From contig CAZNIV010000002.1 of assembly GCA_964573235.1 (NCBI GenBank), positions 6,102-70,101 on the forward strand: a DNA stretch of 64,000 nt, written 5' to 3'. This document shows positions 1 to 64,000 of this stretch, in pieces. A program made the position numbers and the translations under genes. Every line of letters starts with the position of its first letter. Positions within the stretch are counted from its first letter, which is position 1. This DNA comes from an uncultured Gammaproteobacteria bacterium. GTDB lineage: Bacteria > Patescibacteriota > Patescibacteriia > 2-01-FULL-39-33. The notes under the pieces are model-generated. The model was not told the DNA's origin. It saw nothing but the letters and a program-made list of their open reading frames with translations, and did not search any database.

Positions 1-1329
1 ACCAAAAGAATCTTTTTCTAGTAAATTAAGTTTTTCCATTATCTTGGCAGTGGCCAATTTAGGATCATCATTTAAACGACGAAAATCAATTAAGGTCATA
101 TTACCCAATTCTTCTACTGGACCAACTAATTTTTTAACAAATTTAACATCATCCAATTTAGGACGCCTCGCTTCAATATTAATTGGGGGAATAATAGTAT
201 TAGGCGAGAGGCGCGGAGCAGGATAGGGCGCTAAACTTTCGTATTTAATCACTGGCTGTGGTTTTACTGTAACTGACTGAGTCTCAATTACTGCTACCTT
301 TTTTTCTTCCGGCAAACTCTTTAATTCAGGCAATTCCACCTTCTTTTCTTCTTTTGGCATTTTAATCACCGGCAAGCCATTTTCATAGCCAATTTTTGGC
401 ACCGATTTTTCATCGATAGGTGAAATGTCTTTTTTAACTTTATCTTTACCAGTTAGTAAATCATTAATTTTGGATTGCAAGTCTAAAATCTTAGCCCCAG
501 CTGGTTTTTCAGCCACTGGCGCAATTTCTTTTGGTTCAATTAACTCCTTAGGCTCAGTCAACTCTTTTGGTTCCGTCAATGCCTTGAATTCTACCGTCGA
601 TTTCTTTTCAGCCAACATTTTTTCTTTTAAATCCATTGGCATTTTTGGCACAAACGGCAATGACTTTTCTGGCGCTAACAAAACCTTATTAACTACCGCC
701 TCTTTTTTCACAACAACAGCAGGGGGGCAAATACCATCCGAGCATTTTTTAATCAAAGTTAATAATTTATCCACTTGAGCATCATCAAACTCTAAACCGC
801 CAATTTTTTTAGCTTTTTGTAAGATATTTCTAGTTTCTAAATCATCACGAACACCCTTAATTGAAGCGATGATTGTATTTTCTAAGCGCTTTAAAACCAC
901 CAAATCATCAGTAAAATAACCAAAAGCTTTAATAATATCCTGCGCCAACTGCTGAAAGTGATTAGAGGATGGCATTTCGGATGCTATTTTTCTAAACTGA
1001 TCAATTTCATTTTCATCTTCCATCGAAACATTAAAATTAGCCTTATTTTTATCAACCTTAACCAATTGCTGATATCTTTTAAACAACGCTAAAAAATTAA
1101 ATAGCACATCATGATTAATCCCACCCGCTACGCCCACTTCATTCATTAAATAATTACCAATATTTTCCTCAGTCACATCACCAACTACTAATTTAACAAA
1201 AGCCATAGTTAAATCAACACCGTATTTTGTCTCTAATGCTTCAATCACGCCAAAAAAATCTGAACCAGATAATTTGTTTCTAATATCAAGCGGTAATTGA
1301 TTAAACTTTTGTAAACTGGTTAATTCCAT
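1..1329 (-). CDS. Hypothetical protein, 5' part (start ATG at 1329, runs off the left edge); Lys/Glu/Pro-rich with short KELTEPKE-like repeats in the C-terminal half
   Basis: Manual reverse-complement translation from 1329 gives MELTSLQKFNQLPLDIRNKL... with no stop before position 1. It is absent from the ORF track because it is open-ended. AT-rich host-like codons, first gene of the minus-strand cluster. Confidence 0.5.
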   Translation of the reverse strand, partial: MELTSLQKFNQLPLDIRNKLSGSDFFGVIEALETKYGVDLTMAFVKLVVGDVTEENIGNYLMNEVGVAGGINHDVLFNFLALFKRYQQLVKVDKNKANFNVSMEDENEIDQFRKIASEMPSSNHFQQLAQDIIKAFGYFTDDLVVLKRLENTIIASIKGVRDDLETRNILQKAKKIGGLEFDDAQVDKLLTLIKKCSDGICPPAVVVKKEAVVNKVLLAPEKSLPFVPKMPMDLKEKMLAEKKSTVEFKALTEPKELTEPKELIEPKEIAPVAEKPAGAKILDLQSKINDLLTGKDKVKKDISPIDEKSVPKIGYENGLPVIKMPKEEKKVELPELKSLPEEKKVAVIETQSVTVKPQPVIKYESLAPYPAPRLSPNTIIPPINIEARRPKLDDVKFVKKLVGPVEELGNMTLIDFRRLNDDPKLATAKIMEKLNLLEKDSFG

Positions 1330-1331
1330 AT

Positions 1332-2402
1332 TTATTTATTTTTTCTTTTTTGTTCGGCTAACGCCCTTAACTCTAATGGTGTGGCATTATCCAAAATAAT
1401 CTCTTCCGATTTATTTTTTTGATCGCTAGACTGGTCTGTGTTATCAATGATTTGATCCTCCACGGGAATAATCATCCATTGTTCAACTGGAATGCGATCA
1501 AATGCTTGGGGAAAAAATTTAATATTACGATAAACATTAAGCATTTTTTTAAGTTTCATTCTATCGGTTGAATCTAATCTCTTGGCGTTCTCTGAGCTGA
1601 TTAAATATTGAGTTAAAGCAATATTTTCAAAAAAACTAGAACCATTTTTTTCAATAAAATCTTGAATATAATTAGCCACAGTAGCTGAAACCATTTTACC
1701 TTTCAAATAAATTTGACCACTAGTTAGTAATTGCTGATTACTATAAAGCGCCGATTCTAAGCTATGCTTAAATTTTGGGTCTTCAATTAATAATTTTAAT
1801 AATACAAGATTATAATCCGTTAAAACTATAGCCATTGCTTCATCAGGAGTAAAAAATTGCACCAAACTTTCTTGAAATAATTTAGGTGCCCATTTTTTTT
1901 CTTCGGCATCATCACTCTCCACGTAAGTCAATTCGCTTTGAGCATCTTCCACTATATCTTCTGGGGTTGGTTCTTCTGCCTTTTTAGCCTCTTCCGCCTC
2001 GCGTTCACGCTCTGCTTCGGCTTCTTGGATAATCTGCTGTTGCCTTTCTACATATTCGCGATAATCAACTACATCACCACCATTATCGGCAATAAATTGA
2101 CTAACTCCACCGTTAAAATAGTTATCGAAGGTTAATAATCGCTTGCCAGCAATTTCTAAAGCTTTAGCCGTAGCCTCTTTGGGCTTAAGTTGCCAATTAT
2201 CTTGAAGATATTTTATCAAATCAGATACTTTTAAATCTTTAGCAAACAAATCAACACTAAGATCAGCAATTTTAGCATAACGATTTTCATCACTAATCAT
2301 AAAAACGGTTAATTCCCCATTTAAATCACCAAAAGATTCAGAAAAAATAACATCTTGAATGTTTAGTGGTAAATTTTTAATTTTAGGTATTAAATTACCC
2401 AT
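1332..2402 (-). CDS. Hypothetical protein with strongly acidic central stretch (EAEAEREREAEEAKKAEE)
   Basis: 356-aa ORF; only a 2-nt gap to the next gene, so it reads as an operon with the flanking minus-strand genes. Confidence 0.5.
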   Translation of the reverse strand: MGNLIPKIKNLPLNIQDVIFSESFGDLNGELTVFMISDENRYAKIADLSVDLFAKDLKVSDLIKYLQDNWQLKPKEATAKALEIAGKRLLTFDNYFNGGVSQFIADNGGDVVDYREYVERQQQIIQEAEAEREREAEEAKKAEEPTPEDIVEDAQSELTYVESDDAEEKKWAPKLFQESLVQFFTPDEAMAIVLTDYNLVLLKLLIEDPKFKHSLESALYSNQQLLTSGQIYLKGKMVSATVANYIQDFIEKNGSSFFENIALTQYLISSENAKRLDSTDRMKLKKMLNVYRNIKFFPQAFDRIPVEQWMIIPVEDQIIDNTDQSSDQKNKSEEIILDNATPLELRALAEQKRKNK

Positions 2403-2425
2403 AACTTACTTTAGAAAAACTTAAT

Positions 2426-5400
2426 TTAACTTATATAACTCTGCTTTCTTAGAGCATTTAAAATATCATCAGAACTCGTATCTCCGGCCGCAGCCCTAGC
2501 CTTTAATGCTTGCAAAAGAATATTAAATTTTTCTTCATTTCCGGTTTTAGCTAAACCATTAACCTGATTTGCTTTTAATGCATCAAGTAATTCAGGCGAT
2601 TGCAATGCGAGATCATCAAGATGTTCTAATGTAGCACCATTAATTGATTTATAAAATTCTTCCCTTCTACCTGGATTAGAAAAAATATTATTTACATTAA
2701 CACCCAAAGATACGCCACGGGCTGCCCAATCATTATCCTTTTTCTTACCATTAGCATCCGTTCTGTCGAGCGCATTCAATTTAATATAAGATTCAAAAGC
2801 TTTAATTGCCTTGGCCGTATGTTTATTAGATTCCTTAATGGTATCAAAAAATCTCTTATTATCAGCATCCGAAGCGTTATCCTTCATAGCTTTAATCATA
2901 TTCTCAGTAATGGAATTTTCATCCATTTTATTAAATTCAAATTTACCACTTCTGATTCCCTTATAAAAATCCAAACGACCGGCAATAGTGGTAAGATCAT
3001 TGGCCCAATCAGGGCGATTTTTATTCATTTCGTCATCAAACTTATCAACAGTAATATCATTACTAATTGAATCTCTAGCGCGCTCCATTGAAGCTTTGCT
3101 ATTAAAGCCATTTTTAATGGCTAATTGCAGAGCAATAGCTTGTCTCTTGGTGGCATCTTTTTCCATGTCAAATAAATTTTGAAGCATCTCCTTATTCAAG
3201 CCTTTAAGCTCTTTCATGGCATCACTAATATTCTTATCCTCCGCTTCTTCGGTAATGTTTTTAGTTTTATTTGTTGATGCTTGATAAGCGCTAACAAATC
3301 GTTTGCCCGCTCCACCTATGGTAGTAATTTCATTGCCAAGCAATGTGCCTTTGGCAATTTCCGACTTAAACTTATCATCCACTCCCGGATCCGCAACTCC
3401 TTTAACTTTGTCTCCTCTTTCGTTTATTAAGGTTCCATCATTAGTTAATATTAATCCCGGATCTCCAGCATCATTCTTTAACTGCAACACGCCTCTTTCA
3501 TCAATCTGCTTATACTGTTGATCTTTTTTGCCACGAGCAAAACGATTACCTTTTTCATCGGTATATTCATTATAACGCTGTACTACCTTACCATCCTTTT
3601 GATAAACCTTACCATCATCATCAATAAAGGCTCTGGCACTATCATTCCATTTATATGCACTTCTTACTGCTGCCGCATCAATTGGCCCACTACCATCTTC
3701 CTTCATGGCAATAGCCTGACCATTTTTATCAACCATTCCACCACGATCACCAGCCTCAACCGTAATATTACGCTTTAACTTATCTTCTTCTGGAATTTCA
3801 CCGGCAGCGTTAGCTTCCATTGACTGACCATTTTTATCTAACATATACTTTTTTCCGCCGGCATCAGCAAAAACATACCCACCCAGTTTTTCATTATAAG
3901 TGTGCTCCTTATCCTTTCCAGGTCCACCAGCATTAGCTTTAATACTCTCTTGTCTGGTTTGCGTTCCCTCATTAGAAGCGGCCAATAACCTTTCATCTTG
4001 CGCTCGCTTACTCTTTAATCTTTCGCCAAGCTTTAATTTATCAAGACCCAATCTAGTAAATGGATTTCCAAACGCACCAACAAGAAGACCGGCAGTCGTA
4101 CCCAGTCCAGGAATTACCGAGCCAGCCGCCGCACCTAGGGCAGCGCCCTTAGCCATGCTTTTAGCGGCACCAAAAGTTCCACTGATATGTCCACCAGCCA
4201 TTTTATCTATTCCAACGCCCACACCTTTAGTAACACCCCAAGTAGATGAAGCTACGCCCTTAGCCCTATCCAAATATTTCTTACGTTGATTATCTACAAA
4301 CTCCCTACCCTTATTCAGTACTGATTTAGCCACGCCAGCCCCGGCCGCACCCAAATCTTGACCCATCTTTAAGCTCATAATAAGCATACCAATAACAACC
4401 ATAGAACTAAGAATCCCTTCGGGAGAAGCTAGTTTTGACAATGCCACATTGGTTGTTGCTGTTCCTGTACTACCTATGGCCTCCGCATCTCCTTCGGCCC
4501 CATTTTTTAACTTATCGCCCTTAGAACACATTATTGAAGAAGTATTTTCGGTCTTTGCACAAAAAGCAGGTTTTTGCTCTTCCGTAGTGGCATTATATTG
4601 TGCCATGCCACTTAAGGTGGCAAAAGATAAATACACAAAAAACATCATTATCGGACCAGTGATTAAATTGGCTCTTAATTTGCTAGACCAATCTTTAGAA
4701 ATAGTGCTTAATTGCGGAATCATTTGACTCAAAAAATACAGCGGAGAGAGAATAACCAAAAACCATAATGTTATTAATCTGGCCAACAGCATAATAGCAA
4801 TAACACCAATAACCACAAAAGAAACTGTGCCCACCAATAATCCAACAATCAAAGCGACCACCATTCCCCAACCACCGGCGACAAAATCTTTAGTCAAACT
4901 AAGACTATTAGATAACCCCAAAGCCATCAATAATATATTTTGCCCTGATGTTTGCGCCAAAGGAGCAGCAAAGGTAAGCAATAATATTTGCGAGAAATCA
5001 ATCGCTATGCCCGTGATCATTTTAGAAAAATTAACCAAAATAGCCGTCATAATTACTTTTGGCAAAATGCTCTTGTAGTGATAAGCTTTTTGATCTAAAA
5101 CAGTACTCAAAGCCATTAGCAACATAACAATGATAAAAGCATTGTTACATAAATCCCTCACAATTACCCAACCACTTTCTACTACAGGAACATTAAGAAA
5201 ATTATTATAGGTGGCGATCCAGAGCATAACTTTTACCATTATGCCCACCATAAAACCGGCAAAATAAACAAATGGATAAATCAACCAAGAAACAATCATG
5301 GCTAACTTTGAACTACTATCCGTTGAAGCCGCGTCTTCGGCGCCAACCTCTCGACCCCAAAAAGCAATTACCACCATCAAAGACACTGCTAAAAATGTAG

Positions 5401-5443
5401 CTAATGCTTTTTTCTTATTTAACCGGTCAAATATCTTTATCAT
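2426..5443 (-). CDS. Polytopic membrane protein: N-terminal multi-TM domain resembling VirB6/TrbL-type proteins, followed by a ~650-aa hydrophilic, Lys/Asp/Gly-rich repetitive extension
   Basis: 1005-aa ORF with at least 7 hydrophobic helices in the first ~330 aa, then low-complexity charged sequence (KDGK, NDAGD, GDKVKG-like repeats). Confidence 0.5.
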   Translation of the reverse strand: MIKIFDRLNKKKALATFLAVSLMVVIAFWGREVGAEDAASTDSSSKLAMIVSWLIYPFVYFAGFMVGIMVKVMLWIATYNNFLNVPVVESGWVIVRDLCNNAFIIVMLLMALSTVLDQKAYHYKSILPKVIMTAILVNFSKMITGIAIDFSQILLLTFAAPLAQTSGQNILLMALGLSNSLSLTKDFVAGGWGMVVALIVGLLVGTVSFVVIGVIAIMLLARLITLWFLVILSPLYFLSQMIPQLSTISKDWSSKLRANLITGPIMMFFVYLSFATLSGMAQYNATTEEQKPAFCAKTENTSSIMCSKGDKLKNGAEGDAEAIGSTGTATTNVALSKLASPEGILSSMVVIGMLIMSLKMGQDLGAAGAGVAKSVLNKGREFVDNQRKKYLDRAKGVASSTWGVTKGVGVGIDKMAGGHISGTFGAAKSMAKGAALGAAAGSVIPGLGTTAGLLVGAFGNPFTRLGLDKLKLGERLKSKRAQDERLLAASNEGTQTRQESIKANAGGPGKDKEHTYNEKLGGYVFADAGGKKYMLDKNGQSMEANAAGEIPEEDKLKRNITVEAGDRGGMVDKNGQAIAMKEDGSGPIDAAAVRSAYKWNDSARAFIDDDGKVYQKDGKVVQRYNEYTDEKGNRFARGKKDQQYKQIDERGVLQLKNDAGDPGLILTNDGTLINERGDKVKGVADPGVDDKFKSEIAKGTLLGNEITTIGGAGKRFVSAYQASTNKTKNITEEAEDKNISDAMKELKGLNKEMLQNLFDMEKDATKRQAIALQLAIKNGFNSKASMERARDSISNDITVDKFDDEMNKNRPDWANDLTTIAGRLDFYKGIRSGKFEFNKMDENSITENMIKAMKDNASDADNKRFFDTIKESNKHTAKAIKAFESYIKLNALDRTDANGKKKDNDWAARGVSLGVNVNNIFSNPGRREEFYKSINGATLEHLDDLALQSPELLDALKANQVNGLAKTGNEEKFNILLQALKARAAAGDTSSDDILNALRKQSYIS

Positions 5444-5460
5444 TTTAACTTGATTAGGTT

Positions 5461-8400
5461 TTATTGTTTGATAACATAAACACCCTTAGTCTGCTCTGCC
5501 GTTCTTTCCCAATTATCAGTTACGGATATATTAATTTTAACACAACACCACGACTCATTACTAGAGATAGGTTTAATTGTTTTATTGCCACAAATAGATT
5601 CCGCTAAAGCATCTTGGCCATCACCACTACAAATAATATTATTTGCTGTTGAAGCTTCTTTAGAGTTTTCTGCCTTAATCTTCCAATAATCATAAGCATG
5701 ATACATTAAATAAGGCGCATCAGGATTAGCTCGATTATCTTTCATAGAAACATTAGAAACAGAGCTGGAATTGCTGTCACCCCAATTAATATTATAATTT
5801 TGAATTGGCAACTGATTAGAGTCAACCGAAACAGTAAAGCCTAATTTAACCGCTTGCTTTTCATAAGCCCAATTTTTATTTGAACCATCTAGAGTAATAT
5901 TAGTAGAAGTAACCACAGGGTCAATATAGCAGTAACTAGAATCATTAGCTCTCACATTTCCCACACAATTAAGGGTAGGTAAATCCCAAACAAATTTATT
6001 TAATGAATCTGTGCTCTCGCCATAGTGATACCAAGACCCTGCTACGTTAGAACAAGAATTGCCCTTATAATCACATGCGGTTGAAATTGTTCTAGAGCAA
6101 TGACCACTAATTATAATACTACTATCACAATCATTACTGTCTGAGCATGGTAATCCTGAATCAAAAATAGTACCACTTGGATCTGTTTTATAGCGACAAT
6201 TTTTATCTACCGTTTTTACTTCAGCGTATTCTAATAAACAAAAATTATTTTTTTCTATATCCGTACTCCCTAAACATTCACGGCCATCAAACTTACCACC
6301 ATCACAAACACCATTATCGCATTTAACATTACTATCACAAGAAACTAAACTATTTAATACAGACGAAGGTGTTGTGGTGCATCCAATTCCATCATTAGGA
6401 CCACCAACACATACATAATTTTTAACCGGATTATATGGGTCCTCCATACAAATACCATCCCTAATATCAATAAATGCGCCATAGCAATCCTTATTAGCCT
6501 CTGCCTGACTCAATCCGAAGCACTCACTAGAAGTACCATAAAATAAACTTGAGAAATCAGTGAAATCAGCACAAATACCCTTACCCGTTGTCGTCTTCCA
6601 ATTTTCGCAACTATTCGATACTGAATTAACACTTAAACAAGTAGTTGAAGCGAATGCGGTTGATGAACTAAACCCATCATTAAACCCGCCCACGCAAGTC
6701 CATTTTGTTATTTTGTTAGTAACTATTGGCCAAGTACATGAGTCACGAGTTGCGGTTTTATCAGAACCCTCATCTTTAACACACATATTTTCTCGATCAA
6801 TTTTTTTATACTCCCATTCACCATAACTTCTAGCAAATATACTCTTTAATAATTCTCTTGATTCACCAATAGAGTTAGTAGTCGCTACGATTTTACAAGT
6901 TGTTCCATTATCAAGACAAGTATCTGGACTAAGCGCTGCAAAAGGATAACACTCTTCACCAGTAGGGCAACCCAAATCACCAAGACCAATTGAAGATCTA
7001 GGTATAGTATTGGTAGAATTTCCTAATTGTAATTGAACACCGCTAAGAATAATAGAATTAACCACACCATATGCTAAACAATTTGTATGAGAAATACTAC
7101 ATAAACCAAAACGCTTACAATTATCCCCATCGCAACCAAAGGTAACACCCTTGCCCATTCCCATAGTATAAGGCTTCCCTCCATCCCACATATAAGGATC
7201 ATAGTCTGACTGTGGCGTAACCAATGAACCAAAGGGATATTTACCTGAGTTAATAGTTATGGGCACTAAGTCATTTCGCAATAAACGCACATTTAATACC
7301 CCACCTGGGTTAGTCAACCAAAAATTATCACCAGCGGAAAGCCTACTATACCAAGCCTTGCTATTGCCCGCATCGTCAACCACTTGCTCTACATACTTAC
7401 AGTAACCAACATTATTAGAACTAACCGCCTTATTATAATCCATTATCGTACCACCATCAACATCTTTCAGATAAACCTGAACACCTTTTTCTTTTTCATC
7501 AAAATAGGAATTATCATTCTTTTTAATTTGTTGCAAATCACCATTATACTCATACCATCCACTAGTATTTGCATCAGTATAAATCGAATCTCTCTTCACT
7601 AAATCTGCCAATACCGGCTTACAATAATCCCATGTTTTAACGCTACCATTTTTAAATAAACCGGCTTTTTTTATTTCATCATCATGATGATAAAAATAAC
7701 CAAATGGACATTCACCACAGCCAGAACCACGACACTGTTGTCTTAGCGTGCCACTTGGATTATAATTTTTATCTTCAATTTCAAAATTATTTATAGGTGA
7801 TCCCAAAACGGCATCCAATAAGTTTCCAGTTAACGCCGTAACCTTAGGAAAGGTATAGCTAGGATGCCAAAAGAAAACAGTATTAACGCCAGCATAAATA
7901 AGACCAGGAGGGCCAAGCCACTTATACCAAGCGGCGCTATTCCAAGCCGATTTTATTGTTTTACTGGTATAATTAAACAAAACCACTTCGCGATGCTCCA
8001 CCAAATGCATATCACCCTCAAGAGCGGCACAATAATAAAGTGGGAAACTCTTAGAGAAATAATAAGGTTCGCCATCACCCTTAATTTTATCAACTGGCCA
8101 CCACTGCAAACAAATCTGTGGGTTATTAGGATCGGAAACCATACAAAAACCTTGCCAGCCATTATACATGTCACCATTTTTAACATAATTACAAGCCTGG
8201 GAATCACCTTCGGGATATAAACGACAACTACGAGAAATATAAATATTGCTATTATTTACATCCTTTCCGGCCTCTAAAATTGGCTTTAAACTAATTAGGT
8301 CAAACAAAGAATAACCACTAACATCACATTGTCCATCAAGATTGGAATCCAAGCACCCAGTTGTTACCGTAGTACTAGCCTGCTGAATTGTCATACACTT

Positions 8401-11400
8401 AGTATTTTGACCAGAGCCAACGGTAGCAAAACAATTTTGCACACTTACATATAAAGCGCCACCATTTTGATAAACCTCAGGTGGTAATGGCTTACTAATT
8501 CGTTGCCAAGGCAAACCAGCAGAAACGGTATCAATGACACGACCATTAACCGAAATCAAAACTTTAGCCTGAGGTGACGGATAAAGGTAGCTAGTATTAA
8601 TCCAGGCGGAGAAAGAATATGCATTATCGCCATCAACACTTATAGGATTAGAACGAACAGTTCCATCAGCATTAACTTTTAAATAACCAATTCCTTCTTT
8701 TCTATCTGTTTTACTAGTTGCAACCGAAAATTTATCTATTGTCCAGGCAGTATCAACTCCTGGTTTCCAACCAATTGGTTTTGGCTGATCGGCATTATAA
8801 ATATATTCAAAATCAGAGTTAGCAATGTTAGCATCCTCACCAACTTGCGACATTAAATGATAAGGATAATAACCCAATACCGTAGAACTACTCTTGCCGG
8901 ATGCATTAGGTATTTGTTTCCCTAACATTGAGTAACCAGTCTTGTTAATATCTAACCCTTTATCATAAACCGAAATTTTATTCTGATTATTAACAAACAA
9001 AGAACAATTACCCATACCATCTAAGGCGGAACATAACGCTAGACCTAAGCACTGGTCACTAGATCCAAGCACCGGATTAGGATCGTTAACATTTCCTTTC
9101 TCAAAGGTATTACAATATAACCAAGAAGCACACTGTCTATCTGGTTGAACTTTAATCACGGCATTAGCGCTAACATTAGACTTTAAGCCACTACTATCGT
9201 CATTCGCCTTATTAACAGCTATTGCCTGACTAGTGCCTACATTCTTATTTTCAATATAGTCCGCATCATAAATCAAATAAGAGCGATCTCTAGTACTAGG
9301 GTTATCGGCATAATTAACAGCACCGCGATCATTTAATAAAACACACCCCTTACGATAATCCACCATACCCTGACAACTAGCTCTACTATCAGTCATCTGA
9401 TCTGATAAATTATAATAAACTCCTGATTCTGTTAATTTTACATCAGTAACACTACCACTGGCGCCAACTAATAGGGTGCAATTTTTAGTGTCCCTTGCAT
9501 ACAAGCGACCACTGACCGAAGATGATGCTATTAAATTATAATTCAAAGATGCTGAACTGCCATCACTAGAAATAACCATGGAACCATCTGGCGACCGCAT
9601 TGAACCTTCACTACACTTAACATCAATGGCCACTTGACCATCTGCTAACATTGATAAGGAGTATAACCTATCATCTATCAAGTTAACATCCTGACTTACT
9701 ATTCCAGTCACAAAAGAATGAGTGACCTCTTTTTTATAATTAAACCCAATACTATTAATCTCCCAACCGTCTGGACGATTTATATCTCCTAAGTTTTGAC
9801 TAAAATCACCATTATATAATAAGCTGGCATAATTATTAGTTAATGGATCAATGAATTCCGTACAAGAGCTTTGTGAACTAGGGCAAACACCAGCCCATTT
9901 CATATTCTGATCTGGTTGTAACTTTTCAGAAACCACACCCAAACCAATAGTTTGATAAGGCGAAGTATCACACAAACCATCTTCGCCCATTCTGTACCAA
10001 GCCGGAGTCGAACTAGTCGTTAAAGATTTAAACTCACATACTTGCTGGCGAGGATCTTTAAAATAATTATAAGTATTATTAGTTGCGTATTCACCACACC
10101 ATAAATTTTCCGCTCGACATAAAGATCTAGAATATGTTTGCGGATCATTCTTAATATAGACCGTACTATAACCCATTACCTCGTTGCGATTATTAATAAC
10201 TGGCTGACCATAGGCCGAGCAACCCTTGTTCTCTGCTAAACAACTAAACTTTTTATCATTTACAATAAACGCTAAATTATCTTTTACCACTGAAACCGAA
10301 TCGGCTGTGGCCACAGTTCCGCCAAAACTTTCAGAAGAAGTAGCATTAGAATTATGGGTATCAATCATCGCTTCACAACCAACCGCCTCAGCGCGACATA
10401 GACTAGTAAATGATCTCAAATAAATAGGGTCAACATTATCAGTTTTATTATTATATGCTTGGCAACCTAACATTTCACCGGGATTGCAACGACCATTAGC
10501 GCAAGCCGTGCCAGTTGGATCGTCTAATTTATTATCACAACTATTGGGAGTGAACCAAGAATTTTCAATAACATAAACATTACCCTTCACCTCTTTGAGG
10601 GTTATATTGTCTATATACAAGTCATTGCCAATACTATTAGTAGCTCCTGGATTAATTGTTAAATCCTGCCAACCATCATCAGCAAAAGTAACAAAAACTG
10701 GACCCAAATCATAGCGTTGCCATTCATTGCCAATATGCACTTTAGGCACATTCAACGAAATGTTTTGCAACTGACTCTTAGCAAAATAATCACTCTGCTC
10801 TGAAGCGCTACTAAATTTAATACTCTCTAAGTCAAATCCAGCGCTACTGGCATGATCATTGTCGCCACCCGGATACCCCTTAGCCCAAAAACTTAAAGTA
10901 TAGGTATGATTTCTTTTAACATAAACCTGCTTAGAGGTAGTGGCCTTAGTGAACCAAGAAAAACCACCCACGGCAGTAGAAACAATACTTAAATTACTAT
11001 TACTACCACTCCAATTACTATAGCTATTATCAAAATTATCATTAACTAAGAAATTAATATCATTACTCAAATTGCCCGTATATTCTCGGCAACCCACAAA
11101 AGAAGCTGAGCAAGATTGCCCCATTTTTGGAACCGCCATATACACGCACTCCTTTTCATCACTCCAAAAACCATTATTACTAACACAATCACATTGCGTA
11201 ACAGAAACATTTTCATTATTCAACTCTGCGCATTGCGTAGTTAGACTTGGGTCTTGAGTTAGCGTACGACGATATGGATGACAATCATCCGTAACATAAA
11301 TAACCTTAGACAATAAGCGATAATAAACATCGCCATTGGAATCATAAAATTCTCGACAATCGGCATTAGGCGCAATATCAACACCATTAGCGTTATACCC

Positions 11401-14400
11401 ATGGGTTTCTAATTTTAAACAAATACCATATTCATGAAGCTTATCGGCCACAGACTGAGAAACAGCTCCGGTAGGAATCTGAGTGGCATCGGTGGTAGAG
11501 GAAATGTACGCTAGATAGGAAACTAAATTGTGATTTGTAATTGGCGCTAAATCAACCGCAGTCTGAATTAACTCGTCAGTAATATTAGACGCATCGCCAC
11601 ATTGGGCATCTTTATCGCTAGCACCATTATACTGCATTTTAGTACAAGGAGATCCAGACTCTACTCCAGTACTATTAGACTGTTTTAATTTAAAAGTAAC
11701 CAACTGATAACCTGTAGTTTCTGCGCCCTCCCAAGTATAATAAGTCTTAGCATCACTTGGCCCAATCGGTGCATTCTTTTGGCAAATACGCAAATTTGTA
11801 TAATATTCTTTAGATTCACCGCCAGCAACTAATTCATCAAGATTAGTAAATTCATCGCAACCAGCGTAGCTAGCAGAACAATATTTAGCTTTATTGTTAG
11901 CAATAAATTGAGTATAACGAGGGGATGAAAAAGCTGTTTGGCTTTGACGATAAACCTGATAACCATCACACTCCGAAGGACAAGAATCTATAGGCTTAAC
12001 TACTCCCGGAACTTCTGGATCACCATTTTTTGGTTCATAAAGCTTACAACCAACTTCACTTGGAATACAAACACCAGCATAATTCGAGCATTCGCTATTG
12101 CGCTTAATTAAGACATCATCCAACTCACCTTGAGTAGCCGGCCAAGAACCATTTGCACTGGCACTATAACAATTATAATACCAAGGCGCTTTTTTAAGAT
12201 AAGCTATGTCATTAGCCACAATAGTGGAAGGATCATAATCCTGATTAGTGATTGCTAATTTATACCCATCAGTGGTGGTGGTGACTAAACCACTCTGATG
12301 ACCATCGCCAACTCTAATAAACTGACTACAACCAGCCTGATTACTAGCACAAGTTTGAGCATCGCGATCAAAAAATTTGGTATTAGAAGTACTAGTAGTT
12401 ACTCCCAAATTTAAATAAATCTCATAACCACGACTAGTCCATTCCGCTATTTTAGAAGAAGTGGCGACCTTACAAGCAGAACCATTGTAGGGTATTCGAC
12501 ATTCTACTGTACCAATATTACAATCACCCTGCTGATCACATATTTTATTTAATGAATACCCTTGACTAGCCCCAAAATTAGAAGCATTCCATCGATCAAC
12601 ATTCACCTGGACCGAGGCCGTACAACCGCCAGAAATATTACACTTATTCAAAATATTATTAGTATCCGTATTCATCCAAGTAGCCACGCCCGACAAAATG
12701 CCTGTAGTAGTTGCTATGTTGTTATAATAATCACTATACCACTTACAACCAACATTATCAGCTGAACAATTTTGATAATCAAGGGTATTTTTCAAATAAG
12801 AAACGGCCACATCGCTACCTATCTGATAAGTTTGACAGGTATTATAAACTGGCTCGCACTTTGGCGCATCAAACTTCCAAACGCGCTTTTCGTTAGTACA
12901 ATAACCATAGGCTTGGCAACTACCATTAATATCTTCTTTAATACACTGTTGCTCATCACCACAATAATTATCACGACTAACGTTACCGCCCTGACTATTA
13001 GACATATCTGGGCCAAAGCCCTCACGACGACAAAATAGCTCTGGCGCCTTTAAGACCCAATACTGATCAATTAAACCAGAAAATTCCGATCCATCCTCAA
13101 ATTTATTTAATAAGTCACCCAAGGTATATGATTTACCAGTACCACCTTGTTCTACAATATATCTAGCCGCAATCTCCCAACCCACTGGAACAATGCGATA
13201 TTTACGAAGAATAATAATATTACGAAGAGTGAAAGCGGTTTGCGGATTAGTAACCTGATTAACATTTGGGGCAAAAATACGATTCTTAATAGAGTCAGGC
13301 AAATCGAAAAGTTGTTTTTTATCTCTAATCGCCTGAGCAAATTCCTGATCAATCACACAACCATCATAAGATGGGCGAGCTGGATCTATACAGCTTGCTA
13401 AGCGATTTAATAAATCATAAGGACCACCAACAGTAAAGGCTCCTTGTTTTAAATTTTGAAATTTAACTTCTGCATCGGCCTGACCACTAACGGCAGGCGC
13501 AGACTGAGAATTATATAATGGATTAGCGCTATAATTATAACTACGACCATAATCGGCATTTTTACTAAAAAAACCAGAAATTAAAGTCTTCACTAATTCT
13601 GATGTCAAAGTGTTTAAAAATGTTTCCACAAAATCAGCTGCCGTTCCACCAAGATACTGTGGTAAGGTCTGAGCCTTATCTATGCTCTGGCCCCACTGCT
13701 CTTTAATAAAACTTCCAGGGGTTAAGATGTTTTTAGCAACATCAGTAATACTCTTCCATCTACCATCCGTTATTGCGGTTAAAAAAACTTTCTTTTCCGC
13801 CGCCACCTGCCTATCGGCTACGCTGGTTTGAACAGTTAAGATAGAACCGATATCATTTTGATTTGGCTGAAAATATTCATAATAGCCCAAAGAAAAATTA
13901 GCATTATTAATGGCCGTGTCCCAATTTTTAATTGCCGTCGATAAAGAACATCTTGGTTTAGGTGGTTCTTTTACACCCAATATTGGCAAAAGATTCAACT
14001 TAATATTAAAATCTGGTTGACAAATATTAAAACCAGCGGCGCTCATAAATTTATCTACCATTTCACCCAAGGCATTATCAACAGCGTCTTGCATAATTTT
14101 ACTAGCATCTCTAGTATCATATTGTGCCTGCTGACCCTTACCACCAGATGCTACCCACTTGGCTGATTCATAAGCAATGGTTTTGGTTAACATGGATAAA
14201 CCAGACTTAAAAGCGCTCGCTATAGCATTTTTCCAAGCTTCATCTCTTGCTTTTTTTTGCAACTCCTTAGCCCAAACATTCAACTGCTCTTCATTAACCT
14301 CACCAGAGGAGTACATACTATTAGCCTTTAAACACTCCGCCTGAACGTCTAAATTGACCGAGTCCTTAACTACATTATACTTAGTAAGATTAATTAATCC

Positions 14401-14661
14401 CCCCGTACCTAATAGAAAAAAATCAGGGGCAAGATTAGATGTAATTACCCCCTTAGCAGCAGCGCCACCGGTGAGACAAGTCGCATAGGCAGCCGCCGCT
14501 TTTGCCTGTTCTGCTGAAGCTTCGGCTAATGTTATGGTGGATTCAATAGTATCCGCCCCACCATCTGCTCTAACTAGAAGGGAAAAAGAAAAGTTTAAAC
14601 CTAACAATAAAATAAAAATTAAACTTGGCCACCCACGCAAAAACCATTTTTTATTAACCAT
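5461..14661 (-). CDS. Giant secreted/cell-surface protein (3066 aa), very cysteine-rich, Asn/Ser/Thr/Gly-rich, no recognisable catalytic motif
   Basis: N-terminal signal peptide (MVNKKWFLRGWPSLIFILLLGLNFSFSLLVRA), several hundred Cys spaced as in disulfide-rich extracellular modules, single uninterrupted 9.2-kb ORF. Confidence 0.7.
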   Translation of the reverse strand: MVNKKWFLRGWPSLIFILLLGLNFSFSLLVRADGGADTIESTITLAEASAEQAKAAAAYATCLTGGAAAKGVITSNLAPDFFLLGTGGLINLTKYNVVKDSVNLDVQAECLKANSMYSSGEVNEEQLNVWAKELQKKARDEAWKNAIASAFKSGLSMLTKTIAYESAKWVASGGKGQQAQYDTRDASKIMQDAVDNALGEMVDKFMSAAGFNICQPDFNIKLNLLPILGVKEPPKPRCSLSTAIKNWDTAINNANFSLGYYEYFQPNQNDIGSILTVQTSVADRQVAAEKKVFLTAITDGRWKSITDVAKNILTPGSFIKEQWGQSIDKAQTLPQYLGGTAADFVETFLNTLTSELVKTLISGFFSKNADYGRSYNYSANPLYNSQSAPAVSGQADAEVKFQNLKQGAFTVGGPYDLLNRLASCIDPARPSYDGCVIDQEFAQAIRDKKQLFDLPDSIKNRIFAPNVNQVTNPQTAFTLRNIIILRKYRIVPVGWEIAARYIVEQGGTGKSYTLGDLLNKFEDGSEFSGLIDQYWVLKAPELFCRREGFGPDMSNSQGGNVSRDNYCGDEQQCIKEDINGSCQAYGYCTNEKRVWKFDAPKCEPVYNTCQTYQIGSDVAVSYLKNTLDYQNCSADNVGCKWYSDYYNNIATTTGILSGVATWMNTDTNNILNKCNISGGCTASVQVNVDRWNASNFGASQGYSLNKICDQQGDCNIGTVECRIPYNGSACKVATSSKIAEWTSRGYEIYLNLGVTTSTSNTKFFDRDAQTCASNQAGCSQFIRVGDGHQSGLVTTTTDGYKLAITNQDYDPSTIVANDIAYLKKAPWYYNCYSASANGSWPATQGELDDVLIKRNSECSNYAGVCIPSEVGCKLYEPKNGDPEVPGVVKPIDSCPSECDGYQVYRQSQTAFSSPRYTQFIANNKAKYCSASYAGCDEFTNLDELVAGGESKEYYTNLRICQKNAPIGPSDAKTYYTWEGAETTGYQLVTFKLKQSNSTGVESGSPCTKMQYNGASDKDAQCGDASNITDELIQTAVDLAPITNHNLVSYLAYISSTTDATQIPTGAVSQSVADKLHEYGICLKLETHGYNANGVDIAPNADCREFYDSNGDVYYRLLSKVIYVTDDCHPYRRTLTQDPSLTTQCAELNNENVSVTQCDCVSNNGFWSDEKECVYMAVPKMGQSCSASFVGCREYTGNLSNDINFLVNDNFDNSYSNWSGSNSNLSIVSTAVGGFSWFTKATTSKQVYVKRNHTYTLSFWAKGYPGGDNDHASSAGFDLESIKFSSASEQSDYFAKSQLQNISLNVPKVHIGNEWQRYDLGPVFVTFADDGWQDLTINPGATNSIGNDLYIDNITLKEVKGNVYVIENSWFTPNSCDNKLDDPTGTACANGRCNPGEMLGCQAYNNKTDNVDPIYLRSFTSLCRAEAVGCEAMIDTHNSNATSSESFGGTVATADSVSVVKDNLAFIVNDKKFSCLAENKGCSAYGQPVINNRNEVMGYSTVYIKNDPQTYSRSLCRAENLWCGEYATNNTYNYFKDPRQQVCEFKSLTTSSTPAWYRMGEDGLCDTSPYQTIGLGVVSEKLQPDQNMKWAGVCPSSQSSCTEFIDPLTNNYASLLYNGDFSQNLGDINRPDGWEINSIGFNYKKEVTHSFVTGIVSQDVNLIDDRLYSLSMLADGQVAIDVKCSEGSMRSPDGSMVISSDGSSASLNYNLIASSSVSGRLYARDTKNCTLLVGASGSVTDVKLTESGVYYNLSDQMTDSRASCQGMVDYRKGCVLLNDRGAVNYADNPSTRDRSYLIYDADYIENKNVGTSQAIAVNKANDDSSGLKSNVSANAVIKVQPDRQCASWLYCNTFEKGNVNDPNPVLGSSDQCLGLALCSALDGMGNCSLFVNNQNKISVYDKGLDINKTGYSMLGKQIPNASGKSSSTVLGYYPYHLMSQVGEDANIANSDFEYIYNADQPKPIGWKPGVDTAWTIDKFSVATSKTDRKEGIGYLKVNADGTVRSNPISVDGDNAYSFSAWINTSYLYPSPQAKVLISVNGRVIDTVSAGLPWQRISKPLPPEVYQNGGALYVSVQNCFATVGSGQNTKCMTIQQASTTVTTGCLDSNLDGQCDVSGYSLFDLISLKPILEAGKDVNNSNIYISRSCRLYPEGDSQACNYVKNGDMYNGWQGFCMVSDPNNPQICLQWWPVDKIKGDGEPYYFSKSFPLYYCAALEGDMHLVEHREVVLFNYTSKTIKSAWNSAAWYKWLGPPGLIYAGVNTVFFWHPSYTFPKVTALTGNLLDAVLGSPINNFEIEDKNYNPSGTLRQQCRGSGCGECPFGYFYHHDDEIKKAGLFKNGSVKTWDYCKPVLADLVKRDSIYTDANTSGWYEYNGDLQQIKKNDNSYFDEKEKGVQVYLKDVDGGTIMDYNKAVSSNNVGYCKYVEQVVDDAGNSKAWYSRLSAGDNFWLTNPGGVLNVRLLRNDLVPITINSGKYPFGSLVTPQSDYDPYMWDGGKPYTMGMGKGVTFGCDGDNCKRFGLCSISHTNCLAYGVVNSIILSGVQLQLGNSTNTIPRSSIGLGDLGCPTGEECYPFAALSPDTCLDNGTTCKIVATTNSIGESRELLKSIFARSYGEWEYKKIDRENMCVKDEGSDKTATRDSCTWPIVTNKITKWTCVGGFNDGFSSSTAFASTTCLSVNSVSNSCENWKTTTGKGICADFTDFSSLFYGTSSECFGLSQAEANKDCYGAFIDIRDGICMEDPYNPVKNYVCVGGPNDGIGCTTTPSSVLNSLVSCDSNVKCDNGVCDGGKFDGRECLGSTDIEKNNFCLLEYAEVKTVDKNCRYKTDPSGTIFDSGLPCSDSNDCDSSIIISGHCSRTISTACDYKGNSCSNVAGSWYHYGESTDSLNKFVWDLPTLNCVGNVRANDSSYCYIDPVVTSTNITLDGSNKNWAYEKQAVKLGFTVSVDSNQLPIQNYNINWGDSNSSSVSNVSMKDNRANPDAPYLMYHAYDYWKIKAENSKEASTANNIICSGDGQDALAESICGNKTIKPISSNESWCCVKINISVTDNWERTAEQTKGVYVIKQ

Positions 14662-14669
14662 ATATATAA

Positions 14670-15590
14670 TTACTGTTGATAATTCGCTTTATTTTTTTCT
14701 AACTGCTGAGTAAAGATTGTTTTTATATCAGCGTCAGAAATTTGCGATAACATATTGGCGTCGGCGCCTTGACTCAACATTAACTGGCGAATTTGCGGGC
14801 CAGTTAATTTAGCTAAATCATCAATGGATTTAATAGCGCTTAAATCAACAGAACTACCATTAAAGCTGGTTGAACTTGAAACATTAACCGAACTAGTACT
14901 TGAGCTATTTTGCATCTGCTTATTTGCTTCGATCATATTTTGATAAGTGGTCATTAGGTCAGTATCAGAAATTTGCGCCAAAACCTCAACCGAAGCGCCA
15001 CCCTGTTGCAATAATTGCCTTAACATACTAGGAGTAGCTTGACCAGAAGTAATTTGTTCTGGACTAAAGCCTAAGCTATTTGTTGGAGCATCTTGCAATG
15101 TTGGCACCGAAACCGATTGGGCAACATCAGCCCCAGAAACTACCACGCCTTTGCAATTTTCACCCAAACAATTTGGATCAACACCCAAGGCAATAGATTT
15201 TTTATCATCAATACCATCACCATTACTATCTTTTAAGTAAGGGCTAGTTTTATAAACATTAATTTCATCATAATCATTTAAGCCATCCATGTCAGTATCT
15301 TTACCCTGTTGCTCAACATTAACCGCTAGTTGATTTTTCAACTGTTCACTAGTGATTTCTTTTTGCACCATAGGGGTAACTCGGGACCAAGTTGGCTTGC
15401 TAATATTGTAATATGAAGAAAAAAAGCCATAAAAAATTGCTACCACACCCACTAGCATCAAAGTAATTGTAGCTAATTTTTCACCCTTTGGTTTGTGCGC
15501 CAAAAAACCCCTTTTGACCCTTTGGTCAACCGAGTTTTGTTCATTAGAATCTTCGACAAACTTAGAATCTAAATTGTTCTCACCTTCCAT
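14670..15590 (-). CDS. Membrane-anchored protein with thrombospondin-type-3/dockerin-like calcium-binding motifs and two copies of a ~55-aa C-terminal repeat
   Basis: One TM helix (LATITLMLVGVVAIFYGFF); DTDMDGLNDYDE and DSNGDGIDD motifs; repeated LAQISDTDLMTTYQNMIE / LSQISDADIKTIFTQQLE modules. Sits 8 nt upstream of the giant gene. Confidence 0.55.
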   Translation of the reverse strand: MEGENNLDSKFVEDSNEQNSVDQRVKRGFLAHKPKGEKLATITLMLVGVVAIFYGFFSSYYNISKPTWSRVTPMVQKEITSEQLKNQLAVNVEQQGKDTDMDGLNDYDEINVYKTSPYLKDSNGDGIDDKKSIALGVDPNCLGENCKGVVVSGADVAQSVSVPTLQDAPTNSLGFSPEQITSGQATPSMLRQLLQQGGASVEVLAQISDTDLMTTYQNMIEANKQMQNSSSTSSVNVSSSTSFNGSSVDLSAIKSIDDLAKLTGPQIRQLMLSQGADANMLSQISDADIKTIFTQQLEKNKANYQQ

Positions 15591-15709
15591 AGGCTTTGAT
15601 AGACAATTTTGCTAATCAATTTATTACCTTAATTATATCACAAATAAAAAAAGATGGCTAGTATATTAAACCATAAATCGCCATCTCTTTTCTACTACTA
15701 AATTTTAAA

Positions 15710-16534
15710 TTAACTCTTAATTTTTTGCGCTAATTGAATCCAATTATCTAAAGACAAATCTTGAGCTCTAATTTTTTCATTTAAGCCTAGCCCCAATAGA
15801 AGAACCTTCACTTCTTCGTTGCTTATTTTTAATCCGCCCGACAAATTATTCTGCAACTGCTTACGCTTGGCCGCAAAACCAATATTCACTAGACGAAAAA
15901 AAGTTTTTAAATCTACTTTTGGCAAATCAGTTTTAATCTTAAAACTAACCACTGCCGAATCAACCTCAGGAGCTGGCCAAAACTTTTCTCGACCAACTTT
16001 AAATAAAATTTTTGGCTCACTATAAAATTGTGCCATTACCCCCAAACGACTCAGCTCTCCCGGTTTGGCCACAATACGCTCGGCTACTTCTTTTTGCACC
16101 ATTAAAATCATTTCACTTGGCTTAATAGCTACCACCTCTAAAAACATGCGTAAAAAAAACGAGGTAATATTATATGGCAAATTAGCCACTACCTTATATT
16201 TGCCGGTTTCTAGCTTTAAATCAGTTAATTTAACCCGCAAAATATCGCCATCGATAATTTCTAAGTTTTTAGCGCTAATAAACTCAACGCGCAAATATTC
16301 CAAAACTTTGCGATCTAATTCTACAGCAATTACTCGACCAGAAGCGTCAATTAATTTATTAGTTAAAACCCCCAAGCCCGGCCCAACCTCTAAAACGGTG
16401 CTATTTTTATCTAATTTTGACTCTTTTATAATATTATCAATTACTCCGTCATCCACTAAAAAATTCTGTCCGCGGTTTTTACTCGGATAAATACCATACT
16501 TTTGGCAAACTAATTTGATTTCTGTCGCTTTCAT
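15710..16534 (-). CDS. rsmA: 16S rRNA (adenine1518/1519-N6)-dimethyltransferase
   Basis: RGQNFL motif, SAM-binding VLEVGPGLGVLT, typical KsgA length. Confidence 0.9.
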   Translation of the reverse strand: MKATEIKLVCQKYGIYPSKNRGQNFLVDDGVIDNIIKESKLDKNSTVLEVGPGLGVLTNKLIDASGRVIAVELDRKVLEYLRVEFISAKNLEIIDGDILRVKLTDLKLETGKYKVVANLPYNITSFFLRMFLEVVAIKPSEMILMVQKEVAERIVAKPGELSRLGVMAQFYSEPKILFKVGREKFWPAPEVDSAVVSFKIKTDLPKVDLKTFFRLVNIGFAAKRKQLQNNLSGGLKISNEEVKVLLLGLGLNEKIRAQDLSLDNWIQLAQKIKS

Positions 16535-16537
16535 AAT

Positions 16538-17722
16538 TTAGAGTAATAAATATAAGGTAGTAAATAAGCCCGCTAAAATAAACACCGCATTCCAACCCGG
16601 TTCAATAAATTGAAATATCACTAACGATAAAATCAAGGCTAAAATCTTACCAAAAACCAAAGCCATTTCAAAAAACACCACCGCCCGCATCACATGATGG
16701 CCATCGTTCGCTTTTTGATAAGTAAAGGCTACAAATGGTATGGCGATTACCTGCTTAGCTACGCGAGACAGGGTATCGACGGCAAAAACAGGATAAATAG
16801 TGCGCGACAATAATCTAAAAAACCAAGCTAAGACATAAAAAAATACACCGTATCGCATCACGCTTTGTTTATCGCGACCATCAATAATCTTGCCCACATA
16901 TAAAGAAACGATCGTGGTAATTAATACCGCAACAGCCGCCAAGGTACCTAACTTTAAAAAATCAGCCACTACGATATAAATAAAAATTGGCCACACCACT
17001 AAAACAATCAACTCTTCACCAAAACCCAAGTGAGCAAAAAAACGACGACGATGTTTTTTATCAAACAAAGTAGAAAACGCCTCCCGATACGAAAACTCTG
17101 ACGGGGTGAATTGCTCTTTAGTGAGCAACATCGGCACATTAGATAATAAAATAATAATTGAAGCGATCAAAAATAATACATTAAAACCAAAATAGTTTAA
17201 GACTAAACCGCCAAATAACGGCCCGAGCACAAACACAATCGCATCTAACACGCTTAAGTTACTAATCTGCTTGCCCTGAGCGCCATCGGTGGCAAAATAA
17301 GCAAAATCCGCATGATAAGCAGGCCAAAAAAAAGATTTAGAGGCAATATAACACAAAACCGAAATACCCAAAAACCAGAAATTTTGTTGAGAGGCAAACA
17401 AAGTTAAATACAACAAAACCGTAAACACTGAACCCAAAGCAATAGAATGCTCAAAACCAAAGCGCTTGGCAAATTTTGCTCCCAACGGCACTACAAAAAA
17501 ATAAATGAGGTACACAGACAAATAATAGAGCAATACACCCTGCACCGCCTGTGCCACTGACCAAGATTTAGCAAATAACAAATAGATAAAAACCGGCTCA
17601 AACAGATTAACCGCCGATAAAGCAAAGTTTAAAATAAAAATTGAAGCATAAAGTTCTTTAATCTCGCGTTTGAGATTCAAGCAAAAAAAACTAGAACCTA
17701 ATTGTTTAATTTTATCTAGCAT
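16538..17722 (-). CDS. MFS-type transporter (about 12 TM helices)
   Basis: 394 aa, hydrophobic throughout with a basic central loop (KKHRRRFF). Confidence 0.6.
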   Translation of the reverse strand: MLDKIKQLGSSFFCLNLKREIKELYASIFILNFALSAVNLFEPVFIYLLFAKSWSVAQAVQGVLLYYLSVYLIYFFVVPLGAKFAKRFGFEHSIALGSVFTVLLYLTLFASQQNFWFLGISVLCYIASKSFFWPAYHADFAYFATDGAQGKQISNLSVLDAIVFVLGPLFGGLVLNYFGFNVLFLIASIIILLSNVPMLLTKEQFTPSEFSYREAFSTLFDKKHRRRFFAHLGFGEELIVLVVWPIFIYIVVADFLKLGTLAAVAVLITTIVSLYVGKIIDGRDKQSVMRYGVFFYVLAWFFRLLSRTIYPVFAVDTLSRVAKQVIAIPFVAFTYQKANDGHHVMRAVVFFEMALVFGKILALILSLVIFQFIEPGWNAVFILAGLFTTLYLLL

Positions 17723-18724
17723 TTATTTTTTTATCTTTTTAACTAACTGATATAAATTATACCAAAAAATTCCATAACCTGTCTCATACGCACCAACATA
17801 ATCAGTAAATTTGGCATTTTCCGCAAAGCCCTGTTTAAATCTAGTTACGCCCGGCCACTTAACTTCATCCACGCCCCAAAAATCATAATATTTTTTACCT
17901 TGGGCTTTAGCTTTTAAAATTGTTTGCCATTGCAACAAATAAGGCGCCATTTTTTGGCGATATTCATAATCAGAAGCCCCGTGTAAATACACACACCAAT
18001 CATTTAAATTAATCACCAAATTGGCCGTCACTACTTTATTATCAATTTTGGCCACTACTACTTCTAAAATATTTTTAACGGATAAAACAGCTACCATTTT
18101 TTGATAATATTCTCCGCCATGGGCCATAAATTCATCACGCTCAGCTGTTAATTTAATCAAGCGTAAAAAATCAGCCAAATATTCAGCGCCGGAATGAATA
18201 GTTACGCCACTCTTTTGCGCCACTTTAATATTGTAGCGGGTCTTAGCTTTCATTTGAGATAGAAGCGCCTCTTCGTTTAGCGTCAAATCCAAAATCAAAG
18301 TTTGTTTCGGTTGAATCATATTGATTTTTTTATAACCAAAATCAGTCAACTCTATGGCGTCTATAAACCAAGCCGGATCCAACCGCGTTAAGATAGCTTT
18401 TTCTTTTACTGCCAAAGATTTTAATTCCGCCAAAAAAAATTTTAGCACTTCCTTTTGTTTTTCTATTTCCAACCCCGCCAATAAGATTGGTCCGCGAGGA
18501 ATGTAAAAATAAGTTTTGCCAAAAACCAATGGATTAACTATTGCCTGAGCGACTAATACTATTTTATCTCCGTCCATCACGCCAATTCTAAAAACTTTTC
18601 GCCCTAAAGCGATTTGTAAATCTCCCCATGACGCATTTTGTAACAAACCAAAATCTCCAGCCTGAGTTTTTACAAACTCCTGCCACTGATTAAGCTCAGC
18701 ATCATTAAAATATTTAATCGTCAT
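17723..18724 (-). CDS. FemAB-family peptidoglycan interpeptide-bridge aminoacyltransferase-like protein
   Basis: YLHGASD...APYLLQWQTILKAKAQGKKYYDFWGV region matches the conserved FemAB/GNAT-like C-terminal motif. Confidence 0.6.
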   Translation of the reverse strand: MTIKYFNDAELNQWQEFVKTQAGDFGLLQNASWGDLQIALGRKVFRIGVMDGDKIVLVAQAIVNPLVFGKTYFYIPRGPILLAGLEIEKQKEVLKFFLAELKSLAVKEKAILTRLDPAWFIDAIELTDFGYKKINMIQPKQTLILDLTLNEEALLSQMKAKTRYNIKVAQKSGVTIHSGAEYLADFLRLIKLTAERDEFMAHGGEYYQKMVAVLSVKNILEVVVAKIDNKVVTANLVINLNDWCVYLHGASDYEYRQKMAPYLLQWQTILKAKAQGKKYYDFWGVDEVKWPGVTRFKQGFAENAKFTDYVGAYETGYGIFWYNLYQLVKKIKK

Positions 18725-21700
18725 TAAATTACAAAACTAATCAAACGCCCCGGTACAAAAATAATTTTCTTAATTTCCGCTCCAGCTAAATACTGTTTAA
18801 TCCGCTCATCTTTTTTAGCTGCTACCACCGCCTCTGCTTCAGAGATTTCTACCGGCAATTCTAACTTAGCACGCACCTTACCATTAACTTGAATGGCAAA
18901 TTGAGCCGTTTTCTTGCTTACCTTATTAACATCATAAACTGGCCACTTTTCTTGATTAATACTGGCCTTGTAGCCTAAATTCTGCCACAACTCTTCGGAT
19001 AAATGAGGCGCAAATGGCGACAACATCACCGCCTCTGCTTCAGAGATTTCTACCGGCAATTCTAACTTAGCACGCACCTTACCATTAACTTGAATGGCAA
19101 ATTGAGCCGTTTTCTTGCTTACCTTATTAACATCATAAACTGGCCACTTTTCTTGATTAATACTGGCCTTGTAGCCTAAATTCTGCCACAACTCTTCGGA
19201 TAAATGAGGCGCAAATGGCGACAACATCACCAAAAATTGTTCCGACATGTCTTTGGTAAACGCTTTTACCTCTTGAATGCGATTAACTAAAATCATCATC
19301 GTAGAAATAGCGGTATTAAAACCCATTGTTTCAACATCACTACCCACTTTCATCACGGTTTGATTAAACAAGATTTCTGTTTCTTCATCAACTTGTTCCA
19401 CGATTTTTATTTCACCACTAGTATACACCGCCCAAACTTTTTCTAAAAATCTCTTTAAACCTACCATGCCTTTAGTGCTCCAAGGCTTAGCATCTTCTAA
19501 TGGACCCATGAACATTTCATACAATCTAAAAACATCCGCGCCATATTCACGCAAAATATCATCAGGATTAACCACATTGCCACGCGACTTACTCATCTTC
19601 TCGCCATCTTCACCTAAAATCAAACCTTGATTAACTAATTTTACAAACGGTTCTTCTTGAGGTACATAACCTAAGTCAAATAACACCATGTTCCAGAATC
19701 TGGCATACAATAAATGTAACACCGCATGCTCGGCACCGCCCAAATAAACATCTACCGGCAACCAATATTTTAATTTTTCCGCCGAAGCAAATTCATTCGG
19801 ATTTTTAGAATCAATATAGCGCAACCAATACCAAGAAGATCCGGCCCATTGAGGCATAGTATTGGTTTCGCGCTGGGCCTTGCCACCACAAACTGGGCAT
19901 TTTACTTCTACCCATTCTTTAATGTTCACCAATGGTGATTCACCGGTACCTGATGGTTCATATTTTTCTACCATCGGCAAAGTTAATGGCAATTCGGATT
20001 CTGGTACTGGCACAATACCGGTATTTTTGCTACGCAAAACTAGCTCCAATAATTCTGGGGTAACTGGATTATTAAAATGACCAAAACCATGCCAAACTTT
20101 AAACATCCAACCAGCTGGAATATTCTCATGCGTCTTACGACTAATCCACGGATCATCGTCAGACAAAATAATATTTTTATCCTCCACTAAATTGCTCACT
20201 TTTTCCCAACTAAAATCTGTTTCCCAAATTTTCTTCAATGATTCAACGTCGGAATTTGGCCATTGCTCTTTAAGCCACTGCCAATCGCGCTCGTTACGCT
20301 CACCAATTGCCGAGGCAATCAAATAAACATGGCCGATTTTTTTATTCGCCTGCTCAATTAAATGTAACGCCGCCTTACTACCCAGACTGTGGCCAATAAC
20401 CACATCATTAGCGCCCATTTTTTGCATATAAGGCTCAAGCGCCTTTAACCAATCAGCTAAAACCGGGTGCTCGCTATTTGGCATATCAGGCGCAAATACC
20501 TCATAGCCATTCTTTTCTAATTCCTGCTTTAAATATGGAAACCAGTTATTACTACCATTGCCCTCAAAACCATGAATCAACAACGCTTTTTGTTTTTGTT
20601 TTTTGCAATAATCACAATGAATTAACGGCATCGGTTCACCCCAATAACGCTGGCGAGAAAATACCCAGTCACGCAATTTATAGTTAACTGCCATCTTGCC
20701 TAAGTTATTAGCTTCTAGCCAGGTAATCATTTTTTTGATGGCATCTTTAGGCAATAACCCATTTAAAAAATCAGAATTAACCATTTTACCAGAGTCAATA
20801 TCCGTAAAGGCTTCGTTGGTAATATCGCCACCGCTAATTACCTCAATAATTGGCAAATCAAATTTCTTCGCAAAAGCATAATCGCGTTCATCATGCGCCG
20901 GCACTGCCATAATCGCGCCCGTACCGTAAGTACTCAAAACATAATCCGAAATCCAAATAGGAATCTCGGTATCATTGACCGGATTAATCGCTTTTATACC
21001 CTCAAGTTCTACGCCAGTCTTATCTTTATTTAATTCTGTACGCTCTAAATCAGATTTATTTTTAGCTTCCGTCGCATACCTAGTTACTTCGGCAAAATTA
21101 GTAATTTTATCTTTTAATTTTTGCACTAATTCATGCTCTGGTGATAACACCATATAAGTCGCACCAAACAAAGTATCTGGGCGAGTGGTATAAACCACGA
21201 TATCAGCCAACTCATCACCATCTTGCGCTACTTTAAAAGTCACTTCGGCGCCTTCACTGCGACCAATCCAATTACGTTGCAAGGTTTTGATTGATTCCGG
21301 CCAATTCATTTGCTCTAAACCACTCAATAAGCGATCGGCATAAGCAGTAATGCGTAACATCCATTGGCGCAAGTTCTTTCTTTCTACGACCGTGCCACAA
21401 CGCTCACATTTGCCATTAACCACCTCTTCGTTGGCCAAGCCAGTTTTACAAGATGGGCAGAAATTAATTGGCACAAAAGCTTCATATGCCAAACCTTTTT
21501 TAAATAACTGTAAAAAAATCCATTGCGTCCATTTATAATATTCCGGATCGGTCGTATCTACTTCACGCTCCCAATCATAAGAAAAACCCAAACTCTTAAT
21601 TTGCTTTCTGAAAGTATTAACATTGCTTTGAGTAGTCACACTCGGATGTGTACCAGTTTTAATCGCATAATTTTCTGCTGGTAAACCAAAAGCGTCCCAA

Positions 21701-21936
21701 CCCATCGGATGTAAAACATTAAACCCCTTTAATCTCCAATAACGAGAAAAAATATCGGTCGCTGTATAACCTTCTGGATGACCAACATGCAAACCCATAC
21801 CTGATGGATAAGGAAACATATCCAAAATATATTTCTTGGGTTTGGTGGAAAAATCTTCAGCTTTAAAAGTTTTATTATCTTCCCAGAACTTCTGCCATTT
21901 TGGCTCAATTTCACTAGGGTTATACTTAGCGTTCAT
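18724..21936 (-). CDS. leuS: Leucine--tRNA ligase carrying a ~195-aa YdeN/RBBP9-like serine-hydrolase insertion and a duplicated 67-aa C-terminal segment
   Basis: HVGHPEGY (HIGH) motif, CP1 editing domain, KMSKS, C-terminal domain. Insert runs from about 20020 to 20604; tandem duplication at 18826..19227. Confidence 0.9.
18826..19227. repeat. Perfect tandem duplication, 2 x 201 bp, in frame inside the leuS 3' region
   Basis: Unit 18826-19026 is identical to 19027-19227 in the displayed sequence; the protein shows [67 protein letters not shown] twice. Confidence 0.85.
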
Positions 21937-22022
21937 AAACGGGCGATAAATATGATTTAAACAAGGTTAATTTAACATAAAATTGGGTTTTTTTCAATTA
22001 AAACGAAACGAAAGCGCTAGTA

Positions 22023-22051
22023 TTGACAATTTAGCCAAATTAAACTAAGAT
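22023..22051 (+). promoter_or_regulatory. Sigma70-type promoter for island A gene 1 (TTGACA-17-TAAGAT)
   Basis: -35 at 22023-22028, 17-nt spacer, -10 at 22046-22051. Confidence 0.5.
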
Positions 22052-22110
22052 ATTCCTCACGTACATTACAGCGAATTAACGCCAACCAACCGGAAAGGAT
22101 ACATGAGTGT

Positions 22111-22491
22111 ATGTGTAAAAACGCACTTTTGTTTCTCTTTTCCCTGATTCTGATTTTTTCGTGGTTTTCTGCGGTAATTGCGACAAAAGTGATTCCGAGC
22201 CAATCCGGCACTGTCACTTTCGTTCAATCCAGCGACCACGAGCTGAAATTTACCCCGTATTTTCCCAAATCGGAGCGTGACCCTCAACCGTCACTCGCCG
22301 TTTTGCCAGAAGAACCGGTAAAAATCAACAAAATCAGACACCTTCCACCAAGCAAAATCGCGTACAAAGCGAAAACTTGGGCGGATGAAAACAGGGAAAT
22401 TCCAGGGTTTTTGACTCTGCCGGGCCCGGCACGCAACAAAGATCCGTGTTGCCAAGAGGCACGGAAACTTGTAGTCTCGACACGGACCTAG
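22111..22491 (+). CDS. Island A gene 1: secreted 126-aa protein of unknown function (GC-rich, foreign codon usage)
   Basis: Signal-peptide-like N-terminus MCKNALLFLFSLILIFSWFSAVIA; GGAAAGGA SD at 22092-22099; CTG/CCG/GCG-rich codons unlike flanking host genes; terminator follows. Confidence 0.5.
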   Translation: MCKNALLFLFSLILIFSWFSAVIATKVIPSQSGTVTFVQSSDHELKFTPYFPKSERDPQPSLAVLPEEPVKINKIRHLPPSKIAYKAKTWADENREIPGFLTLPGPARNKDPCCQEARKLVVSTRT

Positions 22492-22520
22492 CAGAGAAAA
22501 ACAAGAGTCTGTGCCTCTCC

Positions 22521-22546
22521 AGCGCCATAACATGGCGCTTTTTTAT
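22521..22546 (+). terminator. Intrinsic terminator after island A gene 1
   Basis: 8-bp stem agcgccat/atggcgct with 3-nt loop, followed by TTTTTTATTT. Confidence 0.6.
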
Positions 22547-22591
22547 TTGTCTAAATTTAAACAATTTAATTGATTTTAAAACCAAAATATA

Positions 22592-22620
22592 TTGACAACA
22601 TAACTTTTATGTGGTATAAT
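22592..22620 (+). promoter_or_regulatory. Perfect-consensus sigma70 promoter for island A gene 2 (TTGACA-17-TATAAT)
   Basis: -35 at 22592-22597, -10 at 22615-22620. Confidence 0.65.
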
Positions 22621-22663
22621 ACAGAAGTCGTACATTTAACCGCAACCTCAACTGGAGGATCTC

Positions 22664-22768
22664 ATGAAAGACCTCGTCTTTGTGCTGGCCGTCGGAGTGA
22701 TCTTCGTTTTCATCAAAATCATGAAAGTGCTCCTTGGTGAAAACAAGCAGGCGAAAAAACCCGCTTGA
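22664..22768 (+). CDS. Island A gene 2: 34-aa hydrophobic single-helix peptide MKDLVFVLAVGVIFVFIKIMKVLLGENKQAKKPA (type-I-toxin-like or small membrane peptide)
   Basis: GGAGGA SD at 22654-22659, 4 nt before the ATG; GC-rich codons; sits between the consensus promoter and the terminator. Confidence 0.55.
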   Translation: MKDLVFVLAVGVIFVFIKIMKVLLGENKQAKKPA

Positions 22769-22794
22769 ACACCTCAACCGCCACCACAACCAAA

Positions 22795-22823
22795 AGGCCC
22801 CCGCTGATCACGGAGGCCTTTTA
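22795..22823 (+). terminator. Intrinsic terminator after island A gene 2
   Basis: ggcccccg / cggaggcc stem with palindromic loop tgatca, then a T-run. Confidence 0.6.
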
Positions 22824-22867
22824 ACTTTTATCCTATTTTATAATGTAATATATAAAATTTAGCAAAA

Positions 22868-23266
22868 CTATTTAACAATATAACTACATTTATTCTCGCT
22901 GCAAATAGCACTCAACTTATCCGATGCATCATCTAAATAATATTGGCACACACCACACGCGATACCATTTTCACATTTCTTTCTCTCTAAAGAATCCCAA
23001 TAAGTAACATACTTTTTATTTATTACCTCCAGACAACCACAGCACTCTTTAGAATCAGCGAATGCGCAATCTTCCTTAGTAACACAAGAAAGCAACTCTT
23101 CGCGATCTTTTGGTATCAAATAACCCACGGGCACTTTAGATGAATCTATTTGCTTGCCAGTCATTTGAGTGGGGATACCATTATTTATTATTAAAAAATA
23201 AGTAATCACACCGACTAAAACAATAATAATAGCGCTCAAAATTAAAACTAAACTTTTTTGCTTCAT
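22868..23266 (-). CDS. Small membrane-anchored cysteine-rich protein (host)
   Basis: 132 aa; N-terminal TM (LVLILSAIIIVLVGVITYFLII) then about 10 Cys; AT-rich codons. Confidence 0.5.
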   Translation of the reverse strand: MKQKSLVLILSAIIIVLVGVITYFLIINNGIPTQMTGKQIDSSKVPVGYLIPKDREELLSCVTKEDCAFADSKECCGCLEVINKKYVTYWDSLERKKCENGIACGVCQYYLDDASDKLSAICSENKCSYIVK

Positions 23267-23334
23267 ATTTTTATTGATTTATAAATTATTATGTTCTCTT
23301 TATTTGAACTATTTTGATATCCAAATTTTATTCC

Positions 23335-26187
23335 CTACTTTATACTCAATAATTTCTTTAAATACTGACCGGTATAACTATCCTTAACTTTCGCCACATC
23401 CATTGGTGTACCCGAAGCTACTAACTTACCACCAGCCACGCCACCTTCGGGACCTAAATCAATAATCCAATCCGCCGCCTTAATCACATCTAAATTATGT
23501 TCGATCACTAAAATTGAATTACCTTTATCCACCAAGCGATGTAACACTTGCAACAAACGACTAATATCATCAAAATGTAAACCGGTCGTTGGCTCATCCA
23601 AAATATATAAGGTCTTACCTGTTGGACGACGAGATAACTCGGTCGCCAACTTAACTCTTTGCGCTTCACCACCAGATAAAGTAGTCGCACTTTGGCCTAA
23701 ACGCAAGTAACCCAAGCCCACCTCTTCTAAAATCGATAATTTATCAATTACCTGAGGCTCATCAGCAAAAAACTTCTTCGCTTCCGCCACCGACATATCC
23801 AAAACATCGGCAATATTTTTATCTTTATAATGAATTTCTAAGGCATCCTGATTATAGCGCTTGCCATGACATGCTTCACACTCGACAAATACATCAGGCA
23901 AAAATTGCATTTCAATTTTTACATAACCATCGCCGGAACAATTTTCACAACGGCCACCACCTTTAACATTAAAGCTAAAATGACCTTGTTTAAAACCACG
24001 CATTTTACTTTCTGGTAACTCAGCATACAAATCACGAATGTAAGTGAATACACCAGTATAAGTGGCAGGATTAGAGCGAGGAGTGCGACCAATTGGCGAC
24101 TGATCAATGTCAATTACCTTGTCTAAATTTTCTAAACCACGCACTTCTTTATGTTTGCCTGGCAAATCACGAGTACGATAAAACCTATTAGACAAAACTT
24201 TAGTTAAAATTTCACTCATTAAGGTAGATTTACCAGAGCCAGAAACGCCCGTGACGCAAACCAATTTACCTAACGGAATTTTAACATCAATATTCTTTAA
24301 ATTATGTTCCGTGGCACCAATAATTTCAATGTTTTTACCATTACCTTGGCGATAAGACTTGGGCAAAGGAATACATTTTTTGCCGGATAAATATTGACCA
24401 GTTAAAGATTTTTTATCATTTTTTACTTCTTCAAAAGTGCCTTCAGAAACTACTTCGCCACCTAAGCTGCCCGCCCCTGGGCCAATATCAATTACATGAT
24501 CAGCTGATTGCATCATTTGTTCATCGTGCTCTACCACAATTACCGAATTGCCCTTATCTCGCAAGCGTTTTAACGCTTCAATTAACTTAGCAGTATCGCG
24601 CGCATGCAAGCCGATTGAAGGTTCATCAAGCACATAAGTAACTGATTCCAAACCGGAACCAATTTGCGTGGCTAATCTAATTCTTTGCGATTCACCACCG
24701 GCTAAAGTATTAGCACTGCGAGACAAAGTTAAATAATTCAAACCGACTTGTTGTAAAAAGATTAAACGCTTATCTACTTCTTTAATAATTTGTTTAGCAA
24801 TCTTGCCTTCACGCGATTCGCTCTTCCACTTTCTAGATAATTCATCAAATAATTTAGCCAAACTATCAATATCCAAATCAGTCATATCAGCAATCGACAA
24901 ATTATTGATTTTAATCGCCAAACTTTCTGGACGCAATTTGCGACCTTGGCAAGTGGGACAGGTAGAAACACGCATGTATTCCTCAAGAGTTTTCTGCATG
25001 TATTCACTCTTGGCTTCTAAATATTTTTCATTCAAAAATTCAATCACGCCCGGAAATTTTACCGTTGTACCTTCAACCACATATTCTTCTTGACCAGTAC
25101 CTTTCATAATCAATTCAAAAACTTTGTCGGATAATTCCGCCACCGGCACATTCAAACTAAATTTATATTTTTTCGCCACCACCTCTAACAACTTCATGTT
25201 GCTATTTTGAGAAGAAAAATTTCTGGACCAAGGCTTAATCGCGCCTTCGGCTAAAGTTAAACGCTTATTGGGAATAATTAATTCCGGATCCGGAATTAAA
25301 CGCGTACCTAAACCACGGCAAGCCGGACAAGCGCCAAAAGAAGAATTAAAAGAAAAAGAATGCGGTTCAATCTCCGGCAAGCTTATGCCACAATTGCGAC
25401 AAACATAATATAAATTAAAATTATGTTCTTGATTAGTTTCTGGCAAAAAGATATTAATAAATCCGTTACCAAAATCCAATGCTAAGTTAATCGTTTTTTC
25501 TAAGCGTTGCCAATTAACATCTTCTACTTTTTTGGCTTTAGTTTCTGAAGTCAGCGTAACAGTATCCACTAAAATTTCAATAGTATGACTAATATTTTTA
25601 TCAATCTCTAATTTTTTTGCTTCCGTAATATTATAAAAATTGCCATCGATGCGTAACAGTTCGTAATTAGCTTTATCGATCGCTTCAATTTGTTTAGTGT
25701 GAGAACCTTTTTTATTCATGACTACTGGCGCCAAGATTTGCATTTTCACGCCTTCCTTCCAGGTAGTAATCGTATCTAAAATTTGCTTTGGAGTTTGACG
25801 CTCTACTTTTTGCCCACATTTATGACAAAATACTTCGCCGATGCGCGCATAAAGCAAGCGCAAATAATCATAAATTTCTGTGACTGTACCCACAGTAGAG
25901 CGTGGATTAACCGAAGATGATTTTTGATCAATGGCAATGGTTGGCGATAAACCATCGATACTATCGACATCTGGCTTATCCATCAAATCTAAAAATTGCT
26001 TAGCATAAGAAGATAAGCTTTCGGCGTAGCGTCTTTGCCCTTCAGCATACAGCGTATCAAAAGCTAACGAAGACTTGCCAGAACCAGACAAACCAGTGAT
26101 AACCACCAATTTATTTTTGGGGATTTCTAGCGAAACATTTTTTAAATTATTAACTCGCGCACCCTTGATCGTGATCTTATCGGTCAT
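23335..26187 (-). CDS. uvrA: Excinuclease ABC subunit A
   Basis: Two ABC ATPase modules ([14 protein letters not shown]; [10 protein letters not shown]), zinc-finger Cys clusters, 950 aa. Confidence 0.95.
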
Positions 26188-26283
26188 GGGAATAAATTAT
26201 TTATCGCTAATAAAAAAGATAACCCCCATTTTACAATAATAAAGCCACCGTGTCAAATACCCGTAAAGGTTATTTTGAAAATT

Positions 26284-26322
26284 AAAAAAGGTGCCCCATC
26301 GACTTGTGGTCGACGAGCACCC
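26284..26322 (-). terminator. Intrinsic terminator after island B gene
   Basis: Minus-strand hairpin ggtgctcgtcgac...gtcgatggggcacc followed by TTTTTT; a second smaller hairpin lies at 26331-26357. Confidence 0.5.
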
Positions 26323-26369
26323 GTAAACAAGAACTGAGTGGGGAGGAACTCAGCCCCTGCTTCGATATT

Positions 26370-26930
26370 TTATCTGGATTTAACGAGCAATTCTCCGGCT
26401 TTGATGGGTGGGTCTTCTTTGAGCCCTGCATCATGCCGAAAACGCCCATAAATATCAGTGACTTTGGCATCAGTGATATCACTCTGCCCACAACGCTGAC
26501 AGCGACTACTGGCATTTGCTAAATTAATAGCCATTTGCCAATAGCGCTCTTTACTTGCCTCCTCTTGTGCCGTTACCGCCCAAACCTTTTGGCGATTATA
26601 AACAACACAAGCAACAACCACGGCCAACATCATAGCGGTAAACGTCATGCCCACTAAGTGACGATGATGTCGCACCCAGCGCTTGGCTAACACCCAAGTG
26701 ACAACCGTCGGGTAAGCCACCATCAGAGTTAAGACTACCGGCCAAGCCAATAAGTCTTTAAACCGAATCAACGACTGGTTGCACTGAAGCTTTTTTTCGT
26801 TTTGCCGATGATTGCCCCAGCATTTTTGCATGTAATCCAGCTGAGTCGCGCTAACAATATGGTTATCTACGCGATCAGTTGGCACTGTGTCACTGCTCCA
26901 CGGGACAAAGGGGTGACAGATTTTCATCAT
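26370..26930 (-). CDS. Island B: 186-aa protein with two TM helices and a Cys/His-containing C-terminal domain, unknown function
   Basis: AAGGAGGA SD at 26945..26938, 7 nt before the ATG; GC-rich E. coli-like codons; TM segments WPVVLTLMVAYPTVVTWVL and LVGMTFTAMMLAVVVACVV. Confidence 0.55.
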   Translation of the reverse strand: MMKICHPFVPWSSDTVPTDRVDNHIVSATQLDYMQKCWGNHRQNEKKLQCNQSLIRFKDLLAWPVVLTLMVAYPTVVTWVLAKRWVRHHRHLVGMTFTAMMLAVVVACVVYNRQKVWAVTAQEEASKERYWQMAINLANASSRCQRCGQSDITDAKVTDIYGRFRHDAGLKEDPPIKAGELLVKSR

Positions 26931-27022
26931 AGAAACATCCTCCTTGGGTTGTGGTTGACTGATAAATTATCATTATATAAACAGCTCTAAGCTGATTGAT
27001 AAGGTACGATAAATAACTCATT

Positions 27023-27051
27023 AGTATTTCATATTTTACCACTTTTGTCAA
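27023..27051 (-). promoter_or_regulatory. Promoter for island B gene (TTGACA-17-AATACT), -35 overlapping the divergent truD -35
   Basis: Minus-strand TTGACA at 27051..27046; -10 at 27028..27023. Confidence 0.4.
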
Positions 27052-27073
27052 CCCAACTCAAATTTGATATAAT
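27045..27073 (+). promoter_or_regulatory. truD promoter TTGTCA-17-TATAAT; the transcript would be essentially leaderless
   Basis: -10 ends at 27073 and the ATG is at 27083; there is no SD. Confidence 0.45.
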
Positions 27074-27082
27074 AAATATATT

Positions 27083-28462
27083 ATGGAAGATTTTTTAACT
27101 ATCTTAGCGAAACAAAAAAGTTTTTTAGATAAACTGCAAAAAGAGCAGCCGTCTTTATTTACTATTGAACAAATTTTAGATGAAGAAACAACTTTAAAAA
27201 ATATTGGCATCACCACCTTAAGCAATAATCGCCCTGATGGCTATATTAAATTATATCCCCAAGATTTTATTGTGGAAGAGGTTCGTCAAAATGGCACTAT
27301 TAGTGTCATTGAACCAAAAGATGATTTTCCCCTGGCACAAGACGGCAAAAAAACTTTATATTGCAATTTAGTTAAAGCTAATGTTTCTACTATTGATGCC
27401 ATTGCTCGGTTAGCCAAAGCACTTAATCTGGCGCCAGAAAAAATTGGCTATGCTGGTATTAAAGATAATCAAGCTATTACTAGCCAACTAATCGCCTTAC
27501 CTAATATTAACGCTGGTCAAATCACCAGACTAAAAACGGAAAGCTTTTTTTTAACCAACTTTTATTATGGCACCGGCTCACTAAATGTGGCTGATTTAAC
27601 TGGTAATTCATTTACTATTCTAGTGCGTACCAAAGAAAAAATTGATCAGGAGCATTTAAAGCGGGAATTCAAAAAAATAAAAGATAACGGCTTTTTAAAT
27701 TTTTACCAAACTCAACGCTTTGGCACTCCGCGCTTAATTGGCCACCACTTAGGTAAAATGATTTTGCAAGGCAACTATGAGCACGCCATTAAAGCTTTTT
27801 TACTTTACTCCAGTATTCATGATTTAAAATTAGTGCGCATGATTCGCACCGAAGCGCAACAACTTTACGGTTATTGGGATAAAATGAAAAAAGTTTTTGC
27901 TTCTATGCCTGTTACTTTTCAACATGAACTAAAAATCTTATCTCACCTAGAGCAACACCCCCAAGATTTTATTGGTGCTTTACACGCCGTAAAAGATCAA
28001 AGCACTTTATGGATTTATGCTTACCCCAGTTATTTATTTAATTTATTACTTTCCGAGAATCAAAATAATTTACCACCAGAACTGCCTTTACTATTAAATG
28101 ACAATGAAAAAGATATAGCCTTATATCAAAATTATTTAACGCGTGATGGTATTACTAATTTTGCTAAAGCATTAAAACCATTTAAGTTCATTCAGCTTAA
28201 GCGTCGTTTAACGCCAACCCGTGTATATCCTAAAAATATTATGTTTATGTCGACGGATGAGGGTGTGATTTGTCATTTTGATTTGGATAAAGGTTCTTAC
28301 GCTACTTCATTTTTGATGAACTTATTTAAATTATCTAACGGGTTACCTTATCCGGCTTGGACTAAAAAAACACCTTGTGATATTAAAAAATATCTACAAT
28401 TAGGCACTAATGCCGAGGTAGTTAAGAGATTGGGTGATTATATAAAAAGAGAGCAAGTTTAA
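27083..28462 (+). CDS. truD: tRNA pseudouridine(13) synthase TruD-family protein
   Basis: GYAGIKDNQAITSQ and FGTPRLIGHH motifs typical of TruD/Pus7; 459 aa. Confidence 0.7.
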   Translation: MEDFLTILAKQKSFLDKLQKEQPSLFTIEQILDEETTLKNIGITTLSNNRPDGYIKLYPQDFIVEEVRQNGTISVIEPKDDFPLAQDGKKTLYCNLVKANVSTIDAIARLAKALNLAPEKIGYAGIKDNQAITSQLIALPNINAGQITRLKTESFFLTNFYYGTGSLNVADLTGNSFTILVRTKEKIDQEHLKREFKKIKDNGFLNFYQTQRFGTPRLIGHHLGKMILQGNYEHAIKAFLLYSSIHDLKLVRMIRTEAQQLYGYWDKMKKVFASMPVTFQHELKILSHLEQHPQDFIGALHAVKDQSTLWIYAYPSYLFNLLLSENQNNLPPELPLLLNDNEKDIALYQNYLTRDGITNFAKALKPFKFIQLKRRLTPTRVYPKNIMFMSTDEGVICHFDLDKGSYATSFLMNLFKLSNGLPYPAWTKKTPCDIKKYLQLGTNAEVVKRLGDYIKREQV

Positions 28463-28478
28463 TTTTAAAATACCATAT

Positions 28479-28523
28479 AAAAAGTTTTAGAGCTCCAAAT
28501 CGACATAGTCGACGCGGAGCTCT
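28479..28523 (-). terminator. Hairpin terminator downstream of island C gene 1 (nested SacI-SalI-SacI palindrome)
   Basis: 8-bp stem agagctcc/ggagctct around a 19-nt loop; a T5 run follows on the minus strand. Confidence 0.4.
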
Positions 28524-28550
28524 TGGTTTGTGAGGCTGGGCTTACCTCAG

Positions 28551-29135
28551 TTATTTGACGCAGGAGAAATGAACACTGCCCGCGGTGTCCATGGAGATAC
28601 CCATGTGGTTGATCTCCTCCAACTTGTAGCAATCAGCCGTCCGGGAATGGGACGGGTTAATGGTGATCGAGCGATCCGGGTTGTCGAAAACATGGACAAA
28701 CTCGAACACTCGCTCCATGATCGCCTGGATGGCAACTTCCGCCTCCTTGCTCAGCTGAACGGGTTCACCGTCAGCAAAGTTCAGATACAGAAAGCTCATG
28801 TGATCTCCGGCCTTCTTGATGATGTTGGTGCCAATCAGGTTGAACCCGATCGCCTTCATCTCGGCCATAATGCGATCGAACGAAATCATCGTCCAACCCG
28901 TGGGCCCCCAACCAGTGCGGGGCTTGCCGGAATCAGCCTGGCGATTGCCGGCCGCGTCCGTGCGATTGCCACGGAACGCATCCTTGCCAAGCTGCTCGGC
29001 CTGAAACGCGTGATTCTCGATGATCTCGCGCTGTTTGGCCTGACTCAGCACGGCCTTGGCGATACCACCAACCTTGCGAAGCTCTTCAGCGGCGGAGTCG
29101 GCAATACGGACACGAATCAGAATTTTGGTAACCAT
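28551..29135 (-). CDS. Island C gene 1 (194 aa), unknown function
   Basis: AGGAGA SD; its own consensus promoter; strongly GC3-biased codons (ctg, cgt, gcc, ggc, atc, aag). The overlapping plus-strand 225-aa ORF is rejected. Confidence 0.65.
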   Translation of the reverse strand: MVTKILIRVRIADSAAEELRKVGGIAKAVLSQAKQREIIENHAFQAEQLGKDAFRGNRTDAAGNRQADSGKPRTGWGPTGWTMISFDRIMAEMKAIGFNLIGTNIIKKAGDHMSFLYLNFADGEPVQLSKEAEVAIQAIMERVFEFVHVFDNPDRSITINPSHSRTADCYKLEEINHMGISMDTAGSVHFSCVK

Positions 29136-29213
29136 TTTTTTCTATCTCCTGTTTGTTGGGCATTATTGCCCGTTGTTGATGTACGATACACTTACTTGTA
29201 CAAGTGACCCATT

Positions 29214-29242
29214 ATTATAGCACACATCGCCAAAAATGTCAA
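29214..29242 (-). promoter_or_regulatory. Perfect-consensus sigma70 promoter (TTGACA-17-TATAAT) for island C gene 1
   Basis: Minus-strand -35 at 29242..29237 and -10 at 29219..29214; the 5'UTR carries the palindrome GGGCAttatTGCCC at 29158-29171. Confidence 0.65.
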
Positions 29243-29334
29243 TACATTTGACCTTATTTTACCCTATTTTAGCTATTTTAAACCAAATTTAGCCAAAATA
29301 AAAAGCCCCACTTATTGCAGGGCGTAAAGATTAC

Positions 29335-29820
29335 TTAGCCTCGATGACTCAGAACAATCTGGCCATCGATAACGTGCATATCCAAGTAAGCACGCTTTTT
29401 GACCGGGCAATCCAAGCGATTGCTCGAGCCAGTTAAACGCAACACGGTTAGTTCGGGCTGTTCCTTGACGGCAAACACCTCAGCCAGGTGGCGATATTCC
29501 ACTAATTGCCGACGCAATACATAACCCACCATCTCGGGAATGCCACTGCTTTTCTCTTCGCTTATATCCACGGCCAGCCAAAGACTTTTGCCATCGGCTC
29601 CCTTCCAGAACCAAAAAGTCTGGAGTTTTAGGTTACAACTATTAAGGGCGCTGATAGCTTCCCCAATAAAGATATTTTTCCGTCCGCCCATCTCCCAACC
29701 CTTGACCAAAACGCGGGTCTGAGTGGGAATGGGATTGACCGATTGTGGCACCAGACCAGAATCCAGCAACTTTCTTGCCAAGTCTGGTAACAGACACACT
29801 CTGATTTGAATTGTTTGCAT
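29335..29820 (-). CDS. Island C gene 2 (161 aa), unknown function
   Basis: AAGGAG SD 6 nt before the ATG; GC-rich codons; no dedicated promoter, sits downstream of an attenuator hairpin. Confidence 0.6.
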   Translation of the reverse strand: MQTIQIRVCLLPDLARKLLDSGLVPQSVNPIPTQTRVLVKGWEMGGRKNIFIGEAISALNSCNLKLQTFWFWKGADGKSLWLAVDISEEKSSGIPEMVGYVLRRQLVEYRHLAEVFAVKEQPELTVLRLTGSSNRLDCPVKKRAYLDMHVIDGQIVLSHRG

Positions 29821-29844
29821 TACTACTCCTTACGATTGAGTGTT

Positions 29845-29867
29845 AAAAAGGCTCGCGAGTGCGAGCC
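29845..29867 (-). terminator. Intrinsic terminator or attenuator between island C gene 3 and gene 2
   Basis: ggctcgc-actc-gcgagcc hairpin followed by TTTTT on the minus strand, only 12 nt before the gene 2 SD. Confidence 0.55.
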
Positions 29868-29888
29868 AAAATTGTCACCATCGCAATG

Positions 29889-30395
29889 CTAGCGACAGAT
29901 TATCTCCAACAGACCAGATGTATCGTCGCGACTGACCACAAAGGTGAACAAGTGGCCATCAAACTTGTGATCGGGAATGGGATTAGCCGCCTTGATTTGC
30001 ATTACCATGTCCGGATTTTCCGAATCATTCGCATTGCTAAAGGCGATAACACTTTCAAACACATGATCATTCAGCCAGTTGCGAATGAACTCCATCTGCA
30101 GGGGGCGTTTCGAGTTGCGACGAGTGAACTCCAACCGCAGATAACGCCGATGCGCTTCTTCGGTTAGTCCCACTTCGGTCAAGCGAAGCGCAACCGAGTC
30201 AACATCTTCCAGTAACCCCGCCAAACTGACACCATGGACGGTGTTCTTGGCGCCATTGATGCCGTGCTGGGTACCGACGAGACGCATCTTCGCCTTGTCG
30301 ACCGTAATGCCAATCTCTTGACAGCGATCATGCGCCGCCAAAGTAAGACCAACAAAGATAGTCAACACCTCTTCCTGCTCTCTTCTCTTTGGCAT
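29889..30395 (-). CDS. Island C gene 3 (168 aa), unknown function
   Basis: AAAGGGAGGAA SD 7 nt before the ATG; GC-rich codons. Confidence 0.6.
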   Translation of the reverse strand: MPKRREQEEVLTIFVGLTLAAHDRCQEIGITVDKAKMRLVGTQHGINGAKNTVHGVSLAGLLEDVDSVALRLTEVGLTEEAHRRYLRLEFTRRNSKRPLQMEFIRNWLNDHVFESVIAFSNANDSENPDMVMQIKAANPIPDHKFDGHLFTFVVSRDDTSGLLEIICR

Positions 30396-30457
30396 GGTTC
30401 TTTCCTCCCTTTATTGCTTGGTTGAACACTTATCAAACTAATTAAACGTACAAAAAA

Positions 30458-30496
30458 CTTAGTTATTGGTTTACCACATAACTAAGCTTCTGTCAA
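30458..30496 (-). promoter_or_regulatory. Island C operon promoter (TTGACA-17-TAAACC) overlapped by a perfect 9-bp inverted repeat, a candidate operator
   Basis: IR arms cttagttat (30458-30466) and ataactaag (30478-30486) with an 11-nt spacer cover the -10 region; -35 at 30496..30491. Confidence 0.45.
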
Positions 30497-30510
30497 TGCT
30501 TTAAATATTT

Positions 30511-31407
30511 TTAAACTAAGCCGTATTTTTTGATATTTTCATCAGCAATAACTTGAATTTTAGCCAATTCTTGCTGACTAGACTCCTTTTTAAATAAATG
30601 TTTAAAACGCTTTTGTATTTTTAAATACTCTTCCGCCGGAACGCGCTGGGTAATCTTTTGTACTTTTACCAATTGACCATTAACATACTCGACAATTGGA
30701 TAAATACCCGACTGCACCGCCAACTGACCAACTTTAATTGTTTGATTAGGCTCAATACCCCAACCCGGAACGCATGGCACATGAATCTGTAAATATTTTG
30801 GGCCTTTTATTGATAAAGCCTTTTTGATTTTTAATTCTACATCAATTGGATAAGCAATTGAAGCCGTAGCCACATAAGGCAAATGATGTGCCAAAGCAAT
30901 GCCGATCATATCTTTTTTCAACTGTTGCGCGCCATTAGAATCTTTGCCCGGTGGAGTGGTGGTAGTATTAGCATCAAATGGTGTAGAGCTACTGGATTGA
31001 TAACCAGTATTCTGATAAGCCTCGTTATCATAACAAACATACAAAATATTATCTCCACGCTCCCACATGCCAGACAAATGAATTAAACCAATATCAAAAG
31101 TGGCACCATCGCCACCAACAGCAATTATATTAGTATTATTATCCGCCTTCTTATACCTTAAGGCCGCCTGAATACCCGTGGCTACCGGAGCCGCATTTTC
31201 AAATAAAGAATGAATCCAAGGCATTTTAAAGGAACTCATCGGAAATTGTGTAGTAGTCACCTCACTACAACCAGTAGCATTAGAAACAATAGTATTTTTA
31301 CCAGCGATATCCATTAATATGCGTGCCGCAATAATCATACCGCAACCAGCGCAAGCGCTATGACCGGGATTTAATTGATGATGTAATGGCGCTTTATATT
31401 TACCCAT
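30511..31407 (-). CDS. porB: Pyruvate/2-oxoacid:ferredoxin oxidoreductase beta subunit (TPP-binding)
   Basis: CAGCG Cys motif, GDG thiamine-PP binding region, 298 aa. Confidence 0.85.
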   Translation of the reverse strand: MGKYKAPLHHQLNPGHSACAGCGMIIAARILMDIAGKNTIVSNATGCSEVTTTQFPMSSFKMPWIHSLFENAAPVATGIQAALRYKKADNNTNIIAVGGDGATFDIGLIHLSGMWERGDNILYVCYDNEAYQNTGYQSSSSTPFDANTTTTPPGKDSNGAQQLKKDMIGIALAHHLPYVATASIAYPIDVELKIKKALSIKGPKYLQIHVPCVPGWGIEPNQTIKVGQLAVQSGIYPIVEYVNGQLVKVQKITQRVPAEEYLKIQKRFKHLFKKESSQQELAKIQVIADENIKKYGLV

Positions 31408-31415
31408 ATCTTAAT

Positions 31416-32219
31416 CTAAAATTTCTTAATTAACTTTTTATAATTCTCGCAAAATTCTTTAGTGGCTTCTTCCATAATGGGATGAAACTTTTTAGAAATT
31501 CCTCTTTCCCGAACCATCATGCTGGAATCTAATAATGAATCATGCGTTCCAGCGTCAAGCCAGGCGCCATCAAAAATCTTAGCTTGCAATTCACCATTTT
31601 TTAAATAAAAATTTTGTACATCAACAATTTCTAACTCGCCGCGAGAAGATGGTTTTAAGTTTTTAGCCACCTCAACGGCGCGATGATCAAATAAATAAAA
31701 ACCAGCTACGGCCAAATCACTCACAAACTCCTGTGGTTTTTCGACAATTGCTTCTGGCTCACCTTGAGCATTTAATTTAATTACACCAAATCGTTCTGGA
31801 TCAGAAACTTTTTTAGCAAAAATACGACAACCAGACTCAAAACTCTTAATCTCTTCGGCAAAATTGTATTCAAAAATATTATCGCCAAAAATCAAAGCGA
31901 CATTATTTTCATCAACATGATTTTCACCCAAAATCAAAGCATCGGCCGTGCCACGCGCTACGCGCTGAACTTTAAAAGATATTTTAATGCCATATTTATC
32001 AAACATAGAACCAAGCAGATTAATAAAAGCACCACTATGATCTGGCGGTACGATTACTAAAATATCGGTAATACCACCGGAAATTAAAATATTAAGCGGA
32101 TAAAAAATCATGGGGCGATCATAAACCGGTAACAGCGGTTTAGCTATTACAGAAGTTGAGGGAAACAAACGCGTGGACATGCCACCGGCCAAAATAATTC
32201 CTTTTATTTCTTTTTTCAT
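31416..32219 (-). CDS. Sugar-phosphate nucleotidyltransferase (glucose-1-phosphate thymidylyltransferase-like)
   Basis: N-terminal GIILAGGMSTRLFP nucleotidyltransferase signature. Confidence 0.7.
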   Translation of the reverse strand: MKKEIKGIILAGGMSTRLFPSTSVIAKPLLPVYDRPMIFYPLNILISGGITDILVIVPPDHSGAFINLLGSMFDKYGIKISFKVQRVARGTADALILGENHVDENNVALIFGDNIFEYNFAEEIKSFESGCRIFAKKVSDPERFGVIKLNAQGEPEAIVEKPQEFVSDLAVAGFYLFDHRAVEVAKNLKPSSRGELEIVDVQNFYLKNGELQAKIFDGAWLDAGTHDSLLDSSMMVRERGISKKFHPIMEEATKEFCENYKKLIKKF

Positions 32220-32227
32220 AAATAAGT

Positions 32228-33358
32228 TTATTTACCAACAAACACGACCGACTCTTTAGTAGTGGCCGCGGTTTTATAAACTATCTTAATCATTTCTTTA
32301 GTAATATCACGCCCACCTAAACCCATTATAAAGCTAGTAATTTTTTGCTCACTGCCCAAAACGCGACGCATCTCGGAAGCCAAAATACCTTCGGCGCCAA
32401 GCGAAATTGATTTATCAATGACAGCAATATTTTTTGCCTTAACTAACTTCTTTTTAATTTCTTCTCCAGGGAATGGCCGTAAAGCTACTACTTTTAAAAT
32501 ACCTACTTTTTGACCGGATTGTTTTAATTCCGCTACCGTTTCTTTAATCGTACCCAACACCGAACCCATAGCTACAATCACCGTTTCAGCATCTTTATCA
32601 CCAGAATATTCTACTAAATTTAATTCGCGATCAAAAATTTCACCAAACTTTTTCATCTCTTCTTTAATCACTTCTTTTGAGGCTACTAAATCATCATGAA
32701 GCTCTTTACGAATTTCAAAATAATGCGCCGGGGTAGCAAAGGCGCCAAAAGTCACTGGATTATTAACATCTAAAAATTCTTTCGGGGAAAAGGCAGGCAA
32801 ATATTTTTTAATTTTAGTGGCGCTTTCAATTTCTACGGGCTCTACCACATGAGTTAAAATAAAACCATCCAAATTAACTATTACTGGAATAGCTAATTGT
32901 TCTGCAATTTTAAAAGCTAAAATGTGTAAATCACAAACTTCTTGATTATGTTCACCATACAACATAATCCAACCGGAATCACGCACCGTCATCGCATCTT
33001 GCTGATCGTTCCAAATATTAATTGGACCGGAAATAGCGCGATTAGCGCAAGTCATCACTACCGGTAAGCGCATGCCACCGATACAAAAAACCACTTCCGT
33101 CATTAACATTAAGCCTTGAGCACAAGTAGCCGTATAGGTACGAACGCCCGCCGCTGAAGCCCCTTGAACAATAGAGGCGGCAGCAAATTCACTTTCCGCG
33201 CGAATGTATTCAAAATCACCCTCGCCGTCAGCTTTAATTTGCGCCAACTCTTCTACGATATGTGTTTGGGGCGTAATTGGATAGGCACTAATTACCGCCG
33301 GTAAACAGGCATTTACCGTTTCGGCAATAGCGCGACTACCTTCTAATATCTTTTTCAT
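32228..33358 (-). CDS. porA: Pyruvate/2-oxoacid:ferredoxin oxidoreductase alpha subunit
   Basis: PFOR domain I/II sequence; 376 aa. Confidence 0.85.
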   Translation of the reverse strand: MKKILEGSRAIAETVNACLPAVISAYPITPQTHIVEELAQIKADGEGDFEYIRAESEFAAASIVQGASAAGVRTYTATCAQGLMLMTEVVFCIGGMRLPVVMTCANRAISGPINIWNDQQDAMTVRDSGWIMLYGEHNQEVCDLHILAFKIAEQLAIPVIVNLDGFILTHVVEPVEIESATKIKKYLPAFSPKEFLDVNNPVTFGAFATPAHYFEIRKELHDDLVASKEVIKEEMKKFGEIFDRELNLVEYSGDKDAETVIVAMGSVLGTIKETVAELKQSGQKVGILKVVALRPFPGEEIKKKLVKAKNIAVIDKSISLGAEGILASEMRRVLGSEQKITSFIMGLGGRDITKEMIKIVYKTAATTKESVVFVGK

Positions 33359-33369
33359 AATAAATTATT

Positions 33370-34116
33370 TTACTTCAACTCAATACTGGTTACTACTACA
33401 TCTTTAATTGGGCGATCGGCGCCCTCAGTAGTAACGGCTTGAATTTTCATTACAATATCTAAACCTTTAATTACTTCACCAAAGTTAGTATGACGACCAT
33501 CCAACCAAGGAGTGCTTTCGGCCGTCACAATAAAAAATTGACTGCCGTTTGTATTAGGGCCGGCATTGGCCATAGCCAATGATCCTTGAACTAATTTATG
33601 CGCATTAAACTCATCAGCAAATTTATAATCCGGACCACCAGTTCCCCAAGCGTTTTTCATACTATCTTCTTTTGAAAGCGGGTCACCACCTTGAATCATA
33701 AAATCTTTAATTACACGATGAAATTTAGTGCCATTATAAAAACCGGTCGAAGCTAATTTTAAAAAATTATAAACCGTTTTTGGAGAGTCAGCACCATAAA
33801 GTTTAACCGTAATATCGCCGTAATTAGTTTTAAATGTCGCCTGAGTGATGTTTTTAAATTCTTCCATCATATTATTTTGATTATTATTAATAGTAGTAGT
33901 AACTTTACTAGTTGCCATTGAAGAAGAGGCAACCGGATCTGTGTTATCTAATATAGTAGCATTCTCAGAAGATGTGATTGAAGATTGATTACTACTACCC
34001 AGTTCCGCCACTATCCCCGAAGGAACATTAGATGTTTCTTCAGAAATTTCTTGATTCATACAGCCACTAAGTGTTAAAAGTGTCATTGGTAAAACTAACA
34101 AAAATATTTTTTTCAT
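33370..34116 (-). CDS. Cyclophilin-type peptidyl-prolyl cis-trans isomerase with N-terminal lipoprotein-like signal and a Ser/Thr-rich linker
   Basis: FHRVIKDFMIQGGDP ... NGSQFFI core; signal peptide ending LSGC. Confidence 0.85.
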   Translation of the reverse strand: MKKIFLLVLPMTLLTLSGCMNQEISEETSNVPSGIVAELGSSNQSSITSSENATILDNTDPVASSSMATSKVTTTINNNQNNMMEEFKNITQATFKTNYGDITVKLYGADSPKTVYNFLKLASTGFYNGTKFHRVIKDFMIQGGDPLSKEDSMKNAWGTGGPDYKFADEFNAHKLVQGSLAMANAGPNTNGSQFFIVTAESTPWLDGRHTNFGEVIKGLDIVMKIQAVTTEGADRPIKDVVVTSIELK

Positions 34117-34121
34117 AATAT

Positions 34122-34397
34122 TTATTTTATTTCTTTTTTCATCATAATCGCCTTAACCGGACAAATTTCGGCACACAAGCCACAACCCTTGCAATAATCT
34201 AAATCAGCTTCAAAAAATATCTTGCCCTTACTATTTTTTTCACCCGTAGGAAAGCAAATACCCTCGGGACAAATGCGCTCACACATCCCACAAGAAATGC
34301 ATTTTTCATGATCAATTTCAGGATAATTTAATTCACGCCAATTACCCGTTTTAACTTGACTAGTTGATCCCGGTTGCGCTGTTAACTTTATCTTCAT
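34122..34397 (-). CDS. porD: 4Fe-4S ferredoxin, PFOR delta subunit
   Basis: Two CxxCxxCxxxCP clusters in 91 aa. Confidence 0.8.
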   Translation of the reverse strand: MKIKLTAQPGSTSQVKTGNWRELNYPEIDHEKCISCGMCERICPEGICFPTGEKNSKGKIFFEADLDYCKGCGLCAEICPVKAIMMKKEIK

Positions 34398-34399
34398 AA

Positions 34400-34939
34400 C
34401 TATTTGGTTAATAATTCAAAACCGCGACGAGCCGCTAAAACATTTTTTTCCGCAATCTCAGAAGTAAAGCGTTCGCGAATCGCTTTTTCTACGGAAGCCA
34501 TCTTAATTAATCCAGTTAAGCCCGCAAACGCGCCAAGTAAAATAGTATTAATAATTGGCCGACCAATAATTTCTAAACCAATCTTAGTGGCCGAAAGCGT
34601 TTTAACTATTACCCCCTTTGGCACTTCGATTTCCGAAGCGTCTTTTTCAGTGTTAATTAAAACCACCGTGCCCGCCTTAGCGCCAGCAAACACATTGGTA
34701 CCACTAATTAAGGTAGCATCTTGTACTAGAATATAATTGGGTTCATAAATTTGACTGCGCAATTGAATGAAACGATCATCCAAGCGGGCAAAAGCCACCA
34801 CCGGAGCCCCTCGTCGTTCAACGCCAAAATTAGGAAAAGCTTGAGAAAACTTACCATCAAAAAAAGCGGCTTCCGCAATTAATTCTGCCGCGGTTACTGA
34901 ACCCTGTCCTCCGCGACCATGTATTCTGATTTCTACCAT
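34400..34939 (-). CDS. porG: PFOR gamma subunit
   Basis: IHGRGGQGSVTAAELIAEAA motif; 179 aa. Confidence 0.8.
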   Translation of the reverse strand: MVEIRIHGRGGQGSVTAAELIAEAAFFDGKFSQAFPNFGVERRGAPVVAFARLDDRFIQLRSQIYEPNYILVQDATLISGTNVFAGAKAGTVVLINTEKDASEIEVPKGVIVKTLSATKIGLEIIGRPIINTILLGAFAGLTGLIKMASVEKAIRERFTSEIAEKNVLAARRGFELLTK

Positions 34940-34941
34940 AA

Positions 34942-35703
34942 TTATTTTAAATTTTTTATTCCTTCAATTACGCTAATCCAATTTTCCTTAGATATTTCAC
35001 CAGTTGCCTCATAACCATTAATGAAGAAAGTTGGCGTCCCTTGTAATCCCAAGCTAGTGGCATCAGTATTATCTTGTAAAATTTTAGCTTTTTCTTCTTC
35101 GGAGCTCATGCAACTTTGATACTTAACCAAATCCAATCCAGACTGCTTAGCTACTGCCTCTAGTTGGGTCATTTGAAAATTACCGGCCCCAATTGTGGTA
35201 AATAAGCGATCATGCATTTGCCAGAATTTACCCTGTTCATCAGCACAATAAGCCGATTGCGCAACAACGACTGAATTTTCATCTATTGTCGGATAAGAAC
35301 GGAAAATAAATCTTACCTCATTTTGGTATTTATTCATAATTTCACGAATAATCGGAAATTCTATTTGGCAATGAGCACACTGAAAATCGGCAAATTCTAC
35401 TATTACAATAGAAGAACTCGCACTACCCCAACTTGGACGATCACCTCTTTCGACGATAGAACGAATTTGACCTATATCTAAGGTTTGAGCGGTTTTAACT
35501 GGAACTTGACTATAGCCATCTTTCATAATCAAATAAAAACCATAAGCCAAAAACCCCGATAAAATTAATAATATAGTAACCAAAATAATCAAAAAAATCC
35601 CCCAAGATTTTTTATACCAACGCTTGACCGGCGTCTGATTAATCTCGCCTTCAGGCTTTTCTGGGCTTGAATTATTAATAATAATGTATTGGGGTTCGGT
35701 CAT
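34942..35703 (-). CDS. Membrane-anchored DsbA-like thiol:disulfide oxidoreductase
   Basis: N-terminal TM, thioredoxin fold with a CAHC active site. Confidence 0.7.
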   Translation of the reverse strand: MTEPQYIIINNSSPEKPEGEINQTPVKRWYKKSWGIFLIILVTILLILSGFLAYGFYLIMKDGYSQVPVKTAQTLDIGQIRSIVERGDRPSWGSASSSIVIVEFADFQCAHCQIEFPIIREIMNKYQNEVRFIFRSYPTIDENSVVVAQSAYCADEQGKFWQMHDRLFTTIGAGNFQMTQLEAVAKQSGLDLVKYQSCMSSEEEKAKILQDNTDATSLGLQGTPTFFINGYEATGEISKENWISVIEGIKNLK

Positions 35704-35786
35704 GTTTTTGTTAATTTATAACTTATTTTACAACGAAATTAAAAATACTTTTTAAGTATAACACAATTATTAAAAACGCAAAATAG

Positions 35787-35815
35787 TTGACTTATACCTA
35801 AAAAAGTGCTAGAAT
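35787..35815 (+). promoter_or_regulatory. Host promoter for secG (TTGACT-17-TAGAAT)
   Basis: Read directly from the sequence. Confidence 0.45.
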
Positions 35816-35842
35816 TATTTTACTTTAGTAAGTGAATTTTTT

Positions 35843-36058
35843 TTGTTTATGATTATTGATATCATTCAAATTATCGCCTCAATCTTGTTAGTGATCGCTA
35901 TTATTATGCAAAATCGCAGTGCCGGCTTGGGTTCTACTTTCGGTGGCGATGGCAATGTCTATTCTACTAGACGCCACATGGAAAAGTCTTTGTTTAATTT
36001 TACCATCATTTTGGCCGCTATATTTTTAGTGACCGCTCTCATTAACACGATACTGTAG
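35843..36058 (+). CDS. secG: Preprotein translocase subunit SecG
   Basis: 71 aa, two TM helices, conserved LGSTFGG-like glycine-rich loop. Confidence 0.8.
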   Translation: MFMIIDIIQIIASILLVIAIIMQNRSAGLGSTFGGDGNVYSTRRHMEKSLFNFTIILAAIFLVTALINTIL

Positions 36059-36099
36059 TCGATTTTCAATTGAGAAAATCCTCTAAAAACAGCTAAAAC

Positions 36100-37935
36100 G
36101 TGAATCTTATATCCAATTGGGGAAAAAAGTTATCCGACTATTTTTCTCCGCAACAACGCAAGCTAAAGAAACTTCAAAAACAACACCAAGCTGATAAGCG
36201 GTTGGTTAGTTCTTTGAATAAATCTAAATGGCCTAATTGGGCTCAATTTAGGCTTTTACCTAAGGTTTTAACTAAAACTGAAAAAAAAATAGTTAAAATT
36301 TTATCAAGTGCTATCTTTTTAGCTTTAATTGCTCTTTTTACTAATATTTACTTTCAGCAAACCGTTGCCGTACCTATGGTTGGTGGCATTTATACCGAGG
36401 GCTTGATTGGAGCTCCTCGCTTTATTAACCCCATCTTAGCACCCACTAACGATGCTGACACCGATTTATCTTCTTTGATTTTTTCTGGCTTATTAAAATA
36501 CGACAAGAATAATCAATTAGCTCCTGATTTAGCAATTAGCTTACCGATTATGTCAGCTGATCAGCTAACTTATACCTTTAATCTAAAGCCCAATGTCCAA
36601 TGGCAAGACGGCCAACCACTAACGGCCGACGATATTATTTACACTATTGCTTCAATTCAGGATTTGGAATTTAAATCCCCCCTATGGCGTAGTTTTCAAA
36701 ATATTATTGCTGAAAAGATTGATGATCAAACTTTAACTTTCACCCTCAAAGAGCCTTATGCGCCTTTCTTGGATTTAATGACAGTGGGAATTTTGCCCCA
36801 ACACTTATGGAGTGATATTCCAGCCGGTACTGCCGACTTAGCCGAATTAAATAAGCGCCCAGTTGGTACCGGGCCATGGAAATTTGATAGCTTCAAAAAA
36901 GATAAGATCGGCAATATTAAGTCATACACTCTGGCCGTCAATGAAAGCTATTATGGCGATAAACCGTATTTAAGCAAATTAGTTTTTAAATTCTACGGTG
37001 ATTTTATTTCAGCTGTAGAGGGTTTAAAAAATAAAGAAGTTGAAGGCATCGCCTCTTTACCAAAAGAGTTGCGCGATTCGTTAAAAAAATATAACAACAT
37101 TAACTATCACGAACTAGATCTTTCCCAATACACTGCGATTTTTTTCAATCCTAAGAAAAATGAATTATTAAGTTCCGAGTACATTCGCCAGGCTTTGGCT
37201 ATGGCCTTAGATAAACAATCTATCGCCAACGATCCTAATAATTTTGGCAGTCATGTAATTGACGCCCCTATCTTACCTAATATCAAAACCAGTCCCGACA
37301 TTCAAAAATATGGCTATAACCAACAAGAGGCTATTAACCTATTAGAAAAAAATAATTGGAAACTAATTTCTTCTACTACCGCTGATGGCACCACAATTCA
37401 ATACCGCAAAAAGGGTCAGTATGATTTATCTATTACTATTACTACCGTTGATAAGCCAGAAAATAATAAAGTAGTAGGATTGATTAAAACAGCCTGGGAA
37501 AAAATCGGTTTTAAAGTAACAATTAACACGATAGATAAAAATCGCATTCGCCAAGATGTAATTAACAGTCGCGATTATGAAGCTTTGTTATTTGGTGAAA
37601 ATTTGGGCTCCGATCCTGATCCTTATCCATTCTGGCATTCTTCACAAGTTGACCCTCCAGGGCTAAACCTAGCCATGTACGCATCAAAGGATGTAGACAA
37701 ATTAATTGGAGATGCTCGCAAAACCGCCGATTGGCAAGAGCGCCAAACAAAATACTGGTCATTTCAAACACAAATAACCAAAGATTTACCAGCTATATTT
37801 TTATATGCTCCCACTTATACTTATCCTCAAGATGAGCAAGTTAAGGGCTTTAATGTAATAAATATAACTCAGCCTTCGGATCGCTTCAACAATCTATCCG
37901 ATTGGTATATTAAAACTAAACGAGTCTGGAAATAA
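36100..37935 (+). CDS. ABC transporter substrate-binding protein, family 5 (Opp/Dpp-like), membrane-anchored
   Basis: 611 aa, N-terminal TM anchor, SBP_bac_5-like sequence. Confidence 0.8.
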   Translation: MNLISNWGKKLSDYFSPQQRKLKKLQKQHQADKRLVSSLNKSKWPNWAQFRLLPKVLTKTEKKIVKILSSAIFLALIALFTNIYFQQTVAVPMVGGIYTEGLIGAPRFINPILAPTNDADTDLSSLIFSGLLKYDKNNQLAPDLAISLPIMSADQLTYTFNLKPNVQWQDGQPLTADDIIYTIASIQDLEFKSPLWRSFQNIIAEKIDDQTLTFTLKEPYAPFLDLMTVGILPQHLWSDIPAGTADLAELNKRPVGTGPWKFDSFKKDKIGNIKSYTLAVNESYYGDKPYLSKLVFKFYGDFISAVEGLKNKEVEGIASLPKELRDSLKKYNNINYHELDLSQYTAIFFNPKKNELLSSEYIRQALAMALDKQSIANDPNNFGSHVIDAPILPNIKTSPDIQKYGYNQQEAINLLEKNNWKLISSTTADGTTIQYRKKGQYDLSITITTVDKPENNKVVGLIKTAWEKIGFKVTINTIDKNRIRQDVINSRDYEALLFGENLGSDPDPYPFWHSSQVDPPGLNLAMYASKDVDKLIGDARKTADWQERQTKYWSFQTQITKDLPAIFLYAPTYTYPQDEQVKGFNVINITQPSDRFNNLSDWYIKTKRVWK

Positions 37936-37955
37936 TCCTATCTTTTAGGATTTAA

Positions 37956-38039
37956 GCCGAAATGGTGAAATTGGCAGACACGCAACGTTCAGGTCGTTGT
38001 GGGCTCACGCTCGTGAGGGTTCAACTCCCTCTTTCGGCA
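37956..38039 (+). tRNA. tRNA-Leu (anticodon CAG), no encoded CCA
   Basis: 7-bp acceptor stem gccgaaa/tttcggc, anticodon loop ttCAGgt, long variable arm, T-arm agggTTCAACTccct. Confidence 0.8.
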
Positions 38040-38104
38040 ATAAAAATAAAAAATATTTATCCCCAAATTTGGGGAACGATTTAAATAAAACTTAATTAAA
38101 AGTA

Positions 38105-40192
38105 ATGAACTCGAACAATCCGATTCGTAATCATCATTTTGGTGACACTCATCAAAATAATCAAAAACCACGAATCAACCCAGAACCGAATACTCGGCCC
38201 AACCGCCAGTCTTTCACAAGACCGTTGGCAAACAAAACGACTCCAAATAATAAAGGTAACGACCTTAATTTAATGGATCCATTAAATTTGGATTTGGCTT
38301 CTTTGCAGGCCACCAAAATTACCCCTAGACCAATCAATGCCCAGCCACTTAAACCAGCCATGCCGGCAATGCACATGACTAAAATTGTGCAATCAATGCA
38401 CAATGCTGCTAAAATTAATTTACCGTCACTTACTAGCGATCAAAAACAAAAGACTCGTTTTAAACCAACTCCGACCATCATGAAAGTAACTCCGGCCCAA
38501 CAACCTGCAACTCATCAAGATAGTCGCGATGTTTTAAAAATTATTCCTTTAGGTGGTTGCGAAGAAGTTGGCCGAAATATGACCGTTTATGAATACAAAA
38601 ACGATATCATTATTCTGGATATGGGTATTCAATTTCCCGAAGAAGATATGCCAGGTATTGATTATATTATTCCTAATATCGATTACCTCAAAGGTAAAGA
38701 AAAAAATATCCGTGGTGTAATTTTATCCCATGGTCATTTAGATCACATCGGAGCGGCGCCAATCTTATTGGAAAAATTAGGCAACCCAACGGTGATTGCC
38801 CGTAATTTAACTTTGGCCATGGTTAAGCATCGCTTAGAAGACTACAAATCTGGGAGTTCCAAGCAATTGAAAACCATCATGATTAACCGCATCGAAGATA
38901 CCATCAAACTTGGCGCCTTTACTGTCAATTTTTTTCAAATTGAACATTCCATTATGGATGCGGTCGGCACCATTATCCACACTCCGCATGGCACCATTAT
39001 TCACCCTGGTGACTGGACAATGGAAAAAGATGCCAACAATCAACCTATTTTAGATTACTCTTACTTATCAGATTTACCTCGTCCTACTATTCTAATGTTA
39101 GAAAGCTTAGGCGCTATTGATGTCAGAAAGAGTGCGTCTTCTGAAGAAATGAAAAAGAATCTAGAAGGCTTAATTACCAATGCCCCAGGTCGGGTTATTA
39201 TTGGCACCTTTTCTTCTCAAATCGAAAGAATTGGTTGGATTTTACAAACTTGCCAAACTATGGGCAAAAAAGTAGCCCTTATCGGATATAGCATGAAGAT
39301 GAATGTGGAAATCGCTCAAGAATTGGGTTATATTAAAGTCAAAAAAGATACTCTGATTGATATTAACAAGGTTGAAGATTATCCAGAAAACAAAACCGTA
39401 ATTATTTGTACCGGCGCTCAAGGCGAAGACAACGCCGCGCTTTCTCGCATCATTGAAGGAAGCGACCGCAACATTAAAATTCGCAAAAACGATACTATTA
39501 TTCTTTCTTCTTCAATTATCCCTGGCAATGAACGCACCATTCAAAGACTAAAAGATAATTTATATCGCCAATGCGATAACGTTATTCATGGTCACATTAT
39601 GGACATTCACGTTTCTGGTCATGGTAACCGTGAAGACATCGCCCACATGTTAAGAATGATTCAGCCTGATTACTTTATTCCAGTTTATGCCAATCATTAC
39701 ATGCTTAAAGAAGCGGCCAAGTTAGCCGAATCGATTGGCTTCTTTAAAGAACGTATTATTGTTCCGGACAATGGTTCTATTATGGAATTCGACCGTAATG
39801 GCGCCAGCGTATCCAGCAAAAAAGCTAACACTGACTACATCTTTGTTGATGGATTAGGTATTACCGATAGTAATAATGTCGTATTGCGTGATCGTAAAAT
39901 GATGGCTGAGGATGGTATGATTGTGGTTATCGCCACTGTCAATTCCAAAACTGGCCGACTGATTCATAATCCTGACATTATTTCTCGTGGCTTTGTTTAT
40001 ATGAAAGAAAATAAAACATTAATTGAAACCACCAGACAAAAAGTAAAGAAAATTATTGAATCTTCTGATATGGCGCATACCGCTCCGGACGACAAATTAT
40101 TAAAAGACAATATCCGTAACGAAATTGGTAAATTCTTATTTCAAAAAACCGAGAAACGCCCGATGGTTTTGCCCGTAATCATTCCTGTCTAA
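38105..40192 (+). CDS. rnj: Ribonuclease J (metallo-beta-lactamase/beta-CASP) with an N-terminal low-complexity extension of about 140 aa
   Basis: ILSHGHLDHIGA motif, beta-CASP and C-terminal domain; the true start may lie downstream. Confidence 0.85.
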   Translation: MNSNNPIRNHHFGDTHQNNQKPRINPEPNTRPNRQSFTRPLANKTTPNNKGNDLNLMDPLNLDLASLQATKITPRPINAQPLKPAMPAMHMTKIVQSMHNAAKINLPSLTSDQKQKTRFKPTPTIMKVTPAQQPATHQDSRDVLKIIPLGGCEEVGRNMTVYEYKNDIIILDMGIQFPEEDMPGIDYIIPNIDYLKGKEKNIRGVILSHGHLDHIGAAPILLEKLGNPTVIARNLTLAMVKHRLEDYKSGSSKQLKTIMINRIEDTIKLGAFTVNFFQIEHSIMDAVGTIIHTPHGTIIHPGDWTMEKDANNQPILDYSYLSDLPRPTILMLESLGAIDVRKSASSEEMKKNLEGLITNAPGRVIIGTFSSQIERIGWILQTCQTMGKKVALIGYSMKMNVEIAQELGYIKVKKDTLIDINKVEDYPENKTVIICTGAQGEDNAALSRIIEGSDRNIKIRKNDTIILSSSIIPGNERTIQRLKDNLYRQCDNVIHGHIMDIHVSGHGNREDIAHMLRMIQPDYFIPVYANHYMLKEAAKLAESIGFFKERIIVPDNGSIMEFDRNGASVSSKKANTDYIFVDGLGITDSNNVVLRDRKMMAEDGMIVVIATVNSKTGRLIHNPDIISRGFVYMKENKTLIETTRQKVKKIIESSDMAHTAPDDKLLKDNIRNEIGKFLFQKTEKRPMVLPVIIPV

Positions 40193-40282
40193 AAAACATC
40201 TCAATACCTAAACCGCCTACCTTTTAGTAAGTTAGGCGGTTTTGTTATATAATTAAGTGGTAATTAATAATAATTATTAAAA

Positions 40283-40963
40283 ATGGAGCAACCAATAAAC
40301 ATCCCCAGTTCTGGCTGGAAAAACTACACCCTACTTAATTTTAGCCCCGTCGTGCGCTGGTTAATTATTAGCGACTTTTTACTTCTTGGTGGCTTTGGTT
40401 TAATTGGTCCAATTTTTGCTATTTTTATCACTAACAATGTTACTGGCGCCAACCTACAAACCGCCGGTATTGCCGCCTCAATTTATTTATTAACCAAAAG
40501 CTTAGGACAAATTCCGGTCGCCAGCCTACTAGACAAAATAAAGGGTGAGATTGACGATTTTTGGGCGCTATTTCTCGGTATGTTTATGATGTCAATAATT
40601 CCATTAGCCTACATATTCGCCTCTACGCCAGGCTGGCTCTATTTAATCCAATTCATCTATGGCCTAGCAGCTGCTTTTGTTTTTCCGGCTTATATGGCCA
40701 TTTTTACCAGACACGTAGACAAGGACAAAGAAGGTTTAGCTTGGGGCACTTATTTTACCTTTACTGACTTAGGCGCGGCTGGAGCAGGAGCTATTGGTGG
40801 CACATTAGCTCAATATATTGGCTTTCAATCATTGTTTATTGTTGTAAGTGGTTTTTCTTTATTAAGCACTCTTTGCTTGTTGGCTATTAAAAGTCATCTC
40901 CGTCATCACTTGCGTCATGAGATTATTAACGAAAAATTAACCATTAAAAAAACCGCTAACTAG
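40283..40963 (+). CDS. Six-TM membrane protein resembling one half of an MFS transporter
   Basis: 226 aa, hydrophobic, MFS-like loop motifs; may be a split or truncated transporter. Confidence 0.45.
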   Translation: MEQPINIPSSGWKNYTLLNFSPVVRWLIISDFLLLGGFGLIGPIFAIFITNNVTGANLQTAGIAASIYLLTKSLGQIPVASLLDKIKGEIDDFWALFLGMFMMSIIPLAYIFASTPGWLYLIQFIYGLAAAFVFPAYMAIFTRHVDKDKEGLAWGTYFTFTDLGAAGAGAIGGTLAQYIGFQSLFIVVSGFSLLSTLCLLAIKSHLRHHLRHEIINEKLTIKKTAN

Positions 40964-40987
40964 CGGTTTTTTTAAAGCCAAAATGTT

Positions 40988-43531
40988 TTAATCAAATCCA
41001 TACTTTCTAATAAACCACCCCTTAATTAATTGCGTTAACAATAAATAAATTAAAGCAATAATTAATAATAAGCCAAAATAGATTAATGGTAACGGTACAA
41101 AACCCAAGGAAGCACCCAATCTAGTATATGGCAATAGACAACCTAAAACCACAATAAATATGGCGGACCAACCAAGAGCCTTGCTTGGCCAACTCTGAAG
41201 AAATGGAACCTTATTAGTTCGAATAATAAAAATAATTAGCGTTTGAGTAAATAGCGACTCCACAAACCAACCAGTTCTAAACATTTCTGGCGACGCCTGA
41301 AAAACATACCACATCAAACCAAAAGTGGCGAAATCAAAAATAGAAGAAATCGGCCCAAAAATCAAAACGAAGCGCTGAATAAAATTAATTTTCCATGGAC
41401 GCGGTTTAAGCAAGTATTCCTCATCCACATTGTCAGTTGGAATTGCCGCCTGAGAAGCGTCATATAAAAAATTATTCAACAAAATTTGCGCTGGCAACAT
41501 TGGCAAGAAAGGCAAAATCATACTAGCACCGGTCATCGATAACATATTGCCAAAATTAGAACTCGCCCCCATTTTAATATACTTTAAAGTATTAGCAAAA
41601 GTTCGACGACCCTCTTTAACGCAATCCGCTAAAACGTTTAAATCTTTTTCCAATAAAATAATATCCGCTGTTTCTTTCGCAATATCAAAAGCCGTATCTA
41701 CCGATATTCCCACATCCGCCGCCTTAATTGCCGGCGCATCATTAATACCATCTCCCAAATAACCAACAATATGACCATTGCGCTGTAACATGGCAATAAT
41801 TCTTTCTTTTTGTAATGGATTGGTGCGGGCAAAAATATTATTCAACTCTACGGCCTTAGCCAATTCCACATCATTCATTTCTTCAATTTGCATGCCCGTT
41901 AAAACACCAGTACCGTTAACCGCCACATCGTGACAAATTTTTTCGGTTACGAGCGCATTATCACCAGAAATAACTTTTAAAGTAATACCCAGGGCCTCTA
42001 GGTTGTCTACCGCTTGCTGGGCGGTTGGTTTTGGTGGATCTAAGAAGGCTACAAAACCCTTAAATATCAAATCAGACTCATCTTGCTTACTAAAAATTTT
42101 ACTAGCATCATCAATTTCTTTGTAAGCCACGGCTAAAACCCTAAAGCCTTCCTTAGATAAACGATCATAACCATCCTGCAAATCAACTAATTTTTGTTTT
42201 GTGACTTTAATATTTTTACCACCAACTTCAATTAAAGAAATTCTAGAAAAAATACCTTCTGGGGCACCCTTGGTAATTAGGCGTAACTTTTTATTTTCTT
42301 TAATCACTACCGACATCAAACGTCGTTCAAAATCAAAAGGAATTTCGGTTATCTTTTTTACACCATCTTGGCACAATTGTTTATAATTAATAATTGCGTC
42401 ATCCAAAACATTTTTAGCACCTCCTTGTAAGGCACTGGTGATACAAGCTTCGCGCCAAACATCATCACTATCTTTTAAATTAGCATCACAATGTCTTACT
42501 AAAGCAATTTCATCCAAGGTTAAGGTGCCAGTTTTATCAGTACATAAAACATCCATGGCGCCGAAATTTTGAATCGCATCTAATCGTTTAATAATCACTT
42601 TCTTTTTCGACATCGCCATCGCGCCCTTAGATAAAGTGAGCGTTACAATCATTGGCAACATTTCTGGCGTTAAACCCACCGCTACCGCTAAAGAAAAAAG
42701 TAAAGATGCAATAAAATCCCCTTTTAATAATGTATTAATTAAAAAGATAAAAATTACCAAACCGGTAATTAAACGAATCATCAACCAAGTAAATTGCTTA
42801 AGACCCTGATCAAATGGGGTGTCTGGAGCAGACTCGGCTATATCTTTAGCCATACGGCCAAATTCTGTTTTTAAGCCCGTAGCAATGACCAACCCTTTGC
42901 CCATGCCACTAACTACACTTGAACCCATTAAGGCAATAGAAGATAATTCATAAATATTATTAATACCAACTTTACCCTGATCATTTTTTTCTACCGGGAA
43001 AGACTCCCCATTAAGCGTAGCTTGATTAAAGGTTAATCCATTACCACTAATAATTTTTATATCTGCCGGAGTCATACCACCGGGAACCAGCTCTACAATA
43101 TCACCCGGCACAATTTCACGAATTGGCACTTTAATTATTTTACCGTCACGCATTACTTCTATTTGCACGTGCACCATGGCTTTTAGTTTTTTGGCGCTAT
43201 TACTTGCCTTTAATTCTTGAACCGAAGATAAAACCACACTCACGCCCGCCATAGCAATGACAATTATGGCACTAATATTTTGCCCAAAATAAAAAGAAAA
43301 GCCAGCCACCACAAACAACATCACTGAAAGTGGGCTAGTTAATTTAGCAAAAAATTCTCTAACAAACTTCCCTTGTTTTTCATGAACCGTTTCATTGGCA
43401 CCATAAACCAAGCGCCGATTAAGCACCTCGGTTTTTGTTAATCCAGAAATACGCGTTTTAAAACGATCCAGAACCACTTGGGGGCTGGAAATATTTAGAT
43501 CAAATAATTCTTGATATTTTTCATTACTCAT
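40988..43531 (-). CDS. Cation-transporting P-type ATPase (MgtA/Ca-ATPase-like)
   Basis: DKTGTLT phosphorylation site and the GDGINDAPAIKAADVGI hinge. The start is placed at MSNEKYQ (43531) to avoid overlap with the upstream methyltransferase; the track ORF extends to 43561. Confidence 0.85.
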   Translation of the reverse strand: MSNEKYQELFDLNISSPQVVLDRFKTRISGLTKTEVLNRRLVYGANETVHEKQGKFVREFFAKLTSPLSVMLFVVAGFSFYFGQNISAIIVIAMAGVSVVLSSVQELKASNSAKKLKAMVHVQIEVMRDGKIIKVPIREIVPGDIVELVPGGMTPADIKIISGNGLTFNQATLNGESFPVEKNDQGKVGINNIYELSSIALMGSSVVSGMGKGLVIATGLKTEFGRMAKDIAESAPDTPFDQGLKQFTWLMIRLITGLVIFIFLINTLLKGDFIASLLFSLAVAVGLTPEMLPMIVTLTLSKGAMAMSKKKVIIKRLDAIQNFGAMDVLCTDKTGTLTLDEIALVRHCDANLKDSDDVWREACITSALQGGAKNVLDDAIINYKQLCQDGVKKITEIPFDFERRLMSVVIKENKKLRLITKGAPEGIFSRISLIEVGGKNIKVTKQKLVDLQDGYDRLSKEGFRVLAVAYKEIDDASKIFSKQDESDLIFKGFVAFLDPPKPTAQQAVDNLEALGITLKVISGDNALVTEKICHDVAVNGTGVLTGMQIEEMNDVELAKAVELNNIFARTNPLQKERIIAMLQRNGHIVGYLGDGINDAPAIKAADVGISVDTAFDIAKETADIILLEKDLNVLADCVKEGRRTFANTLKYIKMGASSNFGNMLSMTGASMILPFLPMLPAQILLNNFLYDASQAAIPTDNVDEEYLLKPRPWKINFIQRFVLIFGPISSIFDFATFGLMWYVFQASPEMFRTGWFVESLFTQTLIIFIIRTNKVPFLQSWPSKALGWSAIFIVVLGCLLPYTRLGASLGFVPLPLIYFGLLLIIALIYLLLTQLIKGWFIRKYGFD

Positions 43532-43538
43532 AATGATA

Positions 43539-44276
43539 TTATACCATTTTTTTACTCGCAATGACTACTGTATTATAACCAAATATAAAATTTGTGCGCT
43601 TACCTCTCGTATCATAATAAATATCTTCAATAAAAAACCCCGCTTGTTTTAATAACTGACGCAATTCCCTCTTAGTAAAAGAATGCACATAGCGTTTATC
43701 GGTTTTATTAAGTGGCTTCCAAGGAATTAGAGCATCGCGCCAATCGGTTAGCCCATATTCTTTTTTCTCTTTGAAGTTAAGCAAACTAGACCAATAGCGT
43801 TTACGATAAGACCAAGACCACAAATGCCAATTATACATTACAAATTTAGCTCCTGGTTTCAATAATTTAAATACGCTTTGCAAAGCCTTCAAACGCAACT
43901 CTTTAGTTGGCAAATGATGCAAGGCAGCAATCATAATAATCAAATCGAACTGGCCAGTGGTTTTTAAATCCACCATATCATCAACGGCAAATTTGATTTT
44001 TTTGTCGCTCGCATATTTTTGTTGAGCAATTTTAATCAACTCTTCGCTATTATCAACGCCTAGATAATCCACATTCTTAATTTTAAACACTTCTGCCATA
44101 CGACCATTACCACAGCCAACATCTAAAACCTTTCCACCTTCTAGCGCTAAATCAGCCAACTTTTCTAGCCCCGTCCACCATTTATTGCGGGTATTAGAAA
44201 AATCAGGGGCAATCGCATTGTAAATTGCCTTAGTTTGGTGTAATATTTGATTAACCTGTTTGTTTGAAATATTCAT
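43539..44276 (-). CDS. Class I SAM-dependent methyltransferase
   Basis: VLDVGCGNGRM SAM motif I. Confidence 0.7.
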   Translation of the reverse strand: MNISNKQVNQILHQTKAIYNAIAPDFSNTRNKWWTGLEKLADLALEGGKVLDVGCGNGRMAEVFKIKNVDYLGVDNSEELIKIAQQKYASDKKIKFAVDDMVDLKTTGQFDLIIMIAALHHLPTKELRLKALQSVFKLLKPGAKFVMYNWHLWSWSYRKRYWSSLLNFKEKKEYGLTDWRDALIPWKPLNKTDKRYVHSFTKRELRQLLKQAGFFIEDIYYDTRGKRTNFIFGYNTVVIASKKMV

Positions 44277-44279
44277 ATT

Positions 44280-45848
44280 ATGACCGATAAAATTTTAGCT
44301 CAAATTATTATTTCTATCACTACCAACACGCCTAGTAATGACGTGGATCTTTATAATTTGATTCGTAAAACATCTGGCGCTTTAAAAATGGCACCACCGC
44401 AAAAATCAGCGTTATTAAAAGCTTACCATAAATTAGTAAAAAGTAAAAAAATTACTCCTAATGAAATCTTAGAAAGATTATTACGCAAACGCGCCGTGCG
44501 CACCCTAAGCGGAGTGGCTGTTGTTTCCGTTTTAACCAAGCCATACCCTTGCCCCGGAAACTGCTTATACTGCCCGAGCGAAAAAGAAATGCCTAAAAGC
44601 TACCTTTCCAACGAACCGGCGGTAATGCGCGCTATCATGAATCAATTTGATCCATTCAAACAAGTAACGGTACGCCTTAAAGCACTTAAAGAAACTGGCC
44701 ATGATACTTCTAAAATTGAATTAATCGTGATGGGTGGCACGTGGTCATACTTTTCTAAGCAATATCAAAGTTGGTTTATTAAGCGTTGCTTTGAGGCTTT
44801 AAATGGCAAATCATCATCCGGCTTAGCTGTTGCCCAAAAGAAAAATGAAACCGCTAAGCATCGTTGCATCGGTTTAACATTAGAAACGCGTCCTGATTAT
44901 GTTGATGAAAAAGAAATCAAACAAATGCGCAAATTAGGTTGTACTCGCGTCGAGTTGGGCATTCAACATATTGATGATCAAATATTAAAAATGAATCGCC
45001 GTGGTCACAACACCGCTCAAAGCATTAAAGCGATCGAGCTATTGCGTCGTGCCGGTTTTAAATTAAATTTTCATCTCATGCCAGCACTTTACGGCTCTAC
45101 GCCAAAAAAAGATTTGCTCATGTTTGAAATATTATACAATGCACCAGAATGGTTGCCAGATATGATTAAAATTTATCCGTGTGTAGTTACTGATAATTCT
45201 GATTTATATAAATTGTGGAAACAAAAAAAATATCGCCCCTATTCTGATAAAAACTTATTAGAACTTTTGATTGCGATTAAAAAAATTACTCCGCCTTATG
45301 TGCGCATTGCCCGCTTAATTCGTGATATTCCTGAAGAAAGTATTAAGGCCGGCAATAAAATTACCAACTTACGCCAACTCATTCAAAATGACGCTAAAGT
45401 AAATGGCTGGGCGTGCCAATGCATTCGCTGTCGCGAAGCAGGTCATCAACTTTATGACATTGAAACACCAAAATTAAATACCTTAGTTATGCCAGCGTTA
45501 GGTGGCACAGAATATTTTATTTCTTTCGACTCACCAAATAAAAAAGTGCTATACGCTTTTACCCGCTTGCGTATTAATAATTCGGATGTTAAACAATTTA
45601 TTCCCGAGTTGCGAGGCGCTGGCTTAATCAGAGAATTACACACCTACGGTGAAGTAACCGCTATGGGCCAAAAAGGCGATGTACAGCATTCTGGTTTTGG
45701 CCGAAAATTATTAACTGAAGCCGAAACTATTTGTCGCGAACAAGGCTTAAAAAAGATTGCCGTTATCGCGGGCATTGGGGTCAGAACTTACTACCAAAAA
45801 ATGGGTTACTCTCTGCAAGGAACTTACATGGTAAAAAATTTAAAATAA
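44280..45848 (+). CDS. elp3: Elp3-family radical SAM/GNAT tRNA uridine(34) modification protein
   Basis: Cys cluster KPYPCPGNCLYCP, about 520 aa, C-terminal GNAT-like region. Confidence 0.75.
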   Translation: MTDKILAQIIISITTNTPSNDVDLYNLIRKTSGALKMAPPQKSALLKAYHKLVKSKKITPNEILERLLRKRAVRTLSGVAVVSVLTKPYPCPGNCLYCPSEKEMPKSYLSNEPAVMRAIMNQFDPFKQVTVRLKALKETGHDTSKIELIVMGGTWSYFSKQYQSWFIKRCFEALNGKSSSGLAVAQKKNETAKHRCIGLTLETRPDYVDEKEIKQMRKLGCTRVELGIQHIDDQILKMNRRGHNTAQSIKAIELLRRAGFKLNFHLMPALYGSTPKKDLLMFEILYNAPEWLPDMIKIYPCVVTDNSDLYKLWKQKKYRPYSDKNLLELLIAIKKITPPYVRIARLIRDIPEESIKAGNKITNLRQLIQNDAKVNGWACQCIRCREAGHQLYDIETPKLNTLVMPALGGTEYFISFDSPNKKVLYAFTRLRINNSDVKQFIPELRGAGLIRELHTYGEVTAMGQKGDVQHSGFGRKLLTEAETICREQGLKKIAVIAGIGVRTYYQKMGYSLQGTYMVKNLK

Positions 45849-45873
45849 AAAAGCTGAGCACATGGCCCAGCTG
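45841..45873 (-). terminator. Weak hairpin plus T-run downstream of island D gene
   Basis: agctg...cagct stem and the ccagctgg palindrome; TTTTTTATTTTA on the minus strand. Confidence 0.3.
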
Positions 45874-45913
45874 GTTGCTTGTTAATCGTTAGTCTCGTTA
45901 GTCGTGATGGCGA

Positions 45914-46201
45914 TCAGATATGGACCGCTACGGAGCGACCGTGAAGATGCTCCTCGCGCTTCTTGAACTCTTTGGCACACTTGTCATTGCAAACATGGCC
46001 GATATGCACGTCGATTGACCGCACCGGAATGCGGTAATGACCATGCGGATCCTTGTCGCTCAGCGGATTCAAGCACAGCAGACACTGTTCGGGGATCTCG
46101 ACCTGCGGCCGGTGATGCTCAGCCGAAATTTCCGGCGGAATCATCGTCGCAACATCGTCACCTTGAACACCCGCACCGCCCGTCCCTGTTGATCCTCCCA
46201 T
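45914..46201 (-). CDS. Island D: 95-aa Gly-rich N-terminus plus Cys/His-rich putative zinc-ribbon protein, unknown function
   Basis: AGGAGG SD 7 nt before the ATG; CxxC...HxH...HIGHVCNDKC pattern; GC-rich codons. Confidence 0.55.
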   Translation of the reverse strand: MGGSTGTGGAGVQGDDVATMIPPEISAEHHRPQVEIPEQCLLCLNPLSDKDPHGHYRIPVRSIDVHIGHVCNDKCAKEFKKREEHLHGRSVAVHI

Positions 46202-46285
46202 GGCTGTTCCTCCTCTTGCTTGGTTGGTTTAGGCACTACTCACACAAATTTTAAAAATAAAAGAACGATTTTACACGGTCTTCTG

Positions 46286-46314
46286 ATTATAGGATAAAAT
46301 CGCCTTTATGTCAA
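46286..46314 (-). promoter_or_regulatory. Perfect-consensus promoter TTGACA-17-TATAAT for island D, abutting the rsmE stop codon
   Basis: -35 at 46314..46309 sits directly next to the rsmE TAG at 46315-46317. Confidence 0.65.
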
Positions 46315-47025
46315 CTACTTAATCATCACCACGCTAGCAACGGCCAACACAGCCGTTTCAGCCCGTAAAATGCGTCGCCCCAAAGAAACTATTTGCCATT
46401 TAGCCTTCTTAGCTGATTCCGCTTCGTTTTTACTTAATCCACCCTCTGGGCCAATCAAAATTGCTACCGAACCGCTAATATTTTTTAATTCTTTCGCTAA
46501 AGATAAATCCGTCGCCTCCTCCCAAGCAAAAAACTTATTTTTCTCCGCACTATTTTTTAAGACAAAATTTAAATCTACTTCTGGCGCCAATTCCAATAAC
46601 TTATTAGCTCCACATTGTTCCGCCGCTTCCTTAATAATTTCTTGATAACGCTTTAATTTCTGCTCTGAGATACTTCTGACAATACAGCGCTCCGTTATTA
46701 CTGGCACCACTCTTTTCACTCCTAATTCCGCGCATTTTTGCAAAACCAATTCAAACTTATCCGCTTTAAGCAAACCGATATACATCGTTAAATCTACTTC
46801 GGGATCAGGTTTGGCAAATTGCTTATCGATCAATAAAAAAACAGCTTGCTTATCATCCACCTCAACTAATTGCCCAATATATTCAAAGCCATCACCATTG
46901 AATAAACCAAAGCGATCGCCCAACTGAACGCGCAACACCTTTTTTAACTGATGGCAAAACTCCCTATCCACTACATTGATATAATCGGATTTAAACAAAT
47001 CGGCTGATAAATAAAATCTTTGCAT
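46315..47025 (-). CDS. rsmE: 16S rRNA (uracil1498-N3)-methyltransferase RsmE-like
   Basis: PUA-like N-terminus plus SPOUT C-terminal domain (GPEGGLS). Confidence 0.75.
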   Translation of the reverse strand: MQRFYLSADLFKSDYINVVDREFCHQLKKVLRVQLGDRFGLFNGDGFEYIGQLVEVDDKQAVFLLIDKQFAKPDPEVDLTMYIGLLKADKFELVLQKCAELGVKRVVPVITERCIVRSISEQKLKRYQEIIKEAAEQCGANKLLELAPEVDLNFVLKNSAEKNKFFAWEEATDLSLAKELKNISGSVAILIGPEGGLSKNEAESAKKAKWQIVSLGRRILRAETAVLAVASVVMIK

Positions 47026-47087
47026 AATATTGAGAAAAAAAGCATTATTTGCTAATATAGATCTATTACTCCTTTACCCATTATACT

Positions 47088-48338
47088 ATGGAAAACAACA
47101 TCAAGACAATCCTTGGCCTAATTGACCAAGAAACCAAGAGGCAACAAGACGGTTTGGTGATGATTGCTTCGGAAAATTACGCTTCCGAACAAGTGCTTCA
47201 GGCCATGGGCACCCCACTTTCCAATAAGTATAGTGAGGGCTACCCAGGAAAACGCTATTACACCGGTAATCAGTTTGTCGATCAAATTGAATCCATGGCG
47301 CAAAAATTAGCGTTGCAAATGTTTAATATCAGTGAAAATAATTGGCACGCCAATGTTCAGCCTCATTCCGGCTCTTCGGCCAATATTGCCGTTTACATGG
47401 CTACTCTTAAGCCGGGTGATAAAATTTTAGGCTTAGATCTAGGCGCTGGCGGTCATTTAACTCATGGCTCTCCGGTTAACTTCTCTGGAAAATTATTTCA
47501 TTTCATTCATTACACCGTTAATCCTAAAACTCATGTTTTTGATTATGATGAAATTGAAGCCATCGCTAAACGCGAACAACCAAAAATGATTGTTTGTGGT
47601 GCTACCGCTTACACTCAAATCATTGATTTCAAGCGGTTTGCGCAAATCGCTAAAAGTGTTAACGCTTTATTATTAGCTGACATTTCTCATATCGCCGGAT
47701 TAATTATTGGCGATGTCCATCCAACCCCATTTCCTGATGCCGATATTATCACCACCACCACTCACAAGACTCTAGGTGGCCCACGTAGTGCCATTATTAT
47801 TTGTCGCAAATCTTTGGCGCCCGCTATTGATAAAGCGGTTTTCCCGGGTATGCAGGGCGGTCCTCAAGATCATGTCACCGCTGCTAAGGCGATTTGTTTT
47901 GCTGAAGCCATGACCCCAGAATTTAAACAACGCCAAAAACAAACCGTGCTTAATGCGGAAGTGATGGCTAAAACTTTAAAAGATAATGGCATTAAGCTAG
48001 TGGCCGATAGCACCCAAAATCATTTGGTTTTATTAGATTGCCAAAATTTAGGTATTAGTGGTAAAGAAGGCGCGAACATTATGGCCGAAGCGGAAATTTA
48101 TACTAACGCTAACATGATTCCATTTGACCCCGCTACTCCAATGAACCCTTCCGGTATTCGCTTGGGTACTCCGGCTTTAACCGCTCGTGGCATGAAAGAA
48201 GCCGAGATGGTTATTATTGGCAATTGGATCGCGCAAATTTTAAAAGCACCAACCGATAAAGCGCTTCGTGATAAAATTAAAACCGAAGTATTGGCTTTGA
48301 CTAAAAAATTTCCTATTTACCAACATGGCGAAAAGTAA
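47088..48338 (+). CDS. glyA: Serine hydroxymethyltransferase
   Basis: Conserved TTTTHKTL(G)GPR PLP-lysine region. Confidence 0.95.
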   Translation: MENNIKTILGLIDQETKRQQDGLVMIASENYASEQVLQAMGTPLSNKYSEGYPGKRYYTGNQFVDQIESMAQKLALQMFNISENNWHANVQPHSGSSANIAVYMATLKPGDKILGLDLGAGGHLTHGSPVNFSGKLFHFIHYTVNPKTHVFDYDEIEAIAKREQPKMIVCGATAYTQIIDFKRFAQIAKSVNALLLADISHIAGLIIGDVHPTPFPDADIITTTTHKTLGGPRSAIIICRKSLAPAIDKAVFPGMQGGPQDHVTAAKAICFAEAMTPEFKQRQKQTVLNAEVMAKTLKDNGIKLVADSTQNHLVLLDCQNLGISGKEGANIMAEAEIYTNANMIPFDPATPMNPSGIRLGTPALTARGMKEAEMVIIGNWIAQILKAPTDKALRDKIKTEVLALTKKFPIYQHGEK

Positions 48339-49149
48339 AGTCGGCACTTATCTAGACGGAAAGGAATTAGCCGAAAAATTAAAATTAGATTTACGCAAAA
48401 AAATTGTCGCTAGCAATAAAGAATTTGGTTTAGCTGCCATCTTAATTGGTGATGACCCCGCTTCCCATTTGTATGTTAAGCTCAAAGAAAAAGCGTGCCA
48501 AGATTTAGGTATTAATTTTCATCGTTATTTATTTGACCCTAAATTAACTAGCGAAAAAGAAGTTTTAGAAGCGATCGCTTTTTTAAATAAAGACGAAGAT
48601 ACGACTGGTATTTTAGTGCAGTTACCTTTACCGGAAGGCTTTGATGCTAATAAAATTGTTGGTACTATTACTAAAGAAAAAGATGTAGATGGTTTTATTA
48701 CTGACAACAGTAAAATTCAATCCCCAGTCTCCGTAGCGGTTACTGAATTACTAAATGCCGCTGGTGATTTTGCAAAAAACAAATCTAAACTTAACGCCTT
48801 AATTATTGCTAAAGATGGCGTACTGGCTAATGATTTAAAAAAGCAACTTCAGCAATTAAATTTAAAAACTGTTACTCACGAAACTAATATTCCAAAAAAC
48901 AGTACTGATTATGATGTAATTGTAATTGCTTTGGGTAAACCACAAGCATTGAATAAAACTATGATTAAAAAGGATGCGATTATTATCGATATTGGCATCA
49001 ATAAACTTAAAGATAAAACCGTTGGTGATGTAGCTGAAGATGCCATTAAACAAGCCTCTTTTATCTCTCCCGTTCCTGGTGGGGTTGGCCCACTAACCGT
49101 AGCCGGGCTCATGAAAAATCTTTGCATTCTAGCAGAAGTAGAAAAATAG
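48325..49149 (+). CDS. folD: Bifunctional methylenetetrahydrofolate dehydrogenase/cyclohydrolase
   Basis: Typical FolD N-terminus and GGVGP motif. Confidence 0.9.
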   Translation: MAKSKVGTYLDGKELAEKLKLDLRKKIVASNKEFGLAAILIGDDPASHLYVKLKEKACQDLGINFHRYLFDPKLTSEKEVLEAIAFLNKDEDTTGILVQLPLPEGFDANKIVGTITKEKDVDGFITDNSKIQSPVSVAVTELLNAAGDFAKNKSKLNALIIAKDGVLANDLKKQLQQLNLKTVTHETNIPKNSTDYDVIVIALGKPQALNKTMIKKDAIIIDIGINKLKDKTVGDVAEDAIKQASFISPVPGGVGPLTVAGLMKNLCILAEVEK

Positions 49150-49154
49150 AAATT

Positions 49155-49193
49155 AAAAAGCCGCCTCCGTTTCCCGGGGGCGGCGTTGTTTTT
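49155..49193. terminator. Bidirectional GC-rich terminator shared by folD (+) and island E gene 1 (-)
   Basis: gccgcc...ggcggc stem containing cccggg, with an A-run before and a T-run after. Confidence 0.6.
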
Positions 49194-49201
49194 ATCATTG
49201 A

Positions 49202-50155
49202 TCAATTCACACCGACCAAATCCTCTTTGTTTATCACAGCAATTTGCCAATTGTGACAAAACTTAAATTGAATGTCATTAGAGCAACAATTAAACTCCTC
49301 CATAATCAGGCGAATTACCACATTATGCGTTAACCGCATCAACGCATCCAAGCGGTTATTGCGACTGGAAAAAATATCCCAGTCTGTCGTCATCTGTTGA
49401 CGTCGCCAAATCTTCACTCCCTCCGCGCTATCCTCAACATTATCCGGCCAGTAATCCTGACGGACCTGATCGAAAAAATGTGTCAATGAATAGAGTTGCT
49501 TAATCGGCTCAGAAATAACCACTCCCAAAACCGAGTCACGCGAACTGGCCGCCGGAAACCGATCACCCAAAGAGCTTTTGATTTTTGAGCGACCGGTAAT
49601 GATTTCTTCTACACAACGGAAGTAATCATTTAGGAAATGATAGCCCGACCTAAACATCAGTGGCAATTGCTCATCGAAATCAGCGGCCACAATAACATGC
49701 CAGCCGTAGCAGATGTCCCACTCGCTGGCCGGATAAGCCAACAATGGGTGCTGAGAAATAATCGACTCATCAAACATGTCGGCAATGATATTCAAGCACT
49801 CATCTTCCGCCTTCAAAAAACTGAGAAACTCAAGCTTTTTTTCGGGCGGCAGAATAGCTGCGTGAGCGATATCAATCGGGCCACTGGGAACAATTCCCGC
49901 ATTCAAGCCATAATCGGCCACCATACAATCCTTCATGAAAAGCCGTTTTTGCCTTTCATAATATTTCTCCGCCAACTGGTAAAGATACCACCAGCGCTTT
50001 GGCCCATCGCCATTAACCACACCCCAAACTCGGCTATTTTCTTCCACCTCGTCTTCATTCGGCTCAATACCGGAAAACTTTCTGAGCGGAACCTTATCCT
50101 TAAAACCTAAGCGTAAAACTTCGCTCAAACGAAGGGGTTTCATTTTGTAGCTCAT
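49202..50155 (-). CDS. Island E gene 1 (317 aa), unknown function
   Basis: Start MSYKMKPLRL with AAGGAGGA SD 5 nt upstream; the track ORF is over-extended to 50212. GC-rich codons. Confidence 0.6.
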   Translation of the reverse strand: MSYKMKPLRLSEVLRLGFKDKVPLRKFSGIEPNEDEVEENSRVWGVVNGDGPKRWWYLYQLAEKYYERQKRLFMKDCMVADYGLNAGIVPSGPIDIAHAAILPPEKKLEFLSFLKAEDECLNIIADMFDESIISQHPLLAYPASEWDICYGWHVIVAADFDEQLPLMFRSGYHFLNDYFRCVEEIITGRSKIKSSLGDRFPAASSRDSVLGVVISEPIKQLYSLTHFFDQVRQDYWPDNVEDSAEGVKIWRRQQMTTDWDIFSSRNNRLDALMRLTHNVVIRLIMEEFNCCSNDIQFKFCHNWQIAVINKEDLVGVN

Positions 50156-50218
50156 AACTTCCTCCTTGGGTTGTTTGGTTGCTATTTTTACTGACTTTTT
50201 TATAAAGAACACCCCTTT

Positions 50219-50247
50219 CTTTTACTCCAATGGGCTTATTTTGTCAA
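50219..50247 (-). promoter_or_regulatory. Promoter TTGACA-17-TAAAAG for island E gene 1
   Basis: Lies immediately downstream of the E2 terminator T-run. Confidence 0.45.
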
Positions 50248-50249
50248 TT

Positions 50250-50286
50250 AAAAAACCCGCCGCAGTTTTAGACAAACTTTGGCGGG
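50250..50286 (-). terminator. Intrinsic terminator after island E gene 2
   Basis: cccgcc...ggcggg stem then TTTTTT on the minus strand. Confidence 0.65.
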
Positions 50287-50307
50287 TAACACGATAACCC
50301 TGGCGAT

Positions 50308-51273
50308 TTAGTGGGCGAACTTTTTGATGGTAACCACTTGCCACCCTTGACGCAACCCAATAACTCTGGGGCAATTGGCACCGACGGCATCGCGCATCGC
50401 GATTTCGTTCAGGCCATTAACAAGATTGATCATCTCGTTGACTCTGGCAAACTGATCATCCAGAAACCGCGCCCGATCAACCGTTTGCTTGCCCATCCAA
50501 ACATCGAAGGCAAGTTTATTGTTTATGTTGTCGGGAACAATCCCGCTGGCATATTCTCCGATGCGCTCCAGCAACAGACACAGCCGCGGAATAATCGGAT
50601 CATCAACTTCGCAAAGCACCGTTTCTTCGTCGCCAACTGGCGGGAGATTAAAACCATGGGCTTTGGCGACAATCAGGTCGGAGCTATCAGAGAAAATCTC
50701 CGTCAGTCGAGCGAACAAATCGCCGACATACTCGCTCTTGGGAATGGGCTCATAATCCATTTTCCTGGCAACGGCAACACACCAGCCGTTAGTGATTTGC
50801 GGTATGGCTTCCTGGCAAGCCGTGATCGGGAATTCCGAGTGCACCGCCTCCCAAAAAAGAGCGCGCCACAATGAAGCCTGAGACCTGGCATGGATAACCG
50901 CCTCGTAAAGCTGTTTGGCCTTTGGATCGGTTTCAACGACACTCTTAACCTTGCCCGCCCCTTGACTCACCTCTTCCAGGTCAATCGCGAGCATCATCTG
51001 GTCTTGGGAAAATTGACACATCGTGATACCCTGACCAAAACCAGGAGCACCCGACATGTTCCGGCGGAGAAGCTCCACCAGTTCCTTGTGACCGTTATTC
51101 GCTTCGTCGATTTTCTTATCAACCAGCGCCAAAATGGCCTGGCCGATCGGATTTTTCATCGTACCGATCACGACACGACCATCTTCCAGTTCTCCATTCG
51201 GCTCAAAGCCAGAAACCGGTACTTGGCCAGAAAAAATCCGGCACAACAATTCACTCGTTCCGCGACGATTCAT
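50308..51273 (-). CDS. Island E gene 2 (321 aa), unknown function
   Basis: Start MNRRGTSELL with AAGGAGA SD 7 nt upstream; the track start at 51279 is a GTG. GC-rich codons. Confidence 0.6.
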   Translation of the reverse strand: MNRRGTSELLCRIFSGQVPVSGFEPNGELEDGRVVIGTMKNPIGQAILALVDKKIDEANNGHKELVELLRRNMSGAPGFGQGITMCQFSQDQMMLAIDLEEVSQGAGKVKSVVETDPKAKQLYEAVIHARSQASLWRALFWEAVHSEFPITACQEAIPQITNGWCVAVARKMDYEPIPKSEYVGDLFARLTEIFSDSSDLIVAKAHGFNLPPVGDEETVLCEVDDPIIPRLCLLLERIGEYASGIVPDNINNKLAFDVWMGKQTVDRARFLDDQFARVNEMINLVNGLNEIAMRDAVGANCPRVIGLRQGWQVVTIKKFAH

Positions 51274-51332
51274 GGTCACTTCTCCTTATGCTTTCTTGGT
51301 TGACTAACATTTTATACAAAGAACGACTCATA

Positions 51333-51361
51333 TTATTAACATATTAAAGCTAATTTGTCAA
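51333..51361 (-). promoter_or_regulatory. Promoter TTGACA-17-TAATAA for island E gene 2
   Basis: Read directly from the sequence; follows the host exonuclease terminator at 51373-51408. Confidence 0.4.
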
Positions 51362-51419
51362 AGGCTCAAATTAAAAAACCGCCAAGTAATAATTATACTT
51401 GACGACCGATAATTTAATT

Positions 51420-51974
51420 TTAATTAGTGCTTTCGGAATTTAATAACAATTCCATCAACTTTACAAATACTAACGCATTAGTTTCTACGTCCGCCATGGC
51501 TCGATGTGCCACCTTCGGCTCATACCCAAAATATTTAGCCACTTCCCCTAAATTATTTTTTGGCAAACGCAATAATTTTCTAGTTAATTCTAGCGTATCA
51601 ATCATTTTATTTTGCATTATACCTAGCGATAAGCGCTTTAAATGATTTGTTACAAACAGCCAATCAAAATCACGAATATTATGCCCAACCACAATATTAT
51701 CGCCCACAAATTTTACAAAATTAGTCATCGCTTTACGCGCCTCTTGACCGTTAACTAATAAAAAAATTTCATTCAAGCCATGGATTTTTTCTACCTCCCT
51801 TGGAACACCTTTAGTTGGCGCGATTAAGGCTTCAAAGCGCTCTACAATTTCGCCATTACGCACTCGGCAAGCAGCAATTTCTACAATTTCATGATTAACC
51901 GGATCTAGCCCAGTCGTTTCAATATCAAACACTACAAAATCCGTAATTAAAAATTTTTGGTATTTCTCATGCAT
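51420..51974 (-). CDS. DEDDh 3'-5' exonuclease (DnaQ/epsilon-like)
   Basis: FDIETTGL exo I motif, H-x4-D exo III. Confidence 0.75.
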   Translation of the reverse strand: MHEKYQKFLITDFVVFDIETTGLDPVNHEIVEIAACRVRNGEIVERFEALIAPTKGVPREVEKIHGLNEIFLLVNGQEARKAMTNFVKFVGDNIVVGHNIRDFDWLFVTNHLKRLSLGIMQNKMIDTLELTRKLLRLPKNNLGEVAKYFGYEPKVAHRAMADVETNALVFVKLMELLLNSESTN

Positions 51975-52064
51975 ACCACTATCTTAAAGCAAAAACCGCC
52001 TAGTGGCAAGACCTTGAAAAAATAGTGCTTTTCGGCTATACTAAATGGGAAATAAATAAACCCT

Positions 52065-53114
52065 ATGTCATTTTCTATCGGCATCGTCGGCTTACCAAAT
52101 GTGGGCAAATCCACTCTTTTTAAAGCTTTGACCAAAAAACAAGTAGACGCAGCTAATTATCCGTTCTGTACCATCGACCCAAACGTTGGCGTGGTAGCTG
52201 TACCCGATGAAAGATTGCGCCAATTATCCGAAATGGCTCATAGCGCTCGAACCATCCCGACCATTATTAATTTTGTGGATATTGCCGGATTGGTTAAAGG
52301 TGCTAGCGAGGGTCAAGGATTAGGAAATAAATTTTTATCTCATATCCGTGAAACTGATGCCATCGTTCAAGTCTTGCGTCATTTTTCTGATAAAAATATC
52401 ATTCATGTAGAAAATCGCGTTGACCCAGAAGCTGATAAAGATATTATCAACTTAGAGTTAATTTTAGCTGACATGCAAACTCTAGAAAAACGCATGAGCA
52501 CCAATGAAAAAATGGTACGCGCCAAAGATAAAGATGCTGTTAAACTACAAGGCATTTATGAAAAATTAAAAGCCGGTTTTGATGCTGGCAAACCGGGTCG
52601 CGAAATAATTACCGACGAAGAAGAAAAATTTCTATTAAAAGACTTAGCCCTTTTGACCATGAAGCCAATGATGTACGTACTAAATGTTGATGAAGATAAT
52701 GTTTTTCAAGAAACTGATTATATCGCTATTTCTGCCAAAATAGAATCTGAATTAGCTGAATTAAATGAAGCAGAAGCAAAAGAATATTTATCCGCCTTAC
52801 AATTAAAAGAATCTGGCTTAGATAAATTAATTCGCAAGGCTTATGAAACCCTAGGGCTCATTACTTATTTCACTACCGGCGAAGATGAAACTAAGGCTTG
52901 GACAATCAAAGTGGGTACTAAGGCACCTCAAGCTGCCGGTGTTATCCATACTGATTTTGAAAAAGGTTTTATTCGCGCAGAAACTATTTTCTGGAAAGAT
53001 TTAGTCGATGCTGGTGGCGAAGCCAAGGCTCGTGAAAAAGGCTTATTACGCTTAGAGGGTAAAGAATACGTTATGAAAGATGGCGACTGTTGTAATTTTA
53101 AGTTTAGCAATTAA
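52065..53114 (+). CDS. ychF: Ribosome-binding ATPase YchF
   Basis: GLPNVGKSTLF P-loop, TGS domain. Confidence 0.9.
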   Translation: MSFSIGIVGLPNVGKSTLFKALTKKQVDAANYPFCTIDPNVGVVAVPDERLRQLSEMAHSARTIPTIINFVDIAGLVKGASEGQGLGNKFLSHIRETDAIVQVLRHFSDKNIIHVENRVDPEADKDIINLELILADMQTLEKRMSTNEKMVRAKDKDAVKLQGIYEKLKAGFDAGKPGREIITDEEEKFLLKDLALLTMKPMMYVLNVDEDNVFQETDYIAISAKIESELAELNEAEAKEYLSALQLKESGLDKLIRKAYETLGLITYFTTGEDETKAWTIKVGTKAPQAAGVIHTDFEKGFIRAETIFWKDLVDAGGEAKAREKGLLRLEGKEYVMKDGDCCNFKFSN

Positions 53115-53151
53115 AATTTTTGTGCTATAATAAAAGCATAATAAAACTTAT

Positions 53152-53304
53152 ATGCTATTTCAAGACGACACAAAGTTAAAAATGCTTTTTTGGCTCATTG
53201 TAGTAATGGCTATCACTATTGTAATTGGTGTTTGGGAGTTAGGACTAAAGCCCCTATACTATTTAATTATCAGTGTTGTTCAATTAAAATTTGGCGTTTA
53301 ATTT
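53152..53304 (+). CDS. Small 50-aa membrane protein (host, below the ORF-track threshold)
   Basis: MLFQDDTKLKMLFWLIVVMAITIVIGVWELGLKPLYYLIISVVQLKFGV; extended -10 tgcTATAAT upstream; host-type terminator at 53319-53345. Confidence 0.35.
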
Positions 53305-53377
53305 AAATTTTTATCTCCATCCCGCCCTACTGGCGGGATTTTTTGTGCCTAATTTAGATAAATTATACCTAAAGCTA

Positions 53378-53406
53378 TTGACAAATAGGCAAATATGTGC
53401 TATACT
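53378..53406 (+). promoter_or_regulatory. Promoter TTGACA-17-TATACT for island F, followed by a perfect 7-bp inverted repeat at the predicted +1 (53413-53427)
   Basis: TCGTCAC-a-GTGACGA lies right at the transcription start; about 148-nt 5'UTR with a GGCC-caaaa-GGCC hairpin before the SD. Confidence 0.55.
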
Positions 53407-53560
53407 CCAGAGTCGTCACAGTGACGATTTTAGATATAATTGTTCCTTTCATTTTTATTTGAAATTAACAAGCCGGGTGGTTTGTTGATGATAGGATAGG
53501 GGCATGTCGCCCGCAGTATCTGGAAAAGTAGGCCCAAAAGGCCAAAGGAGGAGAGTTCCC

Positions 53561-54343
53561 ATGAATACGACAAACACAAACCCCGCCACCGTCACCGTCG
53601 CCAAGGGATTGATCGAGTTCAACTCGACAGTCTTGGCAGGAATCGTTTTCCGCAAGGAAGACAAGCCGGCCATCAAAGAAGCAACCGAGAAAGTCGCCAA
53701 CGGGCAGTTTCTGGTTCCGCCGGACAACTCCGACGAGCTCCAGCAAATCGGCATCAGTGATGCCAGCCAGAGCGAGAATCTGCTCGAGTTGCAGAAGGAA
53801 CTCATCAAGCTGGTGAAAACTGGCAAAATGGGTCCGATATGCTTGACTCCGGCTGTTCCCCAGACCACCGTGACCGATGTTCGCATGGAAAACGGCGTAG
53901 TCAAGCGCGAGTTCCCCTCGCACTTGGGTCTGCCGGTTATCGTGGCACAGAACGGCCGCAAGGAGTTTCTCCAGCCCCGCTGGTGGTACATTGGTGCTGA
54001 GATCGGTACCGATCTCGTTCCCAGGTTCACCTGCTGGCAGTACGTCGCCACCCTCGACCGGGAAACTGGTCAGTGGTGCTGGAAGCCGGTTCTGGATGAT
54101 CGTGGCGAACATCGTTGCGCCATGGCAACCGGCGATCGGGTAAAACATTTGGTCGGAGCGAGCTGGAGCCATATGGACCACTTCGTGGTTCCGTTGGTGA
54201 ACAAAGCACGCGAATTGGCCAAGAAGGAAGCTAAGGCGAGCACCATTGTCGCCGCTGCCTTCACCCCGCCCAAGCCCCGGCCCCTCGGCACCATCGGCGA
54301 CGCCATGGCCGCCAAGTCCAAAGGCGCCCACCAGGCCGCCTAA
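53561..54343 (+). CDS. Island F (260 aa), unknown function
   Basis: AAGGAGGAGAG SD before ATG 53561 (the track start 53504 is in frame upstream); GC-rich codons; Ala/Lys/Pro-rich C-terminal tail. Confidence 0.6.
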   Translation: MNTTNTNPATVTVAKGLIEFNSTVLAGIVFRKEDKPAIKEATEKVANGQFLVPPDNSDELQQIGISDASQSENLLELQKELIKLVKTGKMGPICLTPAVPQTTVTDVRMENGVVKREFPSHLGLPVIVAQNGRKEFLQPRWWYIGAEIGTDLVPRFTCWQYVATLDRETGQWCWKPVLDDRGEHRCAMATGDRVKHLVGASWSHMDHFVVPLVNKARELAKKEAKASTIVAAAFTPPKPRPLGTIGDAMAAKSKGAHQAA

Positions 54344-54364
54344 ACCAAACAAACCACCCAAACC

Positions 54365-54442
54365 CAGCCGGGCCTACGAAAGTACGCCCGGCTGTTCAAT
54401 TTTTAAGCGAAACAAAAAACGGGCTTTCACCCGTTTTTTATA
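54365..54442 (+). terminator. Tandem double terminator after island F
   Basis: cagccggg...cccggctg (8-bp stem) followed by aaaacgggc-tttca-cccgtttttt. Confidence 0.65.
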
Positions 54443-54452
54443 TTTAGAACAA

Positions 54453-55586
54453 TTAAACTTTTTCAAAAATATGAATGCGTCTTTGCACTTTCTGCCCTTC
54501 ACGCTTATACAATAAAGTATTGTCATCAATACGCCTAAAACCCATTTCTTGCACTTCTTCGTCAATTTTAATGGCTACGCGACCTTCAGTTACTTGCCAT
54601 TCAGGAAACACCATCACCACTTTGCCACCCGGATTTAAAATTTTAATAAATTCCTTAAATGCATCAACATAAAGCTTTAATAAATCATGAGCAATCTTTT
54701 GCGCTTCACGCAACTGAGGTACGCCACGCATTGGTGGCCCTAAAAATGGCTCAGTCACAATCGCCTGAATATTTTGCACCCGACTGCTAATCTGACGCAC
54801 ATCAGCGCTCAAAACTTCGTAATTAGCATCGGTTAAACCAAACTCATCTTTAACCCAAGCCAAATTAGTTAAAGTGTCTTTATAAGCGCGATCAGAAATA
54901 TCAGCACCAATCACTTTGCGATAACCCATAGCCATCGCTTCCATTAAAACTGTACCAGAACCGCAAAACGGATCCAAAATTGTATCATCATCATCTTCTA
55001 AGCAAGCTAAGTTGATCATCATCTTACAAAGTTTTGGTGGTAACATGCCGCTTTTAGCATCGGCCGCTGGGCGACCAAAATCTTTAAAACCATATTCTTC
55101 AAAATCCTGTACTGCCTCAGTTACCCCAAGGTAACCAGGGAACACCAAAAAGTCAGTCACTTTTTCTTTAGTTACAATAACTGAAGATAAAGTTTTTTGT
55201 TTACTCACTACTAAACGACTAGAAATATCTTTTTCTTTTAAAGCGTTTTTTACTTCCATACCAATCTTGCGATTTTCTGGCACACCGTAAAAACTAAAAC
55301 CAAATTTAGCCTTACCACCAATATTGCGCGTCATAATTTCTTCAACAATCACCGGCACCTCTAGGGTTTCGCCCAAAACTCGGCCAATCTTAATCGTGCC
55401 ACCTAATTGCTGAATTAAGCCTTTAGGTTCGATATTTTCAGTTTCTACCACTAAAAAATCTTTGCCCTCCGCTAATGACTTAACATTTGTTAAAACAGAA
55501 TAAATTTCGGCCTTAGATAACTCTGGATTATTGCCCAAAATAAAGATAAATTTCATAGTCTTACTTATTTCTAATGGCTTTATCAT
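54453..55586 (-). CDS. SAM-dependent RNA (m2G-type) methyltransferase, Trm11/RlmL-like
   Basis: DPFCGSGT motif I and EPFLGPP motif IV; N-terminal substrate-binding domain. Confidence 0.6.
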   Translation of the reverse strand: MIKPLEISKTMKFIFILGNNPELSKAEIYSVLTNVKSLAEGKDFLVVETENIEPKGLIQQLGGTIKIGRVLGETLEVPVIVEEIMTRNIGGKAKFGFSFYGVPENRKIGMEVKNALKEKDISSRLVVSKQKTLSSVIVTKEKVTDFLVFPGYLGVTEAVQDFEEYGFKDFGRPAADAKSGMLPPKLCKMMINLACLEDDDDTILDPFCGSGTVLMEAMAMGYRKVIGADISDRAYKDTLTNLAWVKDEFGLTDANYEVLSADVRQISSRVQNIQAIVTEPFLGPPMRGVPQLREAQKIAHDLLKLYVDAFKEFIKILNPGGKVVMVFPEWQVTEGRVAIKIDEEVQEMGFRRIDDNTLLYKREGQKVQRRIHIFEKV

Positions 55587-55821
55587 AGCAAAAATAAGCT
55601 AAAAGCGCCACCCTTGATCTTTTTGTTTATTTATGCTATCATTATCTCACTTTAAAAACACCTTTCCCACCTGCGCTAGTCGCGGGAGTATCTTCCGGAA
55701 AACGGAAGAAAAGGCAATTTTCTCAAAAGTCATTTTTGGCCGGATCACGCTTTCGGCGAAAAATATAAAACCTTGAGGCTTGCCTTGAGGTTTTTTAAGT
55801 TTTAATTAACTATACCCGAGT

Positions 55822-56337
55822 ATGAACAATTATGAATTGCTCTACATCGTCTCCAACCAATACACCGAAAAGGAATTGGTAACCATCCAGGAGAAAGTCA
55901 ACGCTTTGATTACCAAGCTTGGCGGCCAAGTGCACTACAAAGATTTCATGGGCAAGAAAAAACTTGCTTATCCAATCGATAAAATGTTACATGGCTATTA
56001 CACTGTTTGTGAATTTGAAATCACCGACAACAACAATGTCAAAGAATTAAGTGAAAACTTAAGATTAGACAAAGAAGTCTTACGCCATATCATCATTGCT
56101 AAGGCTAAAATCACCCCTGATGAAATTAAGAAAAAAGAAGAAATGAAAAAGCGCGAAGAAGCTGATGAAAGAGAAGCTTCCCGCCCAGTTGCTCGTGAAC
56201 GCCGTTTTGAAGATAAAGAAACTCCAACACCTACTCCAGTAACTGAAGAAAAAGTTGAAGAAAAGAAAGCTAAAGTTAAAACTAAAGCTTTAGATGAGAA
56301 ACTTGATGAAATTTTAAAGGAAGACACTGTCGTCTAA
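55822..56337 (+). CDS. rpsF: 30S ribosomal protein S6 with an acidic/lysine-rich C-terminal extension
   Basis: MNNYELLYIV... S6 fold; extension of about 70 aa. Confidence 0.9.
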   Translation: MNNYELLYIVSNQYTEKELVTIQEKVNALITKLGGQVHYKDFMGKKKLAYPIDKMLHGYYTVCEFEITDNNNVKELSENLRLDKEVLRHIIIAKAKITPDEIKKKEEMKKREEADEREASRPVARERRFEDKETPTPTPVTEEKVEEKKAKVKTKALDEKLDEILKEDTVV

Positions 56338-56365
56338 CTAAATTCAGTCACTCATAACCAAAAAT

Positions 56366-56800
56366 ATGAACTTAAACAAAGTGATCATTATCGGCAACTT
56401 GACTCAAGCGCCAGAAATGAGAACTACCACTAATGGTAATAATGTCGCCTCATTCGCCATTGCAACTAATCGCGTTTGGAAAGATCAGGCTGGGCAAAAA
56501 CAACAGAAGGCAGAATTCCACAGCATTGTCGCTTGGGGTAAACTAGCCGAAATTGCCGGTCAATACCTAACCAAAGGCCAGCTTTGCATGGTAGAAGGAC
56601 GATTAGAAACCCGCAGTTGGGATGACCAGGAAAGCAAGCGCCACTGGAAAACAGAAATTATCGCTGAAAACTTTCAGATGGGCCCTAAAACTGGAGAAAA
56701 GATGGGCGACGAACCAGTTATGACTGCCGTTTCCAGTTCTAAACCCGCTTCCCGCAAAAACGATGAGGAAGAAATAAAAATTGAAGACATCCCATTTTAA
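56366..56800 (+). CDS. ssb: Single-stranded DNA-binding protein
   Basis: OB fold and the C-terminal DIPF tail. Confidence 0.9.
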   Translation: MNLNKVIIIGNLTQAPEMRTTTNGNNVASFAIATNRVWKDQAGQKQQKAEFHSIVAWGKLAEIAGQYLTKGQLCMVEGRLETRSWDDQESKRHWKTEIIAENFQMGPKTGEKMGDEPVMTAVSSSKPASRKNDEEEIKIEDIPF

Positions 56801-56818
56801 TTAATTTGAATCGCATTT

Positions 56819-57046
56819 ATGGAAAAGAATAAATTGAACCAAAAAGAGCGTTATTGCTTTTTCTGTGTCAACGGCATTGACCAAATCGATTACAAGAACA
56901 CCAATTTATTAAGAAGATTTATCTCTTCTTATTCTAAAATTGTTTCTCGTAAGAGAAGCGGCGTTTGCTCTTTGCACCAGAGAAAATTGGCTATGGCCAT
57001 CAAGCGCGCTAGAATTATGGCTTTCTTGCCATTTATTACCCGTTAA
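56819..57046 (+). CDS. rpsR: 30S ribosomal protein S18
   Basis: CFFC...YKNTNLLRRFIS... conserved S18 core. Confidence 0.9.
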   Translation: MEKNKLNQKERYCFFCVNGIDQIDYKNTNLLRRFISSYSKIVSRKRSGVCSLHQRKLAMAIKRARIMAFLPFITR

Positions 57047-57067
57047 TAAATAAGTCAGCCAAGATAT

Positions 57068-57637
57068 ATGATGCTCGGTACTCTTAATGATATTAAAAAA
57101 GGCGTTAAGCTTTTACACGAAAACGAGCCATACGTAGTGATGGAATCTAATTTTGTGAAAATGTCGATGCGCAAGCCGGTGATGCAAACCAAAATGAAAA
57201 ATTTGCTCAACGGTAAGGTGGTAGAAATCAATTATCACCAAGGTGATAAAATGGAAGAAGCCGATATGATGAAAAAGAAAGTTGATTACCTTTATAATGA
57301 TGGTGACAATTATTTTTTCATGAGCCAAGATGATTTTGAGCAATTTTCTTTGCCAAAAGAAAACTTAGGCGCCGTTACCGGCTACATCAAAGATGGTGAT
57401 AAAGTTGATGCTTTATATTTCAACAATGTCGCTGTTTCTATTTCCGCCGCTCCAAAAGTAGAATTGAAAGTGATTTCCGCCCCAGAAGCTGTCAAAGGCA
57501 ACTCGGCTAGCGGTCGTACTACTAAAATGGTTACCATGGAAACTGGATTAGAATTGGCGGTGCCAATTTTCATCAAAGAAGGTGAAATTCTTCGCGTCAA
57601 CACCGAAACCGGTGAATATGTAGAAAGAGCGCAGTAA
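57068..57637 (+). CDS. efp: Elongation factor P
   Basis: KPGKG-type loop region; 189 aa. Confidence 0.9.
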   Translation: MMLGTLNDIKKGVKLLHENEPYVVMESNFVKMSMRKPVMQTKMKNLLNGKVVEINYHQGDKMEEADMMKKKVDYLYNDGDNYFFMSQDDFEQFSLPKENLGAVTGYIKDGDKVDALYFNNVAVSISAAPKVELKVISAPEAVKGNSASGRTTKMVTMETGLELAVPIFIKEGEILRVNTETGEYVERAQ

Positions 57638-57703
57638 AAAACTTTTTACTAGCTAATAACAAAAACCGCCCTAGTGGCGGTTTTTGTATTGACTAAATTT
57701 ATT

Positions 57704-58801
57704 TTACTCACTTAAATCAGCTGCTTCTCCGGCTTCGAGCGGTTGCTCGGCGGGATTAGAACTATTTAATTCCGCCATAGTAGCGGCTTTCTGTTTTTTA
57801 AATTCTTCCCAAACCTTTTCTTTAATTGAATCAATTAAATGACGATTAGCCCGCAAATGATTTTTAGCATTTTCTCGGCCAACGCCCAATTTTTCTTCAC
57901 CAAAAACATAACTATTACCTTGCTTTTTAACAATACCAGCAATTACGCCTGTATCCAAAGCATCACCAGCAATAGAAATACCTTCATTGTACATGATATC
58001 AAATTCGCAAGTGGTAAATGGCGGAGCCACTTTATTTTTAACCACTTTAACCTTAACGCGATTACCAATAATCTTTTCACCTTGCTTAATTTGAGCGCTA
58101 CGTCTAACCTCAATACGCACTGAAGAATAAAATTTTAACGCAGTACCACCGGTAGTAGTTTCTGGATTACCAAAAACAATACCAATTTTCATACGAGTCT
58201 GGTTAATAAAAACCAAAACTACATGACTCTTAGAAATAGCTGAAGTTAACTTTCTAAGTGCTTGACTCATCAACCTAGCTTGCAAGCCCATGTGCTGATC
58301 ACCCATATCGCCCTCAATTTCTGCTTTTGGCACCAAGGCAGCCACGGAATCGACAACAACCACATCCACTGCATTAGAACGCACTAAAGTTTCTACGATT
58401 TCTAAAGCTTGCTCACCGGTGTCTGGCTGGGAAATAAACAAATCCCTAATATTAACACCGATTTTTTGAGCATACTCTGGATCTAAGGCATGTTCTGCAT
58501 CCACAAACGCCGCTACACCACCCATTTTTTGCACTTCGGCCACAATATGCTGAGCCAAAGTAGTTTTACCAGAAGCTTCAGGTCCAAAAATCTCTACGAT
58601 TCTACCTCGTGGAACACCACCAGCTCCTAACGCAAGATCGAGGGACAAACAACCAGTCGGCACAACCTCTACCTGCATTGTTTTTGCTTCCCCTAAGCGC
58701 ATAATAGCTCCATCACCAAAACGCTCTTTAATTTGGTCAATAGCGGCATTTACGGCTTTCATCCTTTCGGCCAAAGCCTCATTTTCTCCTTTTTTCCCCA
58801 T
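57704..58801 (-). CDS. recA: Recombinase RecA
   Basis: GPEASGKTT Walker A, L1/L2 loops. Confidence 0.95.
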
Positions 58802-58816
58802 ACTTTATTAAAATTA

Positions 58817-59464
58817 TTAATCGGTGTATAAAACTCGAAGATTAACTTCATTTTCTCTACCGTGTCTCTTCTTCGCAGTTATTTTAATTAAATTCAAACC
58901 TTTTTGCAAGTCAAACTTAGTACCAAAGTTTCCATCATTATCTACAAAAATTAAGCGATTATTAATAAAAATTTCTGCCTCCTTTTCTGACTGACCAACT
59001 AAATCCATTTCTTTAACGCTAGTTTTAAAGCCGTCGGGCGGAAAACTGATTTTTAATTCTGGGGGCGTAAAAATATTTACCACCTTAACCACTAAAAAAA
59101 CAGCCACCGCTACTGCCAATAAACTAATTAAAAAATAACGAATCAATTTGGGCCAAGGTAAAAAATATTTATGATCCACTTTTGCAAAAGAATGTTTTTC
59201 GTTACAACCAATGTGTTTAGCTTCTTCCCAAAACTCATTACACGACAAACCCAAATACTGACAATAAATAGTTAAGTAATTACGCAAATATGCCTGACCA
59301 GGCAAATCACTAAAACGATCATTTTCTAAGGCTTCTAAATATTTGAAAGCCACGCTCAATTCGCGAGAAGCCTGTTCTAAGCCAACACCTAAGTCAGAAC
59401 GAGCCGCCTGTAGGCGTTCACCAATACTAAGCGGCCTGATATTTTTAGAATTATTTACTGACAT
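58817..59464 (-). CDS. RodZ-like HTH/transmembrane protein
   Basis: N-terminal XRE-type HTH, single TM, C-terminal beta-rich domain. Confidence 0.55.
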   Translation of the reverse strand: MSVNNSKNIRPLSIGERLQAARSDLGVGLEQASRELSVAFKYLEALENDRFSDLPGQAYLRNYLTIYCQYLGLSCNEFWEEAKHIGCNEKHSFAKVDHKYFLPWPKLIRYFLISLLAVAVAVFLVVKVVNIFTPPELKISFPPDGFKTSVKEMDLVGQSEKEAEIFINNRLIFVDNDGNFGTKFDLQKGLNLIKITAKKRHGRENEVNLRVLYTD

Positions 59465-59467
59465 GAA

Positions 59468-62236
59468 TTAAGTCCATTCATCATCATCAAATTTAGATTT
59501 TTTACTTTCTTTTTTAACCGTATTGTCATCATGATCATCTGTTACTGCTTTAATTTCTCTTGATGGTAATTTAATACCCTTTTTAATAATCGCCTCTTCT
59601 AAGATTTTATCGGCTTCAGTCTCTTCCATGTCACCTTCTTCTTTTTCATCTTCTGCTTCTTCTGTTTTTAATTCCTCTTCTGCCTCTGATGCATCTGCTA
59701 TTTTTTCAACCTCTTCTTCTACGATTTCTTCGGCTTCTTCTTGAACCTCCTCTTCTTCTTGCGCTAACTCATCCGTAATAACGCCGGCTTCTTCATTTTG
59801 TTCTTTATCAAATACCCTCATATCTAAGCGACCACTACCAATGTTTTCATCATTATCCTCTTCAGCTATTTCTTCAAAATTATTGCCCGAATTAATAATA
59901 GTGGCTTCTATTGGCTCAGCCCTTTTAAATATGGTTGGCGTAGGAATTTCTTTTAACTCACCGGTTAAATTATGTTCTTTGGCGGCAAATTCTAACGCAT
60001 CCACACCACCTAGCGCATCTAAAAATACTTCGCGTGGCTTAGCCCCATCAGATGCCCCAATTATTCCTTTTTCTTCTAATAAATCCAAAATACGAGCCGC
60101 TCTTGAATAGCCAATCTTTAATCTTCTCTGCAATAACGAAGCTGAGGCCTTGCCGGCTTCTCTAATTACTTGCTTTGCCTCACTCAATAAATCATCACCG
60201 TCATCAGCACTAGAAAAATCAGCAATCCCCAAACCACCAGATGCCTGTTTATCAACCATTAAAGAATCAACAAAATCACTGCCGACTTGCTTTTTAATAC
60301 AATCAACAACATTTTTAATTTCTTCATCCGCCAAAAACACACCTTGAATGCGTTTAGGCTTAGCCGTTTCTGGACCGATATATAACATATCACCACGACC
60401 CACTAATTTCTCAGCACCAGAAGCATCTAAGATAGTACGGGAATCCATTAAGGATACAACGGAAAAAGCAATACGAGCCGGAATATTTGCTTTAATCAAG
60501 CCGGTAATTACTTCTACCGATGGGCGCTGGGTAGCTAAAATCAAATGAATACCCACTGCGCGCGCCATCTGCGCGATACGCACAATCAGCGCTTCCAAAT
60601 CTGCTCCAGCCGAACCCATTAAATCGGCTAACTCATCAATCACATAAACGATGTATGGCAATTTATCATTTGGCTCGGCCTGATTAAATGTTTCTATGTT
60701 ACGATAACCCTTTTTGGATAATAATTCAAAACGACGCTCCATTTCAGAAATACCCCACTTTAAAGAATTGATGGTTTTTTTAACATCCGTAATAACCGGG
60801 GTAAGCAAATAAGGCAAACCATTATAAATTGGCAACTCCACACGTTTAGGATCAACCAAAATAAATTTTAATTCATCTGGAGAATTTTCATACATCAAAG
60901 AAACAATGATCGAATTAATACAAACCGATTTACCAGAACCAGTTGCACCGGCAATCAAACAATGAGGCATGCGATCTAGGCGAGCAAAAATACAATTACC
61001 ACTGACATCCTTACCCAATGCCATTTGTAAATTATTGGAACGATTTTTATATTCTTTACTCATCAATAAATCACGCATTGTTACTTTGGCTTGAATCTGG
61101 TTAGGAATTTCGATACCCACTAATGCCTTACCCGGAATAGGCGCCTCAATGCGCAATGGATAAGCTGCTAACGCCAAAGATAAATCATTATTTAAAGTAA
61201 CAATTTTTGATAACTTAACACCATCAGCCGGACGGAAAGTATATTGCGTAACCGTTGGGCCAACATGAACATCACTCATCTCTAAGGGGATGCCAAAATT
61301 ACTTAAAGTCTTTTTGATAATTTCCTGATTGCGTGCAATGTCTCCAGAAGTTGGCTTGCCTGATTTACTAGTCAAAACATCAAACGGAATATTAATTTTT
61401 TTACCAAATTTTTTTGGCTTAGCAATTTCTTCTACTTTTTCAGTCACTACTACTTGCTCTTTTACTTCTGGCTTAGCGTTGGCCAATGGCATTGCCTTGA
61501 ATTGCGACATTTCTTCTTCCTCTTCTTCGGCCGCCTCTTCTAATTCTGCTTCAACCTCTTCTGCATTTTCTTCTTCATAATCCTCATCATCTACTTCTTT
61601 TAATTTTTCTTTAGCATGACTAAAAAAATGATTAGCCTTATCGACTAAATACTTAAATAAACGAACTGGCCACATTAAGCCGTATATAGAAGTTTCAAAA
61701 GTTAACAAAACACCAACCAAAAAGATAGCGATTGCCACTACTAACGCACCCCAAAAACCCATGTACTTTAATAACAATAAGGAATTAAGCCAAGCACCTA
61801 TGTAGCCACCGCCTTGACTAGCCCAAGCCGCCGCATCAGCACCATCAATACCATATTGTAGATGAGATAATGAACCCAAGCCTAGAATCAACATCAGGCC
61901 ACCAATATAATTTACAATTTTAACTTCATATTTTCCTAACCACAAAAAATAAACCAAGGTGGCGATTAAAATCGGAAACAACCATTTCATCCAGCCAAAG
62001 GTAATACCCAAAAACCAAGCAATAGCTCGGCCAAATTCACCCGACAAATCAAATAGACCCAAAAAACTCAACAAACCAATAACCACTAAAAAAATAATAA
62101 AAATTCCTTTCTTAGTTTCTGCGCTTAGGTTATGAATTTTTTCGGAAATCTTTTCTACTGGCCCCTCTTTGCCCCCGTGATTATTTCCATTATTAAAAAA
62201 ACTTAAAATACCTCCCTTTTTCTTCCCCTTTGACAT
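59468..62236 (-). CDS. ftsK: DNA translocase FtsK/SpoIIIE
   Basis: N-terminal TM domain, acidic linker, AGATGSGKS Walker A, gamma domain. Confidence 0.9.
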   Translation of the reverse strand: MSKGKKKGGILSFFNNGNNHGGKEGPVEKISEKIHNLSAETKKGIFIIFLVVIGLLSFLGLFDLSGEFGRAIAWFLGITFGWMKWLFPILIATLVYFLWLGKYEVKIVNYIGGLMLILGLGSLSHLQYGIDGADAAAWASQGGGYIGAWLNSLLLLKYMGFWGALVVAIAIFLVGVLLTFETSIYGLMWPVRLFKYLVDKANHFFSHAKEKLKEVDDEDYEEENAEEVEAELEEAAEEEEEEMSQFKAMPLANAKPEVKEQVVVTEKVEEIAKPKKFGKKINIPFDVLTSKSGKPTSGDIARNQEIIKKTLSNFGIPLEMSDVHVGPTVTQYTFRPADGVKLSKIVTLNNDLSLALAAYPLRIEAPIPGKALVGIEIPNQIQAKVTMRDLLMSKEYKNRSNNLQMALGKDVSGNCIFARLDRMPHCLIAGATGSGKSVCINSIIVSLMYENSPDELKFILVDPKRVELPIYNGLPYLLTPVITDVKKTINSLKWGISEMERRFELLSKKGYRNIETFNQAEPNDKLPYIVYVIDELADLMGSAGADLEALIVRIAQMARAVGIHLILATQRPSVEVITGLIKANIPARIAFSVVSLMDSRTILDASGAEKLVGRGDMLYIGPETAKPKRIQGVFLADEEIKNVVDCIKKQVGSDFVDSLMVDKQASGGLGIADFSSADDGDDLLSEAKQVIREAGKASASLLQRRLKIGYSRAARILDLLEEKGIIGASDGAKPREVFLDALGGVDALEFAAKEHNLTGELKEIPTPTIFKRAEPIEATIINSGNNFEEIAEEDNDENIGSGRLDMRVFDKEQNEEAGVITDELAQEEEEVQEEAEEIVEEEVEKIADASEAEEELKTEEAEDEKEEGDMEETEADKILEEAIIKKGIKLPSREIKAVTDDHDDNTVKKESKKSKFDDDEWT

Positions 62237-62304
62237 ATAAAATTAATTGAGAAAATAGTACATTAATAACTTAATTTTAACACCTTTAGGTAAGAAAATC
62301 AAAA

Positions 62305-62331
62305 TTAAAAAAGCGAGGGTGATTCCTCGCT
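62305..62331 (-). terminator. Intrinsic terminator after island G gene
   Basis: agcgagg-gtgattc-cctcgct followed by TTTTTT on the minus strand. Confidence 0.6.
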
Positions 62332-62349
62332 TGATAAAACTGCCAAACC

Positions 62350-62559
62350 CTATCGGTTCAAATGGGTTTTGATCGGCGCTGACTCGTGCTTCTTCTGAAT
62401 GTTCTTGTCTAAGCCGTAATATTCAGAAGCCAAAATCATACAAATAGTTACTATCACCACTGCCGGCAAAGCCAAGAACTGAAACCAAAGCTCAAACCTG
62501 GTCATTTTGCTGGTGTTTTTCATCCAACCAACCCTTGCTCTCCTGAAAAAAGTACACAT
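62350..62559 (-). CDS. Island G: 69-aa small single-TM membrane protein, unknown function
   Basis: GGGGGAGGA SD 7 nt before ATG 62559 (MCTFFRRARVGWMKNTS...); TM FLALPAVVIVTICMILA; codons more GC-rich than host. Confidence 0.5.
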   Translation of the reverse strand: MCTFFRRARVGWMKNTSKMTRFELWFQFLALPAVVIVTICMILASEYYGLDKNIQKKHESAPIKTHLNR

Positions 62560-62624
62560 AAAAGAATCCTCCCCCACTTACCGTTTTGTTTAGCACTATA
62601 AAGAACACAACTTAATGACTAAAA

Positions 62625-62653
62625 AATATATCATATTTTAGCGATATTGTCAA
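62625..62653 (-). promoter_or_regulatory. Promoter TTGACA-17-TATATT for island G
   Basis: Read directly from the sequence. Confidence 0.5.
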
Positions 62654-62755
62654 TAATCATAACAATTTAATAAAGTATATCATAATTATCTTTACCAAAA
62701 AAGCTTTTTAGGAGTAAAATGATTATATCAACTAATCAACCCCCCAATATAACAT

Positions 62756-63220
62756 ATGAAAAAACCGATTGGCCAGCTCATTATTACCAGTGAAGCGTTC
62801 AAAAACGGAGCAGTCATTCCTATGACCTATGGTTGCCAAGGAAAAAATATTCACCCACCACTTAATATAGATGGGGTACCTACTGGCACTAAAAGCTTAG
62901 TTATCATAGTTGACGACCCCGATTCTCCTAGTGGCAACTGGGTGCATTGGCTAGTTTGGGACATTGCCCCCAACACCACTCGACTTGAAGCGGGTATCGT
63001 TCCACCCAACGTCACTCAAGGTCCAAACGATTATTCTCACCGTCAATATGACGGCCCCTGCCCAATATCCGGTATTCATCATTATCTATTCAAAGTTTAC
63101 GCCATAAACACCACTCTACATGTTAAATCAAAATACCCAACCAAACCTGATTTAGAGCGCGCCATGGACGGACACATTTTAGCTCAGGGTCAACTAATGG
63201 GAACTTGCTCTCACAAATAA
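62756..63220 (+). CDS. YbhB/YbcL-family PEBP (Raf-kinase-inhibitor-like) protein
   Basis: DPDSPSG...HWLVWDI and GxHHY motifs; no SD; host-type terminator at 63236-63262. Confidence 0.8.
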   Translation: MKKPIGQLIITSEAFKNGAVIPMTYGCQGKNIHPPLNIDGVPTGTKSLVIIVDDPDSPSGNWVHWLVWDIAPNTTRLEAGIVPPNVTQGPNDYSHRQYDGPCPISGIHHYLFKVYAINTTLHVKSKYPTKPDLERAMDGHILAQGQLMGTCSHK

Positions 63221-63269
63221 TTTATCACAACATAAAAACCGCCCAGTGGGCGGTTTTTATTATGAAATT

Positions 63270-64000
63270 TTAAGCAACTATTTCTTTAGCCTTAGCTTCA
63301 ATTATTTCATCTTTCTTTTTGCGCTTACCTTGGGTGATGTCTCTTACCGGAATCAAACGACCAACAATAATATTTTCTTTCAAGCCGACTAAATTATCCA
63401 CCTTACCGGTGCAAGCAGCGTTAATTAAGACTCTAGAAGTTTCTTGGAAAGAAGCAGCCGCTAACCAACTTTGAGTAGATAAAGACACCTTTGTAATACC
63501 TAATAACATTTGTTCATATTCACAAAGCTTCTTCTCCTCTTTCTTTAAGTCACGGTTAGCTAACATCACATCGCTATATTCAGATACTTCACCAGCAGCA
63601 AATTCACTATCTCCAGATTCTTTAATATAAACCTTGGAGAACATCTGACGAGCAATAATTTCTACATGCTTATCAGAAATCTTTTGACCCTGAGAAGAAT
63701 AAATTCTCTGAATATCTCTCATGATATAGCGCTGAGTAATTTCACGACCCTTATACATATACAATTGATGTAAGTCGATAGAGCCCTCAGTGATCTGATC
63801 ACCCATTTCTACATGGGAACCATCTTTAACTAAAACTGTTCTAGAAAGCGGAACAATATATTCTTTAGTTGCCATTTCTTGACCAATCAATAATACTTGT
63901 TTCTTTTCAATTTTGATTTTGCCAACAACTGGAGAAATAATTTGTTCGCCATTGTCTACAAATAATATCTGACCAACCGTAATAGCATCGCCATCTTTAA
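63270..64000 (-). CDS. rpoC: DNA-directed RNA polymerase subunit beta-prime, C-terminal part (continues beyond the right edge)
   Basis: GITKVSLSTQSWLAAASFQETSRVL...LKENIIVGRLIP matches the RpoC C-terminus; the frame stays open upstream of the track start. Confidence 0.85.
   Translation of the reverse strand, partial: KDGDAITVGQILFVDNGEQIISPVVGKIKIEKKQVLLIGQEMATKEYIVPLSRTVLVKDGSHVEMGDQITEGSIDLHQLYMYKGREITQRYIMRDIQRIYSSQGQKISDKHVEIIARQMFSKVYIKESGDSEFAAGEVSEYSDVMLANRDLKKEEKKLCEYEQMLLGITKVSLSTQSWLAAASFQETSRVLINAACTGKVDNLVGLKENIIVGRLIPVRDITQGKRKKKDEIIEAKAKEIVA

Follow-up and report, generated by a model that had tools for sequence, protein, structure and literature searches.

E1 and E2 are probably tandemly duplicated, moron-like accessory cassettes that circulate horizontally, and their product would probably be a non-enzymatic binding or scaffold protein. 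Both genes belong to a previously undescribed protein family, which has no representative in Pfam, NCBIfam or PDB. The initial annotation of the window (the whole stretch of 64,000 nucleotides that was analysed) had described two unknown proteins whose genes stand back to back as self-contained monocistronic units; together these make up an island of foreign composition, located between folD and a DnaQ-like gene. This description was upheld, with one amendment. No known family was found for the two proteins, but they are not unrelated to each other: E1 and E2 are diverged paralogues and each of them is internally duplicated.

Position and start sites of E1 and E2

Both ORFs were present on the minus strand, as had been proposed. 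The coding sequence of E2 (50308..51273, minus strand) encodes a protein of 321 aa beginning with MNRRGTSELL and is the family-typical copy. The coding sequence of E1 (49202..50155, minus strand) encodes 317 aa beginning with MSYKMKPLRL and is the more diverged paralogue; an identical protein is present in an NCBI MAG under the locus tag WCL61_02190. The approximate positions of the internal repeats, also on the minus strand, were 50758-51273 (N-terminal) and 50320-50718 (C-terminal) in E2, and 49682-50128 (N-terminal) and 49232-49624 (C-terminal) in E1.

The mechanical ORF list has GTG starts for both genes, at 50212 for E1, which overextends it, and at 51279 for E2. For both genes the ATG starts chosen in the initial annotation were preferred. 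In E1, the Shine-Dalgarno (SD) sequence AAGGAGG (50161-50167) is located 5 nt before the ATG at 50155, and the NCBI call for the identical protein likewise has 317 aa and an MSYKMKPL N-terminus. In E2, the distance from AAGGAG (51282-51287) is 8 nt to the ATG at 51273 and only 2 nt to the GTG. An SD of AAGGAGG had been claimed for each gene; this is exact for E1, while E2 has the shorter AAGGAG. The neighbours were identified as expected, with THF_DHG_CYH domains in FolD and an RNase_T/DnaQ-like domain in the exonuclease. The island is flanked by folD/glyA/rsmE on one side and by dnaQ-like/ychF on the other.

Promoters, leaders and terminators

Promoters and terminators at E1 and E2 were predicted from consensus matches and RNA folding. 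In the proposed cassette layout, a terminator would be followed by a TTGACA promoter, a long CA-rich leader, an SD site, a single ORF and an intrinsic terminator. The upstream border of the island is marked by a predicted intrinsic terminator of the DnaQ-like gene (51377..51407, minus strand), found by the terminator scan, and its 3' arm and T-run (GGCGGTTTTTTAATTT) are similar to those of the E2 and E1 terminators. The E2 promoter-like site (51332..51361, minus strand) reads TTGACA-18 nt-AATAAT and matches the consensus at 11 of 12 positions. It is followed by the E2 5' leader (51274..51331, minus strand), which carries the CA-rich element TCAACCAA and the SD. In the putative E2 terminator (50250..50287, minus strand), a CCCGCC...GGCGGG stem encloses an inner AGUUU/AAACU helix, and U6 comes directly after it. 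The E2 hairpin had a folding energy of -20.7 kcal/mol (z -2.2), and 4 of 200 shuffled sequences were equally stable.

The E1 promoter-like site (50219..50247, minus strand) reads TTGACA-17 nt-TAAAAG, in which the -35 is exact and the -10, lacking the final T, is weak. Promoters with a 17 nt spacer had been proposed for both genes, which is correct for E1 but not for E2, where the spacer is 18 nt. The -35 of E1 starts 2 nt past the T-run of E2; this earlier claim is exact, since UUUUUU, AA and the TTGACA of E1 are in direct succession. The E1 5' leader (50156..50218, minus strand) contains the motifs GTTCTTTATAAAA and GCAACCAAACAACCC in addition to the SD. A GC-rich hairpin flanked on either side by T-runs (49155..49184) forms the downstream border of the island, and is predicted to be a bidirectional terminator serving E1 on the minus strand and folD on the plus strand. 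Its folding energy in the E1 direction was -19.4 kcal/mol (z -3.0), none of 200 shuffled sequences was equally stable, and the stem is followed by UUUUU. The strong GC-stem terminators that had been postulated for both genes were thus recovered, each with its T-run.

With regard to the unit of duplication, one and the same terminator/T-run motif (repeat family D2) recurs at each of the three cassette borders, the copies being located at 49150, 50246 and 51368.

The E1 and E2 leaders are 60-90 nt long. AGGAGGA occurs only four times in the window, each time in an island leader. The total number of promoter predictions in the region was at chance level (11 observed, 8.2 expected). A structured leader or riboswitch was rejected, as the leaders were no more stable than shuffled sequences (E2 z -0.45), and Rfam gave only one sub-threshold sRNA match, located over the folD/E1 terminator. 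A GTTCTTT...CAACCAA leader motif is common to E1, E2, island D95 and L017, and is absent from some family leaders.

The E1/E2 protein family

BLASTP aligned E1 and E2 over their full length with 21% identity (E 8e-7). The internal tandem duplication was evident from the comparison of the N-terminal and C-terminal halves by hhalign (probability 99.1%, E 6.6e-19), and cross-repeat matches were also seen with tblastn. Each module of about 115-150 aa is of a helix-hairpin/beta-hairpin type, in the order short helix, beta-strand with GE.V.G, long helix, variable loop, long helix with LFW..V..E.P, and beta-hairpin with R.GW.VV.

E1 and E2 are not true orphans, but members of a family restricted to the Patescibacteria. 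Among 1.84 billion representatives, the E1+E2 profile retrieved 20 further proteins with E-values from 2e-14 to 1e-3. The exhaustive HMMER search gave 22 matches of 208-353 aa at E<=1e-3, 20 of them non-self, and the family HMM gave scores of about 252 bits for both E1 and E2. All taxonomically named members are from Patescibacteria, listed as Ca. Saccharibacteria, Ca. Paceibacterota or 'Patescibacteria group'. In the databases they are annotated merely as hypothetical proteins of CPR MAGs, e.g. HMP85088.1, MDE2037827.1 and WCL61_02190, the last of which is E1. The divergence of the two paralogues was found to be asymmetric, in that E2 still matches its relatives and E1 does not.

The family alignment has W311 in every member, and W164 and P149 in at least 90% of them. 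The alignment was too divergent for pattern scans, and the locus scan covered a four-member subfamily. Unlike many family members, E1 and E2 have neither the C-terminal extension nor the motif EH-x3-H...C. This motif is present in about 13 of the 22 members and could bind metal, but it cannot be essential, because it has been lost in E1, E2 and others; a zinc or catalytic site was rejected as a family feature on these grounds. The possibility that the other islands encode relatives of E1 and E2 was also rejected: whole-protein and single-repeat HMMs matched only E1 and E2 among the 211 six-frame ORFs of the window, and an all-against-all BLASTP of the island proteins gave no matches.

Cassette conservation, composition and mobility

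A stand-alone cassette, i.e. a TTGACA promoter, a leader of 55 nt or more and a hairpin terminator, was predicted in all 11 family genes (11/11). An exact TTGACA is located 59-133 nt upstream of every one of them, E1 and E2 included, where 0.046 would be expected per 200 nt, and a hairpin with a T-tract follows each stop codon. The neighbouring genes are unrelated between family loci, and two Saccharibacteria loci have only the family gene in common. Most genomes carry a single family copy. Co-occurrence of the family with island C or F proteins, as had been envisaged in the initial annotation, was not seen at the 11 homologue loci (120 kb), where island B and D proteins were absent as well.

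The GC shift claimed for the island was confirmed. GC and GC3 were 0.45 and 0.51 for E1 and 0.52 and 0.57 for E2, compared to a host GC3 of about 0.31. Codon usage (RSCU) of E1 and E2 correlated with the host pool at 0.44 and 0.10, respectively, compared to 0.85 for host genes, and with the other islands at 0.60 and 0.65. SD sites were found in 9 of 9 island genes and in 0 of 37 host genes in the window (p 9e-10). The locus would accordingly fall into a class of foreign, SD-translated accessory cassettes scattered among housekeeping genes that are SD-less or leaderless. Across the family, GC3 of the genes ranged from 0.40 to 0.61 and that of the hosts from 0.23 to 0.82, with a slope of 0.18 that was not significant; in a genome of 62% GC, the family gene had a GC3 of 0.58, below the host GC3 of 0.82. 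The cassettes look compositionally foreign to the genomes that carry them.

The closest known counterpart is the phage moron (HK97 gene 15 element; Juhala/Hendrix), a concept reviewed in PMC3594210. Morons are single ORFs with their own sigma-70-type promoter and factor-independent terminator, as predicted for the E cassettes. Their GC content deviates from that of the neighbouring genes, as in E1 and E2, and they are inserted between unrelated genes and inferred to spread horizontally as a unit, which would likewise apply to the E cassettes. E1 and E2 differ from morons in location, as they are not in a phage or prophage, and they gave no PHROG matches. Furthermore, the E cassettes are carried by CPR chromosomes on which the resident genes are without SD sites, they are tandemly duplicated, and their proteins are unrelated to known moron products. 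They would be morons without a phage, and the promoter-to-terminator unit appears to have been inherited and moved as a whole. Integron cassettes and single-ORF cassette arrays are likewise compact head-to-tail modules of one gene, often of unknown function and with a composition unlike the host. However, integron cassettes are promoterless and carry attC, in contrast to the E cassettes with a predicted promoter and terminator each; no integrase was found nearby, and the borders had only terminator hairpins and no attC-like imperfect inverted repeats. A tblastn search for a phage or plasmid origin gave no matches in 50,697 phage records, 72,556 plasmid records and IMG/VR. Neither terminal inverted repeats, target-site duplications nor mobility machinery flank the island, the terminator motif being the sole repeat.

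A wider reading, for which the odds are judged to be somewhat poor, is that the Patescibacteria share a pool of integrase-free promoter-to-terminator 'chromosomal morons' with an SD-dependent second expression regime, the E1/E2 family being one marker of this pool. Such units would move among genomes of 29% to 62% GC too fast to adopt the composition of the host, and would import a sigma-70 consensus promoter, a long CA-rich leader, an SD and a terminator. With promoter, leader and SD imported, their translation would therefore be SD-dependent and distinct from the SD-less or leaderless route of the housekeeping genes, and this second regime would be reserved for the mobile accessory genome. 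In an even bolder variant, the cassette signals would be suited to expression in the episymbiont's bacterial host.

It is unlikely that E1 and E2 are native, vertically inherited and very highly expressed lineage-specific genes, in which the signals and the codon shift reflect selection for expression. The strong promoter, stabilising leader, SD, CA-rich enhancer and terminator would then all serve high expression. The AT-rich promoter and leader regions, which resemble the host in this respect, are consistent with such an origin, as are the lack of mobility genes and the recurrence of one architecture in all islands of the window and at all family loci. The confinement of the family to the CPR also fits, and because of it the donor cannot be placed in an outside phylum. 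However, translational selection would not drive GC3 to 0.5 from both sides, and the family gene in the 62% GC genome is shifted downwards from its host. Synteny is missing even between the two Saccharibacteria, the family is rare and patchily distributed, with about 20 representatives in 1.84 billion, and highly expressed core proteins are usually conserved and not about 20% identical. The source of the moron-like cassettes favoured here would be a gene pool circulating among CPR genomes.

Predicted structure and function

AlphaFold2 models were obtained for E2 (pLDDT 85.3, pTM 0.84) and E1 (pLDDT 84.9, pTM 0.85), and the two models have an identical order of secondary-structure elements. The predicted fold is a pseudo-dimeric helical bundle with small sheets as caps. 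No significant match to either model was found in PDB or BFVD, and the remote-homology check recommended in the initial annotation, by profiles and by Foldseek against these two databases, yielded no known family or fold. The absence of a recognisable motif was corroborated, as Pfam, NCBIfam, PHROGs and PADLOC were all without matches for E1 and E2, and no homology to metabolic enzymes was seen. No Pfam, NCBIfam or PHROG model matched any member of the family. In PADLOC-DB 2.0, 0 families matched E1 or E2 at E<=1, and the 22 members gave two isolated matches with E-values of 0.03-0.07.

The best-probability Foldseek match was PhoU (PDB 1t72, 1xwm), which likewise has a two-fold internal sequence repeat forming a helical bundle, but the match was non-significant (E 0.5-1.0, probability 0.21-0.35, TM 0.23-0.33). 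PhoU differs from the E family in its metal-binding motif, which is absent in the latter, and no sequence-profile relationship was found; each E repeat has an extra beta-strand and a GW beta-hairpin. An ESCRT-III, PspA, PhoU or HEPN-like fold was rejected, the similarity being generic and limited to helical hairpins. A DNA mimic or acidic decoy was ruled out by the spread of pI values in the family, from 4.75 to 9.8.

The conserved positions in the 22 sequences are occupied almost throughout by hydrophobic or structural residues (W, L, F, P, G, V), and no conserved catalytic constellation was found. For this reason, a non-enzymatic role in binding or as a scaffold appears most likely for the family products. 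E1 and E2 could act together as a hetero-oligomer.

A two-component conflict module, such as an anti-phage defence system, an anti-defence or immunity pair or a symbiont-host factor, is regarded as quite unlikely. As a proposal about function, it does not conflict with the cassette explanation. The fast divergence of E1 and E2 would then be due to an arms race, in agreement with the asymmetric divergence of the tandem paralogues, the foreign composition and the accessory, patchy and context-free distribution. Autonomous expression, as predicted here, is also known from prophage morons, among whose products exclusion or defence functions are frequent (PMC3594210), and the nearby islands include a cassette for a 34-aa hydrophobic peptide reminiscent of small toxins. 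However, apart from the two PADLOC matches mentioned above the 22 members gave no PADLOC or PHROG matches, no nuclease, NTPase or other effector motif was found, and the genes are outside recognisable defence islands. The family is mostly single-copy, and since most genomes carry one copy a two-gene system is not the rule.

Integrity of the assembly

The junctions were checked in independent contigs from ENA, NCBI, Logan and JGI. Five independent assemblies carry the folD-E1-E2 and E2-dnaQ-ychF junctions on overlapping contigs with 99.97-100% identity, and every junction is spanned by independent contigs, which excludes the assembly chimera considered in the initial annotation. The retrievable relatives of the locus are all from the same population, with 99.97-100% identity. 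Public contigs were found to break repeatedly inside E2 (window 50744-50906) and inside the island gene of 95 aa. The breaks are coverage artefacts, because the contig ends carry Nextera adapter sequence; a hypervariable locus was rejected, the unmatched ends being adapter and not allelic diversity. The explanation of the island as an assembly chimera or contaminant, or of its ORFs as spurious products of GC-rich DNA, could be prompted by the contigs ending within E2 and by the long ORFs that such DNA yields on both strands (157, 187 and 137 aa opposite E1 and E2), but it is effectively refuted by the agreement of the assemblies, the adapter-bearing contig ends, the homologues with conserved motifs, the confident predicted folds and regulatory signals that suit the minus-strand ORFs alone.

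Implications

A large part of bacterial diversity belongs to the CPR/Patescibacteria. About half of their genes still lack an annotation, and little is known of the routes by which they exchange genes. E1 and E2 represent a new protein family with a confident predicted fold unlike any solved structure, and the motifs GE.V.G, LFW..V..E.P and R.GW.VV can be used for the annotation of other genomes. If E1 and E2 are merely a lineage-specific hypothetical pair, the practical gain would be a tidier annotation together with a family seed alignment. The unit that is conserved is the entire predicted expression cassette and not the gene neighbourhood. Within one genome, a sharp split was observed between housekeeping genes without an SD and island genes preceded by one. 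In some CPR lineages with reduced ribosomes the anti-SD sequence is missing (PMC9297842), and the split is relevant to the open question of translation initiation in CPR with reduced ribosomes. Finally, a composition that is buffered near 50% GC in hosts of 29 to 62% GC would be a direct and testable sign of an accessory gene pool common to the CPR.

Organization and expression signals of the E1 and E2 locus

With about 37% GC, the window is an AT-rich piece of bacterial chromosome punctuated by short spikes of higher GC. Two minus-strand ORFs, E1 (49202-50155) and E2 (50308-51273), were found where the initial annotation had placed them, between folD (48325-49149, plus strand), which flanks E1, and a DnaQ/RNase_T-like exonuclease gene (51420-51974, minus strand; Pfam PF00929, E 2e-30), which flanks E2. 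Translation from the ATG codons proposed there gave proteins of 317 aa for E1 (MSYKMKPLRL...) and 321 aa for E2 (MNRRGTSELL...). Both starts were supported, for E1 by AAGGAGG located 5 nt before the ATG and by an identical 317-aa protein called by NCBI in MAG GCA_037133135.1, and for E2 by AAGGAG 8 nt before the ATG, compared to just 2 nt before the alternative GTG. The initial description was accurate, including strong terminators for both genes, except for the promoters. A TTGACA promoter with a 17-nt spacer had been assigned to both genes. A promoter-like site of this kind precedes E1 (TTGACA-17-TAAAAG; its -35 box is exact, its -10 box weak), but the predicted promoter of E2 has an 18-nt spacer (TTGACA-18-AATAAT, 11/12 matches). 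The E2 terminator (predicted fold -20.7 kcal/mol) is followed by U6, AA and the E1 TTGACA, i.e. the reported gap of 2 nt between T-run and -35. The predicted E1 hairpin (-19.4 kcal/mol, z -3.0) is bidirectional and common to E1 and folD. A GGCGG(N)TTTTTTAATT motif was present at all three borders of the E island (the dnaQ, E2 and E1 terminators), consistent with a unit running from promoter to terminator having been duplicated in tandem.

A protein family with an internal duplication

The reported lack of recognizable motifs in E1 and E2 was confirmed by zero matches in Pfam, NCBIfam, PHROGs and PADLOC, and when 5.8 billion proteins were searched by word index, E1 itself alone was returned. 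E1 and E2 are 21% identical over their full length (E 8e-7). An E1+E2 profile, run against the full set of 1.84 billion cluster representatives, matched 20 additional proteins 208-353 aa long (E 2e-14 to 1e-3) and also recovered E1 itself and an E2 fragment. With E2 as the tblastn query, relatives were detected (E 1e-9 to 1e-17); with E1 they were not, so E1 is the faster-evolving copy. Members named in their source came from Ca. Paceibacterota, 'Patescibacteria group' and Ca. Saccharibacteria MAGs, all annotated as 'hypothetical protein'.

In an alignment of 22 family sequences, each protein consists of two copies of one module with the order 'L..IF.G' helix, 'GE.V.G' strand, 'D.R..L..L' helix, variable loop, 'LFW..V..E.P' helix and 'R.GW.VV' hairpin. 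When the N half was compared with the C half by profile-profile alignment, the probability was 99.1% (E 6.6e-19). AlphaFold2 models built with the family alignments (E1: pLDDT 84.9, pTM 0.85; E2: pLDDT 85.3, pTM 0.84) have the same element order: two helical hairpins of about 30 residues, both of them topped by a strand plus a beta-hairpin. No counterpart of the E2 model was found by Foldseek among the solved structures of PDB and the predicted viral structures of BFVD (E>=0.35, TM<=0.24), and a PDB sequence-profile search gave zero matches. The predicted pI ranges from 4.75 to 9.8, and no signal peptide or membrane segment was apparent on reading the sequences.

Conserved columns in the alignment are W, L, F, P, G and V together with E217, D225 and R308, with no catalytic constellation among them, and the family is probably non-enzymatic. 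In about 13 of the 22 members, the N-terminal repeat (E2 residues ~60-120) contains EH-x3-H and, 8-15 residues further on, (H/D)C, which could form a structural zinc site. This motif is missing from E1, and E2 has a low-confidence loop of 30 residues instead. A role of E1 and E2 in a conflict system is plausible, although no motif supports it. None of the 22 members matched Pfam, PHROG and PADLOC gave isolated noise matches only, and the cassette is not one of the recognized defence systems.

Conservation and genomic context of the cassette

In all eleven family genes inspected, an exact TTGACA precedes the start by 59-133 nt (expected 0.046 per 200 nt), and a GC-rich hairpin with a T-tract was predicted downstream of the stop in 11/11. 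The leaders are long and CA-rich ahead of a purine-rich SD-like element. Judged by these signals, the conserved unit is the whole cassette. In each of ten loci the family gene stands alone amid unrelated housekeeping genes, without a recurrent neighbour. Two Saccharibacteria genomes have copies 44% identical and nothing else in common within +/-8 kb. No relatives were found in phage, plasmid and IMG/VR collections. At one locus (L019, 3362-11052), six consecutive ORFs of 127-194 aa, separated by long spacers and lacking Pfam matches, surround the family member P0018, and another TTGACAAAA lies immediately 3' of its terminator, as at the E2/E1 junction; the run may represent several such cassettes in an array.

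At least seven more GC-rich genes of the window (126, 186, 194, 161, 168, 95 and 260 aa; islands at 22023-22491, 26370-27055, 28551-30500, 45914-46318 and 53378-54410) share the E1/E2 codon usage, match no family and have no sequence relationship to E1 or E2. Each of six is predicted to carry the full set of TTGACA promoter, CA-rich leader, SD of the AAGGAGG type and hairpin terminator; for the 161-aa gene an SD and a terminator of its own were seen, but no promoter after the preceding terminator. A further cassette of island type at 22592-22830 (plus strand), below the ORF-list cut-off, combines TTGACA-17-TATAAT, a TGGAGGA SD, a hydrophobic 34-aa peptide (MKDLVFVLAVGVIFVFIKIMKVLLGENKQAKKPA), perhaps a toxin or small membrane peptide, and a hairpin terminator. 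An orphan consensus promoter, TTGACA-17-TATATT, was observed at 62653 (minus strand); the 250 nt downstream of it contain no annotated gene. Within the 1070-aa ORF 18724-21936 (minus strand), a 205-bp unit is tandemly duplicated at 100% identity (18826-19231); because 205 is not divisible by three, the duplication either shifts the reading frame or is an artefact of assembly.

Composition and translation signals

SD-like motifs precede 9/9 island genes compared to 0/37 host genes in the window (Fisher p 9e-10), and all four copies of AGGAGGA in the window are in island leaders. Across the whole window and four other loci (L013, L014, L016 and L017), no SD site was seen in Patescibacteria housekeeping genes, and SD sites were limited to GC-deviant genes without Pfam match. 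The anti-SD motif is absent from part of the Parcubacteria (PMC9297842). Codon usage of host genes correlated with the host pool at r 0.85 (minimum 0.71), compared to 0.44 for E1 and 0.10 for E2; correlations of E1 and E2 with the other islands were 0.60 and 0.65. Over eight genomes, GC3 was 0.40-0.61 for the family gene and 0.23-0.82 for the host (slope 0.18, p 0.19). In the 62% GC genome L016 the family gene is lower in GC than the host and has a long leader; in the genome's own genes TATAAT lies 6-7 nt ahead of the ATG, which points to leaderless mRNAs. An explanation of E1 and E2 as native, highly expressed genes is weakened by the rarity of the family, by the absence of synteny among its loci and by GC3 being drawn to 0.5 from both sides, which makes selection for expression hard to invoke and fits a gene pool continually moving between CPR genomes.

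That the island is an assembly chimera or its ORFs spurious was excluded. Five independent public assemblies (ENA x2, NCBI, Logan, JGI) contain the E-island sequence at 99.97-100% identity and reproduce all its junctions, with contigs overlapping over folD/E1, E1/E2 and E2/dnaQ. Public contigs frequently end within E2, and their unmatched ends are Nextera adapters, pointing to low-coverage breaks and not to variability. Untrimmed Nextera adapter (CTGTCTCTTATACACATCT and its complement) was seen at the ends of the public metagenome contigs L001 (4862-4904) and L003 (1-43), which accounts for apparent breakpoints in GC-rich islands.

Phage morons are defined by units with their own promoter and terminator and a deviating GC content (PMC3594210). 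The E cassette is not a strict moron because a phage context is absent, and it differs from an integron cassette in having its own promoters, no attC site and no integrase. On the evidence, the locus is best explained as an accessory cassette of moron-like type, duplicated in tandem in a CPR chromosome and encoding two divergent proteins of a new family with internal duplication.

Follow-up and report, generated by a model that had tools for sequence, protein, structure and literature searches.

Organization of the locus

The window (the whole stretch of DNA that was analysed, 64,000 nt) contains a short GC-rich segment with one open reading frame, hereafter named cassette F, inserted between two convergent housekeeping genes, ychF and a gene for an RNA/DNA methyltransferase (Table 1). 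RNase T, rpsF, ssb, rpsR, efp and recA are the further neighbours of the cassette. The first-pass annotation had described F as a cassette with a TTGACA-17-TATACT promoter, a perfect 7-bp inverted repeat at the predicted +1, a leader some 148 nt long, a GGCC hairpin just before a Shine-Dalgarno (SD) sequence, an open reading frame of 260 amino acids and two tandem intrinsic terminators, and each of these elements was recovered from the sequence at the positions given, the leader running from approximately 53412/53413 to the ATG at 53561. The predicted promoter P1 agrees with the sigma-70 consensus at 11 of 12 positions, has its -35 and -10 hexamers at a distance inside the usual 16-18 nt and carries an extended -10 element (TG). 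It is a consensus prediction and the top promoter-like site within positions 52900-54700. The SD is strong and of the GGAGG type, and the small hairpin upstream of it is present in the minimum free energy (MFE) fold of the leader. Both terminators, likewise predicted by consensus, consist of a GC-rich stem-loop and a U-tract, the tract after the T1 stem (UUCAAUUUUU) being interrupted; folded together, they gave z = -5.9. T2 has a symmetrical structure, 14 nt past the stop codon of the methyltransferase gene, and therefore probably serves both genes.

Table 1. Coordinates in the window of the features of cassette F and of the convergent gene.
Feature	Position	Strand	Description
Promoter P1, sigma-70 type (predicted)	53378..53406	+	TTGACA 53378-53383, 17-nt spacer with TG, TATACT 53401-53406
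5' leader	53412..53560	+	about 148 nt; AT-rich to 53471, GC-rich from 53472
Perfect palindrome TCGTCAC-a-GTGACGA at predicted +1	53413..53427	+	begins 7 nt past the -10 box
Inner (second) promoter-like site TCGTCA-16-TATAAT	53413..53440	+	overlaps the palindrome; 10/12 matches
GC-rich segment of foreign composition	53472..54397	+	about 56% GC in a window of 38.6% GC
5' arm of perfect 12-nt complementarity, GGGTGGTTTGTT	53475..53486	+	left edge of the GC-rich segment
Small hairpin GGCC-caaaa-GGCC	53531..53543	+	1 nt upstream of the SD
Shine-Dalgarno sequence AAGGAGGAGAG	53545..53555	+	9 nt between GGAGG and ATG
F coding sequence	53561..54343	+	260 aa; soluble orphan protein, pI 8.8, basic Ala/Lys/Pro-rich tail
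3' arm of 12-nt complementarity, AACAAACCACCC	54348..54359	+	inside a C/A-only tract
Terminator hairpin T1 (predicted), CAGCCGGGC...GCCCGGCTG then TTCAATTTTT	54365..54394	+	9+3 bp stem
Bidirectional terminator T2 (predicted), AAAAAACGGG-ctttca-CCCGTTTTTT	54414..54439	.	10-bp stem then U6
Methyltransferase gene, convergent	54453-55586	-	

The junction occupied by F varies in other genomes. In four relatives (L006, L013, L014 and L048) the ychF and methyltransferase genes lie tail-to-tail with a gap of about 16-100 nt, and two more (L012 and L018) carry different inserts at the same junction; few GC islands were seen near ychF at other Patescibacteria loci, none of them with the architecture of F. 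Neither the Pfam scan of the window proteins nor the sequence revealed an integrase, a transposase, an att site or a target duplication explaining the arrival of F. A pair of flanking direct repeats (ATTTAGATAAATTATAC and ATTTAGAACAATTAAAC, identical at 14 of 17 positions) was rejected as an att site, since by a rough estimate AT-rich flanks would yield so good a match by chance. In a search for strain variants or an unoccupied site, contigs were retrieved that encode exactly the same YchF and methyltransferase proteins, and all of them were 100% identical to the window. The unusual 5' end of contig L001 corresponds to a Nextera adapter.

Coding capacity and orphan status of the F protein

The start codon at 53561, which the first-pass annotation had set apart from an in-frame ATG upstream (53504), is the one on which codon usage, the SD and public gene calls agree. 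The 19 codons preceding it have a GC content at third positions (GC3) of 0.42 with A at 47% of these positions, whereas the corresponding values within the open reading frame are 0.74 and 12%; the SD-to-ATG distance is the same as in nine sister cassettes of the window (see below), and the public calls of the F protein also give 260 amino acids. The GC content at codon positions 1, 2 and 3 is 0.586, 0.437 and 0.736 in the plus frame, whereas host GC3 is about 0.30 (range of the host genes, 0.23-0.45). A long antisense open reading frame over F (0.699, 0.458 and 0.572) is the codon-opposite shadow of the plus frame, and it stays open because F uses no TTA, CTA or TCA codon. The F open reading frame is coding. 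Its product is a real, soluble protein of 28 kDa with a beta-rich core, a basic tail and no detectable relative. It contains 4 Cys and 6 His residues. Single-sequence AlphaFold2 models of the whole protein (pLDDT 32) and of residues 88-227 alone (pLDDT 45) were both discarded as too poor for a fold search.

The view that the protein belongs to no recognised family held up in all the searches made. No match to F was found with the Pfam, NCBIfam and PHROG profiles, even at E <= 10, nor in the PDB, and the PADLOC defence HMMs matched neither F nor eight other island proteins. A word-based search of 5.8 billion clusters returned the F protein itself only, whereas phmmer, run exhaustively on 1.84 billion representative proteins, returned F and four long repeat proteins (P0002-P0005); the weak matches to the latter aligned differing and mutually inconsistent parts of F in many segments and were rejected as artefacts of repeat summation. 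At the DNA level, no match to F was found in phage, plasmid, IMG/VR or JGI metagenome sequences, the phage and plasmid collections yielding, by blastn and tblastn, only a 42-nt AT-rich match over the terminator, and metagenome scans with F and with the D1/P0007 alignment found nothing. Two IMG/VR hits were set aside as chance. One was the single match to the pattern TTGACA-N16-18-TATAAT-N3-9-GTCGTACAT, in the AT-rich phage L085, with no cassette downstream. The other was the single match to the 19-mer at the left edge of the island, within a coding region of a phage contig of 60-68% GC (L086) that shares no DNA or protein similarity with the island beyond that 19-mer. Judged by these searches, F is a strict orphan, and its other copies are 99.9-100% identical.

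GC-rich orphan genes with SD sequences in the same window

F is one of ten GC-rich orphan genes (GC3 0.49-0.74) that occupy seven separate sites at about 22-54 kb of the window, and no family match was found for any of the ten. All ten island genes have an SD of the GGAGG type, against 0 of 40 host genes in the window (Fisher p = 1e-10). A sigma-70-type promoter of its own is predicted for nine of them, D2 is co-transcribed with D3, and every cassette unit terminates in a predicted terminator. The proteins are mostly unrelated to one another: the only paralogues are E1 and E2 (E = 5e-5), and F is related to none. The leaders, however different the genes, have elements in common: CAACCAA upstream of the SD in five cassettes, and TCGTACAT or AGTCGT directly past the -10 box. 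Hairpins before the SD like that of F were found in D1 (GGGCA-ataa-TGCCC) and in its orthologue in L084 (GCTCGC-tacaa-GCGAGC), both of which also have hairpins at or near the predicted 5' end.

The orthologue of D1 lies at the same truD-convergent site in a distant genome, whose TruD is 35% identical. In both members of this pair GC3 is about 0.7, against about 0.3 in the neighbouring genes, and synonymous sites are saturated. Because the GC-richness of D1 has been kept despite this saturation, simple recent horizontal transfer is inadequate as an explanation for the cassette class, and it may be inadequate for F also.

F as a probable autonomous accessory cassette

On balance, we consider it probable, though far from certain, that F is an autonomous, moron-like accessory cassette of foreign composition, equipped with generic elements for expression and stability. 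Transcription would most likely be carried out by the host sigma-70 RNA polymerase from the near-consensus P1 and would end at T1, with T2 acting as a shared bidirectional terminator. Translation is expected to depend on the strong SD, which the small upstream hairpin may keep accessible. We would class the gene as an accessory or 'conflict' gene specific to its lineage, not as a metabolic one.

Phage morons, as described by Hendrix and colleagues, are genes that lie singly between conserved prophage genes, each equipped with a promoter and a terminator. F resembles them in having a single open reading frame flanked by a predicted sigma-70 promoter and a predicted intrinsic terminator, a deviant base composition, a precise insertion between two conserved genes and an accessory or unassigned role; an own promoter, an own terminator and an atypical composition thus appear together in F, as far as sequence can tell. 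It differs from them in its location outside a prophage, among chromosomal housekeeping genes (ychF, the methyltransferase gene, rpsF-ssb-rpsR and recA) and with no PHROG match, and in belonging to a set of about ten units over 32 kb from which phage genes are absent. Integron cassettes are also similar, being small, mostly single-gene, often orphan, unlike the host in composition and present several per genome. The set to which F belongs differs in being dispersed rather than arrayed and in that a separate promoter is predicted for nine of its ten genes; the Pfam scan of the window proteins gave no integrase, and no attC-like 3' repeat is common to the cassettes.

The palindrome at the predicted transcription start

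The palindrome that begins at the predicted +1 could be a 5'-terminal RNA hairpin, a DNA operator or both. As RNA, it would form a hairpin from nucleotide 1 of the predicted transcript (dG -6.6 kcal/mol). Perfect 7+7 palindromes with a spacer of 0-3 are represented in the 64 kb by about 35 distinct examples, so that a given start site has a chance of about 1% of lying no more than 10 nt from one. Its most likely role is that of a hairpin at the extreme 5' end of the mRNA, where it would guard against 5'-end-dependent decay; it may additionally or alternatively be an operator. Stabilising stem-loops at the 5' end are known from hp1 of the E. coli ompA 5'UTR, the aprE and ermC leaders of B. subtilis and the STAB-SD of cryIIIA. 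The F hairpin is like these in that it would start at nucleotide 1-2 of the predicted transcript and precede a strong SD, and in that the gene seems built for high or robust expression. It differs in that its DNA doubles as a perfect dyad of operator type, at a start site that is itself predicted. If the start belonging to the inner promoter-like site were used, the leader would be reduced to about 114 nt.

The position at +1 is equally classic for repressor operators, and the palindrome might be bound by a dimeric repressor encoded elsewhere, the cassette being silent until induced by a signal. The perfect 15-bp dyad covers not only the predicted +1 but also the -35 of the inner promoter-like site, the chance expectation for a palindrome at such a position is about 1%, and dyads lie over the promoter or +1 of D1 (ACTTGTACAAGT) and of D3/D2 (CTTAGTTAT...ATAACTAAG) as well. 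However, the dyads of these other cassettes are unlike that of F in sequence, so an operator common to a regulon is lacking; the F palindrome occurs once in the window, where the next best sites have 3 mismatches, and no regulator gene was found adjacent to it. We therefore regard regulation of this kind as possible but rather unlikely, and it is compatible with the autonomous-cassette explanation.

Two apparent styles of gene expression in one genome

Taken alone, the autonomous cassette F is an orphan accessory gene with few consequences. The pattern to which it belongs outweighs it: a single streamlined AT-rich genome apparently uses two styles of gene expression, with about 40 housekeeping genes that have no SD and a GC3 of ~0.3, and about 10 GC-rich orphans with a strong SD. 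F, if translated from its SD, would in this respect differ from every host gene in the window. In the autoregulation of rpsU in Bacteroidetes, the gene led by an SD encodes a ribosomal protein, whereas in the genome of F the SD-led genes are GC-rich orphans. The general picture is nevertheless similar to that in Bacteroidetes and Parcubacteria, since the ordinary genes of the window are SD-less (0/40) and a small minority has a strong SD. For Bacteroidetes, SD-independent translation, rare SD-led genes and an anti-SD that is sequestered in the ribosome are reported (PMC7797042); in Parcubacteria the anti-SD motif often goes undetected and is reported to be lacking in roughly half (PMC9297842). 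Were the 16S rRNA of the host without an anti-SD, the SD of F would not function as proposed.

If the cassettes result from repeated import from GC-rich, SD-using donors, this would be an unusually dense collection of tiny integrase-free insertions in a genome of the candidate phyla radiation. If their composition is maintained, as the D1 pair suggests, selection on nucleotide composition or a separate translation channel would be implied. Tentatively, the cassettes, F included, can be seen as an undescribed, compositionally insulated class, whose GC content and SD are maintained by selection or biased conversion instead of fading after a recent transfer, and which forms a translationally separate set; we hold this to be unlikely. 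Each member would consist of one gene or a short operon in which a GC-rich open reading frame follows a consensus promoter, a C/A-rich standby tract and a strong SD and is closed by terminators, and the hosts may be AT-rich, SD-less Patescibacteria. The separate set would be read, for example, solely by ribosomes with a free anti-SD, or under particular conditions.

Complementarity between the 5' and 3' untranslated regions

One new observation is a perfect complementarity of 12 nt between the 5'UTR and the 3'UTR of F. The 3' arm starts 5 nt past the stop codon, within an unstructured tract of C and A only that begins directly after that codon. When the two UTRs were shuffled, 12 nt was reached in 4 of 5000 shuffles, and in the other eight cassette transcription units the complementarity amounts to 4-7 nt only. 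The rarity of such a match and the unstructured surroundings of the 3' arm are consistent with a pairing that joins both ends of the mRNA, as in icaR and hbs, and controls its stability or translation. Against this, the 5' arm can alternatively pair locally as AACAAGCC/GGUUUGUU, a hairpin present in the MFE fold, the complementarity leaves the SD untouched, this is a single example without conservation, and the repeat could be a relic of the insertion of the DNA segment. Such end-to-end control of F is, in our judgement, distinctly doubtful.

The two arms could also be the inverted ends of a small mobile element of the MITE or IS type that brought the open reading frame, given that they nearly coincide with the limits of the GC-rich segment and that the ychF/methyltransferase junction is variable in relatives. 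Of the hallmarks of such elements, however, only the 12-nt inverted repeat is present at F: no target-site duplication and no transposase were found, the window holds no further copy of the repeat, F has no family match, T1, which is GC-rich too, falls outside the repeat, and the contigs retrieved were all clonal, with no empty site among them. An origin of this kind is quite improbable.

The leader and its structure

From the length and structure of the leader, the first-pass annotation had suggested a riboswitch, a thermosensor or a protein-binding region. At ~148 nt the leader is indeed long for this genome, those of the sister cassettes measuring 43-87 nt, and it folds modestly better than shuffles, 2 of 200 of which reached its MFE of -47.6 kcal/mol (z = -2.78). 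In the MFE fold, moreover, weak pairing joins the GGAG of the SD to the UUCC that immediately precedes the AUG, as might be expected of a cis-regulatory RNA controlling translation of the open reading frame. However, this SD-sequestering helix has only 4 bp, and over its first 60 nt the leader is AT-rich and host-like, with the inner promoter-like site in this part. At gathering thresholds a single tRNA was the sole Rfam match in the whole window, and at E <= 10 none of the matches fell within the leader (53412-53560), those listed being in flanking intergenic and terminator regions. No homologous leaders were found, the other copies being nearly identical to F. F is like the riboswitches and RNA thermometers of Rfam in its long 5' leader and in the predicted hairpins beside the SD, and unlike them in having no family match and a weak SD-masking helix. 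A hairpin at or near +1, a small GC hairpin ahead of the SD and a strong SD recur before the unrelated open reading frames of other cassettes, which argues for generic expression and stability elements over a ligand sensor. We consider a regulatory RNA at this place very unlikely, and a false lead is thereby removed, evidence for a new riboswitch at F not having been found.

Least probable of all, and close to dismissal, is the view that the open reading frame is not a true one and that the GC-rich segment encodes a structured non-coding RNA. GC-rich islands of AT-rich genomes are often RNA genes, both strands of F carry open reading frames, and the coding sequence folds better than its synonymous shuffles (z = -3.65); but excess structure measured in this way does not discriminate, as D1 (-3.7) and the host genes for S6 (-4.2) and EF-P (-2.7) gave comparable values, no Rfam match was found, the three-base periodicity is strong and confined to exactly one frame, the SD is strong and correctly spaced, the amino-acid composition of F is protein-like, and the sister cassette D1 has been kept at the protein level.

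F belongs to a set of GC-rich genes led by Shine-Dalgarno sequences

The most informative result on the F cassette (positions 53370-54445) is its membership of a set of ten GC-rich orphan "island" genes (see the table), a class-level pattern that is worth following up. These genes had a GC3 of 0.49–0.74, whereas 40 AT-rich ordinary (host) genes of the window, which has an overall GC content of 38.6%, ranged from 0.23 to 0.45. A GGAGG/AGGAG core was present at no more than 20 nt from the start codon in 10/10 island genes and in 0/40 host genes (Fisher p = 1e-10). The duplex energy with the anti-Shine-Dalgarno (anti-SD) sequence averaged -9.6 kcal/mol in the former and about 0 in the latter, and the two groups did not overlap. 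Upstream regions of the host genes are A/T-rich and the -10 box is often located near the ATG. One paper found an anti-SD motif in no more than 48% of the 16S rRNAs of Parcubacteria (PMC9297842), which makes this dichotomy more pointed; the 16S rRNA gene of the host lies outside the window.

Island genes and elements next to F in the window
Feature	Position	Remark
B1	22111-22491	island gene
B2	22664-22768	island gene
C	26370-26930	island gene
D1	28551-29135	island gene
D2	29335-29820	island gene
D3	29889-30395	island gene
X	45914-46201	island gene
E2	49202-50155	island gene
E1	50308-51273	island gene
F	53561-54343	island gene (ORF)
-10 box TATAAT of 49-aa ORF	53126-53131	
49-aa hydrophobic ORF	53152-53301	between ychF and F; host-like composition
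Terminator of 49-aa ORF	53319-53339	predicted

Nine of the ten island genes have their own near-consensus TTGACA-type promoter and each unit has predicted terminators; D2 appears to be co-transcribed with D3. Several leader motifs recur: CAACCAA is placed directly before the SD in five cassettes, TCGTACAT, although depleted over the window as a whole, is present in four cassette leaders when up to one mismatch is allowed, and AGTCGT directly follows the -10 box in F, B2 and E1. With the exception of the E1/E2 pair, the island proteins are mutually unrelated, and for the nine tested besides F there was no match in Pfam, NCBIfam or PADLOC and no convincing one in PHROG. Neither integrase, transposase nor phage genes were found among the Pfam-scanned proteins of the window. 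Within the set, F shows the highest GC content and the longest leader; this leader lacks the CAACCAA motif, and a similar C/A-only tract is present after the F stop codon. Two cassettes have very small products: the B2 protein, a 34-aa single-pass membrane peptide, and the X protein (95 aa), with a zinc-ribbon-like CxxC...CxxxC pattern.

Organization of the F cassette

All the elements that the first-pass annotation had listed for F were found, and what is said here of its transcription and translation is inferred from the sequence. The predicted promoter, TTGACA-17-TATACT, matches 11/12 consensus positions and carries a TG extension. The perfect palindrome TCGTCAC-a-GTGACGA (53413-53427) begins 7 nt past the -10 box. 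The window has one perfect 7+7 palindrome per 1.8 kb or so, and the placement of this one at +1 is mildly unusual (chance of about 1%). In the RNA it would form a 7-bp hairpin (dG -6.6 kcal/mol) that starts with the first nucleotide of the predicted transcript. This geometry would be that of a classic 5' stabiliser, and a role as operator would be equally textbook for such a position.

The ORF encodes 260 aa, a length also given by public gene calls, and its GC contents at codon positions 1/2/3 (0.586/0.437/0.736) follow the plus frame. The 19 codons between an upstream in-frame ATG (53504) and the start have a GC3 of 0.42 and 47% A in the third position, vs 0.74 and 12% inside the ORF, and a strong SD precedes 53561 with the spacing seen in the sister cassettes. 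Codon composition, SD spacing and the public gene calls therefore place the start at 53561, downstream of a real untranslated leader, and the ATG at 53504 was rejected. An antisense ORF of 298 aa was also rejected as a gene; it is the codon-opposite shadow of F, and this frame stays open because F uses no TTA, CTA or TCA codon.

Downstream of the stop codon lie two strong hairpins (z = -5.9), where two tandem terminators were originally proposed. The second one, predicted to be a symmetrical A6/U6 terminator, is best read as shared rather than dedicated to F, since it is symmetrical and lies 14 nt beyond the stop codon of the convergent methyltransferase gene.

The F leader

The leader is about 148 nt long, and a GGCC-caaaa-GGCC hairpin adjoins the SD (AAGGAGGAGAG), both as initially described. 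The suggestion that it might act as a riboswitch or thermosensor found no positive evidence: no Rfam family matched within or near the leader, and it folds only modestly better than shuffled sequences (z = -2.78). The locus is present in eight public contigs, all of them (8/8) 99.9–100% identical to the window, and none of the eight provides a diverged copy of the leader usable for covariation. The first 60 nt of the leader, which are AT-rich, include another promoter-like site (TCGTCA-16-TATAAT); the left half of the palindrome makes up the -35 box of this site.

A new feature is a perfect 12-nt complementarity between GGGTGGTTTGTT in the leader (53475-53486) and AACAAACCACCC in the 3'UTR (54348-54359), with the two arms at both edges of the GC-rich segment. 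Only 4/5000 shuffled UTR pairs of F reached 12 nt, and the 5'UTR-3'UTR complementarity of the other cassettes is 4–7 nt. This could reflect pairing of the mRNA ends or an insertion scar; there is neither a target duplication nor a second copy of the 12-nt repeat in the window.

The original interpretation is partly supported, namely for an autonomous cassette and a novel protein, whereas its riboswitch component is unsupported; we interpret F as an accessory cassette of moron-like type. Its leader elements (5' hairpin or operator, pre-SD hairpin and strong SD) would be generic expression and stability devices, the strong SD being needed for initiation on an mRNA that is both GC-rich and structured, in a host that otherwise does without SD sequences.

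The F protein lacks detectable relatives

In agreement with the earlier view that it belongs to no recognised family, the F protein gave no match in Pfam, NCBIfam, PADLOC or PHROGs even at E <= 10, and none below E = 0.1 among PDB sequences. In a word-based search of 5.8 billion clusters the only match was F itself, whose entry comes from an unclassified MAG and is labelled a hypothetical protein. Exhaustive phmmer against 1.84 billion representatives retrieved F plus four repeat proteins, which were rejected as artefacts, and tblastn gave no hit in phages, plasmids, IMG/VR or metagenome contigs of JGI. Structure prediction, proposed as a check, yielded unusable models with AlphaFold2 run without alignment. 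The predicted protein is soluble (28.5 kDa, pI 8.8), lacks signal peptide and membrane segments, and consists of an acidic N-terminal third, probably helical, a middle part with Trp, Cys and His, and a basic tail rich in Ala, Lys and Pro that possibly binds nucleic acid. We tentatively regard it as an accessory factor specific to the lineage.

The ychF/methyltransferase junction is a variable spot

Downstream of ychF, six Patescibacteria-like loci carry this same methyltransferase gene in the opposite orientation. The stop codons of both genes are about 16–100 nt apart in the loci L006, L013, L014 and L048. The junction is a variable spot, since two relatives hold different inserts: a HIT-family gene in L018 (6095-6487) and a 253-aa HTH/ATPase-like gene with a 96-aa small partner in L012 (6165-7226), both inserts with host-like composition and without SD. 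In the window the junction spans 1339 nt and includes the F cassette and the 49-aa membrane ORF, which was seen in this organism only.

Apparently maintained composition of the D1 cassette

The only homologue of D1, P0007 (42% identity), comes from a distant organism with an AT-rich genome (contig L084, 421-987); its gene, too, forms a GC island (57%), the surrounding sequence having roughly 23–43% GC. Its cassette has the same architecture as D1 (TTGACG-17-TATAAT, a GC hairpin, AAGGAGGG and two hairpins past the stop codon), and both genes lie tail-to-tail with truD. The two TruD proteins are only 35% identical. Of the 74 aligned positions at which D1 and P0007 have the same degenerate amino acid, 28 also have the same codon, vs 30 expected if synonymous sites were fully saturated. 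The cassette genes have a GC3 of 0.71 and 0.68, compared with 0.27 and 0.31 for truD. Because the orthologue is GC-rich and SD-led despite saturated synonymous sites, the composition of D1 seems to be maintained rather than decaying, an argument drawn from one orthologue pair. The cassette may have stood beside truD since a deep split with its composition maintained, or two copies that diverged long ago may have come from a GC-rich pool not yet sampled and been independently inserted at the same place. Both differ from ordinary amelioration.

The host and its assemblies

The data comprise 64 kb of one clonal population. The scanned housekeeping genes (leuS, uvrA, truD, a TPP-enzyme (PFOR-like) subunit, glyA, folD, ychF, recA, rpsF-ssb-rpsR and efp) are all typical of a streamlined Patescibacteria-like bacterium, and the best matches to YchF (about 60% identity) are from Falkowbacteria and Patescibacteria. 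A minus-strand ORF of 3066 aa (5461-14661) has host-like composition. The leuS gene (18724-21936, minus strand) contains in its 3' part a perfect 201-nt tandem duplication (18826-19231, 2.0 copies, 100% identity), so that 67 aa of the C-terminal domain occur twice; this duplication is either very recent or an assembly artefact; LeuRS also appears to carry an inserted alpha/beta-hydrolase-like segment (ALLIHGFEG...GHSLGS).

Several independent assemblies break within or beside the islands E1 and F (~50822-50911, ~53270 and ~54477), and several island genes are split into partial proteins in the fragmented NCBI MAG. The islands seem hard to assemble, through coverage/GC bias or strain variation. 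Positions 1-31 of L001 (ENA ERZ27300137, contig k141_1196984) correspond to the Nextera transposase adapter GTCGGCAGCGTCAGATGTGTATAAGAGACAG, left untrimmed in the public assembly.
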